Below, piece after piece: positions 1 through 32,000 of a stretch of DNA of 32,000 nucleotides. Numbering within the stretch: the first letter of the stretch is position 1; each line of letters begins with the position of its first letter. The stretch is from NCBI RefSeq assembly GCF_048300925.1, contig NZ_CP133759.1; one strand, 5' to 3'. The stretch is from Thermithiobacillus tepidarius DSM 3134. GTDB taxonomy: Bacteria; Pseudomonadota; Gammaproteobacteria; Acidithiobacillales; Thermithiobacillaceae. Below the pieces are notes generated by a model, which was not told the DNA's origin, searched no databases, and saw only the letters and a program-made list of their open reading frames with translations. Position numbers and translations under genes: made by a program.

Positions 1-1
1 G

Positions 2-808
2 CTGGTGGACGGTCGCCAGTACAGCTTCTTTTTCGTGCTGCCCCGCGCCTTCGATGCCCGCCGTCCTCCGCTTCAGCCGCAGGCGCTCTTCGATTTCCTG
101 GCACCGGCCATCGTCGGGACGTACCAAGCCCTGGGCCTGCCGGCGGCGGCGCAGGGCAGACATGATTTCTGGGTGAATGGCCGCAAGATCGCCGGCACCG
201 GTTCGGGCCTGCTGGGGCCGTGCCAGGTTTTTGCCAGCAGCTTCATGCTGGACTTCGACGCGGCTTTGTTCGCCCGCCTGGTGGCGGCGCCGTCCGCCGG
301 GTTCCGGGCCTGGTTGGCGGAAGCGCTGGCCGAGTCGATGACTTCCTGGCGCGCCGAGGGAAGCGTGCCGGCGCCGACGGCGCTGGCGGCGGCCCTGCGT
401 GCGCAGGTGGAGCGGCATCTGGGCTGGCGCCTGGAGGAAAGCGCGCCGACGCCCTCCGAGGCGGCCGCCATGGCCGCGGCCCTGGACGAGGTGGAGGCGG
501 ACGAATGGGAGGCGGAAAGCAGTTCGTCCAAGCGGCGCGTGCCATACGGCATCAAGGTGAAGGCGGACACCTATCTGACGGAGCGCCACTGGGATGGGGA
601 GTGGGTGCGCATTCTCACCCGTGCCGGCCGGATCGCGCGCGTGGCCGGGGCCGGCCCGCTGATGCAGGCGGCGATCACCGAGGCGGTGCTGGGTTGCCGG
701 CCAACCGCGCCCGAGCTGGAACCGCGCCTGCGGTGTCTCGGGCCGGCGGCGGCACGGCACTGGGCCGAGCGCATACGGCAGACGGCCCATGTGGAAGAGA
801 ATGGCTAG
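2..808 (+). CDS. lipoate--protein ligase family protein (LplA-like), 5' end cut by the window edge
   Basis: The frame is open from the window start. The segment GRHDFWVNGRKIAGTGSG resembles the LplA region around the catalytic lysine (GRND..V..RKVSGSA). The C-terminal ~90 aa (YLTERHWDGEWVRILTRAGRIARV...) resemble the LplA accessory domain. Stop TAG at 806-808. Confidence 0.6.
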   Translation: MVDGRQYSFFFVLPRAFDARRPPLQPQALFDFLAPAIVGTYQALGLPAAAQGRHDFWVNGRKIAGTGSGLLGPCQVFASSFMLDFDAALFARLVAAPSAGFRAWLAEALAESMTSWRAEGSVPAPTALAAALRAQVERHLGWRLEESAPTPSEAAAMAAALDEVEADEWEAESSSSKRRVPYGIKVKADTYLTERHWDGEWVRILTRAGRIARVAGAGPLMQAAITEAVLGCRPTAPELEPRLRCLGPAAARHWAERIRQTAHVEENG

Positions 809-820
809 AGAGAACGAAGC

Positions 821-1216
821 ATGAGCGACAAGACACCGACCATTCAGCGGCGCTTGCAGCGGGCCTACATCGTGATGTCTTCGGACCCGGAGATCATCGC
901 GGCGTTGCGGGCGGCCACGCCGGCCGGATGGGAGATGAAGGCCGTGACGGATCTGGAAGAAGTGGGCGAGTGGCAGGAAATCCTGCTGCATCGCTTCATC
1001 CTGGTGGATCTCGACGAGGTGGACGTCTTCGATCCGTTGGCGCCCATCCGGGAAGTGCGCACCGAATACATGCTGCAGACGCCGATTTTCTGCTTTGGCG
1101 GGGATGAGGTGGTGCGGGATCAGGCGCGGTTGGCCCGGGCGGACCGGTTCTTCGGGCGCGAGGAAATCGTGCGGCGCTTGCCGGAATTTCTGGAACAGTT
1201 CGGCTGGGGTGGGTAA
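821..1216 (+). CDS. hypothetical protein with an atypical CheY-like receiver pattern
   Basis: ATG lies 12 nt after the upstream stop. The beta-alpha pattern YIVMSSDPEII...FILVDLDE...PIFCFGG resembles a receiver domain, but the N-terminal acidic pair is SS rather than DD. Codon usage is GC3-rich like the neighbouring genes. Confidence 0.5.
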   Translation: MSDKTPTIQRRLQRAYIVMSSDPEIIAALRAATPAGWEMKAVTDLEEVGEWQEILLHRFILVDLDEVDVFDPLAPIREVRTEYMLQTPIFCFGGDEVVRDQARLARADRFFGREEIVRRLPEFLEQFGWGG

Positions 1217-1242
1217 GGGGCGCCGCGACCGCGGTACCCCTT
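1215..1242. terminator. imperfect GC-rich hairpin between convergent genes
   Basis: aaggggcgccgcgaccgcggtacccctt: the outer 6 bp (aagggg/cccctt) and an inner 4-5 bp can pair. It sits between stop 1216 (+) and stop 1256 (-). There is no strong U tract. Confidence 0.3.
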
Positions 1243-1255
1243 GCCGACAGTCGGT

Positions 1256-1579
1256 TCAGCCGACCCAGACGTGCGCTTCGACATCCAGGCGCAGATCGAC
1301 GGTCTCGCTGCGGCCGCCGGCATTGACCGTGATGTTGGCGATGCGCACGCCCGGGGTGTTGAAGCTGACTTCGCAGCTGAAGGTGCCGGGGAGGGCAACG
1401 GTCTTGCTGCACAGCACCTTGCCTTCCGCCTCCAGCTCCACGTTGGCCTGACCGCTGCCGTCCAGCATGAGCTGCACGCGGAAAGGATGGCCCGCCACCC
1501 GGCGGTAGACTTGCGGGTCACGGTTGGCGTTGTACTGCAGGTTGTTCAGCTTGACCATTTTGATCAGTTTCTGGCTCAT
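1256..1579 (-). CDS. hypothetical protein (107 aa)
   Basis: Strong SD (aaaggagggcac-ATG). Alternating polar/hydrophobic pattern suggests a beta-rich protein. Divergent from the cbbQ-side genes. I recognise no family. Confidence 0.6.
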   Translation of the reverse strand: MSQKLIKMVKLNNLQYNANRDPQVYRRVAGHPFRVQLMLDGSGQANVELEAEGKVLCSKTVALPGTFSCEVSFNTPGVRIANITVNAGGRSETVDLRLDVEAHVWVG

Positions 1580-1711
1580 GTGCCCTCCTTTATGAGCGAA
1601 TAAGAAAAATTTGTAGATCTATCGGACGTTTGAAGGATACGTGGGGGCCTATGCTAAACGAAATTTTTACTGGACGATAGAGTGGCGGACGCCATATCGG
1701 GAGCGGGGTCG
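1580..1711. promoter_or_regulatory. AT-enriched divergent intergenic region, presumed to hold promoters for both flanking gene sets
   Basis: It is clearly more AT-rich than its surroundings (gaataagaaaaatttgtagatctatc...cgaaatttttactgg) and sits between divergent start codons. I could not pin down exact -35/-10 boxes. Confidence 0.3.
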
Positions 1712-2122
1712 ATGGAAAGCAAAAATGACTTGCCAGCAAAGCTGGATGCGGTAAACACCGCGCTGTTCGGATTGGAGCGGCGCCTGTCCCAGGGAGAAAA
1801 GCTGCCCCTGTCGGAGACGGTCGATCAAGCGATTGCCTTGGTCGAGGACATCCTGCGCGCCTTCGCCGATGCCGAGGGGAAGCCCTACGCCGAGTCCGAC
1901 CGCATCCTCGAGTTGTGGAAAAAACTGGTGAAAGGCGAGCCTACCTTGAATACAATCCGCGACAACTGTCGGGAACTGGTGTACTACCGCAACTGCATCG
2001 ACATGCAGCGCGAGGACGCCCTGCCGCCGCATCCGGAACGGATGGCCGTGCGGACCGCCCGCCACATCTACTTGTACATGCGCAGCCGCGCCGAGCAGCG
2101 CGGCATGCTGCAGGAAGACTGA
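1712..2122 (+). CDS. hypothetical helical protein (136 aa) immediately upstream of cbbQ
   Basis: The ORF track starts it at GTG 1682. The first ATG (MESKNDL...) is at 1712. The gene ends 32 nt before cbbQ on the same strand. I recognise no family. Confidence 0.6.
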   Translation: MESKNDLPAKLDAVNTALFGLERRLSQGEKLPLSETVDQAIALVEDILRAFADAEGKPYAESDRILELWKKLVKGEPTLNTIRDNCRELVYYRNCIDMQREDALPPHPERMAVRTARHIYLYMRSRAEQRGMLQED

Positions 2123-2154
2123 CGCCATACCAGCTTTAGCCAGCGGGAGAGTGA

Positions 2155-2955
2155 ATGGAAACCATGCGCACAGCCGCCGACCAGGCCCCTTTTTATCAGC
2201 CGGTCGGCAACGAGGTGGAGATTTTCGAGGCGGCCTACCGCAAGCGGCTGCCGGTGATGCTGAAGGGGCCGACGGGCTGCGGCAAGACCCGCTTCGTGGA
2301 ATACATGGCCCATCGTCTGCGCCGGCCGCTGATCACGGTGGCGTGTCACGAGGATCTCACCAGCTCGGATCTGGTCGGTCGCTTCCTGCTGGAAGGAGCG
2401 GAAACGGTCTGGCAGGATGGCCCGCTGACCCAGGCGGTCAAGACCGGAGCCTTCTGCTATCTTGATGAGATCGTCGAGGCGCGCACGGACACCACCGTGG
2501 TGATCCACCCCCTGACCGATCATCGCCGCCACCTGCCCCTGGAAAAGCGCGGGCAGGAGATCCAGGCCCACGACGACTTCATGCTGGTGATCTCGTACAA
2601 TCCCGGCTACCAGACCGTGCTCAAGGATTTGAAGCCCTCCACCAAGCAGCGCTTCGTGGCCTTGACCTTCGACTACCCGCCCGAGGAGATCGAGGCGCGG
2701 ATCGTGGCCCACGAAGCGGGCGTGGACGCGGCCCTGGCGGGCAAGCTGGTCGCCGCGGCGCGCAAGGCCCGCAACCTGAAGGACCATGGCCTGCAGGAGG
2801 TGACTTCCACGCGGGCGCTGGTCTACGCGGGCAGCCTGATGGCCAGCGGCGTGGCACCCCTGGAGGCCTGCCAGGTGGCTATCGTCAATCCGCAGACGGA
2901 TGATGCCGAGCTGGCGGAGGCGTTGATGGAGATTTTTCGGGCGTATTTTGGATAA
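2155..2955 (+). CDS. cbbQ: CbbQ/NirQ/NorQ-family MoxR-type AAA+ ATPase
   Basis: Walker A is [12 protein letters not shown] and Walker B is [11 protein letters not shown]. Colinear similarity runs over the whole 266 aa to CbbQ/NorQ as I remember them ([23 protein letters not shown]). I cannot separate CbbQ from NorQ by eye. Confidence 0.85.
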
Positions 2956-3036
2956 GTGGAGCGGGTTGGACTGGGCTGAAATTGGTTCAGTCCAATGGGG
3001 TTGAGGGTTGGAGCGGGCTTCCGCCCGCGGGTGCTT

Positions 3037-3345
3037 GGGTGTCGGGGGTTGCCCGACAGCCTGCGACCTTTGCCATTCGCTGCGCTCACGCTCGCCTGCG
3101 GCTCGCGAAAACGGGCAGCGCCCGTTGCCTGAGGCGCCGACGGCGCCGGCTCGGACAGGCACTCGCTCGTTGCTGCCGCCCCTGGCGGTAGGAGCGAGCT
3201 TGCTCGCGAGCCACTGTGCCGATGGGGAGGCAATCGCGAGCGAGCTCGCTCCTACGAGCCAGGATGCCGGCCCGCCAGGATTTGGCACGGCACCGCAGCC
3301 GCCCGGAATACCCGTTTCCGCGGAAAGCCGGCAGGTGAGAGGGAC
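3037..3345. repeat. composite REP/BIME-like intergenic element, copy 1 (between cbbQ and cbbO)
   Basis: It shares several modules with 18613-18882: a terminal hairpin G(T/C)CGGGGGTTGCCCG(A/G)C, a GTAGGAGCGAGC...GCTCGCTCCTAC palindrome pair, a ~50-nt conserved box (gccggcccgc.agg..ttggca.ggc..cgcagccgcccggaa.acccg), a second hairpin, and GGCAGGTGAG.GGGAC. Confidence 0.75.
3188..3255. repeat. REP-type inverted repeat pair (GTAGGAGCGAGCTTGCTCGCGA ... TCGCGAGCGAGCTCGCTCCTAC)
   Basis: The two ~22-nt arms are inverted copies of each other and each arm is itself a small palindrome. Same family as 18726-18793 and 18935-19001. Confidence 0.85.
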
Positions 3346-3464
3346 AATGCGGCTAGGGCGGGTTCGCTGCAAGATTGGATGCCCACGGAGCGACTTGGGA
3401 CTGGAGCGCAAGGTCAGGCATTCCACTCGCATTTCACGACTCACGTTTCACCTACCGGACGCAC

Positions 3465-5963
3465 ATGAACACTGCTGCTGAAGAAGTTCTCGAACACCTG
3501 GCCGCCATCAGCTTCGTCGCGGGGCGGGATGCGCGGGCGGCGTTGCCGGCGGTGGAGCCGCTGGGCGATGCCGCGGTGCTGCGCTATCTGGAAGCCGGGC
3601 GCGACTTGTTTTTTTACGATCGCGAGGCGGGCAAGGCGCTTTTCCAGCATACGGCGGCGCTGGTGCCCGCCTTCGGCGGCGTGGAGCCCTGGATCACGCA
3701 GGCGGACAGCTTTCGCAAGTTCCGCGGCAGTTGGAAGGCCCTGAGCGCCTTCCTCGAACAGGCCGGCGAGGTGCGCAGCCGCTACGGCGCGGAGGTGGAA
3801 ACCCGCTGGTACGAGCTGGGCTACGCCTTCCTGGCCAGCCACGTGGACAGCGGCACCGCCTTTTTCCGGGCACCCTTCGCCGAGCTGGCGGGGACGGCGG
3901 GCAGCGTGGCGCGGATGGAAGCCCTGCTCGCACCGGCCAGGGAGCTCCTGAATCAGCGGCTGGGACTCGGCACTTACCTGCAGGGGGCGCTGCGCGTGCG
4001 CCAGATGACCGACGACGCCGGTCTGCTGGACTGGGCGCGGCGCGGCGCCGACGTGCTGCAAAGCGGCCGTCTGCGCGGGGAGGCTTATTTCCGGTTGGAA
4101 AGCGAAGAGAGTCTGGGTTTCCTGCTGGAGGTGCTGCCCGGCTATCGCACCCGCTCTCAGCAGCGTCTGCTGGCCCTGCTGGTGCAGGCCTGGTTCGGCC
4201 TGCCCATGCCGCTGGAGGACAGCAACTGGGCGCCGGACAAGGGGCGCGCCTTCGTGGAAACGGACGGGCGCCGCCTGTTCGTGCCGGCCATCATGGCCGA
4301 CCGCGAGGAAGCCGTGCTGGCCCTGCTGCATACGGCGGGACACATCCGCGCCGGCAGCTACGACCGCGCGGCCATCGAGGCGCTTTTTGCCGTGATCGGC
4401 GTCGAGCATCCGCCCCTCGATGACCAGGAGCGCATCACCTGGCGCCCGCTCTTTGCCCAGTTCGGGCAGGACATGATCCGCTTCCAGCTGATCTTCGACC
4501 TATGCGAGGACCTGCGCGTGGACAACCGGGTCCGGCAGGAGGTGCCCCACTACCTGGAACGCATAGTGCAATTGGCCGAGCGTCGCCCGCGCCCCGCAGG
4601 GCCGGCCGGCGCCTATTTCACGGCGGCGCTGGAGCAGGCCAGGGCCCTGCTGGGCCAGGGCAGATTGCCCGAGCGGCTGCAGCCGCTGCTCGAACCCGGC
4701 GCCACCATCGTCGACAGCTTCCGCATCGCGCTGGCGTGGTACGCCGAGGACAGCTTCCCGTCCATTGCCCTGAGTCAGCGCGGCGAGGCTTACCTGCCCG
4801 GCCGCTCGCCCAACGCCGCCCGGCCGGTCTTCCCCACCCGCAAAGGCAAGCCGGTGGACGATGCCGGCGCGGATGAAGGCGGCTTGCTGGGCCAGCCCCA
4901 CGAGGAGGAACCCAGGAAGGAGGTGCCGCAGCAGGCCGCTGGTCACGATCCCGACTTCGACATCCCGCCGGAGGACACCAGCGGTCAAGGTGGGCGCGTG
5001 GGCGTGGGCAAGCCCATGCCGAGCAAGGTGACCGGCCGCGGGCGGGGCTTCAAGAAGACGGAAGGCGGCATTCCCTATCCGGAGTGGGACTACCGGGCGG
5101 GGAGCTTCAAGGCGGACTGGGCGCGCGTGCACCTGCGCAAGCTGCAGGAGGAGGACGCCGCCGAGGCCGAGCAGCTGATGGGCCAATATCGCAGCGCGCT
5201 GCTGCGCCTGAAAAAAGCCATCCAGGCGCAGAAGCCGACCCGCTTGGCCCCGCTGCGGCGCCAGATGGAAGGCGAGGAGATCGACATCGAGGCGGCGGTG
5301 CAGTTCGTGGCCGAGCGGCACGCCGGCCAGTCGCCCAAGGCCAACGTCTACCGCCAACGCCGTCAGCAGCACCGCGACACCAGCGTGCTCCTGCTGGCGG
5401 ACATGTCCACCTCCATCATGGCCCAGTTGCCGGACGGCGGCGGGCGCATCGTCGACCGCCTGCGCGCGGCCATGCTGCTCTTCGCTGAAGCGCTCAACGA
5501 GGTGGGCGACCCTTACGCCCTCTACGGCTTCGCCAGCAAGTATCGGGACAACGTGTCGGTCTATCCCATCAAGCGCTTCCAGGATGCCTTCGACTCCCGA
5601 GTGCGCGCCGTCATCGGCGGCCTGTCGGGACGCTTGGCCACGCGCATGGGCGCGGCCATCCGGCATGCCACCCGCACCATGCAGGCGAGTCCGGCCCAGC
5701 GGCGGCTCCTGCTCATCCTGTCGGACGGCCGCCCCTCCGATTACGACGACGGCGGCGACGCGCGCTACCTGCACGAGGACACGCGGATGGCGGTGAAGGA
5801 GGCGGTGGACGCCGGCGTGCATTCCTTCTGCATCACCCTCGACCCGCAGGGCAGCCAATATCTGCCCGGCATCTTCGGCGTCGGGCACTACTTGGTGCTG
5901 GATCATCTGGACAGCTTGCCGGCCCGGTTGCCGGAAGTGTATCTGCGCCTGCGCAAGGCCTGA
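3465..5963 (+). CDS. cbbO: CbbO/NorD-family protein with a C-terminal von Willebrand factor A domain
   Basis: YPEWDYRAG motif. The VWA MIDAS motif is present as LLLADMSTS (DxSxS) plus LILSDGRPSD. The size (832 aa) and the position after cbbQ also fit. I moved the start to ATG 3465, because the track start at 3375 would extend into the repeat-filled spacer. There is no clear SD at 3465. Confidence 0.8.
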   Translation: MNTAAEEVLEHLAAISFVAGRDARAALPAVEPLGDAAVLRYLEAGRDLFFYDREAGKALFQHTAALVPAFGGVEPWITQADSFRKFRGSWKALSAFLEQAGEVRSRYGAEVETRWYELGYAFLASHVDSGTAFFRAPFAELAGTAGSVARMEALLAPARELLNQRLGLGTYLQGALRVRQMTDDAGLLDWARRGADVLQSGRLRGEAYFRLESEESLGFLLEVLPGYRTRSQQRLLALLVQAWFGLPMPLEDSNWAPDKGRAFVETDGRRLFVPAIMADREEAVLALLHTAGHIRAGSYDRAAIEALFAVIGVEHPPLDDQERITWRPLFAQFGQDMIRFQLIFDLCEDLRVDNRVRQEVPHYLERIVQLAERRPRPAGPAGAYFTAALEQARALLGQGRLPERLQPLLEPGATIVDSFRIALAWYAEDSFPSIALSQRGEAYLPGRSPNAARPVFPTRKGKPVDDAGADEGGLLGQPHEEEPRKEVPQQAAGHDPDFDIPPEDTSGQGGRVGVGKPMPSKVTGRGRGFKKTEGGIPYPEWDYRAGSFKADWARVHLRKLQEEDAAEAEQLMGQYRSALLRLKKAIQAQKPTRLAPLRRQMEGEEIDIEAAVQFVAERHAGQSPKANVYRQRRQQHRDTSVLLLADMSTSIMAQLPDGGGRIVDRLRAAMLLFAEALNEVGDPYALYGFASKYRDNVSVYPIKRFQDAFDSRVRAVIGGLSGRLATRMGAAIRHATRTMQASPAQRRLLLILSDGRPSDYDDGGDARYLHEDTRMAVKEAVDAGVHSFCITLDPQGSQYLPGIFGVGHYLVLDHLDSLPARLPEVYLRLRKA

Positions 5964-5970
5964 GTGCGGC

Positions 5971-7173
5971 ATGAACGAGACCGACAAGTTTGCGCCCCGG
6001 AGCCTGCCCACCCGCGATGCGCTGTTCATCGGCGCGGCCCGCTACCGGCGGCCGAGCTACACCTCCAATCACCCGCTGGCCATCCCGCGGGTCTCCCTGG
6101 CCTTGGATCTCATCAACGCCTACGGCGCCATCACGCCCGCCGAGTACCTGACCGGCCGCAAAGCCAGCAACAAGGAGCTGACCTGGTTCCACGAGCCGGC
6201 CTATATCCAGGCGTTCCAGCGCGCCCAGTTCCGCGGCAAGGTGACCCAGGCCGATCGCGAGCGCTTCCAGCTCGGCAACCTGGAAAATCCGTATTTCCCG
6301 GATTTTTTCGACACGCCGAGCCTCGCCACCGGCTCCAGCATCCAAGGGGCGGAGCAGGTGCTCGCCGGGCGCACCGCCTTCAGTCCGGCGGGCGGCATGC
6401 ACCACGCCGCGCCGCATCAGGCGCGCGGCTTCTGCTATCTCAACGATCCGGCATTGGCTATCATGCGCCTGCGGCGGGCGGGACTGCGGGTGTTGTACCT
6501 GGATATCGACGCGCACCATGGCGACGGGGTGGAAGCCGCCTTCGTCGATGATCCGGAGACTCTGACCGCCTCCATCCACATGGACACGAGCTACGCCTAT
6601 CCCTTCCAGGGCGGCGGCATCGACGACCAGCCGGGTGGTGCCGTCAACCTGCCCCTGCCGCCGGGCATCAACGACGCGGAGTACCGCCTGGCCTTCCACA
6701 GCCTGTGGTCGCGGCTGCTGGAAGGCTTCCGGCCGGACGTGGTGGTGCTGCAGGCGGGGACGGACATCCTGACCCACGATCCCCTGAGCAAATTCCGGGT
6801 CTCCAACGGCGTGTTCTGGGAGGCGGCGACACGCGTCATCGACGAGAGTCCACGGCTGCTGGTGCTGGGCGGCGGCGGCTATCATCCCATCGCCTTGGCG
6901 CGCTGCTGGACCGGCGTGTGGGCGCGACTGACGGGACGCGCTCTGGACGAGCGCCTGCCGGATGCCGCCAGTGCCCTGCTGCGCGCCGTCAACTGGGAGC
7001 TGGACGACGAAGATGCCGAGGAAACCGAGCGGCTGTATACCCACTTGAGCGACCTGCCCAACGACGGCCCGGTGCGGGAAGAAGTGCGGGCGCGCGTGCA
7101 GCGGCTGCTGGACAGTCACCCGCTGCTGGCGCCGCGGGTCATGGCCGTCAGACAGATTGAAAGCAAGGACTGA
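5971..7173 (+). CDS. histone deacetylase-family (AcuC/class I HDAC-like) Zn-dependent deacetylase
   Basis: PAGGMHHA, the zinc-ligand motif LDIDAHHGDG and GGGGYH (catalytic Tyr) are all present. It starts 7 nt after the cbbO stop. Confidence 0.85.
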   Translation: MNETDKFAPRSLPTRDALFIGAARYRRPSYTSNHPLAIPRVSLALDLINAYGAITPAEYLTGRKASNKELTWFHEPAYIQAFQRAQFRGKVTQADRERFQLGNLENPYFPDFFDTPSLATGSSIQGAEQVLAGRTAFSPAGGMHHAAPHQARGFCYLNDPALAIMRLRRAGLRVLYLDIDAHHGDGVEAAFVDDPETLTASIHMDTSYAYPFQGGGIDDQPGGAVNLPLPPGINDAEYRLAFHSLWSRLLEGFRPDVVVLQAGTDILTHDPLSKFRVSNGVFWEAATRVIDESPRLLVLGGGGYHPIALARCWTGVWARLTGRALDERLPDAASALLRAVNWELDDEDAEETERLYTHLSDLPNDGPVREEVRARVQRLLDSHPLLAPRVMAVRQIESKD

Positions 7174-7183
7174 GACGAACCCC

Positions 7184-8332
7184 ATGCCAAACCAAGAAAC
7201 TGCATTGCTGCCCGGCCATGCCACGCCGGAGGGGACCAAGGCCTATCAGGCCCGCTTCGGCGCCCGCCTGCCCGAGTCGCATTACAGCGACTTTCTGAAG
7301 ACGCACATCAAGATGTCATCCATCGGCATCGGCACCTTTCCGGGGCAGCCCGACGAGGCCACCGACGAGGCCTACGCCCGGATCGTCAGCCGCGCGCTGC
7401 AGGAAGGGGTCAACGTCATCGATACCGGGGCCAACTACCGCTACGGCCGCTCTCCGCGCGCGGTGGGGGAGGGGGTGCGCCGGGCTTTGGCGGCGGGCGT
7501 GCCCCGCGAAGCCATGTTCCTGGTGTCCAAGGGCGGTTTCCTCACTCTGCCCGAGGGACGGCCCGACGACATGGCGGCTTTCTTCAGGCGGGAGATCATG
7601 GCCAAAGGACTGGGCTCGCCCGAGGACTTGGCCCAAGGCATCCATCTGCTGAACCCCGCCTACATCCTTTGGCAACTGGAGCAGAGCCGCCGGGCCATGG
7701 GCGTGGAAACCCTGGACGCCTTCCTGGTGGACCAGCCGGAGATCCACATTCCGCTGATCGGCAAGGAGCGCATGCACCGCAAGCTGCTGCGCGTTTTCGA
7801 GGCGCTGGAGATGGCGGTGGCGGCGGGCAAGCTGCGTTACTACGGTATTTCCACCTTCAATGCTTGCCGGGTCGAGACGGACAATCCGCTCTTCCAGTCC
7901 ATGACCAGTCTGATCGGCTTGGCGGAGAAGGCTGCCGGCGAGGGCAAGCGGCACCACCTGCGCATCGTGCAGATGCCCTTCAACTACCTGATGACCGAAG
8001 GCTTCACCCGCTTCAGCCAAGCCACCGGCCAGGGCAATGTGGCCTCCACCATCCAGGCCGCCTTCCAGCTGCGCCTGTATCTCATGGCCAGCCACACCCT
8101 GGGCAAGGGCATCCTGGCCCGCGAGAGCCCGGAAATCTTCCCGGCCATGATGCCCACGTTGGCCAATCCGGCGCAGCGGGCCATCCAGTTCAACCGCTCC
8201 ACGCCGGGGGTGGGCACCACCCTGGTGGGCATCAGCCAGCCGGCCCACCTGGAAGATGCGTTGGCGGTGGCGCGCAGCGAGCCTTTGCCGAAGGAGCAGT
8301 ATCTGAAAATGTATCAGCGGGCGGAGGATTAG
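7184..8332 (+). CDS. aldo/keto reductase family oxidoreductase
   Basis: VIDTGANYRYG supplies the Asp/Tyr of the AKR tetrad, VSKGG supplies the Lys, and the length suits a TIM barrel. ATG 7184 lies 10 nt after the upstream stop. The track's TTG start at 7157 would overlap the upstream gene and has no RBS. Confidence 0.8.
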   Translation: MPNQETALLPGHATPEGTKAYQARFGARLPESHYSDFLKTHIKMSSIGIGTFPGQPDEATDEAYARIVSRALQEGVNVIDTGANYRYGRSPRAVGEGVRRALAAGVPREAMFLVSKGGFLTLPEGRPDDMAAFFRREIMAKGLGSPEDLAQGIHLLNPAYILWQLEQSRRAMGVETLDAFLVDQPEIHIPLIGKERMHRKLLRVFEALEMAVAAGKLRYYGISTFNACRVETDNPLFQSMTSLIGLAEKAAGEGKRHHLRIVQMPFNYLMTEGFTRFSQATGQGNVASTIQAAFQLRLYLMASHTLGKGILARESPEIFPAMMPTLANPAQRAIQFNRSTPGVGTTLVGISQPAHLEDALAVARSEPLPKEQYLKMYQRAED

Positions 8333-8358
8333 GCCCCAGCGGAGCCGGCATTCGCACA

Positions 8359-8381
8359 GCAGCCCCCGCGCTGGGGGCTGC
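8359..8381. terminator. GC-rich hairpin between convergent genes
   Basis: gcagccccc-gcgct-gggggctgc gives a 9-bp perfect stem. It sits between stop 8332 (+) and stop 8401 (-). There is no U tract. Confidence 0.4.
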
Positions 8382-8400
8382 CCGGGCCGGGCGGGACAGC

Positions 8401-8685
8401 CTAGTGGCTGTAGCGGCGGTTCAGGAAGTAGAGCACGGACAAAAAGCCCAAGGCCAGCATGACGGAGTCCAGGTTGGGGTGGCGCGCCGGATGGGCTTCC
8501 TCCTCGGCCAGCAACCTGCTCAAGTCGGCTGCATCGGCTGCGCCCAGCGGAGTGCCAGACGCGCTGGCCAGCAGCGGGATGCTTTGCGGAGCCTGCGCCA
8601 AGGCGGTCAGCGGCATGGCTGCAAGCAGTATGGCGCAAAGGAACAGCAGAGCAAACAGGCTTCCCTTTGGAAGACGGTTTTCCAT
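8401..8685 (-). CDS. small secreted protein with a C-terminal hydrophobic anchor and basic tail (94 aa)
   Basis: SD is aaagggga-N5-ATG. The N-terminal signal peptide is LFALLFLCAILLAAMPLTALA/QA. The C-terminus is SVMLALGFLSVLYFLNRRYSH. I chose the start at the internal ATG (8685) rather than the track's 8712. Confidence 0.55.
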   Translation of the reverse strand: MENRLPKGSLFALLFLCAILLAAMPLTALAQAPQSIPLLASASGTPLGAADAADLSRLLAEEEAHPARHPNLDSVMLALGFLSVLYFLNRRYSH

Positions 8686-8918
8686 GTTTTTCCCCTTTGT
8701 GAGTTGATCCAAGCTTGGTGCGCTTTGCGGCCTTCAGATGCCGGCGCTGTTATGTTGACGCGGTGCAGCACTGAGTCGCTTTAAGTTCTCCCCGAGGCAA
8801 GTGTATGCCTTCCGGGAGGCGTGGCCATGAGGCCTTGGTCTGATTGGCAGGGGAGGTGCTGAATGCCGGGCCGACAGGCTGGGACTGGCGCCGGATTTCG
8901 CCCGGCTGCTCCCTGGTC

Positions 8919-9497
8919 TCAGCTCTCGTCATCCTTTTTCGGCGCCTGCTTGAGCCGGGCCAGCTCAGCCAGCATGCGCTCCTGCTCCGCGAAGGAGGGC
9001 GCGCGCTTGCCGGCCCCGTATCGGGTTTTGTCGGGCTCCTTGCCCTGGTTGACGGGCACATGGCCCGCCTGCTCCCGTTCCTTGGTGGACACATAGTCAT
9101 GCAGGCCCTGGTCGTAATCCGCGTAGCGTCCCTGGTAGCCAGGCGGGGCCGGAGGGGCGCTCTTGCTGAGCCACAGGGTCTTTCGCAGCTCCTTGTTGAG
9201 CTGGGAGATGCGGTCGGCGATGCGGCTGAGATCGTAGAGGGCCGCAGCCGCCATGGCTCCGAGCAGCACGGCGCCGGGCAGCGGCCAGCCTGCCGCGAAC
9301 AGGCCCAATGCCGCAGCGCTGGCTGCGGGGTAGAGCCAGAACCAGGGTTCCTTCAGATACCAGCGGTGCAGCCCCAGAGGGAACAGCAGCCACAGGGCGT
9401 AGGCCACGGCGGGCTTGCGTTGGGCGCGCAGTAGGCGCAGCTGCAGCGATTGCAGGCCGCCGCCTTCCAGATCCATTTTCTTCCATGTCTTGGTCAT
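8919..9497 (-). CDS. TM2 domain-containing membrane protein
   Basis: VAYALWLLFPLGLHRWYLKE followed by a second TM segment matches the TM2-domain pattern (..LG.HRFYLG.). The tail is hydrophilic and Lys/Glu-rich. Confidence 0.6.
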   Translation of the reverse strand: MTKTWKKMDLEGGGLQSLQLRLLRAQRKPAVAYALWLLFPLGLHRWYLKEPWFWLYPAASAAALGLFAAGWPLPGAVLLGAMAAAALYDLSRIADRISQLNKELRKTLWLSKSAPPAPPGYQGRYADYDQGLHDYVSTKEREQAGHVPVNQGKEPDKTRYGAGKRAPSFAEQERMLAELARLKQAPKKDDES

Positions 9498-9522
9498 GGC
9501 TCATACCTTCGTTGAATGCGGT

Positions 9523-9540
9523 ATTAAACCGTTTGATAAT
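9523..9540. promoter_or_regulatory. candidate LysR-type (T-N11-A-like) imperfect dyad in a divergent promoter region
   Basis: ATTAAACCGTTTGATAAT is AT-rich with partial dyad symmetry (AAAC/GTTT core). It lies ~70 nt upstream of the LysR start, between divergent genes. Confidence 0.25.
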
Positions 9541-9608
9541 GTTCTGGTCTAAGTTTATTGTTGTAAGCAGTCTGCGCCTGCGCGCAAGGGGCCAACCGGG
9601 AATCGCAA

Positions 9609-10520
9609 ATGGCTGACAGAAGATTGCAAGTCTTTCACACCGTGGCCCGCCTGTTGAGCTTCACCAAGGCGGCCGAAATCCTGCACATGACGCAGCCGGC
9701 TGTCACCTTCCAGATCAAACAGCTGGAGGAGCAGTTTAACACACGTCTGTTTGACCGTACCCACAACCGCATCAGCCTGACCGAGGCGGGCACCATCGTT
9801 TTCGAGTACGCGGAGCGCATCCTCAATCTCTACAGCGAGCTGCAGAACCGGGTGGGCGAAATGACCGGGGACGTGCGCGGCGTGCTCCTGCTGGGCGCGA
9901 GCACCACCATTGCCGAGTACATGCTGCCGCGCGTGCTGGGGGACTTCAAGGAGCGCTACCCTGAGGTGCAGGTGCGCATGCACGTGGCCAATACCGACCG
10001 CATCGTGAGCATGGTGGAAGACAACACCATCGATTTGGGCGTGGTGGAAGCGGCGGTCAGCAACAAGAGCCTGGCCGTGCGCAAGTGCTGCATGGACCAG
10101 ATGGTGGCCATTTTCCCGCCGACCCATTTTCTGGCGCAGCAAAGCAGCGTGAGGGCGGCGGATCTGCTCAATTACGCCTTCGTATCGCGCGAAGAGGGGT
10201 CCGGCACGCGGGAAGTCACCAACGAGTATCTGGCCGCCGCCGGCCTGGACCCCAACGACCTCAACATCACCATGGAGCTGGGCAGCCCCGAGTCCGTCAA
10301 GGGCGCCGTGGAAGGCGGGCTGGGCATTTCCGTGGTGTCGGAAGCGACGGTGCGCAAGGAGATCGCCCTGGGCACGCTGGTGGCGATACCGCTGGAGCCG
10401 CCCCTGGCCCGGCCCTTCCTGTTCGTGTATCAGAAGCAGAAGTTCCGCAGCCATGTGATGGACGAGTTTCTGGAATTCGCCAAGGAGCGCTGCGGCGACG
10501 AGTGGGTCTTCCCGTCCTAA
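9609..10520 (+). CDS. LysR-family transcriptional regulator
   Basis: The N-terminal wHTH is LQVFHTVARLLSFTKAAEILHMTQPAVTFQIKQLEEQFNTRLFDR. The ~300-aa length and a C-terminal substrate-binding-type domain also fit. Confidence 0.9.
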   Translation: MADRRLQVFHTVARLLSFTKAAEILHMTQPAVTFQIKQLEEQFNTRLFDRTHNRISLTEAGTIVFEYAERILNLYSELQNRVGEMTGDVRGVLLLGASTTIAEYMLPRVLGDFKERYPEVQVRMHVANTDRIVSMVEDNTIDLGVVEAAVSNKSLAVRKCCMDQMVAIFPPTHFLAQQSSVRAADLLNYAFVSREEGSGTREVTNEYLAAAGLDPNDLNITMELGSPESVKGAVEGGLGISVVSEATVRKEIALGTLVAIPLEPPLARPFLFVYQKQKFRSHVMDEFLEFAKERCGDEWVFPS

Positions 10521-10549
10521 CGGACGTTTCCTTATTGCAGGAGTCGGGT

Positions 10550-11290
10550 GTGAAGCGATTTGCCGTGGTGCAGCACAGCTATTCCGAATTTCTGGGCCTG
10601 ATCGAAACCCAGCTTGAGAAGCGCGACATCGGCTTCATCTACTTCCGGCCTTTCCTGGGCCAGGATCTGCCGGGCAGCGGCCTGCAATTCGATGCCCTCT
10701 TCCTGCTGGGCGGGCCCATGTCGCCGCTGGATAGCGGGCAGCATGCCTGGCTGCAGGACGAGATCCGCGTGATCGGCGCTTTCCGCCAAGCCAGGCGTCC
10801 CATCGTCGGCATCGGCATGGGCGCCATGCTGATGGCGGCTTACGAGGGGGCGCAGCTGAGCGCGGAGCCCGCCATCAACGCCTACTGGACCACGGCGCAC
10901 AAGACCCGCACCGGAGAGGGGGATCCCCTGGCCGAGGCAGTGGATGGTGAGCCCGTGCTGGTGTGGGCGCCGGGACAGGCGATCCTGCCGCCGGGCATGG
11001 AACCGATCCTGGTGGACGACGCCGGCCGCTGGATCGCCTTCCGCCCCGACGCCCAGAGCATCGGCATGCTGTTTCGGCCGGAAATGAAGCCGGGCATGAT
11101 CGAGGACATCCTCATGGAGGAGGACCGCGAAGTGCCCGAGAATGTCGGTGAGCTCATGGAACGCATGCGCGAGCTGTGGCCGCAGATGCAGCGCCAGACC
11201 GACAAGGTGGTGGTGGCGCTGGTGAGCAGCCTGCAGCTGATGCAGGAGCGCCACAAGCCGCCCGTGTTCAGCCTGAAGGTGGAGCAATGA
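10550..11290 (+). CDS. class I glutamine amidotransferase-like protein, apparently lacking the catalytic Cys and His
   Basis: GTG start has SD caggag-N6. It is colinear with the GATase1 pattern (FAVVQH...FDALFLLGGPMS...). The nucleophile-elbow position reads GIGMGAM instead of GICxGxQ, and the HPE position reads FRPE. The track ORF (10085..) overlaps the LysR gene in another frame. Confidence 0.6.
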   Translation: MKRFAVVQHSYSEFLGLIETQLEKRDIGFIYFRPFLGQDLPGSGLQFDALFLLGGPMSPLDSGQHAWLQDEIRVIGAFRQARRPIVGIGMGAMLMAAYEGAQLSAEPAINAYWTTAHKTRTGEGDPLAEAVDGEPVLVWAPGQAILPPGMEPILVDDAGRWIAFRPDAQSIGMLFRPEMKPGMIEDILMEEDREVPENVGELMERMRELWPQMQRQTDKVVVALVSSLQLMQERHKPPVFSLKVEQ

Positions 11291-11670
11291 CCGAAGTTGA
11301 GAAAAGACTGCTGCTGATCCTGGCGGATCTCGGCGAGACCGAACAGCGGAGCCTGCTGGATTTCGCGGAGTTTCTGGCGAGCCGGGCCGGTGCGGTGCGG
11401 GCTTTGCCCGCACCCCGGACGCGGGAGCCGGCGCAACCGGATCTGCTCCCGCGTCCCGAGCAGGAAACGGTGGTGGGCGCCATCAAGCGGCTGCGCCAGA
11501 GCTATCCCATGCTGGACCGGCGCAAGCTCCTGAACGAGACCTCCGCGGCCATGTCCAAGCATGCCATCGGCGGCGTCAAGGCGGAGATCGTCATCGACGA
11601 ACTCGAGGAGGTCTTCGCCCGTCATTACACTCTTTACTGCGAAACCTTCTACAGCGCCTCCGACGCGTAG
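11287..11670 (+). CDS. hypothetical protein (127 aa); the N-terminus resembles DUF2281-type helices
   Basis: Its ATG overlaps the upstream stop (ATGA), which suggests translational coupling. LLDFAEFLASR is reminiscent of DUF2281 from memory, unverified. The 3' end overlaps the convergent phoH2 gene by 22 nt. Confidence 0.5.
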   Translation: MTEVEKRLLLILADLGETEQRSLLDFAEFLASRAGAVRALPAPRTREPAQPDLLPRPEQETVVGAIKRLRQSYPMLDRRKLLNETSAAMSKHAIGGVKAEIVIDELEEVFARHYTLYCETFYSASDA

Positions 11671-13034
11671 TCCGCCAGGCGCGAGCGTTCGCCGCGGCGC
11701 AGGGTGATGTGGCCGCTGTGGGGCCAGTCCTTGAAGCGGTCCACCACGTAGGTCAGGCCCGAGGTGGTTTCCGTCAGGTAAGGCGTATCGATCTGGGCGA
11801 TGTTGCCCAGGCAGACGATCTTGGTTTCCGGGCCGGCGCGGGTGACCAGGGTCTTCATCTGCTTGGGAGTCAGATTCTGGGCCTCGTCGATGATGACGAA
11901 CTTGTTCAGGAAGGTGCGCCCGCGCATGAAGCTCAGGGACTTGACCCGGATGCGCTTGCTCAGCAGGTCCTGAGTAGCCTGCCGACCCCAGACCCCGCCG
12001 TCGCCGCTCTGCCCCAGGATCTCCAGGTTGTCCTCCAGCGCGCCCATCCACGGCATCATCTTTTCCTCCTCGGTGCCGGGCAGGTAGCCGATGTCCTCGC
12101 CCACCGGCACGGTGGCGCGGGTGATGATGATCTCGTTGTAGCGCTTCTCGTCCATGATCTGGTGCAGAGCCGCGGCCAGGGTCAGCAGGGTCTTGCCGGT
12201 GCCGGCCTGGCCGAGGATGGACACGAAGTCGATCTCCGGATCCATGAGCATGTTCAGGGCGAAATTCTGCTCCCGGTTGCGGGCGTTGATGCCCCACACG
12301 CTGTGGCGGCTCTGGGTGTAATCCCGGGCGCGCTCGATGATGGCGGCGTTGGGCTCCACCTCGCGGACGATGAAGTTGAAGTCCGGGTCGTCCTCCAGGT
12401 AGAGGAACTGATTGGGATGCCACTGCCGGGTCAGCGGTCCGGTGATGCGATAGAAGGTGCGGCCTTCCTCGCGCCAGGCGGCCACTTCCTTCTCGTGGTT
12501 TTCCCAGAAGTCGGCCGGCACGGCGCACACGCCCGTGTAGAGCAGGTCGGCGTCCTCCAGAGCCTGGTCGGTGGTGTAGTCCTCCACCCGCAGGCCCAGG
12601 GTGCGGCCCTTGATGCGCAGGTTGATGTCCTTGCTGACCAGGATCACGTCACGGTCGGGATGCTGCTCGCGCAAATCCAGCGTGATGGCCAGGATCTGGT
12701 TGTCCACCTTGCCGCCGGCCATGTTGCTCGGCAGTGTGTGGGTGTGGGCGATGGTCTGAAAGTAGAGCCGGCCCTCGGCATGGGGCAGGGGCAGGCCGGT
12801 GTCGATGTCGGCCGTGCTGCCCAGGAGTTCGTCGAGATAGCGGCTGACCTGACGCACGTTGCGGGCGGTTTCGGTCAGGCCCTTCTTGTGGGCATCCAGC
12901 TCCTCCAGGACCACCATGGGCAGCAGGATGTCGTGCTCCTGAAAGCGGAACAGGGCGCTCGGATCGTGCATCAGCACGTTGGTGTCCAGGACGTAGAGTC
13001 TTTTGCGGCTGGCGTCGGGGGAGTCGGATTGCAT
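11649..13034 (-). CDS. PIN domain + PhoH-like ATPase (PhoH2/YlaK type)
   Basis: The N-terminal PIN domain is LYVLDTNVLMHDP...VVLEELD. The PhoH P-loop is LGQAGTGKTLL and the DEAQ-type box is IIDEAQN. I chose the start at ATG 13034 (MQSDSPD...). Confidence 0.85.
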   Translation of the reverse strand: MQSDSPDASRKRLYVLDTNVLMHDPSALFRFQEHDILLPMVVLEELDAHKKGLTETARNVRQVSRYLDELLGSTADIDTGLPLPHAEGRLYFQTIAHTHTLPSNMAGGKVDNQILAITLDLREQHPDRDVILVSKDINLRIKGRTLGLRVEDYTTDQALEDADLLYTGVCAVPADFWENHEKEVAAWREEGRTFYRITGPLTRQWHPNQFLYLEDDPDFNFIVREVEPNAAIIERARDYTQSRHSVWGINARNREQNFALNMLMDPEIDFVSILGQAGTGKTLLTLAAALHQIMDEKRYNEIIITRATVPVGEDIGYLPGTEEEKMMPWMGALEDNLEILGQSGDGGVWGRQATQDLLSKRIRVKSLSFMRGRTFLNKFVIIDEAQNLTPKQMKTLVTRAGPETKIVCLGNIAQIDTPYLTETTSGLTYVVDRFKDWPHSGHITLRRGERSRLADYASEAL

Positions 13035-13062
13035 GATGTCTGCCCTGTACTTGGAATGATCG

Positions 13063-13539
13063 CTAGGGAAGCCGCTTGACGAGATCCAGCATGGCGGCGG
13101 CGTGGCCATCCACCTTGACCTTGCGCTCCACGTGGGCCAGGCGGCCGTCGCGGTCGATGACGAAGGTGCTGCGCTCGATGCCCATGACCTTTTTGCCGTA
13201 CATGTTCTTTTCCTTGATCACGTCGTAGGCGCGGCATGCGGTTTCGTCGACGTCAGCCAGGAGCGGAAAGGGGAAGCCGTATTTTTCAGCGAACTTGCAG
13301 TGGGACTGGATGGTGTCGCGGGAGATGCCCAGCACCTCGGCGTCGGCGCCTTGGAACTCCGGGTACAAGGCGGCGAAATCGCGCCCTTCGGTGGTGCAGC
13401 CGGGGGTGTCGTCCTTGGGATAGAAGTACAGCACTATCTTCCGGCCGCGCAGGTCGGCAAGGCGGATCTGGCGCCCGTCATGGGCGGGCAAGGTGAAATC
13501 CGGTGCGGCGGCGCCGGTTTGCAAAGCGGTGTCGTTCAT
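13063..13539 (-). CDS. bcp: thiol peroxidase Bcp (peroxiredoxin, thioredoxin-dependent)
   Basis: APDFTLPAHDG...VLYFYPKDDTPGCTTE is the Prx active site. SD is ggagggga-ATG. The 359-aa track ORF is a read-through extension antisense to dapA. Confidence 0.85.
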   Translation of the reverse strand: MNDTALQTGAAAPDFTLPAHDGRQIRLADLRGRKIVLYFYPKDDTPGCTTEGRDFAALYPEFQGADAEVLGISRDTIQSHCKFAEKYGFPFPLLADVDETACRAYDVIKEKNMYGKKVMGIERSTFVIDRDGRLAHVERKVKVDGHAAAMLDLVKRLP

Positions 13540-13710
13540 TTCCCCTCCATGTTGTCGCAAGCTCCACAAGTTCCAAGTTAGCCAGCCGCACCGCCCTTGT
13601 CCAGCCCCGGAAGGCCGGCGGATCGGGGCCGATTGCGGGAATTGCCTTGCCAAATCGGGGTAAGGCTCAGTACCATTGCTCTTCATTTGCGACTGGTGGA
13701 GATGCGCTTT

Positions 13711-14586
13711 ATGTTCCAAGGCAGTATGGTTGCCCTGGTGACGCCCATGCAGGACGACGGCACCCTCGACGAGGTCCGTCTGCGCGAGCTGGTGGAGTGG
13801 CACCTGTCCGAGGGCACGGATGCCATCGTGGCCGTGGGAACGACCGGCGAATCCGCCACGCTGAACGAGACGGAACACCTGCGCGCCATCCAGATCGTGG
13901 TGGAACAGGTGCGTGAGCGGGCGCCGGTGATTGCCGGCACTGGGGCCAACGCCACCAGCGAGGCCATCGCGCTCACCACGGCGGCGGCGGAGCTGGGGGC
14001 CGACGCAGCCCTGCTGGTCACCCCCTACTACAACAAGCCGACCCAGGAAGGCCTGTTTCAGCATTATCGCGCCATTGCCCAGGCCTGCCCCCTGCCGCAG
14101 ATCCTCTACAACGTGCCTGGGCGCACCGGCTGCGATCTGCAACCCGCCACCATCGAACGCCTGGCCGCGATTCCCAATATCATCGGGGTCAAGGAGGCCA
14201 CCGGCAACATCACCCGCGCCGAGGAGATCCTGGCCCGCTGCGGCGGGCGCATGGACGTCTATGCCGGCGACGATGCGTCAGCCTTGGCGCTGATGCTGCT
14301 GGGTGCCAAGGGCGTCATCTCCGTCACCGCCAACGTGGCGCCGGGCGACATGGCGCGCATGTGCCGCGCGGCACGCGAGGGCGACCTGGCGACGGCGCGC
14401 ACCCTCAACGACAAGCTGCTGCCCCTGCACGTGGATCTCTTCCTTGAATCCAATCCCATCCCTGTCAAATGGGCGTTGGCGGAGATGGGCCGCATCGGCC
14501 CGATGCTGCGCCTGCCCCTGACCCCGCTCAGCGAAAGCTTGCGGCCCCAGCTCTTGGCGTCCATGCGCCAGGCGGGCTGCCTGTGA
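13711..14586 (+). CDS. dapA: 4-hydroxy-tetrahydrodipicolinate synthase
   Basis: MFQGSMVALVTPM...GTDAIVAVGTTGESATL...YNKPTQEGL...YNVPGRT...GVKEATG. The start is ATG 13711, with ggtggag upstream. Confidence 0.9.
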   Translation: MFQGSMVALVTPMQDDGTLDEVRLRELVEWHLSEGTDAIVAVGTTGESATLNETEHLRAIQIVVEQVRERAPVIAGTGANATSEAIALTTAAAELGADAALLVTPYYNKPTQEGLFQHYRAIAQACPLPQILYNVPGRTGCDLQPATIERLAAIPNIIGVKEATGNITRAEEILARCGGRMDVYAGDDASALALMLLGAKGVISVTANVAPGDMARMCRAAREGDLATARTLNDKLLPLHVDLFLESNPIPVKWALAEMGRIGPMLRLPLTPLSESLRPQLLASMRQAGCL

Positions 14587-14618
14587 TTTTGCCGATTCCA
14601 GTCCGGAGATCGAAACCC

Positions 14619-15758
14619 ATGTCGCGTTGGATCATCGTTGCCGCCTCGTCGGCGTTCCTGCTGGCCGGCTGCCAGTATTTGCCTTTCACGGGAGATAAGA
14701 GCGGGCCCAAGTACAATGACGCCAAGACTCTGCCCCCCCTGGAAGTGCCGCCGGATCTCCTGGCCGCGCCGGTCCAGCCGGGATTGCAGATCCCGCCCGC
14801 CAGGGCGGCGGCACCGGCGGGGGGCAGCCCTGCCAGTCCGGCGCCCGCCAGTCCGGCCGGTTTCGCCGTGTCCGAACGCGGTCGCGATGTGCCGTCCGCC
14901 GCGCCGGCCGCAACGCAGCCGGCAACAGTCGCCGCCAGTACGCTGACGGACAGCGGTGCGGCCTCCACTCTGCGCGTCCAGATGCCTGCCGCCGTGCTGT
15001 GGCCGGTGGTGCGGACGGCCCTGCAGAAGGAGGGCTTCACGGTGGCCAGTCTGGACGAGCAGGCCGGCGTGCTGGAAACGGATTGGCAGGGGCAGCGTAC
15101 TGGCTTGAGCGCTCTGCTCGGATCGGCCGTGGCCCCGAACGCGCGGGAAAAATACATCGTGATCATGCGCGGCGAAGCGGATGGCAGCCAGGTGCTGAGC
15201 GCGCGGCAGATCCGCCAGGACAGCGATCCGCAGACGACCGGCGAGGCCTGGACCGAGGCGCAACCCGATGCCAAGGCGGTGGTGGCCCTGCTGAAGTCCA
15301 TCCAGGAGAGCATCGAGCAGGGTGGCAAGCAGGCCGCTCTGCCATCCATGAAAGTGGAGCGCCTGCGCGATCAGCAGGGCAGCTATCTGGTGTTGAGCCT
15401 GCCGCCGGAGCAGGCCCAGGCGCGGGTGGAAGAAACCCTCAAGGGTTTGGGCTATCAGGCCGTGGCCGGCCAGCGCCCGGGCGAGTTCGTCGTCACCGCG
15501 TCGGCGGAGCAGGCGCAGAAGAAAAAGGGCATCCTTGCGGACATCTGGTCGCAATTGAGCGAGGGCGTGCGCGGCGCTTTCCGCAGCGATGACAAGGCCA
15601 AGGCGGCGCAAGTGCAGATGCGCGTGCGCCTGTCCCGCGATGCCCAAGGCCCGGGCAGCGTGTTGGAGGTGCTGCCGGTTGACCAGGGCGCCCAGGGCGC
15701 GGTGGAGCGCCTGCTGCAGCAGTTGGCCGAGCGTCTGGGCGGCCGTTCGGCCGCCTGA
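14619..15758 (+). CDS. bamC: outer-membrane protein assembly lipoprotein BamC (NlpB)
   Basis: The lipobox is FLLAGC. It has an N-terminal LEVPPDL segment and a Pro/Ala-rich linker. It lies directly downstream of dapA, as in the classical dapA-nlpB arrangement. Confidence 0.7.
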   Translation: MSRWIIVAASSAFLLAGCQYLPFTGDKSGPKYNDAKTLPPLEVPPDLLAAPVQPGLQIPPARAAAPAGGSPASPAPASPAGFAVSERGRDVPSAAPAATQPATVAASTLTDSGAASTLRVQMPAAVLWPVVRTALQKEGFTVASLDEQAGVLETDWQGQRTGLSALLGSAVAPNAREKYIVIMRGEADGSQVLSARQIRQDSDPQTTGEAWTEAQPDAKAVVALLKSIQESIEQGGKQAALPSMKVERLRDQQGSYLVLSLPPEQAQARVEETLKGLGYQAVAGQRPGEFVVTASAEQAQKKKGILADIWSQLSEGVRGAFRSDDKAKAAQVQMRVRLSRDAQGPGSVLEVLPVDQGAQGAVERLLQQLAERLGGRSAA

Positions 15759-15759
15759 G

Positions 15760-16527
15760 ATGGCCGTGCGCTTCGCCTGTCTGGGAAGCGGCAGCGGCGG
15801 CAATGCCTGGGTGGTGGCCAGCGGCAGCACCCGCGTGCTGCTGGACGCCGGTTTTTTCGGGCAGGAAACCGCTTGGCGCCTGGGGCGATTGGGCCTGTCG
15901 CCGGCGGACCTGGATGCCGTGATCCTGACCCACGAGCATGGCGATCACGTGCGCGGGGCCGGCGTGCTGGCGCGGCGCTTCCGCCTGCCCGTGTGGTCGA
16001 CTGCCGGCACCGCGCGCGCCGTGGCGCGCCTGGGGCCTTTTCCCGAGTTGCACGCCTTCCGGGCGGGTGCGCCCATCGTCTTGGGCGACTTGCGCCTGGA
16101 CCCCTTTGCAGTCCTGCACGACGCCGCCGAACCGTGCGCTTTTGTGGTTTCCGACGGCGATCGCCGCTTGGGCTTGGCCACCGACCTGGGCTGCGTCACC
16201 CCGCCGGTGGAAGCCGCCCTGGCGGCCTGCCACGCTTTGGTGCTGGAGTGCAATCATGATCCGGACATGCTGCGGACCGGGCCCTATCCGGCCAGCCTGA
16301 AGCAGCGGGTCGGTGGCGCCTACGGGCACCTGTCCAACGCCCAGGGCGCGGCGCTGCTGGGTGCATTGCGGCATGGGCATCTGGGGACGGTGGTCGCCGC
16401 CCATCTGAGCGCCAAGAATAATCGGCCGGCCCTGGCGCAGGGGGCCTTGGCCCAGGTGCTGGGCTGCGCGCCCGCAGAGGTGCGCGTTGCGGATCAGCAC
16501 CAAGGACTGGATTGGCATACTGTTTAG
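15760..16527 (+). CDS. MBL-fold metallo-hydrolase (YycJ/PhnP-like)
   Basis: LTHEHGDHVRG is the HxHxDH motif. GSGSGGNA is present near the N-terminus and HLS near the C-terminus. It starts 1 nt after the bamC stop. Confidence 0.8.
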   Translation: MAVRFACLGSGSGGNAWVVASGSTRVLLDAGFFGQETAWRLGRLGLSPADLDAVILTHEHGDHVRGAGVLARRFRLPVWSTAGTARAVARLGPFPELHAFRAGAPIVLGDLRLDPFAVLHDAAEPCAFVVSDGDRRLGLATDLGCVTPPVEAALAACHALVLECNHDPDMLRTGPYPASLKQRVGGAYGHLSNAQGAALLGALRHGHLGTVVAAHLSAKNNRPALAQGALAQVLGCAPAEVRVADQHQGLDWHTV

Positions 16528-16538
16528 AAGGTTGAGAC

Positions 16539-17846
16539 ATGATCGAACGTTATACCCGCCCGGAAATGGGCGCCCTGTGGACCCAGGAAGCCAAGTATCA
16601 GGCCTGGCTGGACGTGGAGCTGGCCGCCTGTCGGGCCTTGGCGGCCCAGGGCCGGATTCCGGCCGAGGATCTAGCCACCATCGAGGCCAAGGCCGCTTTC
16701 GACGCGGCGCGCATCGAAGAGATCGAACGCGAGGTCAAGCATGACGTCATCGCCTTCTTGACCTCCGTAGCCGAGTTCGTGGGGCCGTCCAGCCGCTTCA
16801 TCCACCAAGGGCTGACCAGCTCCGACGTGGTGGACACCGGCTTCGCCCTGCAATTGAAGCGGGCCGGCGAGCTGCTGCTGCAAGGCATGGACCGTCTCAT
16901 GCGCGCCCTGCACCGCCGTGCCTGGGAACACAAGGACACCATCATGATCGGTCGCTCCCATGGCATCCATGCCGAGCCGGTGACCTTCGGCCTCAAGCTG
17001 GCCGTCTGGTACGCCGAGGCCGGCCGCAACCGGGCACGGCTGCAGGCTGCCATCGACGACGTGGCGGTGGGCATGCTCTCCGGCGCGGTGGGCACCTTCG
17101 CCAACATCGATCCCTCGGTGGAAGAGGCGGTGTGCCGCGAGTTGGGCCTGACCCCCGAGCCGGCCAGTACCCAGGTCATTTCCCGCGACCGCCACGCCCA
17201 TTTTTTCAACACCCTGGCCGTGATTGCCGGCTCCATCGAAAAGATTGCGGTGGAGATCCGCCATCTGCAGCGCACCGAGGTGCTGGAAGCCGAGGAGCCC
17301 TTCACCAAGGGGCAGAAGGGCAGCTCCGCCATGCCGCACAAGCGCAACCCGATCCTGTCGGAGAACCTGACGGGTTTGGCGCGGCTGGTGCGCGGCTATG
17401 CGGGCATGGCCCTGGAGAACATCGCCCTCTGGCACGAGCGCGACATCTCCCATTCCTCCGTGGAGCGGGTGATCGGGCCGGATGCCACCATCACGCTGGA
17501 CTTCATGCTGCATCGGGTGAGCGGGCTCATCGAAAACCTGGTGGTCTACCCCGAGAACATGCTGAAGAATCTCAACCAGATGCACGGCCTCATCTTTTCG
17601 CAGCGGGTGCTGCTGGCCCTCACCGAGAAGGGCGCGCTCCGGGAGGATGCCTACCGCTGGGTGCAGCGCAACGCCATGCGCGTCTGGGAGGCGGGCGAGG
17701 ACTTCAAGTCCCTGCTGGCCCGGGATCCGGACGTGAGCGGCAAGTTGAGCCCGGCCGAGCTGGATGAGCTCTTCAGCCTGGATTACCACACCAAGGAGAT
17801 CGACCGGATCTTCGAGCGGGTGTTCGGGCCGTCCCTTTCCGTGTAA
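16539..17846 (+). CDS. purB: adenylosuccinate lyase
   Basis: [10 protein letters not shown]...; the signature is [11 protein letters not shown]. 435 aa, the short PurB type. Confidence 0.92.
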
Positions 17847-17875
17847 GCCGGGCGCGCCCGGCCTGGAGCCATAGC

Positions 17876-18586
17876 ATGCAAAAAGGCGAGCAACTGTACG
17901 AGGGCAAGGCCAAGGTGGTGTACGCCACCGACGACCCCCAGCGCCTCATCCTGCACTTCAAGGACGATACCTCCGCTTTCGACGGCGAGAAGGTGGAACG
18001 CTTGGCCCACAAGGGCGAGGTGAACAACAAGTTCAACGCCTTCATCATGCAGAAGCTGGCGGCGGCGGGCATCCCCAATCACTTCGAGCGCCTGCTCTCC
18101 GAGCGGGAGAGCGTAGTCAAGCGTTTGGAGATGATCCCGGTGGAGTGCGTGGTGCGCAACGTCACCGCGGGCTCCATCTCCCGACGCCTCGGCGTGCCCG
18201 AAGGCATGGAACTCGATCCGCCTACCTTCGAGTTCTTCCTCAAGAACGACGCTTTGCATGATCCCATGGTCAACGAGTCGCACATCCGTGCCTTCGGCTG
18301 GGCCACGGAAGAAGAGGTGGCACGCATGAAGGAGCTCACCTACAGGGCCAACGAGGTCCTGAAGAAGCTCTTTGCCGACGCCGGGCTGATCCTGGTGGAC
18401 TTCAAGCTGGAATTCGGCCGCTTCGACGGCCAGGTGCTGCTCGGCGACGAGTTCAGCCCGGATGGTTGCCGCCTGTGGGATGCGCAGACGCGCGAGAAAC
18501 TGGACAAGGATCGCTTCCGCCGCGGCTTGGGGGGCGTGGTGGAGGCGTATCAGGAGGTGGCGAGGAGGCTGGGGGTGGCGTTGTAG
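17876..18586 (+). CDS. purC: phosphoribosylaminoimidazole-succinocarboxamide (SAICAR) synthase
   Basis: [10 protein letters not shown]...DDTSAFDG...KGEVNN...LVDFKLEFG...[14 protein letters not shown]. 236 aa. Confidence 0.92.
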
Positions 18587-18612
18587 CCTGGGCTGCGCTT
18601 GCGGCTGGAGTT

Positions 18613-18882
18613 AGGTGCCGGGGGTTGCCCGGCGGCAATCGGCTTTTTGCCGCTCGTTGCGTTCGCATTCTTGGACGCGCAAGCGAGTAGGTTGGGCTGC
18701 ACCTGCGTAGCCCAACGGGTTTAAGGTAGGAGCGAGCTGGCTCGCGATCCGCCACCCCGGCCGCCGCCCGATCGCGGGCCAGCCCGCTTCTACAGCCTAA
18801 GCTGCCGGCCCGCTAGGCTTGGCATGGCGACGCAGCCGCCCGGAACACCCGCTCTCTGGGGGAGAGGGCAGGGTGAGGGGAC
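18613..18882. repeat. composite REP/BIME-like intergenic element, copy 2
   Basis: It has the same modular order as 3037-3345: terminal hairpin, REP pair, ~50-nt conserved box at roughly 85% identity by eye, second hairpin, then GGCAGGGTGAGGGGAC. Confidence 0.75.
18726..18793. repeat. REP-type inverted repeat pair
   Basis: GTAGGAGCGAGCTGGCTCGCGAT ... ATCGCGGGCCAGCCCGCTTCTAC. The two arms differ by paired A/T to G/C changes that keep each arm's internal hairpin intact. Confidence 0.8.
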
Positions 18883-18934
18883 GGTAGTGCGAAGGCCCGG
18901 CCATCGCCCCTGGACCGCGCTGCCGCCGCCAGCC

Positions 18935-19001
18935 GTAGGAGCGGGCTGGCCCGCGATCAGCATAGCGACCGCCGCCGAGTCACGGGCCAGTCCGCTCCTA
19001 C
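18935..19001. repeat. REP-type inverted repeat pair (additional copy)
   Basis: GTAGGAGCGGGCTGGCCCGCGAT ... TCACGGGCCAGTCCGCTCCTAC. Confidence 0.8.
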
Positions 19002-19161
19002 CCTCCCGTGAACCCGCGCGGCCCAGTTTGCTGCCGTGGCAACGATGGCACGGCGCCCGCGCGCCGCATGCTCTTCTGCCAGGAACGGGCGGGATGGGGA
19101 CGATTTGGATTCGGCGGTCCCTGTTCCTTAATCATCTGCTCCGCGTGCGGGAGGTCACTGC

Positions 19162-19794
19162 ATGTACATCCCCTCTGCTTTCAAGGAAAGCTCGCTGCCG
19201 CGCTTGCAGGCGTTCGTGCAGGACCATCCTTTCGCCGCCCTGGTGACTTGCCCGTCCGAGCGCTCCGGAGCGGGGCCCTTTGCGAGTCATGTGCCGCTGC
19301 TGCTGAATGCCGATCGGGGAGCGCAGGGCGTGCTGCGCGGGCATGTGGCGCGGGCCAATCCGCAGTGGCGGCACTTCGCGCCAGCGCGGGAGGTGCTGGC
19401 GATTTTCCATGGGCCGCATGCCGCCGTGTCTTCCGCCTGGTACGAGGAACCGGCTGCGGCTGTGCCGACCTGGAATTACGCGGCGGTGCATGTCTATGGC
19501 CGGGTCCGGCTGATCGCGGACACGGAGGAGGCACTTGTCCTGCTGCGGGACATGACGGCGCGCTTCCAGCCCGAAGGCGGCCATGTGCCGCTGCAGCCCC
19601 CTGCGGCGCGCACGCAGCAGCTGCTGTCCGCCATCGTGGCTTTCGAGATCGACATTACCCGCTGGGAAGGCAAGTTCAAATTGGGCCAGAACCGTTCCGC
19701 GGCGGACCGCCGGCGCATTCGGGAGGCGTTGCGGGAGCGGGGTGGGCATGATGATCTGGCGCTGGCGGAGATGATGCAGACGTTGGATAATTAG
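19162..19794 (+). CDS. paiB: FMN-binding negative transcriptional regulator, PaiB family
   Basis: MYIPSAF...HPFA.LV...HVPLLL...L.GH.ARANPQW...VPTWNY..VH..G...I.RWEGKFKLGQNR matches the PaiB-family pattern. SD is gggagg-N7-ATG. Confidence 0.75.
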   Translation: MYIPSAFKESSLPRLQAFVQDHPFAALVTCPSERSGAGPFASHVPLLLNADRGAQGVLRGHVARANPQWRHFAPAREVLAIFHGPHAAVSSAWYEEPAAAVPTWNYAAVHVYGRVRLIADTEEALVLLRDMTARFQPEGGHVPLQPPAARTQQLLSAIVAFEIDITRWEGKFKLGQNRSAADRRRIREALRERGGHDDLALAEMMQTLDN

Positions 19795-19928
19795 CGTTTT
19801 GCCACGTCTGTTTCGCAAATGCGAGGTTGCGCTTGCGAAGACGGTTGCGCCGAGCTGCGCTGCCGGCACGCGCTCTCGTCCCAGGCGGCGCACCTCTCGA
19901 TATCCACCGGGTTTGAAAAGGTCGAACC

Positions 19929-22900
19929 ATGCTCCAAATTCGCGGCTCCGCTGCCCTGTCTCCCTTCCGTCTGGACAAGCTGATGTCCGCCCTGCGGGAA
20001 AAAACTCCGCACATCCGCCATGTTTACGCCGAATTCGTCCACTTTGCTGAGTTGGGCGGTGATCTGGGCGCGGATGAGCACATTGTGCTGGAGCGTCTGT
20101 TGACCTACGGCCCCAGGCTGGCGGAGGAGGAGCCCGTCGGGCAATTGTTGCTGGTGCTGCCGCGCTTCGGCACCATCTCGCCCTGGTCCAGCAAGGCCAC
20201 CGACATCGCCCGGCATTGCGGTCTCGAAAAAATCAGGCGCCTGGAGCGGGGCGTGGCCTTCTATGTGCGCAAGGCGGACGAGAGCGCCCTGACGTCCGCC
20301 GAGCGGGCGGCGCTGCTGCCCCTGATCCACGATCGCATGACCGAGATGGTGGTGGACGATCTGGCCGATGCCGAGGGCCTGTTCCGGCACGCCGAGCCGG
20401 CGCCCCTGCAGACCGTGGATGTCCTGAACGGCGGCCGGGCGGCGCTGGCGCAGGCCAATCTGGCCTGGGGCCTGGCCTTGAGCCCGGACGAGATGGATTA
20501 TCTGGTGGAGAATTTCACCCGCATGGGGCGCAACCCCACGGACGTGGAGCTCATGATGTTCGCCCAGGCCAATTCGGAGCATTGCCGCCACAAGATCTTC
20601 AATGCCGAATGGGTCATCGACGGCGAGCGGCAGGAACTGTCCCTTTTCGCCATGATCCGCAATACCCACCGGCAGCATCCCGCGGGCACCCTGTCCGCCT
20701 ACAAGGACAACGCGGCGGTGATCGAGGGCTTCGCCGTCGAGCGCTTCTTCCCCGACCCCGAAACCCAGGGCTATGCTTACCATGCCGAGGATACCCACAT
20801 CCTCATGAAGGTGGAGACCCACAATCACCCCACCGCCATCTCGCCTTTCCCGGGGGCGGCGACCGGGGCCGGCGGCGAGATCCGCGACGAGGGCGCCACC
20901 GGCCGCGGCGCCAAGCCCAAGGCGGGGCTCAGCGGCTTTTCCGTGTCCAACCTGCGCATTCCCGGTGCCGAGCAGCCCTGGGAACAGCCGGCCTACGGCA
21001 AGCCGGAACGCATCGCTTCGGCGCTGGACATCATGCTGGAAGGCCCCATCGGCGCGGCGGCCTTCAACAACGAGTTCGGGCGTCCCAGCATCTGCGGCTA
21101 CTTCCGCACCTTCGAGCAGGCGGTGGCCGGCGAAGTGCGCGGCTATCACAAGCCCATCATGCTGGCCGGCGGCCTGGGCAACATCCGCCCCCAGCACGTG
21201 CAAAAGCGGGAGATCCCGGCGGGCGCCTATCTCGTCGTGCTGGGCGGGCCGGCCATGCTGATCGGCCTGGGCGGCGGCGCTGCCTCCAGCGTGGCCACCG
21301 GCGAGGGCCAGGAGGAGCTGGATTTCGCCTCGGTGCAGCGCGGCAACCCGGAGATGCAGCGCCGCGCCCAAGAGGTGATCGACCGGTGCTGGCAGTTGGG
21401 TGAGGCCAATCCCATCGTGTCCATCCACGATGTGGGGGCGGGCGGCCTGTCCAATGCCCTGCCGGAACTGGTGAACGATGCCGGCCGCGGCGGACGCTTT
21501 CAGCTGCGCAGCGTGCCCAACGAGGATCTGGGCATGTCGCCCATGCAGATCTGGTCCAACGAAGCCCAGGAGCGCTACGTGCTGGCCGTCGGCCAGGAGC
21601 ATTTCGAACGCTTCCGGGCCCTGTGCGAGCGCGAGCGTTGCCTTTATGCGGTGGTGGGCGAAGCCACCGCCGAGCAGCGCCTGGTGCTCGAAGACAGCTA
21701 CTTCCGCAACACCCCCATCGACATGGAGCTGAGCGTGCTGCTGGGCAAGCCGCCGCGCATGACCCGGGTCGTGCAGCGTTTGCCGCGCCCGGCGGTGCCC
21801 CTCGACAGCACCGGCATCGAGCTGCGGGAGGCGGCCTACCGGGTGCTGCGCCTGCCGACCGTGGCGGACAAGCGCTTTCTGATCACCATCGGCGACCGCA
21901 GCGTCGGCGGGCTGGTCTGCCGCGACCAGATGGTCGGCCCCTGGCAGGTGCCGGTGGCCGACGTGGGCGTCACCGCCATGAGCTTTACGGGCTATCGAGG
22001 CGAGGCCATGAGCATGGGCGAGCGCACGCCGATGGCACTGCTCGATCCGGCCGCCAGCGGCCGCATGGCCATCGGCGAGGCGCTGACCAACCTGGCGGCG
22101 GCCCGCGTCGAGCGCCTGGAAGACGTGAAGCTGTCTGCCAACTGGATGGCGCCGGCCGGCCACCCGGGCGAGGACGCCGGCCTCTATGACACGGTCCGGG
22201 CCGTGGGCATGGAGCTGTGTCCGGCGCTCGGCATCGCCATCCCGGTGGGCAAGGATTCCATGTCCATGAAGACGGTCTGGCGCGAGGGCGGGGAGGACAA
22301 GGCGGTCACCGCGCCCCTGTCCCTGATCGTGTCCGCCTTTGCCCGGGTGCCGGACGTGCGCAGGACCCTGACGCCGCAGCTACGCGCCGATCCGCAGACG
22401 GATCTCTTCCTCGTCGACCTCGGCGCCGGCCGCAACCGGCTAGGCGGCTCGGCGTTGGCCCAGGTCTACAAGCAGCTGGGCGACACACCGCCCGATCTCG
22501 ACGATCCGCAGCTCTTCAGAGGCTTTTTCGCCGCCGTGCAGCAGTTGAACGAGGCCGGCTTGGTGCTGGCCTACCACGACCGCTCCGACGGCGGCCTCTT
22601 CGCCACCCTCTGCGAAATGGCCTTCGCCGGGCACTCGGGCCTCGACGTGCAGCTCGACGGCCTGGGCGACGAGCCGCTGGCCGTGCTCTTCAGCGAAGAG
22701 CTCGGCGCCGTGCTGCAGACCCCTCGCGCGGCACGGGAACGGGTGCTGGCCGTGCTCGGTCAGCACGGATTGGCAGCCGTCAGCCACTGCATCGGCGCAC
22801 CCGCGAGCGACGACCGCATCGTTTTTCGCATGGGCGGGCGCGAGGTGCTGGCGGACAGCCGCATCGATCTCCAGCGCGCCTGGTCGGAGACCAGCTACCG

Positions 22901-23816
22901 CATGCAGTCCCTGCGCGACAACCCCAAGTGCGCCCAGGAGGAGTACGATGCCCTGCTGGACGCCGAGGATCCCGGCCTGCATGCTCATCTGAGCTTCGAT
23001 CCCGACGAGGACGTGGCCGCGCCCTATCTCAACCTGGGCACCCGGCCGCGGGTGGCCGTCCTGCGCGAACAGGGCGTCAACGGCCAAGTGGAGATGGCGG
23101 CGGCCTTCGAGCGCGCCGGCTTCGCCGCCGTGGACGTGCACATGAGCGACATCATCGCCGGGCGGGTCAGTCTGCAGGATTTCCGCGGCTTCGTCGCCTG
23201 CGGCGGCTTTTCCTACGGCGACGTGCTGGGCGCCGGCGAGGGCTGGGCCAAGTCCATCCTCTTCAATGCTCGCGCCCGCGACGAGTTCGAAGCCTTCTTC
23301 CAGCGCAGCGACAGCTTTGCCCTCGGTATCTGCAATGGTTGCCAGATGATGTCGAACCTGCACGAGATCATCCCCGGCGCCGAGCTGTGGCCGCACTTCG
23401 TGCGCAACGAATCGGAGCAGTTCGAGGCCCGGCTGGCGCTGGTGGAGGTGCCGGAAAACCCGTCCATTTTCTTCCGAGGCATGGCCGACTCGCGCATGCC
23501 CATTGCCGTGGCCCACGGCGAAGGCCGGGCCGAATTCCGCGATCCGGCGCAACTGGACCAGGCGCTGGCGTCCGGGATCGTGGCCATGCGCTGGGTGGAT
23601 CACCGCGGCCAGCCGACCCAACGCTATCCTTTCAACCCCAATGGCTCGCCCAGCGGCATTGCCGGGCTGACCACGCCCGATGGACGCTTCACCGTTGCCA
23701 TGCCGCATCCGGAGCGCGTGTTCCGGGCGATACAGCACTCATGGCGGCCGGACGATTGGAGCGAGGATGGCCCGTGGATGCGGATGTTCAGGAATGCGCG
23801 CGTGTGGACCCAGTGA
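19929..23816 (+). CDS. purL: phosphoribosylformylglycinamidine synthase (single-chain large PurL)
   Basis: 1295 aa. Motifs include [11 protein letters not shown] and [25 protein letters not shown]. The C-terminal GATase domain has GICNGCQM and HPE. Confidence 0.95.
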
Positions 23817-23964
23817 GGAGCCGATGAGCAGAAAAGCCACTCCGATGAAGCGCGTACGCCTTTGGTAAGTTGCCTGCGCCGGCCGATGCCAGCAAACTCG
23901 GTAAATGAGCGGTGTTTTACAGAAAACCGTCTTTACTTACATGCAAGGGCAAAAGGAGCGCGTA

Positions 23965-24039
23965 ATGTACAACATTCTGTATATCATCGGCGCCATCGTG
24001 GTCATCGTGGTGGTTTTGCGGGTATTGGGTTTGATGTAG
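23965..24039 (+). CDS. candidate 24-aa hydrophobic small protein (MYNILYIIGAIVVIVVVLRVLGLM)
   Basis: It is absent from the ORF track because it is too short. SD is aaaggag-N7-ATG, in a locally AT-rich patch. It forms a single predicted TM helix. Stop TAG at 24037-24039. Confidence 0.45.
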   Translation: MYNILYIIGAIVVIVVVLRVLGLM

Positions 24040-24244
24040 CGCGACAGGACGCTGACGATCCCTATGGGGCCTTTCTTGCGGCACGGGTGTCGCTGACTGC
24101 GCCGTGGCGCACCCGCAAGCAGGGGGAATATGGGTTGTTGGAGGGTGCCCGAGAAGCGGCGGGCCATGGTGGAACCTGCTTGGTAATCGCAACAGGAAAA
24201 TACAGGCTTTGGGCGGTTTTTCGAACCCGGCGCCAAATGCAACA

Positions 24245-24274
24245 AAGCCCGTCCCGCATCGGCGGGACGGGCTT
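24245..24274 (-). terminator. rho-independent terminator of the csp gene
   Basis: The 13-bp perfect stem is aagcccgtcccgc/gcgggacgggctt with a 4-nt loop. On the minus strand it is followed by UUUGUUGCAUUU, and it lies 12 nt after the csp stop. Confidence 0.8.
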
Positions 24275-24285
24275 GAATCAGTATT

Positions 24286-24489
24286 TTAACGAGGAATCAC
24301 TCGGCTGGTCTGCAGACCCTTCGGACCCCGCGTTACTTCGAATTCGACTCTCTGGCCTTCGGAGAGGGTTTTGAAGCCGTTGATCTCAATGGAGGAAAAA
24401 TGGGTGAAGACGTCCTCGCCGCCATCGGTGGGGGTGATGAAGCCATAGCCCTTCGCATCGTTGAACCACTTCACGGTACCGGTTTGCAT
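24286..24489 (-). CDS. cold-shock protein, CspA family
   Basis: [18 protein letters not shown] (RNP1) and VFTHFS (RNP2). 67 aa. A long AT-richer leader lies upstream. Confidence 0.92.
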
Positions 24490-24715
24490 GTGTCGTCCTC
24501 TTGCTCGTTTGAATGTTGCAATAAAGCCTGTAAACAGTGCTGATTAGAAGGATGCTGTACCCCCGGCGAATGACGGTTTCCAGCCGACCCGAAATCTATC
24601 CTCCCGCAGCTTGTTGCCCGAAGCATGTTCGGTAATATGTTTTTAGCCTTTAAAGGTGGTTCCAGCAATAAGCCTTTAGTTCTACGAAATAATCGCCTGT
24701 CTGTGGAGATGCGCC

Positions 24716-25105
24716 ATGGAGCATGAAGAATCGCTGGAAGCGCTGTTTCTCGATGAAGCCGAGGAGGCGGTGGCTGCGTTGCCGGATTGGGTGCAGGCGC
24801 AAATGAGCAATGTCGCCTTTTTCGTGGAGGCCTATCCGAGCGCCGAAGTCCAGGCCAGCCTGGGCGTGGAGGATCCTTACGATCTGCTTGGCCTTTACAC
24901 CGGCACGCCCTTGCCCGATCGGGGCGGGCAATACGGTTACGGGAATCTGCCCGACGCCATTTACCTGTATCGTGAGCCCATCCTGGCTTATTGCGAGGAG
25001 ACCGGGGAGGATCTGCGGCATTGCGTCCGCCACGTGGTGGTGCATGAGGTCGGCCACTACTTGGGCCTGTCCGACGCGGAGATGGAGGCGATAGAAAAAA
25101 GTTAG
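24716..25105 (+). CDS. minimal zincin-like metallopeptidase family protein (DUF1025/Zincin_1-like)
   Basis: VVVHEVGHYLGLSDAEM carries HExxH near the C-terminus of a 129-aa acidic protein. SD is gtggag. Confidence 0.7.
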   Translation: MEHEESLEALFLDEAEEAVAALPDWVQAQMSNVAFFVEAYPSAEVQASLGVEDPYDLLGLYTGTPLPDRGGQYGYGNLPDAIYLYREPILAYCEETGEDLRHCVRHVVVHEVGHYLGLSDAEMEAIEKS

Positions 25106-25121
25106 CCCGCCATGGGCGGGC
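25105..25121. terminator. short GC hairpin between convergent genes
   Basis: gcccgcc-atg-ggcgggc gives a 7-bp stem that overlaps the stop of the zincin gene. On the plus strand it is preceded by an A-run (aaaaaagttA). Confidence 0.4.
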
Positions 25122-25149
25122 CAACACTTCAATGAAACGGGTGCTGCCT

Positions 25150-25449
25150 TTAGCGCTTGGCCTGAGCCCGTTTGGTTTCGGTTTGTCCTTGCTGATAGGC
25201 CAGTTCCGCCTGGATCTTGGCCTCCTTCGCCAGCTGTTCGGCCTTGTCGAATTCGTTCTTCTTGTAGGCGTCCTGGGCGTCCTTCATCAGTTTCTCCGTG
25301 GTGGTCCACAGATAATGGATGGAGTCGGCCTGGGCCACGGCTGCCTGGGCCTCCTTCAGCGCCTGGTCAGCACTGGCCTGGTCTGCCAACGCGGGCAGGG
25401 AGGCGAAGAGCGCCGCGCCCGCGGCAACGGCGGTCAAAAGCTTTTTCAT
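25150..25449 (-). CDS. secreted helical protein of unknown function (99 aa)
   Basis: SD is aaggag-N7-ATG. The signal peptide is MKKLLTAVAAGAALFASLPALA/DQ. The mature part is Ala/Lys/Gln/Glu-rich and looks helical. The track start (25530) has no support. Confidence 0.65.
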   Translation of the reverse strand: MKKLLTAVAAGAALFASLPALADQASADQALKEAQAAVAQADSIHYLWTTTEKLMKDAQDAYKKNEFDKAEQLAKEAKIQAELAYQQGQTETKRAQAKR

Positions 25450-25641
25450 GCACATCTCCTTCAGTCCGGATGGTTTCAAGCGCTTTCCTCGTGCGCTTTT
25501 AAGCATAGATCCTGTGCCGGCTTTTGCCAAGCGAGGCTGACTCTGCGGCAGCGGATGCTGCGATTTTCCCGCAGGGGAGTTATGCTATATTAAAGATAAG
25601 ATCAAGCTGACCGGTAAGACGGGTCACGACAGGATGCTAAA

Positions 25642-26148
25642 ATGATTGACGCAGACGGCTACCGTCCCAATGTGGGGATGATAATTTGCAATGACAAGGA
25701 CGAAGTGCTGTGGGCGCGCCGCATCGGAGAGCGCTCCTGGCAGTTTCCGCAGGGCGGCATGCACCCCCACGAGAGCCCGGAAGAAGCCATGTTTCGGGAG
25801 CTGAAGGAGGAGGTGGGTACCGACAAGGTCGAAATTCTGGGGCGTACCCGCAACTGGCTGCGCTACGAGCTCCCCTACAGCCGTCACCGTGCCCGCTCGC
25901 GCACCCGCTACCGCGGCCAGAAGCAAATCTGGTTCCTGTTGCGCTTTGCCGGTGATGAAGAGGAGATCAACCTGGCCACCGCCCGGCCTGAATTCGACGA
26001 GTGGCGCTGGGTGGACTACTGGTCGCCCATCGACGAGATCATCGAGTTCAAGCGCCAAGTCTATCAGCAGGCCCTATGCGAACTGGCGCCCTTGCTGGGC
26101 AAGGCGGTGCCGTCGGGGCGCTGGGCAGTGCGTAGCGGGAGCGTGTAG
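25642..26148 (+). CDS. rppH: RNA pyrophosphohydrolase (Nudix)
   Basis: MIDADGYRPNVGMII...WQFPQGG....E.PEEAMFRELKEEVG is the Nudix box. The RppH-typical N-terminus and C-terminal extension are both present. Confidence 0.88.
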   Translation: MIDADGYRPNVGMIICNDKDEVLWARRIGERSWQFPQGGMHPHESPEEAMFRELKEEVGTDKVEILGRTRNWLRYELPYSRHRARSRTRYRGQKQIWFLLRFAGDEEEINLATARPEFDEWRWVDYWSPIDEIIEFKRQVYQQALCELAPLLGKAVPSGRWAVRSGSV

Positions 26149-26212
26149 GGGAAACGCGGAGATGTTGCCGCGGAGCGCTTCAAGCGCTCTGGCGGGGACT
26201 GCGGAGGTGCAG

Positions 26213-26242
26213 GCGCCCTCCTGGCCGGAGCCGGGAGGGCGC
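26213..26242. terminator. hairpin terminator between rppH and the convergent small gene
   Basis: gcgccctcc-N12-ggagggcgc gives a 9-bp stem, followed on the plus strand by tctcgttt. Confidence 0.5.
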
Positions 26243-26255
26243 TCTCGTTTCGGCC

Positions 26256-26375
26256 TTACTTTTTCATGGACTTGATGGCGAAATAGGCCGACATGACCCC
26301 GACCATGCCCACCGCGAAAGCAACGGTGAAGACCGACAGCACTCCAGTGCTCGTGCTAAACAGGACATCCAGCAT
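26256..26375 (-). CDS. small membrane protein, 39 aa (MLDVLFSTSTGVLSVFTVAFAVGMVGVMSAYFAIKSMKK)
   Basis: It is missing from the ORF track. SD is aaggaggctaca-ATG. It has a single TM segment and a Lys-rich C-terminus. It is a paralogue of the 26552-26668 gene. I recall it as DUF3149-like, unverified. Confidence 0.65.
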   Translation of the reverse strand: MLDVLFSTSTGVLSVFTVAFAVGMVGVMSAYFAIKSMKK

Positions 26376-26425
26376 TGTAGCCTCCTTGGGTGTTTGTGGC
26401 GGTTCCATGATACTGCCAAGATAAA

Positions 26426-26454
26426 AAAATATAAAGGTATTTTTATTTTGTAAA
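26426..26454 (-). promoter_or_regulatory. sigma70-like promoter candidate for the 39-aa gene
   Basis: The minus strand reads TTTACA-N15-TATATT (or N17-TATTTT) inside a ~55-bp AT-rich patch, ~50-75 nt upstream of ATG 26375. Confidence 0.4.
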
Positions 26455-26551
26455 GAGGCGTGCCGATGCCGGGGGCGTGCAACGCACCCGAAGCGGGGAG
26501 GCTAGGCGGCAACCCTCCGTCCGTGCGTCGGGAGAGCGGCCGGAATGTTGC

Positions 26552-26668
26552 CTATTTGCCTGAAGCCTTGAGGAACAGGAAAACGGCCAAAGAGATCAGT
26601 ACGACAATGATGCCGACGAAAGCTGCCAGACTCATGATGCCCAGATCGGTATCGAGAAAGTTCAGCAT
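26552..26668 (-). CDS. small membrane protein, 38 aa (MLNFLDTDLGIMSLAAFVGIIVVLISLAVFLFLKASGK)
   Basis: It is missing from the ORF track. SD is aaggagacacac-ATG. It has a single TM segment and a basic C-terminus, with the same architecture as the 39-aa neighbour. Confidence 0.65.
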   Translation of the reverse strand: MLNFLDTDLGIMSLAAFVGIIVVLISLAVFLFLKASGK

Positions 26669-26738
26669 GTGTGTCTCCTTGTCTTTTACCCCACTCTGAT
26701 TTTAAATCGAATCTCCCGCAAATGAGAATGGCCTGCCT

Positions 26739-27356
26739 ATGCAAGAACTCCTGAGCTTTTTCGATCGCAGCGTATACTGGGTGGAAGGCGGCAACGAGCG
26801 TCCGGCCGTGTACTACATCCATGACCGTGAGGCAGGCGGCATCCTGGTGAATGCCCCGCGCTTCTCCCCGGAACGGCTGGCGCAGCTGCGCGCCATCGTG
26901 GAGCCGGCCTATCTTTTTCTGCCCAGCCGCCTGGGCGCGCAGGATCTCGGCGCCTGGCAGGCGGCTGGCGTGAAGCTGGTGGCCTACGGCCATGAGGGGC
27001 GGGGGCTGGAGGTGCCCATGGATGTCGAGTTGGACAACAAGACCCGCTTCACCCGCACCATGGACTTCCTGCCCATGTCGGGGCGCACGGCCGGCGCCTG
27101 CGCCTTGCGCTTCAAGAACAAGCCGGGCGCCATCTTCTTCGGACCGATTCTGGAGCCGGGCGCGGACGGCTGGCCGACGCTGGTGTTCCACCCGGATGAT
27201 CACTCCGCCGAGTCCCGGCTCTTCGGTGTGCTGGGCTTGCAGGACCTGCATTACGAGTACGCCTTCACCGATCGCTTCGAGCCGGGCGTGACCCGCTACG
27301 GTCCCGGCGCCGACGCAGCCATCCAGGCCGCCATCAATCGGGTCCTGGAGAGCTGA
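26739..27356 (+). CDS. hypothetical protein, possibly a degenerate MBL-fold protein
   Basis: The pattern VYWVEGG..N.YYI....GGILVNAP ... YLFLPSRLGAQD ... FLPMSGRTAG ... IFFGP follows the MBL-fold order, but the HxHxDH and later His positions are replaced. There is no obvious SD. Confidence 0.45.
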   Translation: MQELLSFFDRSVYWVEGGNERPAVYYIHDREAGGILVNAPRFSPERLAQLRAIVEPAYLFLPSRLGAQDLGAWQAAGVKLVAYGHEGRGLEVPMDVELDNKTRFTRTMDFLPMSGRTAGACALRFKNKPGAIFFGPILEPGADGWPTLVFHPDDHSAESRLFGVLGLQDLHYEYAFTDRFEPGVTRYGPGADAAIQAAINRVLES

Positions 27357-27368
27357 CGGGGTGGTGCG

Positions 27369-27824
27369 CTAGCCGTTGCCGGTATTCGCCCGCTCGCTTC
27401 TGCTTTCCGGGCGCGGCGGGTAGCGGATGGCCAGGGTACGGGCGCCCACCAGCACGGCCAGGAGCCCGGCGATGGCCAGCAGGTCGGGCCAGGCGAGGCT
27501 GTGGCCGTACAAGCCGATGAGGAGTTCGCGCATGATGAAGACGATGGTGACGTCGGCCAGCACGTGCAGGCGGATGCGATGGAACTCCACGTAGTCGGTG
27601 AAGGTGCGGAACAGCTCGATGAGGACGAAGACGCCGAGCACATTGATGACCAGCTGGGTAACGCCCTTGCCGGCGCTGTCGACCACCGGAAAGATCAGCA
27701 TGAGGTCCATGACCAGCTTGTAGAAGCTGATGGCCAGGGTCACCAGCATGACCAGGATCAGGCCGATGACGAGGATGTCCAGAAGCTGCGCGTAAAGGCG
27801 CATGGTGCGGTTTTTCAGATCCAC
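27369..27824 (-). CDS. psiE: PsiE-family (phosphate-starvation-inducible) membrane protein
   Basis: It has four hydrophobic segments, and VFVLIELFRTF...VTIVFIMRELLI resembles the PsiE family. I chose the GTG start at 27824 (gggagga-N6-GTG). ATG 27803 is an alternative. The track start at 27845 lies inside the upstream terminator hairpin. Confidence 0.55.
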   Translation of the reverse strand: MDLKNRTMRLYAQLLDILVIGLILVMLVTLAISFYKLVMDLMLIFPVVDSAGKGVTQLVINVLGVFVLIELFRTFTDYVEFHRIRLHVLADVTIVFIMRELLIGLYGHSLAWPDLLAIAGLLAVLVGARTLAIRYPPRPESRSERANTGNG

Positions 27825-27842
27825 TTTCGTTCCTCCCAAAAG

Positions 27843-27867
27843 CAAAGGGCCCGCGAAAGGCCCTTTG
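27843..27867 (-). terminator. rho-independent terminator after the E2-E3 gene
   Basis: caaagggcc-N7-ggccctttg gives a 9-bp stem. On the minus strand it is followed by GCUUUUGGG, and it lies 12 nt after stop 27880. Confidence 0.65.
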
Positions 27868-27879
27868 GGTTGAGCGCTC

Positions 27880-30870
27880 TCAGGCGCCTTGCTTGGCCGC
27901 GCTGCGCCGCAGCCGGGACAGCAGGCGGCGGGCCATCTCTCCGAAGAGCTCCGTCTGCGTCGGGTGCGGATGGATGGCGTGGGCCACCTGCTCCAGGGTC
28001 AGGCCCGCCGACACCATCATGACCGCCTCGCCGATCAGGGTGTCCGCGTGGTCGGCCAGGAAGTGCACGCCGACGATGCGGTGGCTGCTCTTCTCGGCGA
28101 CGATCTTGATGAGGCCGTCGGTTTCGCCGGTCATCATGGCCTTGGCGTCGATGCTCATGGGCACCTTGACTTCGGCGCAGTCCAGGCCCCGGGCCTTGGC
28201 CTGCTCCACGGACAGGCCCACGAAGGCGGCTTCGGGCCGGGTGAAGATCACGCCGCAATCCTTGGCCTCGTCGTACTTGGCCGGGTGGCCGAGCAGGTTG
28301 GAGGCCGCCACGCGGCCCTGCTGGCCCGCCGTGTGCGCCAGCATGAGCCCGCCGATCACGTCGCCGACGGCGTAGATGTGCGGCACGTTGGTGCGGCCGC
28401 CGGCATCCACGGCGATGGCGCCGCGCTCGCCGAGCTGCACGCCGGCGGCGGCCAGATTCAGGCCATCGGTCTGCGGACGCTTGCCGGTGGCCATGAGGAC
28501 CAGATCGCAGTCGAGCCGCTGCTCGCGGCCTTCGCCGTCGGCAAAGCGCACGCGCATGGCGCCGGGCTGGCCGTCGATGGCCTGCACCTTGGCGCTGGTC
28601 AGGATCTGCATGCGCTCCTCGGCGGAGAGCAGCTTCGCCAGGGTGGTGGCGATCTCCGCTTCCACTTCGGCCAGGGGCCGGGCCTGGGCTTCCAGCACGG
28701 TGACCTCGGCGCCGAAGTCGCGGAAGATCTGCGCCATTTCCATGCCGATGGCGCCGGCACCGATCACGCACAGGCGGCGGGGCGGGGAGGCCAGGTTCCA
28801 GACCGTGTCGGAAGTGACGACGCCGCCGCTTTGCAGGCCCTCGGCCGCGCCGGGAATGGGCGGCACGAAGGTCGGGGCGCCGGTGGCGATGACGGCGGCG
28901 CCGAAGCTGATCTCGCCAGCGTCCTTGCCCTCGATGCGGACACCATGGGGGCCGGTGAAGCTGGCGAAGCCTTCGAGCACGGCGATCTTCATGCCCTTGT
29001 CGGTCTTCAGCGCCATTTCGCCGCGGGTCTGCAGGACCTGCTTGCGGTGGGCCTCCAGGCGCTCCCAATCGAGCTCGGGACGGTCGGTGTTCCCAATGCC
29101 CAGCAGAGCGTCATGATGGCGGTCGCGCATGCGGTCGGCGGCCGCGCGCCAAGCCTTGGACGGAATGCAGCCGCGCCACAGGCACTCGCCGCCGGGCAGG
29201 GGGGCATTGTTGATCATGGCCACCTTGATGCCGTGCTCGGCCAGTTCGCGGGCGCAGTCCTCGCCGCCCGGGCCGCCGCCGATCACCACCACCTGATAGT
29301 CGTAGTCGCCCGCCGGGATGGCCGGACCGGGACTGCCGAGCCAGGACTCCGGCTGCTCGATGACGCGCTTGAGATCCACCAGGAAGGCGGCCGCCTCGGC
29401 GCCATTGACCACCCGGTGGTCGGCGGTGATGGTGATGGGCATGCCGCTGGGTCCGGCGGCGGCGATGGCGATGATGGCCGCAGTGCCGGGGGTGACGATG
29501 GCGTCGAATTGGGCGACGCCGTACATGCCCATGTTGGAAACCGTGAAGGTGGGGTTGGCGTACTCCTCGGGAGCCAGGCGGCGCTTGCGCGCCCGTTCGA
29601 CGATGCCGTTCCATTCCTGGTGCAGCGTCTGGACGTCGCGGGCGCCGACATTGCGCAGCACCGGTACCACCAAGCCGCCGCCCTCGGCGGTCACGGCGAT
29701 GCCGATATCCTGGAAGTCGCGCTCGACGATCTTGTCCACCGGCTGATAGGCGGCGTTGACCAGGGGATGCAGCTTGAGCGCCTCGGCGGCGGCCTTGGCG
29801 ATGGCCACGGTCACGGACACGCCGTTGGCCTTGGCGGCGCGGATCAGCGCCTCGGGCTGCACGTTGACGGTCACATGGAAGGTCGGCATGGTGAGGCTCG
29901 CCGTCATGCTGCGGCTGACCGCCTTTTCGATGGCGCTCATGGGCCGGCCTTCGCCGGGCACCTGGATCTCGGGCAGCTCCCAGCCAGCGGGGGCGGCGGC
30001 TGCTTGGCCCGGCCGGGCTTGCAGCACGTCGTTGCCGACGATCAGGCCCTGAGGACCGCTGCCGTTCAGGCCGGCAAGGTTCACATTCAGGCCGCCGGCT
30101 AGCTTGCGCGCGTAGGGCGTGGCGAGCTTGCCCGCCGGGCGCGGAGCCGGCTTGCCGCCGGTCAGGATCGGGGCGGCCGCGGATGCCGGTTTGGATGGCG
30201 CGGCGGAGGACTGGGTTGTCGCCTGGGTTTCCGGCGCCTTGGCCGCGCCAGCCACTTTCACCGACTCGCTGACCACTTGCTCGGGATGATCCACCAGGTA
30301 GCCCATGGCTTCGCCGACGGGCACGACGCTGTCCACGGCGGCCAAGGGGCCGGACAGGTAGCCTTCGCGGAACACCTCCACGTCCATGATGGCCTTGTCG
30401 GTCTCCACGGTGGCGACCACGTCGCCGCGATTGATCTTGTCGCCCGGCTGCTTCTCCCAGGACACCACCACGCCTTCGGTCATGGTGTCGGACAGCTGCG
30501 GCATCTTGATAGTATAGCTCGCCTCCGCCGGCGCAGCGGCGGGCGCGGCAGTCGGGGCCGCGGTGTTGGGGGTGGGCTCGGCCATGGCCACGGCGCCGCC
30601 GGGAGCCACTTGGCCCACTTCCTCCGGCGTGGCCACCAGGTAGCCCATGGCTTCGCCGACGGGCACGACGCTGTCCACGGCGGCCAAGGGGCCGGACAGG
30701 TAGCCTTCGCGGAACACCTCCACGTCCATGATGGCCTTGTCGGTCTCCACGGTGGCGACCACGTCGCCGCGATTGATCTTGTCGCCCGGCTGCTTCTCCC
30801 AGGACACCACCACGCCTTCGGTCATGGTGTCGGACAGCTGCGGCATCTTGATGACATAAGCTTCGGCCAT
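27880..30870 (-). CDS. fused dihydrolipoyllysine-residue acyltransferase (E2, two lipoyl domains) and dihydrolipoyl dehydrogenase (E3), 996 aa
   Basis: Residues ~1-521 form the E2 part. It has two lipoyl domains (..TVETDKAIMDVEV..), Ala/Pro linkers, an E3-binding domain (ATPYARKLAGGLNVNLAGLNGSGPQG) and a catalytic core ending ADHRVVNGAEAAAFL. From residue 522 (nt 29307 downward) there is a full E3: VVIGGGPGGEDCA (FAD), GGECLWRGCIPSK (redox disulfide), VIGAGAIGMEMAQ (NAD) and HPHPTQTE (His-Glu). The frame is continuous across a junction linker of ~12 aa. Confidence 0.85.
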   Translation of the reverse strand: MAEAYVIKMPQLSDTMTEGVVVSWEKQPGDKINRGDVVATVETDKAIMDVEVFREGYLSGPLAAVDSVVPVGEAMGYLVATPEEVGQVAPGGAVAMAEPTPNTAAPTAAPAAAPAEASYTIKMPQLSDTMTEGVVVSWEKQPGDKINRGDVVATVETDKAIMDVEVFREGYLSGPLAAVDSVVPVGEAMGYLVDHPEQVVSESVKVAGAAKAPETQATTQSSAAPSKPASAAAPILTGGKPAPRPAGKLATPYARKLAGGLNVNLAGLNGSGPQGLIVGNDVLQARPGQAAAAPAGWELPEIQVPGEGRPMSAIEKAVSRSMTASLTMPTFHVTVNVQPEALIRAAKANGVSVTVAIAKAAAEALKLHPLVNAAYQPVDKIVERDFQDIGIAVTAEGGGLVVPVLRNVGARDVQTLHQEWNGIVERARKRRLAPEEYANPTFTVSNMGMYGVAQFDAIVTPGTAAIIAIAAAGPSGMPITITADHRVVNGAEAAAFLVDLKRVIEQPESWLGSPGPAIPAGDYDYQVVVIGGGPGGEDCARELAEHGIKVAMINNAPLPGGECLWRGCIPSKAWRAAADRMRDRHHDALLGIGNTDRPELDWERLEAHRKQVLQTRGEMALKTDKGMKIAVLEGFASFTGPHGVRIEGKDAGEISFGAAVIATGAPTFVPPIPGAAEGLQSGGVVTSDTVWNLASPPRRLCVIGAGAIGMEMAQIFRDFGAEVTVLEAQARPLAEVEAEIATTLAKLLSAEERMQILTSAKVQAIDGQPGAMRVRFADGEGREQRLDCDLVLMATGKRPQTDGLNLAAAGVQLGERGAIAVDAGGRTNVPHIYAVGDVIGGLMLAHTAGQQGRVAASNLLGHPAKYDEAKDCGVIFTRPEAAFVGLSVEQAKARGLDCAEVKVPMSIDAKAMMTGETDGLIKIVAEKSSHRIVGVHFLADHADTLIGEAVMMVSAGLTLEQVAHAIHPHPTQTELFGEMARRLLSRLRRSAAKQGA
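30291..30510. repeat. 220-bp direct repeat, copy A (encodes lipoyl domain 2)
   Basis: Checked base by base, it is identical to 30633-30852. The offset of 342 bp keeps the frame. Confidence 0.95.
30633..30852. repeat. 220-bp direct repeat, copy B (encodes lipoyl domain 1)
   Basis: Identical to 30291-30510, while the flanking linker sequences diverge. Confidence 0.95.
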
Positions 30871-31023
30871 GCTACACCTTTTTAGTGAGCTGTCAGCGGA
30901 CCGCCAACCTGTGCGGAAAGACGGGGCCCGCTGTCTGCAAGACTTGGAAAACTGGATTCACGCTGCCTGGCAGCGTGAGCGGGGGCAGCGGGATCAAGCC
31001 GCGGCGCCGCCCGCGATGACTAC

Positions 31024-31995
31024 TTACTTGCCGAGCATCCGCAGCACCGCATGCACCACTTGCGAGGCATTGGGAATGGCGGCTTTTTCCAGCTTGTGAT
31101 TGTAGGGAATGGGCACGTCGGCGGCGTGGATGCGCACCGGGGCGGCGTCCAGCTCGAAGAAGGCCTCTTCGTTGATAATAGCGATCACTTCGGAGCCCAC
31201 GCCGCACGGTGCCTCGTCTTCCTCCACCACGATGGCGCGGTGGGTCTTGGCCACGCTGGTCTTGATGGCGGCGCGGTCCAGCGGCTTCAGGGCGCGCAGA
31301 TCGACCACTTCGCAGTCGATGTTGTGATGCTTGGCCAGGAACTCGGCGGCTTCCAGCGCCCAGTGCACGCTGATGTTGTAGCCGAACAGGGAGACGTCCT
31401 TGCCGGGACGGATCACCTCGGCGCCTTCCAGGGGCGTGAAGTATTCCTCGTCCGGCACCTCGCCTTTCATGTTGTACATGAGTTCGTGTTCGATGATCAC
31501 CACCGGGTCGTCGCAACGTACGGCGCTCTTCAGCAGGCCGTAGGCGTCGCGGGGATCGCGGGGAGTGACCACGCGCAGGCCGGAAACGCCCATGAACACT
31601 TTCTCCATGCGCGCCGAGTGCTGGGCACCGAGCTGGTGGGCGGTGCCGCCGGGCATGCGGACCACCACCGGGGCCTTGATGCGGCCGCCGGACATGTAGT
31701 GGACCTTGGCGGCCACGTTGATGATCTGATCCATGGCCAGCCAGGCGAAATTGACGCTCATGATTTCGATGATGGGACGGCAGCCGATCATGCTGGCGCC
31801 AATGCCGATGCCGGTGTAGGAGTTTTCGGAGATGGGCGTGTCGATGATCCGCTCGGGACCGTATTTGGCGTAGAGGCCCTGGGTGGCCTTGTAGGTGCCG
31901 CCGGCCACGCCGATGTCCTCGCCCATGGCGAAGACCAGGGGGTCGCGGGCCAGCTCTTCATCGTGGGCCCGCTGAATGGCCTGCCAGTACATCAT
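31024..31995 (-). CDS. 2-oxoacid (pyruvate/acetoin-type) dehydrogenase E1 component beta subunit; the 5' end may run past the window edge
   Basis: YWQAIQRAHDEELARDP.VF.MGEDIG..GG.YK.T.GL..KYGPERIIDTPISE is the classic E1-beta N-terminus. A C-terminal transketolase-C-like domain is present. The ATG at 31995 is only 5 nt from the window end, so the true start is uncertain. Confidence 0.85.
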   Translation of the reverse strand: MMYWQAIQRAHDEELARDPLVFAMGEDIGVAGGTYKATQGLYAKYGPERIIDTPISENSYTGIGIGASMIGCRPIIEIMSVNFAWLAMDQIINVAAKVHYMSGGRIKAPVVVRMPGGTAHQLGAQHSARMEKVFMGVSGLRVVTPRDPRDAYGLLKSAVRCDDPVVIIEHELMYNMKGEVPDEEYFTPLEGAEVIRPGKDVSLFGYNISVHWALEAAEFLAKHHNIDCEVVDLRALKPLDRAAIKTSVAKTHRAIVVEEDEAPCGVGSEVIAIINEEAFFELDAAPVRIHAADVPIPYNHKLEKAAIPNASQVVHAVLRMLGK

Positions 31996-32000
31996 CTCGC

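Follow-up and report, generated by a model that had tools for sequence, protein, structure and literature searches.

Which protein does a CbbQ/CbbO-type pair act upon when neither of its established clients is encoded beside it? The question is raised by a stretch of 32,000 nucleotides from Thermithiobacillus tepidarius DSM 3134 (here, the window), in which genes for a MoxR AAA+ ATPase (Q) and a VWA protein (O) are followed by genes for an HDAC-family deacylase and an aldo/keto-reductase-family protein (AKR). The first-pass annotation of this sequence had remarked on the lack of a nearby RuBisCO or NO reductase (NOR) client and had proposed that the pair serves another. No RuBisCO or NOR gene was found in the window or in the 11 kb that precede it, and that this is neither a RuBisCO nor a NOR pair is supported by a Q clade of its own, by the N-terminal half of O, and by the separate existence of RuBisCO QO pairs. 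The locus thus appears to encode a fourth CbbQ/CbbO-type MoxR-AAA+/VWA lineage, independent of both RuBisCO and NOR, and its position at the end of a lipoate-dependent sulfur-oxidation cluster points to a new client.

The locus in T. tepidarius

The six genes and the two intergenic regions of interest are as follows.

1256-1579, minus strand: u107, divergently transcribed 107-aa protein, part of the module core
1580-1711: AT-rich divergent intergenic region, presumed promoter region
1712-2122, plus strand: u136, 136-aa helical protein, upstream of Q
2155-2955, plus strand: Q, CbbQ/NorQ-type MoxR AAA+ ATPase, 266 aa, motor of the module (AAA_5 and CbbQ_C)
2956-3464: Q-O spacer with a dispersed REP-like palindrome (arms 3188-3209 and 3234-3255)
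3465-5963, plus strand: O, VWA protein, 832 aa (VWA Pfam matches)
5971-7173, plus strand: HDLP/AcuC-type class-I-like Zn-dependent deacylase, 400 aa (Hist_deacetyl, E 3.4e-70)
7184-8332, plus strand: divergent AKR-family protein, 382 aa (Aldo_ket_red, E 1.1e-23)

The locus had been described as a same-strand string of five genes beside a divergent 107-aa gene, and all six are found where they had been placed. The gaps, re-measured, are as claimed: 32 nt between u136 and Q, 509 nt between Q and O, 7 nt between O and the HDAC-type gene, and 10 nt between the latter and the AKR gene. The catalytic motifs ascribed to Q, O, and the HDAC-type protein are likewise all present and invariant across the family, and the AT-rich region said to be shared with the divergent gene is a stretch of 132 nt with a GC content of only 48.5%, against 65.9% for the whole window; a sigma-70 consensus scan found no site in it. 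The repeat reported in the 509-nt gap is a REP-like palindrome with 22-nt arms (3188-3255), of which further copies stand at 18726 and 18935 (0 expected by chance), and the position of the spacer palindrome coincides with an assembly gap in a sister assembly. In the other genera examined, Q and O are separated by less (76 nt in locus L088, 158 nt in L089, and 161 nt in L087), and the insertion is therefore taken to be lineage-specific.

Q and O as a separate lineage

Q matches AAA_5 (E 1.5e-34) and CbbQ_C (E 9.3e-31) in Pfam, and CbbQ 5c3c (E 2.6e-108) and NorQ 9qh4 (E 7.6e-96) in the PDB; its Walker A (GPTGCGKT), Walker B (YLDE), SYNPGY, and STRAL motifs are invariant in 75 sequences. The comparison with CbbQ and NorQ that had been suggested as a check places Q in a separate clade of the NJ tree, outside the RuBisCO-linked clade, with identities of 70-77% inside the clade, 57-65% to RuBisCO CbbQ, and 53-60% to NorQ. 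A 2015 listing entered this clade as 'non-Rbc associated', and it is not known to have been studied.

The MIDAS of O (D646-x-S648-x-S650, with T726 and D754) is invariant in 81 sequences, as are H289xxxH293 and E348-D349-x-R351. While the HxxxH and ED-x-R motifs are common to O and CbbO, a good match is limited to the last ~300 residues, where identity to a RuBisCO-linked CbbO is 34%; before that the similarity is remote (28% over 607 columns by hhalign). NorD (9qhd_G) also matches well only in the last ~300 residues, the alignment being confined to residues 531-829, and the N-terminal half of O gave no detectable match to the NorD N-domain. This half found only 52 matches among 1.84e9 representatives, and it occurs in about five full-length 50%-identity clusters (of 1.84 billion proteins), all from Acidithiobacillus, Pelomicrobium/Burkholderiales, and Chromatiales-type genomes. 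Judged by sequence, it is family-specific and only remotely CbbO-like, and a proposed function of the N-domains in VWA proteins associated with MoxR is to determine target specificity (PMC9976466). Q having its own clade and O its family-specific N-terminal half, the assignment of the pair to a separate lineage, neither the RuBisCO nor the NOR pair, is supported on sequence grounds.

Conservation and the link to the sHdr-LbpA cluster

The comparison set comprised 80 species-level loci from Acidithiobacillia, Beta-, and Gammaproteobacteria, at about 50-65% O identity. Across it, the six genes form a conserved module (u107 | u136-Q-O-HDLP-type deacylase-divergent AKR) common to sulfur-oxidising bacteria. 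Q adjoins O in all 61 loci scored, u107 is present in 48 of 56 and u136 in 34 of 58, the HDAC gene lies directly 3' of O in 46 of 73, and the AKR gene lies within 6 kb downstream of O in 35 of 55; every other neighbour, apart from those described below, recurs in 13 loci at most. The linkage of Q, O, HDAC, and AKR, for which accident had been considered, is conserved with both small genes across three proteobacterial classes and is not accidental.

In Thermithiobacillus the module is joined to the shdr-lbpA-lip cluster. The shdr-lbpA-lipS1-slpl(AB)-lipT-lipS2-lipY genes lie just upstream and run into the window start, in the order sHdrB2(CCG)-LbpA1-DsrE-LbpA2-LipS1-sLpl(AB)-LipT-LipS2-FadL(lipY)-u135-LplA2-u131-(module)-...-LysR-GATase, and all genes from sHdrB2 to GATase are co-directional except u107, a variable small gene, and the TM2 gene. 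The flanking features within the window are these.

5-808, plus strand: 3' part of LplA2, a divergent second lipoate-protein-ligase paralogue (LplA-B_cat)
821-1216, plus strand: u131, conserved 131-aa protein after LplA2, in 27 of 53 loci
8401-8712: variable small gene
8919-9497, minus strand: TM2-domain membrane protein (weak TM2 Pfam match)
9609-10520, plus strand: LysR-family regulator (NCBIfam LysR), first of a conserved LysR-GATase-u127 block
10550-11290, plus strand: class-I glutamine-amidotransferase-like protein, 246 aa (Pfam GATase, E 1e-05)
11287-11670, plus strand: u127, conserved 127-aa protein after the GATase-like gene, co-occurring with LysR-GATase

LplA2, cut by the window start, has 350 aa in full; LplA-B_cat matches the fragment at E 3e-08 and the full protein at E 3.1e-20, and the translated fragment contains a GRKIAG motif. 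LplA2 lies adjacent to the QO pair on its upstream side in 25 of 51 loci and LipS2 is adjacent in 14 of 47, links that span Acidithiobacillia and several gammaproteobacterial lineages; in Thioalkalivibrio K90mix, lipS1-lipS2 are TK90_0641-0644 and Q/O are TK90_0651/0652. u131, always accompanied by LplA2 and u135, has no Pfam or NCBIfam match, and its comparison with CheY was not significant. Downstream, the TM2 gene is a frequent neighbour (18 of 48 loci) of uncertain module membership, and the LysR gene lies within 10 kb in 22 of 48 loci, in Acidithiobacillia, Beta-, and Gammaproteobacteria. The GATase-like protein (NCBIfam PRK07053, E 1.6e-21) is possibly the counterpart of lipX, or GATase1, a 'putative glutamine amidotransferase' that is a recognised member of the shdr-lbpA-lip cluster (PMC10332631, PMC6067878), and u127 has no family match.

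The reading tentatively favoured here is that Q and O remodel a client belonging to the lipoyl-protein system of sHdr/LbpA, with an acyl-lysine hydrolase as helper; what we infer is which protein the client is, what the deacylase acts on, and what the AKR, u107, and u136 do. By analogy with CbbQO and NorQD, a Q hexamer would carry one O subunit, the MIDAS of O would grip a carboxylate on the client, and ATP hydrolysis would loosen the client, leading to the release or insertion of something. The client would be an sHdr-LbpA component, most probably LbpA, either by itself or bound to sHdr or to the enzymes that lipoylate it. The translationally linked Zn-hydrolase may strip an incorrect or damaged acyl moiety (acetyl, octanoyl, mercapto-octanoyl, or spoiled lipoyl) off a lysine of the client, the ligases sLpl(AB) and LplA2 together with LipS1/S2 would then rebuild the cofactor, and the AKR might handle a carbonyl by-product or precursor. 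In E. coli given lipS1-slpl(AB)-lipT-lipS2 alone, LbpA reaches only the mercapto-octanoyl stage (PMC10332631), a stall that makes missing helper factors plausible; the module genes are unmentioned in the sHdr/LbpA literature examined. Further, the taxonomic range of the module matches the lineages singled out as autotrophic sHdr-bearing Pseudomonadota, namely Acidithiobacillales, Acidiferrobacterales, Thioalkalivibrio, and Acidihalobacter (PMC11094781). The O family seems to be absent outside Proteobacteria, and it is no universal sHdr factor, since the sHdr of Aquifex, Hyphomicrobium, and archaea would work without it.

Alternatively, the client may be encoded far away (for example, a respiratory or sulfur-metabolism metalloenzyme), with adjacency to lip and shdr genes reflecting shared block ancestry and not function. 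In Betaproteobacteria (Sulfuriferula, Pelomicrobium, and L088) the module does stand alone, amid housekeeping genes and with no lip or shdr gene within 10 kb; one sub-group of loci keeps only Q-O; and synteny extends to the downstream TM2-LysR-GATase-u127 block, suggesting that large blocks are inherited as a whole. However, gene order persists across three classes at protein identities of ~50%, foreign genes (a betaine transporter, eda/edd, and an HD-domain gene) are tolerated only between sub-blocks, the link to a lipoate-ligase paralogue is found repeatedly, and orthologues of O and HDAC are co-induced with hdr. A distant client is on this evidence rather unlikely.

RuBisCO and expression on sulfur

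It is improbable that the locus is a fourth RuBisCO-directed module, in which Q and O would open inhibited RuBisCO, the deacylase would free acylated active-site lysines, and the AKR would reduce a released dicarbonyl sugar-bisphosphate inhibitor. Proven RuBisCO activase motors share 57-65% identity with Q, O resembles CbbO as a remote paralogue over most of its sequence and has two motifs in common with it, three Sulfuriferula MAGs carry eda and edd (sugar-acid metabolism genes) between Q and O, and every carrier is a RuBisCO autotroph. Yet RuBisCO genes lie within 10 kb in only 1 of 80 loci, behind their own regulator and with their own QO pair; in L040 a RuBisCO-linked pair and the module pair stand 6 kb apart. 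In T. tepidarius cbbQ/cbbO adjoin one of the two RuBisCO gene pairs (PMC5037610), and A. ferrooxidans has three RuBisCOs with one QO pair each as well as a module-type pair (PMC6458275), so the module pair is an extra one. Q falls outside the RuBisCO-linked clade, and the family is missing from RuBisCO autotrophs without sHdr in the list of Sutter et al. (H. neapolitanus, Thiomonas, Allochromatium, Nitrobacter, and Hydrogenovibrio). The first-pass annotation had allowed for RuBisCO or norCB genes upstream, an unconserved linkage, or a sole pair of RuBisCO type; found instead were no such genes in the 11 kb upstream, a conserved linkage, and a RuBisCO-linked pair in addition to this one in T. 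tepidarius (PMC5037610).

In A. ferrooxidans, AFE_2535 (VWA, log2 -1.5) and AFE_2534 (HDAC, log2 -1.6), both flagged 'S', are up on sulfur, as are hdr (log2 -1.9 to -2.6) and RuBisCO accessory genes, cbbO1 among them (PMC2754497); the orthologues of Q and AKR (AFE_2533) were detected by proteomics. Given that carriers are RuBisCO autotrophs and that cbbO1 responds likewise, distribution and expression do not separate the sHdr and RuBisCO readings.

The deacylase and the AKR

The nearest solved structure to the deacylase is Aquifex HDLP (1c3r, E 2e-86, residues 19-378). The GGMHH, DxDAHHGDG, D265, and GGGGYH motifs of the deacylase are invariant in 47 sequences. The AKR matches Aldo_ket_red at profile positions 4-148 only, that is, over the first half, and is nearly without PDB relatives by sequence. 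It keeps the Asp, Tyr, and Lys of canonical AKRs (D80, Y85, and K116, all invariant), whereas an invariant Asp (D183-Q-P-E) stands where the catalytic His would be.

Either enzyme might itself be the client, with Q and O inserting its metal or cofactor, as NorQD does with FeB. Assistance in metal insertion is known for MoxR/VWA pairs (PMC9976466), the HDAC-family signature motifs including the Zn ligands are intact, the HDAC gene follows O in the majority of loci, and the two genes, 7 nt apart in T. tepidarius, overlap by 4 nt in L088. However, beside O the HDAC gene is missing in 27 of 73 loci and the AKR gene in 20 of 55, independently: the AKR gene follows O directly, without HDAC, in some Thioalkalivibrio; loci with O-AKR but no HDAC include L054, L057, and L060; HDAC occurs without a nearby AKR in L077, L079, L085, and L088; and about one third of loci have neither beside O. 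Moreover, u107 accompanies Q-O more consistently than either enzyme, and to our knowledge HDLP/AcuC-type enzymes elsewhere need no QO-like helper. That either is the client is therefore doubtful; and because either can be missing, the earlier suggestion is not supported as regards an obligate client. Barring copies elsewhere in the genome, both behave as accessories of a core of Q and O with u107 and u136.

The small proteins

The first-pass annotation had put forward both u136 and u107 as candidate adaptors. The 486 homologues of u136 are all 'hypothetical', and its model (pLDDT 94.6) is a five-helix bundle whose fold is matched best by HEPN domains, HepT toxins among them (TM 0.64-0.68, E-values 0.24 or worse). 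Invariant positions include R83, D84, N85, Y91, Y92, C95, R117, and H118. MoxR-VWA pairs occur in conflict systems, and such a defence system with a HEPN-like u136 as effector would fit these fold matches, but the idea is close to refuted by their E-values, by R114-x3-H118 in place of the HEPN motif R-x4-6-H, by the lack of any PADLOC model match beyond generic P-loop similarity, by the fixed chromosomal position, high conservation, and narrow metabolic host range of the module, and by the dispensability of u136 in Thioalkalivibrio, from most of which it is absent. The 249 homologues of u107 are all unnamed, and its AlphaFold model (pLDDT 89) is an Ig-like beta-sandwich with generic fold matches only (TM <=0.57).

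Genomic organization of the module

To our knowledge, QO-type MoxR/VWA machines are understood for two clients only, RuBisCO and NO reductase. The present comparison shows that the CbbQ-like MoxR AAA+ ATPase (Q) and the 832-aa VWA protein (O) encoded here form a distinct, intact and conserved motor-adaptor pair of this type with fixed partners. The module and its relevant neighbours are as follows (unnamed small proteins are designated by their length in amino acids; LplA2 is a second lipoate-ligase paralogue):

5-808, + strand: 3' end of LplA2, an LplA-B_cat protein cut by the window start
821-1216, + strand: u131, conserved unnamed protein
1256-1579, - strand: u107, divergent gene
1712-2122, + strand: u136, unnamed small protein
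2155-2955, + strand: Q, AAA_5 and CbbQ_C domains
3465-5963, + strand: O, C-terminal VWA domain
5971-7173, + strand: HDAC-family gene (Hist_deacetyl Pfam, E 3.4e-70)
7184-8332, + strand: AKR-family gene, Pfam match to the first half of the profile only
10550-11290, + strand: class-I GATase-like gene, downstream of the module

The six genes of the module lie where the first-pass annotation had placed them, with the intergenic gaps of 32, 509, 7 and 10 nt that it had given, and the divergent spacer it had called AT-rich (1580-1711) does have a GC content of 48.5% against 65.9% window-wide. The repeat that it saw in the 509-nt gap is likewise real. It is a palindrome with 22-nt arms (3188-3255; GTAGGAGCGAGCTTGCTCGCGA) that recurs at 18726-18747 and 18935-18956, where the chance expectation is 0, and not a tandem repeat, of which a dedicated search found none; in a sister assembly a 100-N gap coincides with the Q-O copy. 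Given this recurrence, and given that Q-O spacers in other genera measure about 76-160 nt as against 509 nt here, we take the palindrome for a dispersed REP-like element whose insertion is specific to the present lineage. A scan for promoters and terminators found nothing exceeding shuffled expectation. The window is 100% identical to AUIS01000007.1 (T. tepidarius DSM 3134).

Conservation and distribution

Members of the O family are found full-length, at 50-65% identity, in sulfur oxidisers. Scanning one genome per species gave 297 matches, of which the best 80 were taken as the loci for comparison; presence of each neighbour was scored by tblastn with the T. tepidarius proteins, counting only loci with enough flank.

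Presence of T. tepidarius proteins at O-family loci (best 80 of 297 matches)
Q: 61/61
u107: 48/56
u136: 34/58 (lost in most Thioalkalivibrio)
HDAC: 46/73 (directly after O)
AKR: 35/55
u131: 27/53
LplA2: 25/51
u135: 25/50
LysR: 22/48
FadL: 21/47
LipS2: 14/47

These counts define a core of Q-O and u107, usually with u136, which HDAC and AKR often join as accessories; another block that is often present is u135-LplA2-u131. Q and O adjoin in all 61 loci, as the general definition of a MoxR AAA+/VWA pair has it, and the Q-O-HDAC linkage, which might have been an accident of one genome, is not accidental. No other neighbour occurs in more than 13 of these loci (best 80 of 297), and clustering of the unexplained neighbouring ORFs returned only lineage-specific housekeeping genes. 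Unrelated genes have been inserted only at the borders of sub-blocks: a betaine ABC transporter separates u131 from u107, an HD-domain gene stands between HDAC and AKR, and in three MAGs of Sulfuriferula without HDAC and AKR (L040:7384-9918; also loci L032 and L039) eda (KDPG aldolase) and edd (6-phosphogluconate dehydratase) part Q from O. Either HDAC or AKR may be lost without the other, and in one sub-group Q-O alone is retained. An SDR gene near such Q-O-only loci was considered as a substitute for the AKR and rejected, since an unrelated methyltransferase gene in the opposite orientation lies between it and O.

Carriers comprise the Acidithiobacillia, Betaproteobacteria (Sulfuriferula, Sulfurirhabdus, Pelomicrobium and MAGs) and, among the Gammaproteobacteria, Thioalkalivibrio, Acidihalobacter, Thiohalorhabdus, Acidiferrobacteraceae and MAGs. 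Compared at the level of taxa, they agree with the groups named as bearing sHdr, the lipoate-dependent sulfur-oxidation system (PMC11094781, PMC6382920). Outside Proteobacteria the O family appears to be absent, and all carriers are also RuBisCO autotrophs.

Relationship to CbbQO and NorQD

Q has the AAA_5 plus CbbQ_C architecture with intact Walker motifs and matches solved structures of CbbQ at E 1e-106 to 1e-108 and of NorQ at 1e-93 to 1e-96. Identity within its family is 70-77%, as against 57-65% to three RuBisCO-linked CbbQ and 53-60% to two NorQ, and in a neighbour-joining tree (five references, no bootstrap) 19 members of the Q family form their own clade outside 5c3c, 6l1q and the RuBisCO-linked Q of L040, a locus that carries both a RuBisCO-linked and a present-family pair. 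Sutter et al. 2015 (Sci Rep 5:16243, Suppl. Table 1; PMC4633670) independently set apart a fourth, 'remote, non-Rbc associated' cbbQ class, and the existence of the clade was thus already known. That class, which includes TK90_0651(0652), Tgr7_2164(2163), Lferr_2164(2163) and Atc_2333(2332), is the same thing as the present Q, and the listed genomes carry the present family; the gene positions in K90mix and HL-EbGr7 fit L077-type loci and locus L089, respectively, Tgr7_2164/2163 being the pair that fits L089. The listing also lumps in a Nitrosomonas NorQ-type pair and describes no partners, context or function (PMC4633670), and the open-access text yielded no report of the clade's partners, context or link to a sulfur-oxidation cluster.

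The position of O is more remote. [quoted passage not shown] Against the RuBisCO-linked CbbO of L040, identity is 34-36% over the last ~300 residues; the N-region is homologous to CbbO at profile level only, in a remote match (28% over 607 columns) with HxxxH and ED-x-R motifs common to both. O is therefore a distant CbbO paralogue and not a NorD. Since CbbO residues 1-444 bind the CbbQ ring (PMC5437159), a similar role may explain the residual homology of the N-region. The N-domains of MoxR-associated VWA proteins have been proposed to be target-specific (PMC9976466), and a phmmer search with the N-terminal 520 residues of O found only 52 proteins among 1.84 billion representatives, nearly all from the present family; about five are full-length clusters, and their genomes are those of Acidithiobacillus, Pelomicrobium/Burkholderiales and the Chromatiales type. 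The weakest matches, which are also the only remote relatives beyond the family, are Nitrospira/Nitrospirales VWA proteins (P0400, P0406 and P0412; 26-31% identity).

[quoted passage not shown] Unlike CbbQO, however, the present pair is never part of a cbb operon or a carboxysome operon, is found alongside genuine RuBisCO-linked pairs, and has partners (u107, u136, HDAC, AKR) not reported beside cbbQO. T. tepidarius has cbbQ/cbbO adjoining a RuBisCO gene pair (PMC5037610), and A. ferrooxidans has three RuBisCO-linked QO pairs (AFE_1678/1677, AFE_3053/3054 and AFE_2156/2157; PMC6458275), its member of the present family being AFE_2536-7/2535. The present pair is consequently additional to the RuBisCO-linked ones, neither the genome's sole QO pair nor clustered with RuBisCO activases. 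Resemblance to NorQ/NorD (NirQ/NorD, for maturation of cytochrome c-dependent NO reductase; 9qh4-9qhg) extends to Q and to the linker and VWA half of O, and many O-family members are named 'NorD' in NCBI annotation. With no NorD N-domain match and no NOR-type genes nearby, this widespread automatic name is unsupported and is corrected here.

That no RuBisCO or NO-reductase client is encoded nearby had been read from the window, and it holds beyond it. The window and the region upstream contain neither cbbLS, cbbM nor carboxysome genes. The window ORFs scanned and the upstream called genes gave no hit to a COX1-type, cytochrome-c or NOR family, and the remainder of the window is housekeeping. 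RbcL matched in one of the 80 loci, in a separate unit, and annotated recurrent neighbours in these loci (best 80 of 297) are housekeeping genes with no norCB or denitrification setting.

HDAC, AKR and the small proteins

The catalytic signatures of the module, including the motifs that had been noticed in Q, O and HDAC, are all invariant across the family. HDAC is closest to Aquifex HDLP (E 2e-86, nearly full length in the 1c3r alignment), and its HH, DxDAHH, D and GGGGYH motifs (charge relay, Zn ligands, catalytic Tyr) are unchanged in 47 sequences. It shares the class-I-like lysine deacetylase fold and signature motifs with Aquifex aeolicus HDLP and Bacillus AcuC, but its gene has a fixed place behind a MoxR/VWA pair, and the cluster lacks both AcuA, the partner of AcuC, and acetyl-CoA synthetase. 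The AKR matches Pfam over profile positions 4-148 of 291 only and has almost no solved relative by sequence; of its tetrad D80, Y85 and K116 are invariant, and the usual His is replaced by an invariant D183.

The suggestion that the HDAC or AKR is itself the client, for metal loading, draws on this tight linkage, but each enzyme can be missing without the other and is accordingly down-weighted as an obligate client. Hence the first-pass proposal of a client other than RuBisCO or NO reductase is well supported, whereas its choice of the HDAC or AKR is not and we regard it as improbable.

It had further proposed the two small proteins as candidate adaptors. Pfam and NCBIfam have no match for u107, u136, u131, u135 or u127. 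The 486 homologues of u136 are all unnamed; its model (pLDDT 94.6) is a five-helix bundle whose best fold matches are HEPN domains (TM 0.64-0.68, E 0.24 or worse), with conserved residues R114-x3-H118 and no HEPN R-x4-6-H motif. For u107, which has 249 homologues, the model is an Ig-like sandwich with generic fold matches only, and fold searches of u107 and u136 gave no functional lead. That the module belongs to a conflict system is highly improbable, PADLOC having no defence-system model that matches.

The sHdr-LbpA neighbourhood

The key context of the module lay outside the window. RuBisCO or norCB genes just beyond the window start had been named as a finding that would overturn a separate client; the called genes there are shdr-lbpA-lip genes. 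On the same strand these run in the order CCG-domain protein (sHdrB2 type), GcvH-like LbpA1, DsrE, LbpA2, LipS1-type radical-SAM protein, LplA+LplB-type ligase, geranylgeranyl-reductase-family flavoprotein (LipT type), LipS2-type radical-SAM protein, FadL-type porin(s), u135, the divergent LplA-B_cat protein LplA2, and u131. [quoted passage not shown] A LysR gene, the GATase-like gene and u127 follow the module downstream. With shdr-lbpA-lip genes on one side and the GATase-like gene, a candidate lipX counterpart, on the other, the module is bracketed by lip-type genes.

The module is thus likened to the sHdr-LbpA cluster in adjoining it, in being flanked by lipY and the GATase-like gene and in its link to a second ligase paralogue, and differs in being found also away from lip genes. 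Continuity with the shdr-lbpA-lip cluster extends over three lineages (Thermithiobacillus, Acidithiobacillus and some Thioalkalivibrio), and TK90_0651 lies seven genes after lipS2 (TK90_0644). In the Betaproteobacteria the module is unlinked to lip or shdr genes, its six genes sitting among housekeeping genes. The table of Sutter et al. has no such pair in sHdr-less H. neapolitanus, Thiomonas, Allochromatium, Nitrobacter and Hydrogenovibrio (PMC4633670). Open-access sHdr-LbpA literature contains no mention of Q, O, HDAC, AKR, u107, u136, LplA2, u135 or u131 that we could find, nor did open-access text link CbbQ, NorQ, VWA or HDAC proteins with sHdr or LbpA.

Several further observations concern these flanks. 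The trio u135-LplA2-u131 (window 5-1216 together with 7186-9062 of locus L001) includes an LplA2 of 350 aa whose C-terminal ~150 aa are without assignment; u135 has a conserved NELNKY(R/K)KGKK stretch, and u131 a receiver-like beta-alpha pattern whose comparison with CheY is not significant. By hhalign, no relation was detected of u135 to LbpA or of u131 to CheY or LbpA. The LysR regulator (9609-10520) scores 266.8 against the NCBIfam cut-off of 250 for 'selenium metabolism-associated LysR', and the LysR-GATase-u127 block accompanies the module in three classes. Directly upstream of u135-LplA2 in L031, a gammaproteobacterial MAG locus, there is another HDAC-family paralogue (~5212-6100), which has 34% identity to the module HDAC.

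Expression

In iron-versus-sulfur arrays of A. ferrooxidans, AFE_2535 (VWA; log2 -1.5) and AFE_2534 (HDAC; -1.6) are flagged 'S' (PMC2754497 and supplement), and hdr genes range from -1.9 to -2.6 (PMC2754497). Both genes are thus up on sulfur like hdr, a co-regulation seen in one organism and one array study; Q and AKR are detected by proteomics (PMC6450195 supplement). RuBisCO accessory genes are likewise higher on sulfur in the A. ferrooxidans arrays, so that expression does not discriminate between an sHdr and a RuBisCO client.

Candidate clients and mechanism

From this context we tentatively favour a component of the sHdr/LbpA lipoyl-protein system as the client of the QO pair, with a deacylase-ligase rebuilding cycle. 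By analogy with CbbQO and NorQD, Q6O1 would grip a carboxylate of the client through the MIDAS and remodel the client with ATP. The HDLP-type hydrolase might then free a lysine, most plausibly the one that bears the lipoyl group in LbpA, of an acyl group that is wrong or damaged, whereupon the ligases and LipS1/S2 could rebuild the cofactor and the AKR could handle a carbonyl by-product. The sLpl(AB) ligase accepts free octanoate or lipoate only, and E. coli with a four-gene helper set brings LbpA only to the mercapto-octanoyl stage (PMC10332631); these limits leave room for extra factors. Against an sHdr/LbpA client stand the isolation of the module in Betaproteobacteria and the RuBisCO autotrophy of every carrier, and given its apparent absence outside Proteobacteria the family cannot be a universal sHdr factor.

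A stronger form, which we consider possible but unlikely, sees in the module a kit for activating and repairing a sulfur-oxidising enzyme that depends on a lipoyl carrier, in which the AAA+/VWA pair would pull stalled or damaged LbpA off sHdr or maturation enzymes, the HDAC would act as delipoylase or de-octanoylase, and LplA2 would reload the lysine. If true, the principle known from RuBisCO activases would apply to an enzyme of energy metabolism as well, and the cluster would hold the first Zn-HDAC-type lipoamidase within a dedicated cofactor-repair cycle.

Another client, not encoded nearby, with synteny retained by descent, has a similarly modest chance; the Betaproteobacterial arrangement accords with it, and the repeated linkage of the module to a lipoate-ligase paralogue points the other way. 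Repair of RuBisCO is somewhat less probable still: the carriers' autotrophy and the sulfur-raised accessory genes fit it, and the separate Q clade, the coexisting RuBisCO-linked pairs and the position outside cbb operons do not.

An operon of SirTM, a macrodomain protein, GcvH-L and LplA2 has reportedly been described by Rack and colleagues (Rack et al. 2015) in Staphylococcus and Streptococcus. As in the present cluster, a dedicated lipoate ligase paralogue and a lipoyl-carrier system would there be combined with an oxidoreductase and with an enzyme, from the deacylase world, that modifies lysines or proteins, but with a sirtuin/ADP-ribosyltransferase in place of a Zn-HDAC, a luciferase-like oxidoreductase in place of an AKR, and no AAA+/VWA pair. 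The comparison is a functional analogy only.

Implications

A third, tightly conserved, expressed and sulfur-induced QO lineage that has an adaptor domain of its own and constant enzymes as partners offers a concrete way to find a new client and allows testing of how adaptor N-domains set specificity. Should the client belong to the sHdr-LbpA pathway, which is relevant to bioleaching, acid mine drainage and soda-lake sulfur cycling, the module could account for the halt of LbpA lipoylation at the mercapto-octanoyl stage when the host is heterologous, and could show the source of free octanoate or lipoate for sLpl(AB) in obligate autotrophs. Nine unstudied genes (u135, LplA2, u131, u107, u136, Q, O, HDAC and AKR) would likewise be added to the pathway.

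Other features of the window

Just downstream of the AKR gene, 8401-8712 (- strand) encodes a small hydrophobic 103-aa ORF, called as 94 or 40 aa in sister strains and not conserved beyond Thermithiobacillus. Directly after LysR-GATase-u127 lies a PIN plus PhoH-like ATPase fusion (11649-13109, - strand), in the same place in sister strains. GC content drops to 0.56-0.60 at 24001-27000, as against ~0.66 elsewhere, and several ORFs there have no Pfam match; this stretch may be a foreign insert. Finally, some 20 kb from the module, another lipoyl protein is encoded at 27880-30870 (- strand), an unusual 996-aa E2-E3 fusion in which two stretches with lipoyl-domain hits are combined with an E3-binding domain, the catalytic domain of a 2-oxoacid dehydrogenase E2 and an entire dihydrolipoamide dehydrogenase (E3), next to which lies an E1-beta gene (31024-31995, - strand).

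Follow-up and report, generated by a model that had tools for sequence, protein, structure and literature searches.

Can the acyltransferase (E2) and the dihydrolipoyl dehydrogenase (E3) of a 2-oxoacid dehydrogenase complex be one and the same polypeptide and, if so, what kind of complex would such a chain build? The question is raised by a gene in the window (here the whole 32,000-nucleotide stretch of Thermithiobacillus tepidarius DNA that was analysed), which reads as a 996-aa frame with an ATG start and no internal stops. A profile search of the protein gives the Pfam order Biotin_lipoyl (twice), E3_binding, 2-oxoacid_dh, Pyr_redox_2 and Pyr_redox_dim. The gene and its parts are the following:

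27880..30870 (-), complete E2-E3 fusion gene, 996 codons plus the stop codon at 27880-27882
30634..30861 (-), lipoyl domain 1 (aa 4-79), Pfam Biotin_lipoyl, lipoyl-lysine K45 in a DKA motif, AF2 pLDDT 82-92
30292..30516 (-), lipoyl domain 2 (aa 119-193), Pfam Biotin_lipoyl, lipoyl-lysine K159
30022..30126 (-), peripheral-subunit-binding domain (PSBD, aa 249-283), PF02817 E3_binding, E 2.2e-09, above cutoff
29338..29946 (-), E2 acyltransferase catalytic core (aa 309-511), Pfam 2-oxoacid_dh PF00198, E 1.9e-47
29299..29337 (-), connector G512-D524 (GSPGPAIPAGDYD), of equal length in 117/121 homologs
27883..29298 (-), complete dihydrolipoyl dehydrogenase (E3) module (aa 525-996), by Pfam, NCBIfam and fold match
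29167..29184 (-), E3 redox-active disulfide C563-LWRG-C568, family-invariant GGECLWRGCIPSK versus the canonical GGTCLNxGCIPSK
27934..28254 (-), E3 dimerisation/interface domain (aa 873-979) with the His969-Glu974 dyad (HPHPTQTE), Pfam Pyr_redox_dim

The catalytic elements of both enzymes are all present and invariant across the fusion family, and the linker between them is very short, so that the claim of the first-pass annotation that E2 and E3 form a single chain stands; the 1:1 E2:E3 ratio that it also proposed is a necessary consequence, since both enzymes are on one polypeptide. A Shine-Dalgarno sequence, AAGGTG (30880-30875), is found 4 nt before the ATG. Scans for expression signals were uninformative, with one weak promoter-like match overlapping the ribosome-binding-site region of the gene and two terminator-like matches inside the lipoyl repeat, on the wrong strand.

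This repeat is formed by the two lipoyl domains, the DNA of the second being a 238-nt direct repeat of the first (30273-30510 versus 30615-30852, 97% identical). The ETDKA motif around K45 and K159 is invariant in the fusion family, and in 118 of 120 homologs it occurs twice. In the PSBD, R255 is invariant and position 276, where the canonical GxxGR[IV] has its Arg, is Arg in none of the 121 family members, which is circumstantial support for a retained PSBD that may serve only E1; the loss cannot discriminate between E1 and E3, because in Geobacillus the two are reportedly bound by the same PSBD residues. The acyltransferase core carries the motif D484-H485-R486-V-V-N489-G, with H485 as the catalytic residue. 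We considered DHRVVNG as an anomaly and rejected it, as Azotobacter vinelandii E2p also has an Asn (Asn614) at the matching position. The core is ca. 23 residues below the canonical size, owing to family-specific deletions of ca. 13 aa before DHR and ca. 10 aa after EALIR. These deletions and the overall divergence explain why the E2 half scores 320 bits against the NCBIfam equivalog TIGR01349, under its cutoff of 445, with the PDH acetyltransferase still the best E2 model.

The E3 half contains a FAD motif (GGGPGG, aa 531-536) and a NAD motif (GAGAIG, aa 704-709) followed by the NAD-type acidic residue E727, all of them invariant in the family. Pyr_redox_2 covers aa 525-852 (E 6.9e-70), and the 26 best matches of the predicted model to the PDB by Foldseek are all lipoamide dehydrogenases, with target-normalised TM scores of 0.80-0.85. 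The score against the equivalog TIGR01350 (387.6 bits) is below the cutoff of 408.8, but this is still the best family, MerA being next at 319.6. The E3 half is, on these motifs and profiles, a predicted NAD+-dependent dihydrolipoamide dehydrogenase. Among 20 further ORFs of the window Pfam detects no free E3.

Could the long frame be produced by a missed stop or a frameshift that merges two separate genes? High-GC DNA does yield long spurious ORFs in other frames, but the fusion ORF is no such case. A 996-aa protein 99% identical to the query is encoded in two independent MAG assemblies (GCA_049325015.1 and GCA_040757235.1), and the ORF runs unbroken across the E2/E3 junction, in the same frame, in all 84 related loci, which come from different species. 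Besides, the junction residues are invariant and GC3 (ca. 0.9) is even along the whole ORF, junction included. The junction at 29250-29360, for which verification had been advised, is thus intact and we consider the chance of an artefact negligible. The representatives that seem to be split are contig-end truncations. Three candidates for unfused members, which resembled split E2 and E3 genes, were rejected: P0122 is labelled partial and stops mid-connector on a 4-kb contig; P0127 stops past the connector on a 1.9-kb contig; and P0123 is a singleton whose N-terminus is a connector remnant (IPEGDWD). Being truncated or connector-bearing, they provide no evidence for a true unfused lineage.

The fusion is no rarity, and on this point the first-pass annotation has to be corrected: at least 458 species-representative genomes gave confirmed matches, and the architecture is already present in public databases. 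The carrier lineages, among the matches listed, are Acidithiobacillia, Chromatiales, Ectothiorhodospiraceae, Thiohalomonadales and some Burkholderiales, and the best 120 homologs are all fusions of 884-1140 aa with 63-99% identity. In several hundred species at least, the operon normally takes this fused form. The fusion is ancient, monophyletic and under purifying selection; in support of its antiquity, neither half exceeds 40-44% identity with an unfused E2 or E3 representative. Database names cover one half only (“FAD-dependent oxidoreductase”, “pyruvate dehydrogenase”, “dihydrolipoamide dehydrogenase”), and the genome papers of T. tepidarius (PMC5037610) and A. ferrooxidans (PMC2942843) mention PDH but not the fusion. 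Full-text literature searches, which yielded papers on ubiquitin, APOE or ordinary PDH, turned up no work that describes or characterises a naturally occurring E2-E3 fusion, and the fold and sequence matches in the PDB include no solved structure spanning both halves, which agrees with the initial impression that none had been characterised. The family is real, widespread, mis-annotated and uncharacterised in the literature found.

To which complex do these two activities belong? The genes on both sides of the fusion are:

31024..32000 (-), PDH E1-beta gene, separated by 153 nt from the fusion gene, on its upstream side
27369..27824 (-), PsiE-family gene, the next gene downstream

The first three codons of E1-beta and the entire E1-alpha gene are past the window end. 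The E1-alpha of a near-identical MAG scores 417.2 bits against the equivalog TIGR03182 (PDH_E1_alph_y), over the cutoff of 393.85, and E1-beta 376-379 bits against the PDH subfamily PRK09212 (cutoff 321). In 63 of 64 loci the two genes directly precede the fusion gene, and this operon structure is common to Acidithiobacillia and Ectothiorhodospiraceae. The Acidithiobacillia loci conserve the position of the PsiE-family gene and the gammaproteobacterial locus does not; the PsiE-family product is probably outside the complex. An alpha/beta-type E1 is also common to branched-chain (BCKDH) and acetoin dehydrogenases (AcoABC-type), and together with the E2 score under the PDH equivalog cutoff this could suggest a different 2-oxoacid or acetoin dehydrogenase. 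We find this very improbable in view of the E1-alpha and E1-beta scores and of the best E2 model; in addition, the carriers that are obligate autotrophs require PDH for acetyl-CoA (PMC5037610; PMC2942843) and the genome paper of T. tepidarius reports no alternative E2 (PMC5037610). The reading that we favour, with a probability of roughly 80%, is that the fusion provides the E2 and E3 of a PDH complex with a heterotetrameric alpha/beta E1, encoded by an operon E1alpha-E1beta-E2E3, and that E3 would have become part of the scaffold. The function is ordinary; the quaternary architecture is probably unusual.

The joint between the two enzymes bears on this architecture. The C-terminal “knob” helix of E2 is P507-E-S-W510-L511; P507 follows the catalytic His at +22, exactly as in human E2p, and the actinobacterial-type insertion is absent. 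The chain has the hydrophobic W510-M/L511 at the canonical E2 end, where 24-mer and 60-mer cores have a free 3-10 helix that docks into the neighbouring trimer, yet it runs on into E3, with Gly in 106 of 121 members at the position equivalent to the last canonical E2 residue. Initially a linker of about 12 residues had been described; that it is short is right, but the string given for it, PESWLGSPGPAIPAG, is not pure linker, as it contains the knob helix P507-L511, and the true connector is approximately G512-A520/D524, i.e., 9-13 residues. E505, P507, W510, P519 and G521 are invariant in 121/121 and I518 is kept in 119/121. In the AF2 model the pLDDT of the connector is 64-68, versus 30-37 for the true flexible inter-domain linkers, and the segment formed by core and E3 has a pTM of 0.72, a suggestive value in a predicted model where E3 is only 68% of the segment. 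Fixed in length, Pro/Gly-rich and with invariant residues, the connector looks like a rigid joint and not like a flexible tether.

In these complexes the lipoyl domains shuttle acetyl groups and electrons among E1, recruited by the PSBD, and the active sites of E2 and E3. The E2 active site is formed solely between subunits of a trimer and that of E3 solely in a dimer, because the His-Glu dyad is supplied by the partner chain. Each fusion chain would then have to be in a three-fold and a two-fold oligomer simultaneously, and with only ca. 9 Pro/Gly-rich residues (30 Å or less) expected between the inter-trimer knob of E2 and the first strand of E3, the E3 dimers would be placed on the two-fold positions that lie between E2 trimers, or beside them. 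The result would be a complex with a fixed 1:1 E2:E3 ratio where E3 belongs to the scaffold and is no longer a peripheral subunit that can be exchanged, and the PSBD would be free for E1. We infer that such an architecture is unlike the canonical one. The volume of 60 E3 modules (computed as ca. 3.9e6 Å^3) exceeds the cavity of a 60-mer, which we take to be ca. 0.9e6 Å^3, and therefore either the chain exits the shell or the core is non-canonical. In the Geobacillus 60-mer the C-terminus of E2 faces the core interior (bioRxiv 10.1101/2020.08.22.262634). The last two residues of E2 are known to make the contacts between trimers, assembly can fail when the C-terminus is extended, and a trimeric mini-PDHc has an activity equal to that of the full complex (PMC10849603). 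The most specific version of the proposal, to which we give clearly less than even odds, is a natural “trimer-dimer fusion” cage where rigidly jointed E3 dimers act as two-fold struts that reinforce or replace the knob-in-hole contact, with a core geometry and a fixed 1:1 E2:E3 ratio that would set it apart from the cores known so far (cubic, dodecahedral, actinobacterial trimeric), and with a PSBD dedicated to E1 only.

There are two other possible explanations for the fused module. One would be that E3 simply hangs by a short leash on an E2 core of the canonical cubic or icosahedral kind, so that the fusion just secures co-expression and stoichiometry in an otherwise ordinary PDH. All the canonical domains are kept, the PSBD and the hydrophobic knob residues included, and engineered C-terminal fusions to E2p still form 60-mers (bioRxiv 10.1101/2020.08.22.262634). 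Moreover, there are divergent fusions, three from named archaeal MAGs, with variable linkers of 10-35 residues, indicating that an E2-E3 fusion as such needs no precise joint. However, a passive leash would be expected to drift as the inter-lipoyl linkers do, instead of having a fixed length in 117/121 homologs and invariant Pro, Gly and Trp residues; ca. 9 residues are too short for a 53-kDa dimerising module to move freely, this module is too big for the core interior to which the E2 C-terminus points, and the E2-core deletions are specific to the family. We regard the leash as rather unlikely. The other alternative, improbable in our opinion, is that the E3-like module mainly re-oxidises other lipoyl proteins (sHdr LbpA, GcvH), or is a different disulfide reductase, with PDH as a secondary role. 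The family is, among the matches listed, concentrated in sulfur-oxidising lineages, and Cao et al. 2018 propose that the bacterial sHdr-LbpA borrows a 2-oxoacid dehydrogenase E3 (PMC6067878). The score under the lipoamide_DH equivalog cutoff, the unusual CLWRGC, an invariant WRAAADRxRDRxHD helix and the presence of the same E3 subtype in a lipoyl-E3-CMD/AhpD-like fusion (P0124) go in the same direction. Against this, lipoamide dehydrogenase is the best-scoring family, the module has every catalytic residue of E3 as well as the acidic residue of the NAD type, it is covalently joined to an E2 that has two lipoyl domains, its gene lies in an operon with PDH E1 (63/64 loci), and the window contains no sHdr or lbpA genes.

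The proposed scaffold role of E3 also has a metabolic side. T. tepidarius is without E1o and has a horseshoe TCA (PMC5037610), and the fusion may be tolerated in mostly obligate autotrophs of this kind because, without 2-oxoglutarate dehydrogenase, E3 need not be shared among complexes. Counting against this rationale, Ectothiorhodospiraceae BW-2 has sucA 1.7 kb from the operon, i.e., some carriers are not strictly of the “horseshoe” type. If the fused E3 were the sole E3 of the cell, GcvH and the sHdr-LbpA of sulfur oxidisers would rely on a PDH-bound enzyme. Furthermore, as annotation covers one half only, metabolic reconstructions of Acidithiobacillus, Thermithiobacillus, Ectothiorhodospiraceae and symbionts can miss E2 or E3. 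The architecture of PDH is an active structural question, involving its stoichiometry, the reason for large cores and the competition of E1 and E3 for the PSBD. With E3 fixed 1:1 on every E2 chain at an inter-trimer contact residue, this family is a natural experiment, and a structure would tell whether a 2-oxoacid dehydrogenase can employ E3 as a scaffold element and what the PSBD does once E3 recruitment is unnecessary.

Like the canonical PDH with alpha/beta E1 (Geobacillus stearothermophilus, mitochondrial or alphaproteobacterial type), the fusion operon has three activities, the gene order E1alpha-E1beta-E2, the E2 domain order lipoyl-PSBD-core and the fold and catalytic residues of E3. 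In the canonical complex, however, E3 is separate and exchangeable, whereas here it is fused to the E2 C-terminus by a conserved joint of ca. 9-13 residues, the E2 core is ca. 23 residues shorter, the PSBD is without its canonical Arg and E3 has CLWRGC as its redox motif. OdhA/Kgd of Corynebacterium and Mycobacterium, where the E2o catalytic domain is on E1o (“two-in-one”), is likewise a natural covalent fusion of two components in a non-canonical core lineage (PMC8146983; PMC10849603), but its partners are E2 and E1, it has no lipoyl domains of its own (they are borrowed from E2p) and the junction is unrelated in sequence. The lipoyl-domain-E3 fusions (Neisseria P64K, Cupriavidus PdhL, Mycoplasma Lpd), with many representatives of 560-600 aa and PDB entries 1bhy, 1ojt and 5u25, also carry extra PDH-complex modules at the E3 N-terminus; in them it is a lipoyl domain alone, on a flexible linker, without PSBD or E2 catalytic core, and core assembly is therefore unaffected. 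The engineered E2p-L4P nanoparticles (PDB 8eqn) have a dimeric “locking domain” on the E2p C-terminus, at the two-fold inter-trimer interface (bioRxiv 10.1101/2020.08.22.262634); they are artificial and their locking domains, of 100 residues or fewer, are inside the 60-mer, while their natural counterpart, an enzyme of 484 residues, is too large to be housed there. Finally, the divergent E2-E3 fusions (P0136, P0143, P0232 and relatives, including Promethearchaeota (Asgard) and Bathyarchaeota MAGs) have the same domain order, lipoyl-PSBD-core-E3. They differ in their low identity (29-36%), a single lipoyl domain, a full-length E2 core and variable linkers of 10-35 aa, and they keep the canonical DHRxxDG, GGTCLNxGC and PSBD Arg; to judge from these differences, they evidently represent independent origins of the same kind of fusion.

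The first-pass annotation had claimed a complete dihydrolipoyl acetyltransferase (E2) and a complete dihydrolipoyl dehydrogenase (E3) on one 996-aa chain of Thermithiobacillus tepidarius DSM 3134. This held up, as the Pfam domains and all the catalytic residues of both enzymes are present in a single frame. The gene and the Pfam domains of its product are as follows:

27880-30870, minus strand: fusion gene, one 996-codon frame from ATG (ORF list)
30880-30875, minus strand: Shine-Dalgarno sequence AAGGTG ahead of this ATG
N-terminal part of the protein: two lipoyl domains
aa 249-283: E3_binding, or PSBD (peripheral-subunit-binding domain)
aa 309-511: 2-oxoacid_dh, the E2 catalytic core (E 1.9e-47)
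aa 525-852: Pyr_redox_2 of E3 (E 6.9e-70)
aa 873-979: Pyr_redox_dim of E3

Read from the sequence, the lipoyl lysines K45 and K159, the E2 catalytic H485 (within DHRVVNG) and the E3 motifs (GGGPGG, C563/C568, GAGAIG with E727, and H969/E974) are all invariant in the family. The Asn of DHRVVNG has a counterpart in Asn614 of A. vinelandii E2p. The best NCBIfam models were TIGR01349, PDH acetyltransferase, for the N-terminal half (320 bits) and TIGR01350, dihydrolipoyl dehydrogenase, for the C-terminal half (387.6 bits), both scores lying somewhat under the equivalog cutoffs. GC3 is ca. 0.9 over the entire fusion ORF, junction included, and the window has a G+C content of ca. 66%, which together with its nearest named relative fits a Thermithiobacillus-like member of the Acidithiobacillia (compare PMC5037610). 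At the domain level the protein is a pyruvate dehydrogenase (PDH) E2 followed by a PDH E3, which by their motifs should work like their separate equivalents, and the predicted function is an ordinary one.

The uninterrupted junction is no artefact. The best match (P0001, 996 aa, 99% identical) is encoded by two independent MAG assemblies, and a stop-to-stop ORF takes in the catalytic motif of E2 as well as the disulfide of E3 in 84 of the 84 loci examined. The best 120 matches of a word-indexed protein search were all 884-1140 aa long, with both domain sets and 63-99% identity; named sources among them are Thermithiobacillus plumbiphilus (81%), many Acidithiobacillus and Igneacidithiobacillus species, Ectothiorhodospiraceae, Thiohalospira, Thiotrichales and one Solemya gill symbiont. 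When only the junction (161 aa, from the E2 end into the E3 start) was searched against one genome per species, at least 458 matches were confirmed, and the 80 loci listed among these all match over the junction. The architecture is not rare. An exhaustive search of 1.84 billion representatives placed the whole family in a single cluster (P0121) at 50% identity, with unfused representatives reaching at best only ca. 40% identity for E3 and 43-44% for E2, from which it follows that the fusion is old and that its halves have co-diverged. Hundreds of these sequences are public, named for one half only. We found no solved structure covering both halves and no description of a natural E2-E3 fusion in a literature search whose coverage lacked most subscription journals, in line with the first-pass annotation, which knew of no biochemical or structural characterisation. 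The fusion is thus real, widespread, mis-annotated and uncharacterised.

Apparent cases of split E2 or E3 versions of the family were rejected as truncations. Five Chromatiales/Gammaproteobacteria MAGs (loci L039, L063, L066, L070 and L083) have DHRVVYG, with Tyr replacing Asn/Asp, and a connector one residue shorter; by sequence they seem to form a sub-clade in which an active-site residue is altered. In MAG WH4.bin22 (JAKACQ01) a fusion gene spanning the junction occurs on each of two separate contigs (L010 and L013), with 82% and 80% identity to the query junction, which means either a paralogous pair or a mixed bin.

Of the 64 loci with sufficient flank, 63 have genes for E1-alpha and E1-beta directly upstream of the fusion gene and in the same orientation, and loci of Acidithiobacillia and Ectothiorhodospiraceae share this operon. 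Here one of the E1 genes is only partly in view:

31024-32000: E1-beta gene, running past the window end, with E1-alpha beyond the window

In a near-identical MAG, E1-alpha scores above the equivalog cutoff for PDH E1-alpha, and E1-beta above its cutoff for the PDH subfamily, which supports pyruvate as the likely substrate of the complex. On the other side, 55 nt downstream of the fusion gene, is a gene for a PsiE-family (phosphate-starvation-inducible) membrane protein (27369-27824, minus strand), a position kept in Thermithiobacillus-like MAGs and A. sulfuriphilus, and not in Ectothiorhodospiraceae bacterium BW-2. No second E3 or lipoyl protein was found in 1-24000 of the window, where the genes are housekeeping ones:

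5971-7173, plus strand: histone-deacetylase-family protein
9609-10520, plus strand: LysR
11649-13109, minus strand: PhoH/PIN
13063-14142, minus strand: AhpC/TSA
16539-17846, plus strand: adenylosuccinate-lyase-type protein, likely purB
17876-18586, plus strand: likely purC, from Pfam on the near-identical MAG
19929-23816, plus strand: likely purL, from Pfam on the near-identical MAG

Obligate autotrophs with a horseshoe TCA cycle are without 2-oxoglutarate dehydrogenase (PMC5037610; PMC2942843), so that sharing E3 between complexes becomes unnecessary, a plausible reason for the fusion. This rationale fails for some carriers, because BW-2 (CP032507) has sucA by the operon. The gene (E1o, 935 aa; locus L003, 12674-15481) lies 1.7 kb downstream of the E2-E3 gene, with no sucB or lpd adjoining, and its position raises the question of whether E1o uses the fused E2-E3 there, which would resemble the hybrid complex of Corynebacterium.

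The joint between the two enzymes is tight. Residue 644 of the 647 of human E2p aligns with query 509, G512 is the counterpart of the final canonical E2 residue, and solved E3s start at query 521-526. The distance from the catalytic His to P507 is +22 in the query and in human E2p alike, in a gap-free alignment, and therefore W510-L511 sit where canonical E2 has its C-terminal hydrophobic "knob". Connector length is identical in 117 of 121 family members; E505, P507, W510, P519 and G521 are invariant (121/121), I518 and D524 are each conserved in 119, and position 511 is M, L, I or A. The consensus W-[ML]-G-P-x-G-P-A-I-P-E-G-[DE]-[WY]-D runs directly into the first E3 strand, leaving by our estimate a free connector of ca. 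9 Pro/Gly-rich residues that spans 30 Å or less. AlphaFold2 gave the connector a pLDDT of 64-68, against 30-37 for the genuine flexible linkers. The core and E3 modelled alone reached pLDDT 82.8 and pTM 0.72, higher than E3 on its own, at 68% of the residues, could account for even if well folded, and hence the model hints at a defined inter-domain arrangement, which is suggestive but not conclusive.

Other traits are specific to the family. Compared with human E2p and the more remote fusions described below, its E2 core is without ca. 13 residues just before the catalytic DHR and ca. 10 after EALIR. The E3 signature comprises GGGPGGEDCAR, GGECLWRGCIPSK and HPHPTQTE. Directly after the redox disulfide comes a near-invariant charged helix, WRAAADRxRDRxHD (aa 575-590, window 29101-29148), which has no counterpart in canonical E3s and is the least confident part of the modelled E3 module (pLDDT only 50-68). 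Through this helix the module may contact the E2 core or the lipoyl domain.

The two lipoyl domains are encoded by a direct repeat of 238 nt with 97% identity (30273-30510 and 30615-30852), and the two protein copies differ at only 2 of 76 aligned residues, which suggests that the duplication is recent or that gene conversion is still under way. Two lipoyl domains are found in 118 of 120 homologs, one in T. plumbiphilus (884 aa) and three in P0003 (1140 aa), although short-read collapse or expansion of the repeat could also shift the apparent number.

Everything that the E2 and E3 half-reactions require is encoded, together with a PDH-type E1 and a conserved joint. E2 active sites sit between trimer subunits, E3 must dimerise to be active, since its His-Glu dyad works across the interface, and the final E2 residues form the inter-trimer "knob-into-hole" contact. 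Every chain would then belong to both a 3-fold (E2) and a 2-fold (E3) oligomer with a knob-to-E3 distance of 30 Å or less, which would put the E3 dimers on, or next to, the two-fold positions where E2 trimers are linked. By our volume estimate, sixty such E3 modules occupy ca. 3.9 × 10^6 Å^3, versus ca. 0.9 × 10^6 Å^3 for the cavity, whose diameter was reportedly given as ca. 118 Å by Izard et al. in 1999. They exceed the cavity, and so the chain either exits the shell by the two-fold contact or belongs to a non-canonical core, for example one in which E3 dimers bridge the trimers, one of D3 hexamers or a wider cage. By either route E3 would be a fixed 1:1 scaffold component, and the PSBD would be left to E1. 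In that domain R255 is invariant, but none of the 121 family members has Arg where canonical GxxGR[IV] has it (V, E, A, I or L stands there instead), and the residue that we take to match Geobacillus R139 is Gly or Ala. This loss is compatible with a changed set of partners, but it is no proof, because in Geobacillus the same basic PSBD residues are said to bind both E1 and E3 (as ascribed to Mande in 1996, Jung in 2002 and Frank in 2005). Concerning the knob, deletion of two of the last E2 residues yields trimers that still make up a mini-PDHc of full activity, and extending E2 by a C-terminal peptide has been reported as a steric block to assembly (PMC10849603).

The exhaustive search also returned ca. 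12 full-span fusions of 838-928 aa at 29-36% identity. Three of them (P0136, P0143 and P0232) come from Promethearchaeota (Asgard) and Bathyarchaeota MAGs, and P0129-P0134, P0161 and P0182 are unnamed relatives. In these fusions a single lipoyl domain is followed by PSBD, full-length core and E3, with canonical motifs and linkers of 10 to 35 residues, whereas the tight invariant joint is found only in the proteobacterial family. Such motifs and variable linkers argue that the architecture arose more than once, and in Archaea it seems to have done so independently. A further singleton from a Logan assembly (P0124, 797 aa) combines a lipoyl domain, an E3 of the CLWRGC subtype found in the fusion family (50% identity) and a C-terminal CMD/AhpD-like domain (PF02627) with CEYC; by analogy it may be a one-chain version of the mycobacterial Lpd-DlaT-AhpD peroxidase-reductase relay. 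Among known systems, the nearest precedent for joining two catalytic components is the actinobacterial OdhA/Kgd, an E2o-E1o fusion (PMC8146983), and for additions to E3 it is the lipoyl-E3 proteins. The nearest structural analogue is engineered E2p with a locking domain, Geobacillus 60-mers in which C-terminal dimeric domains of 100 residues or fewer occupy the two-fold interface on the inner side of the shell (bioRxiv 10.1101/2020.08.22.262634).
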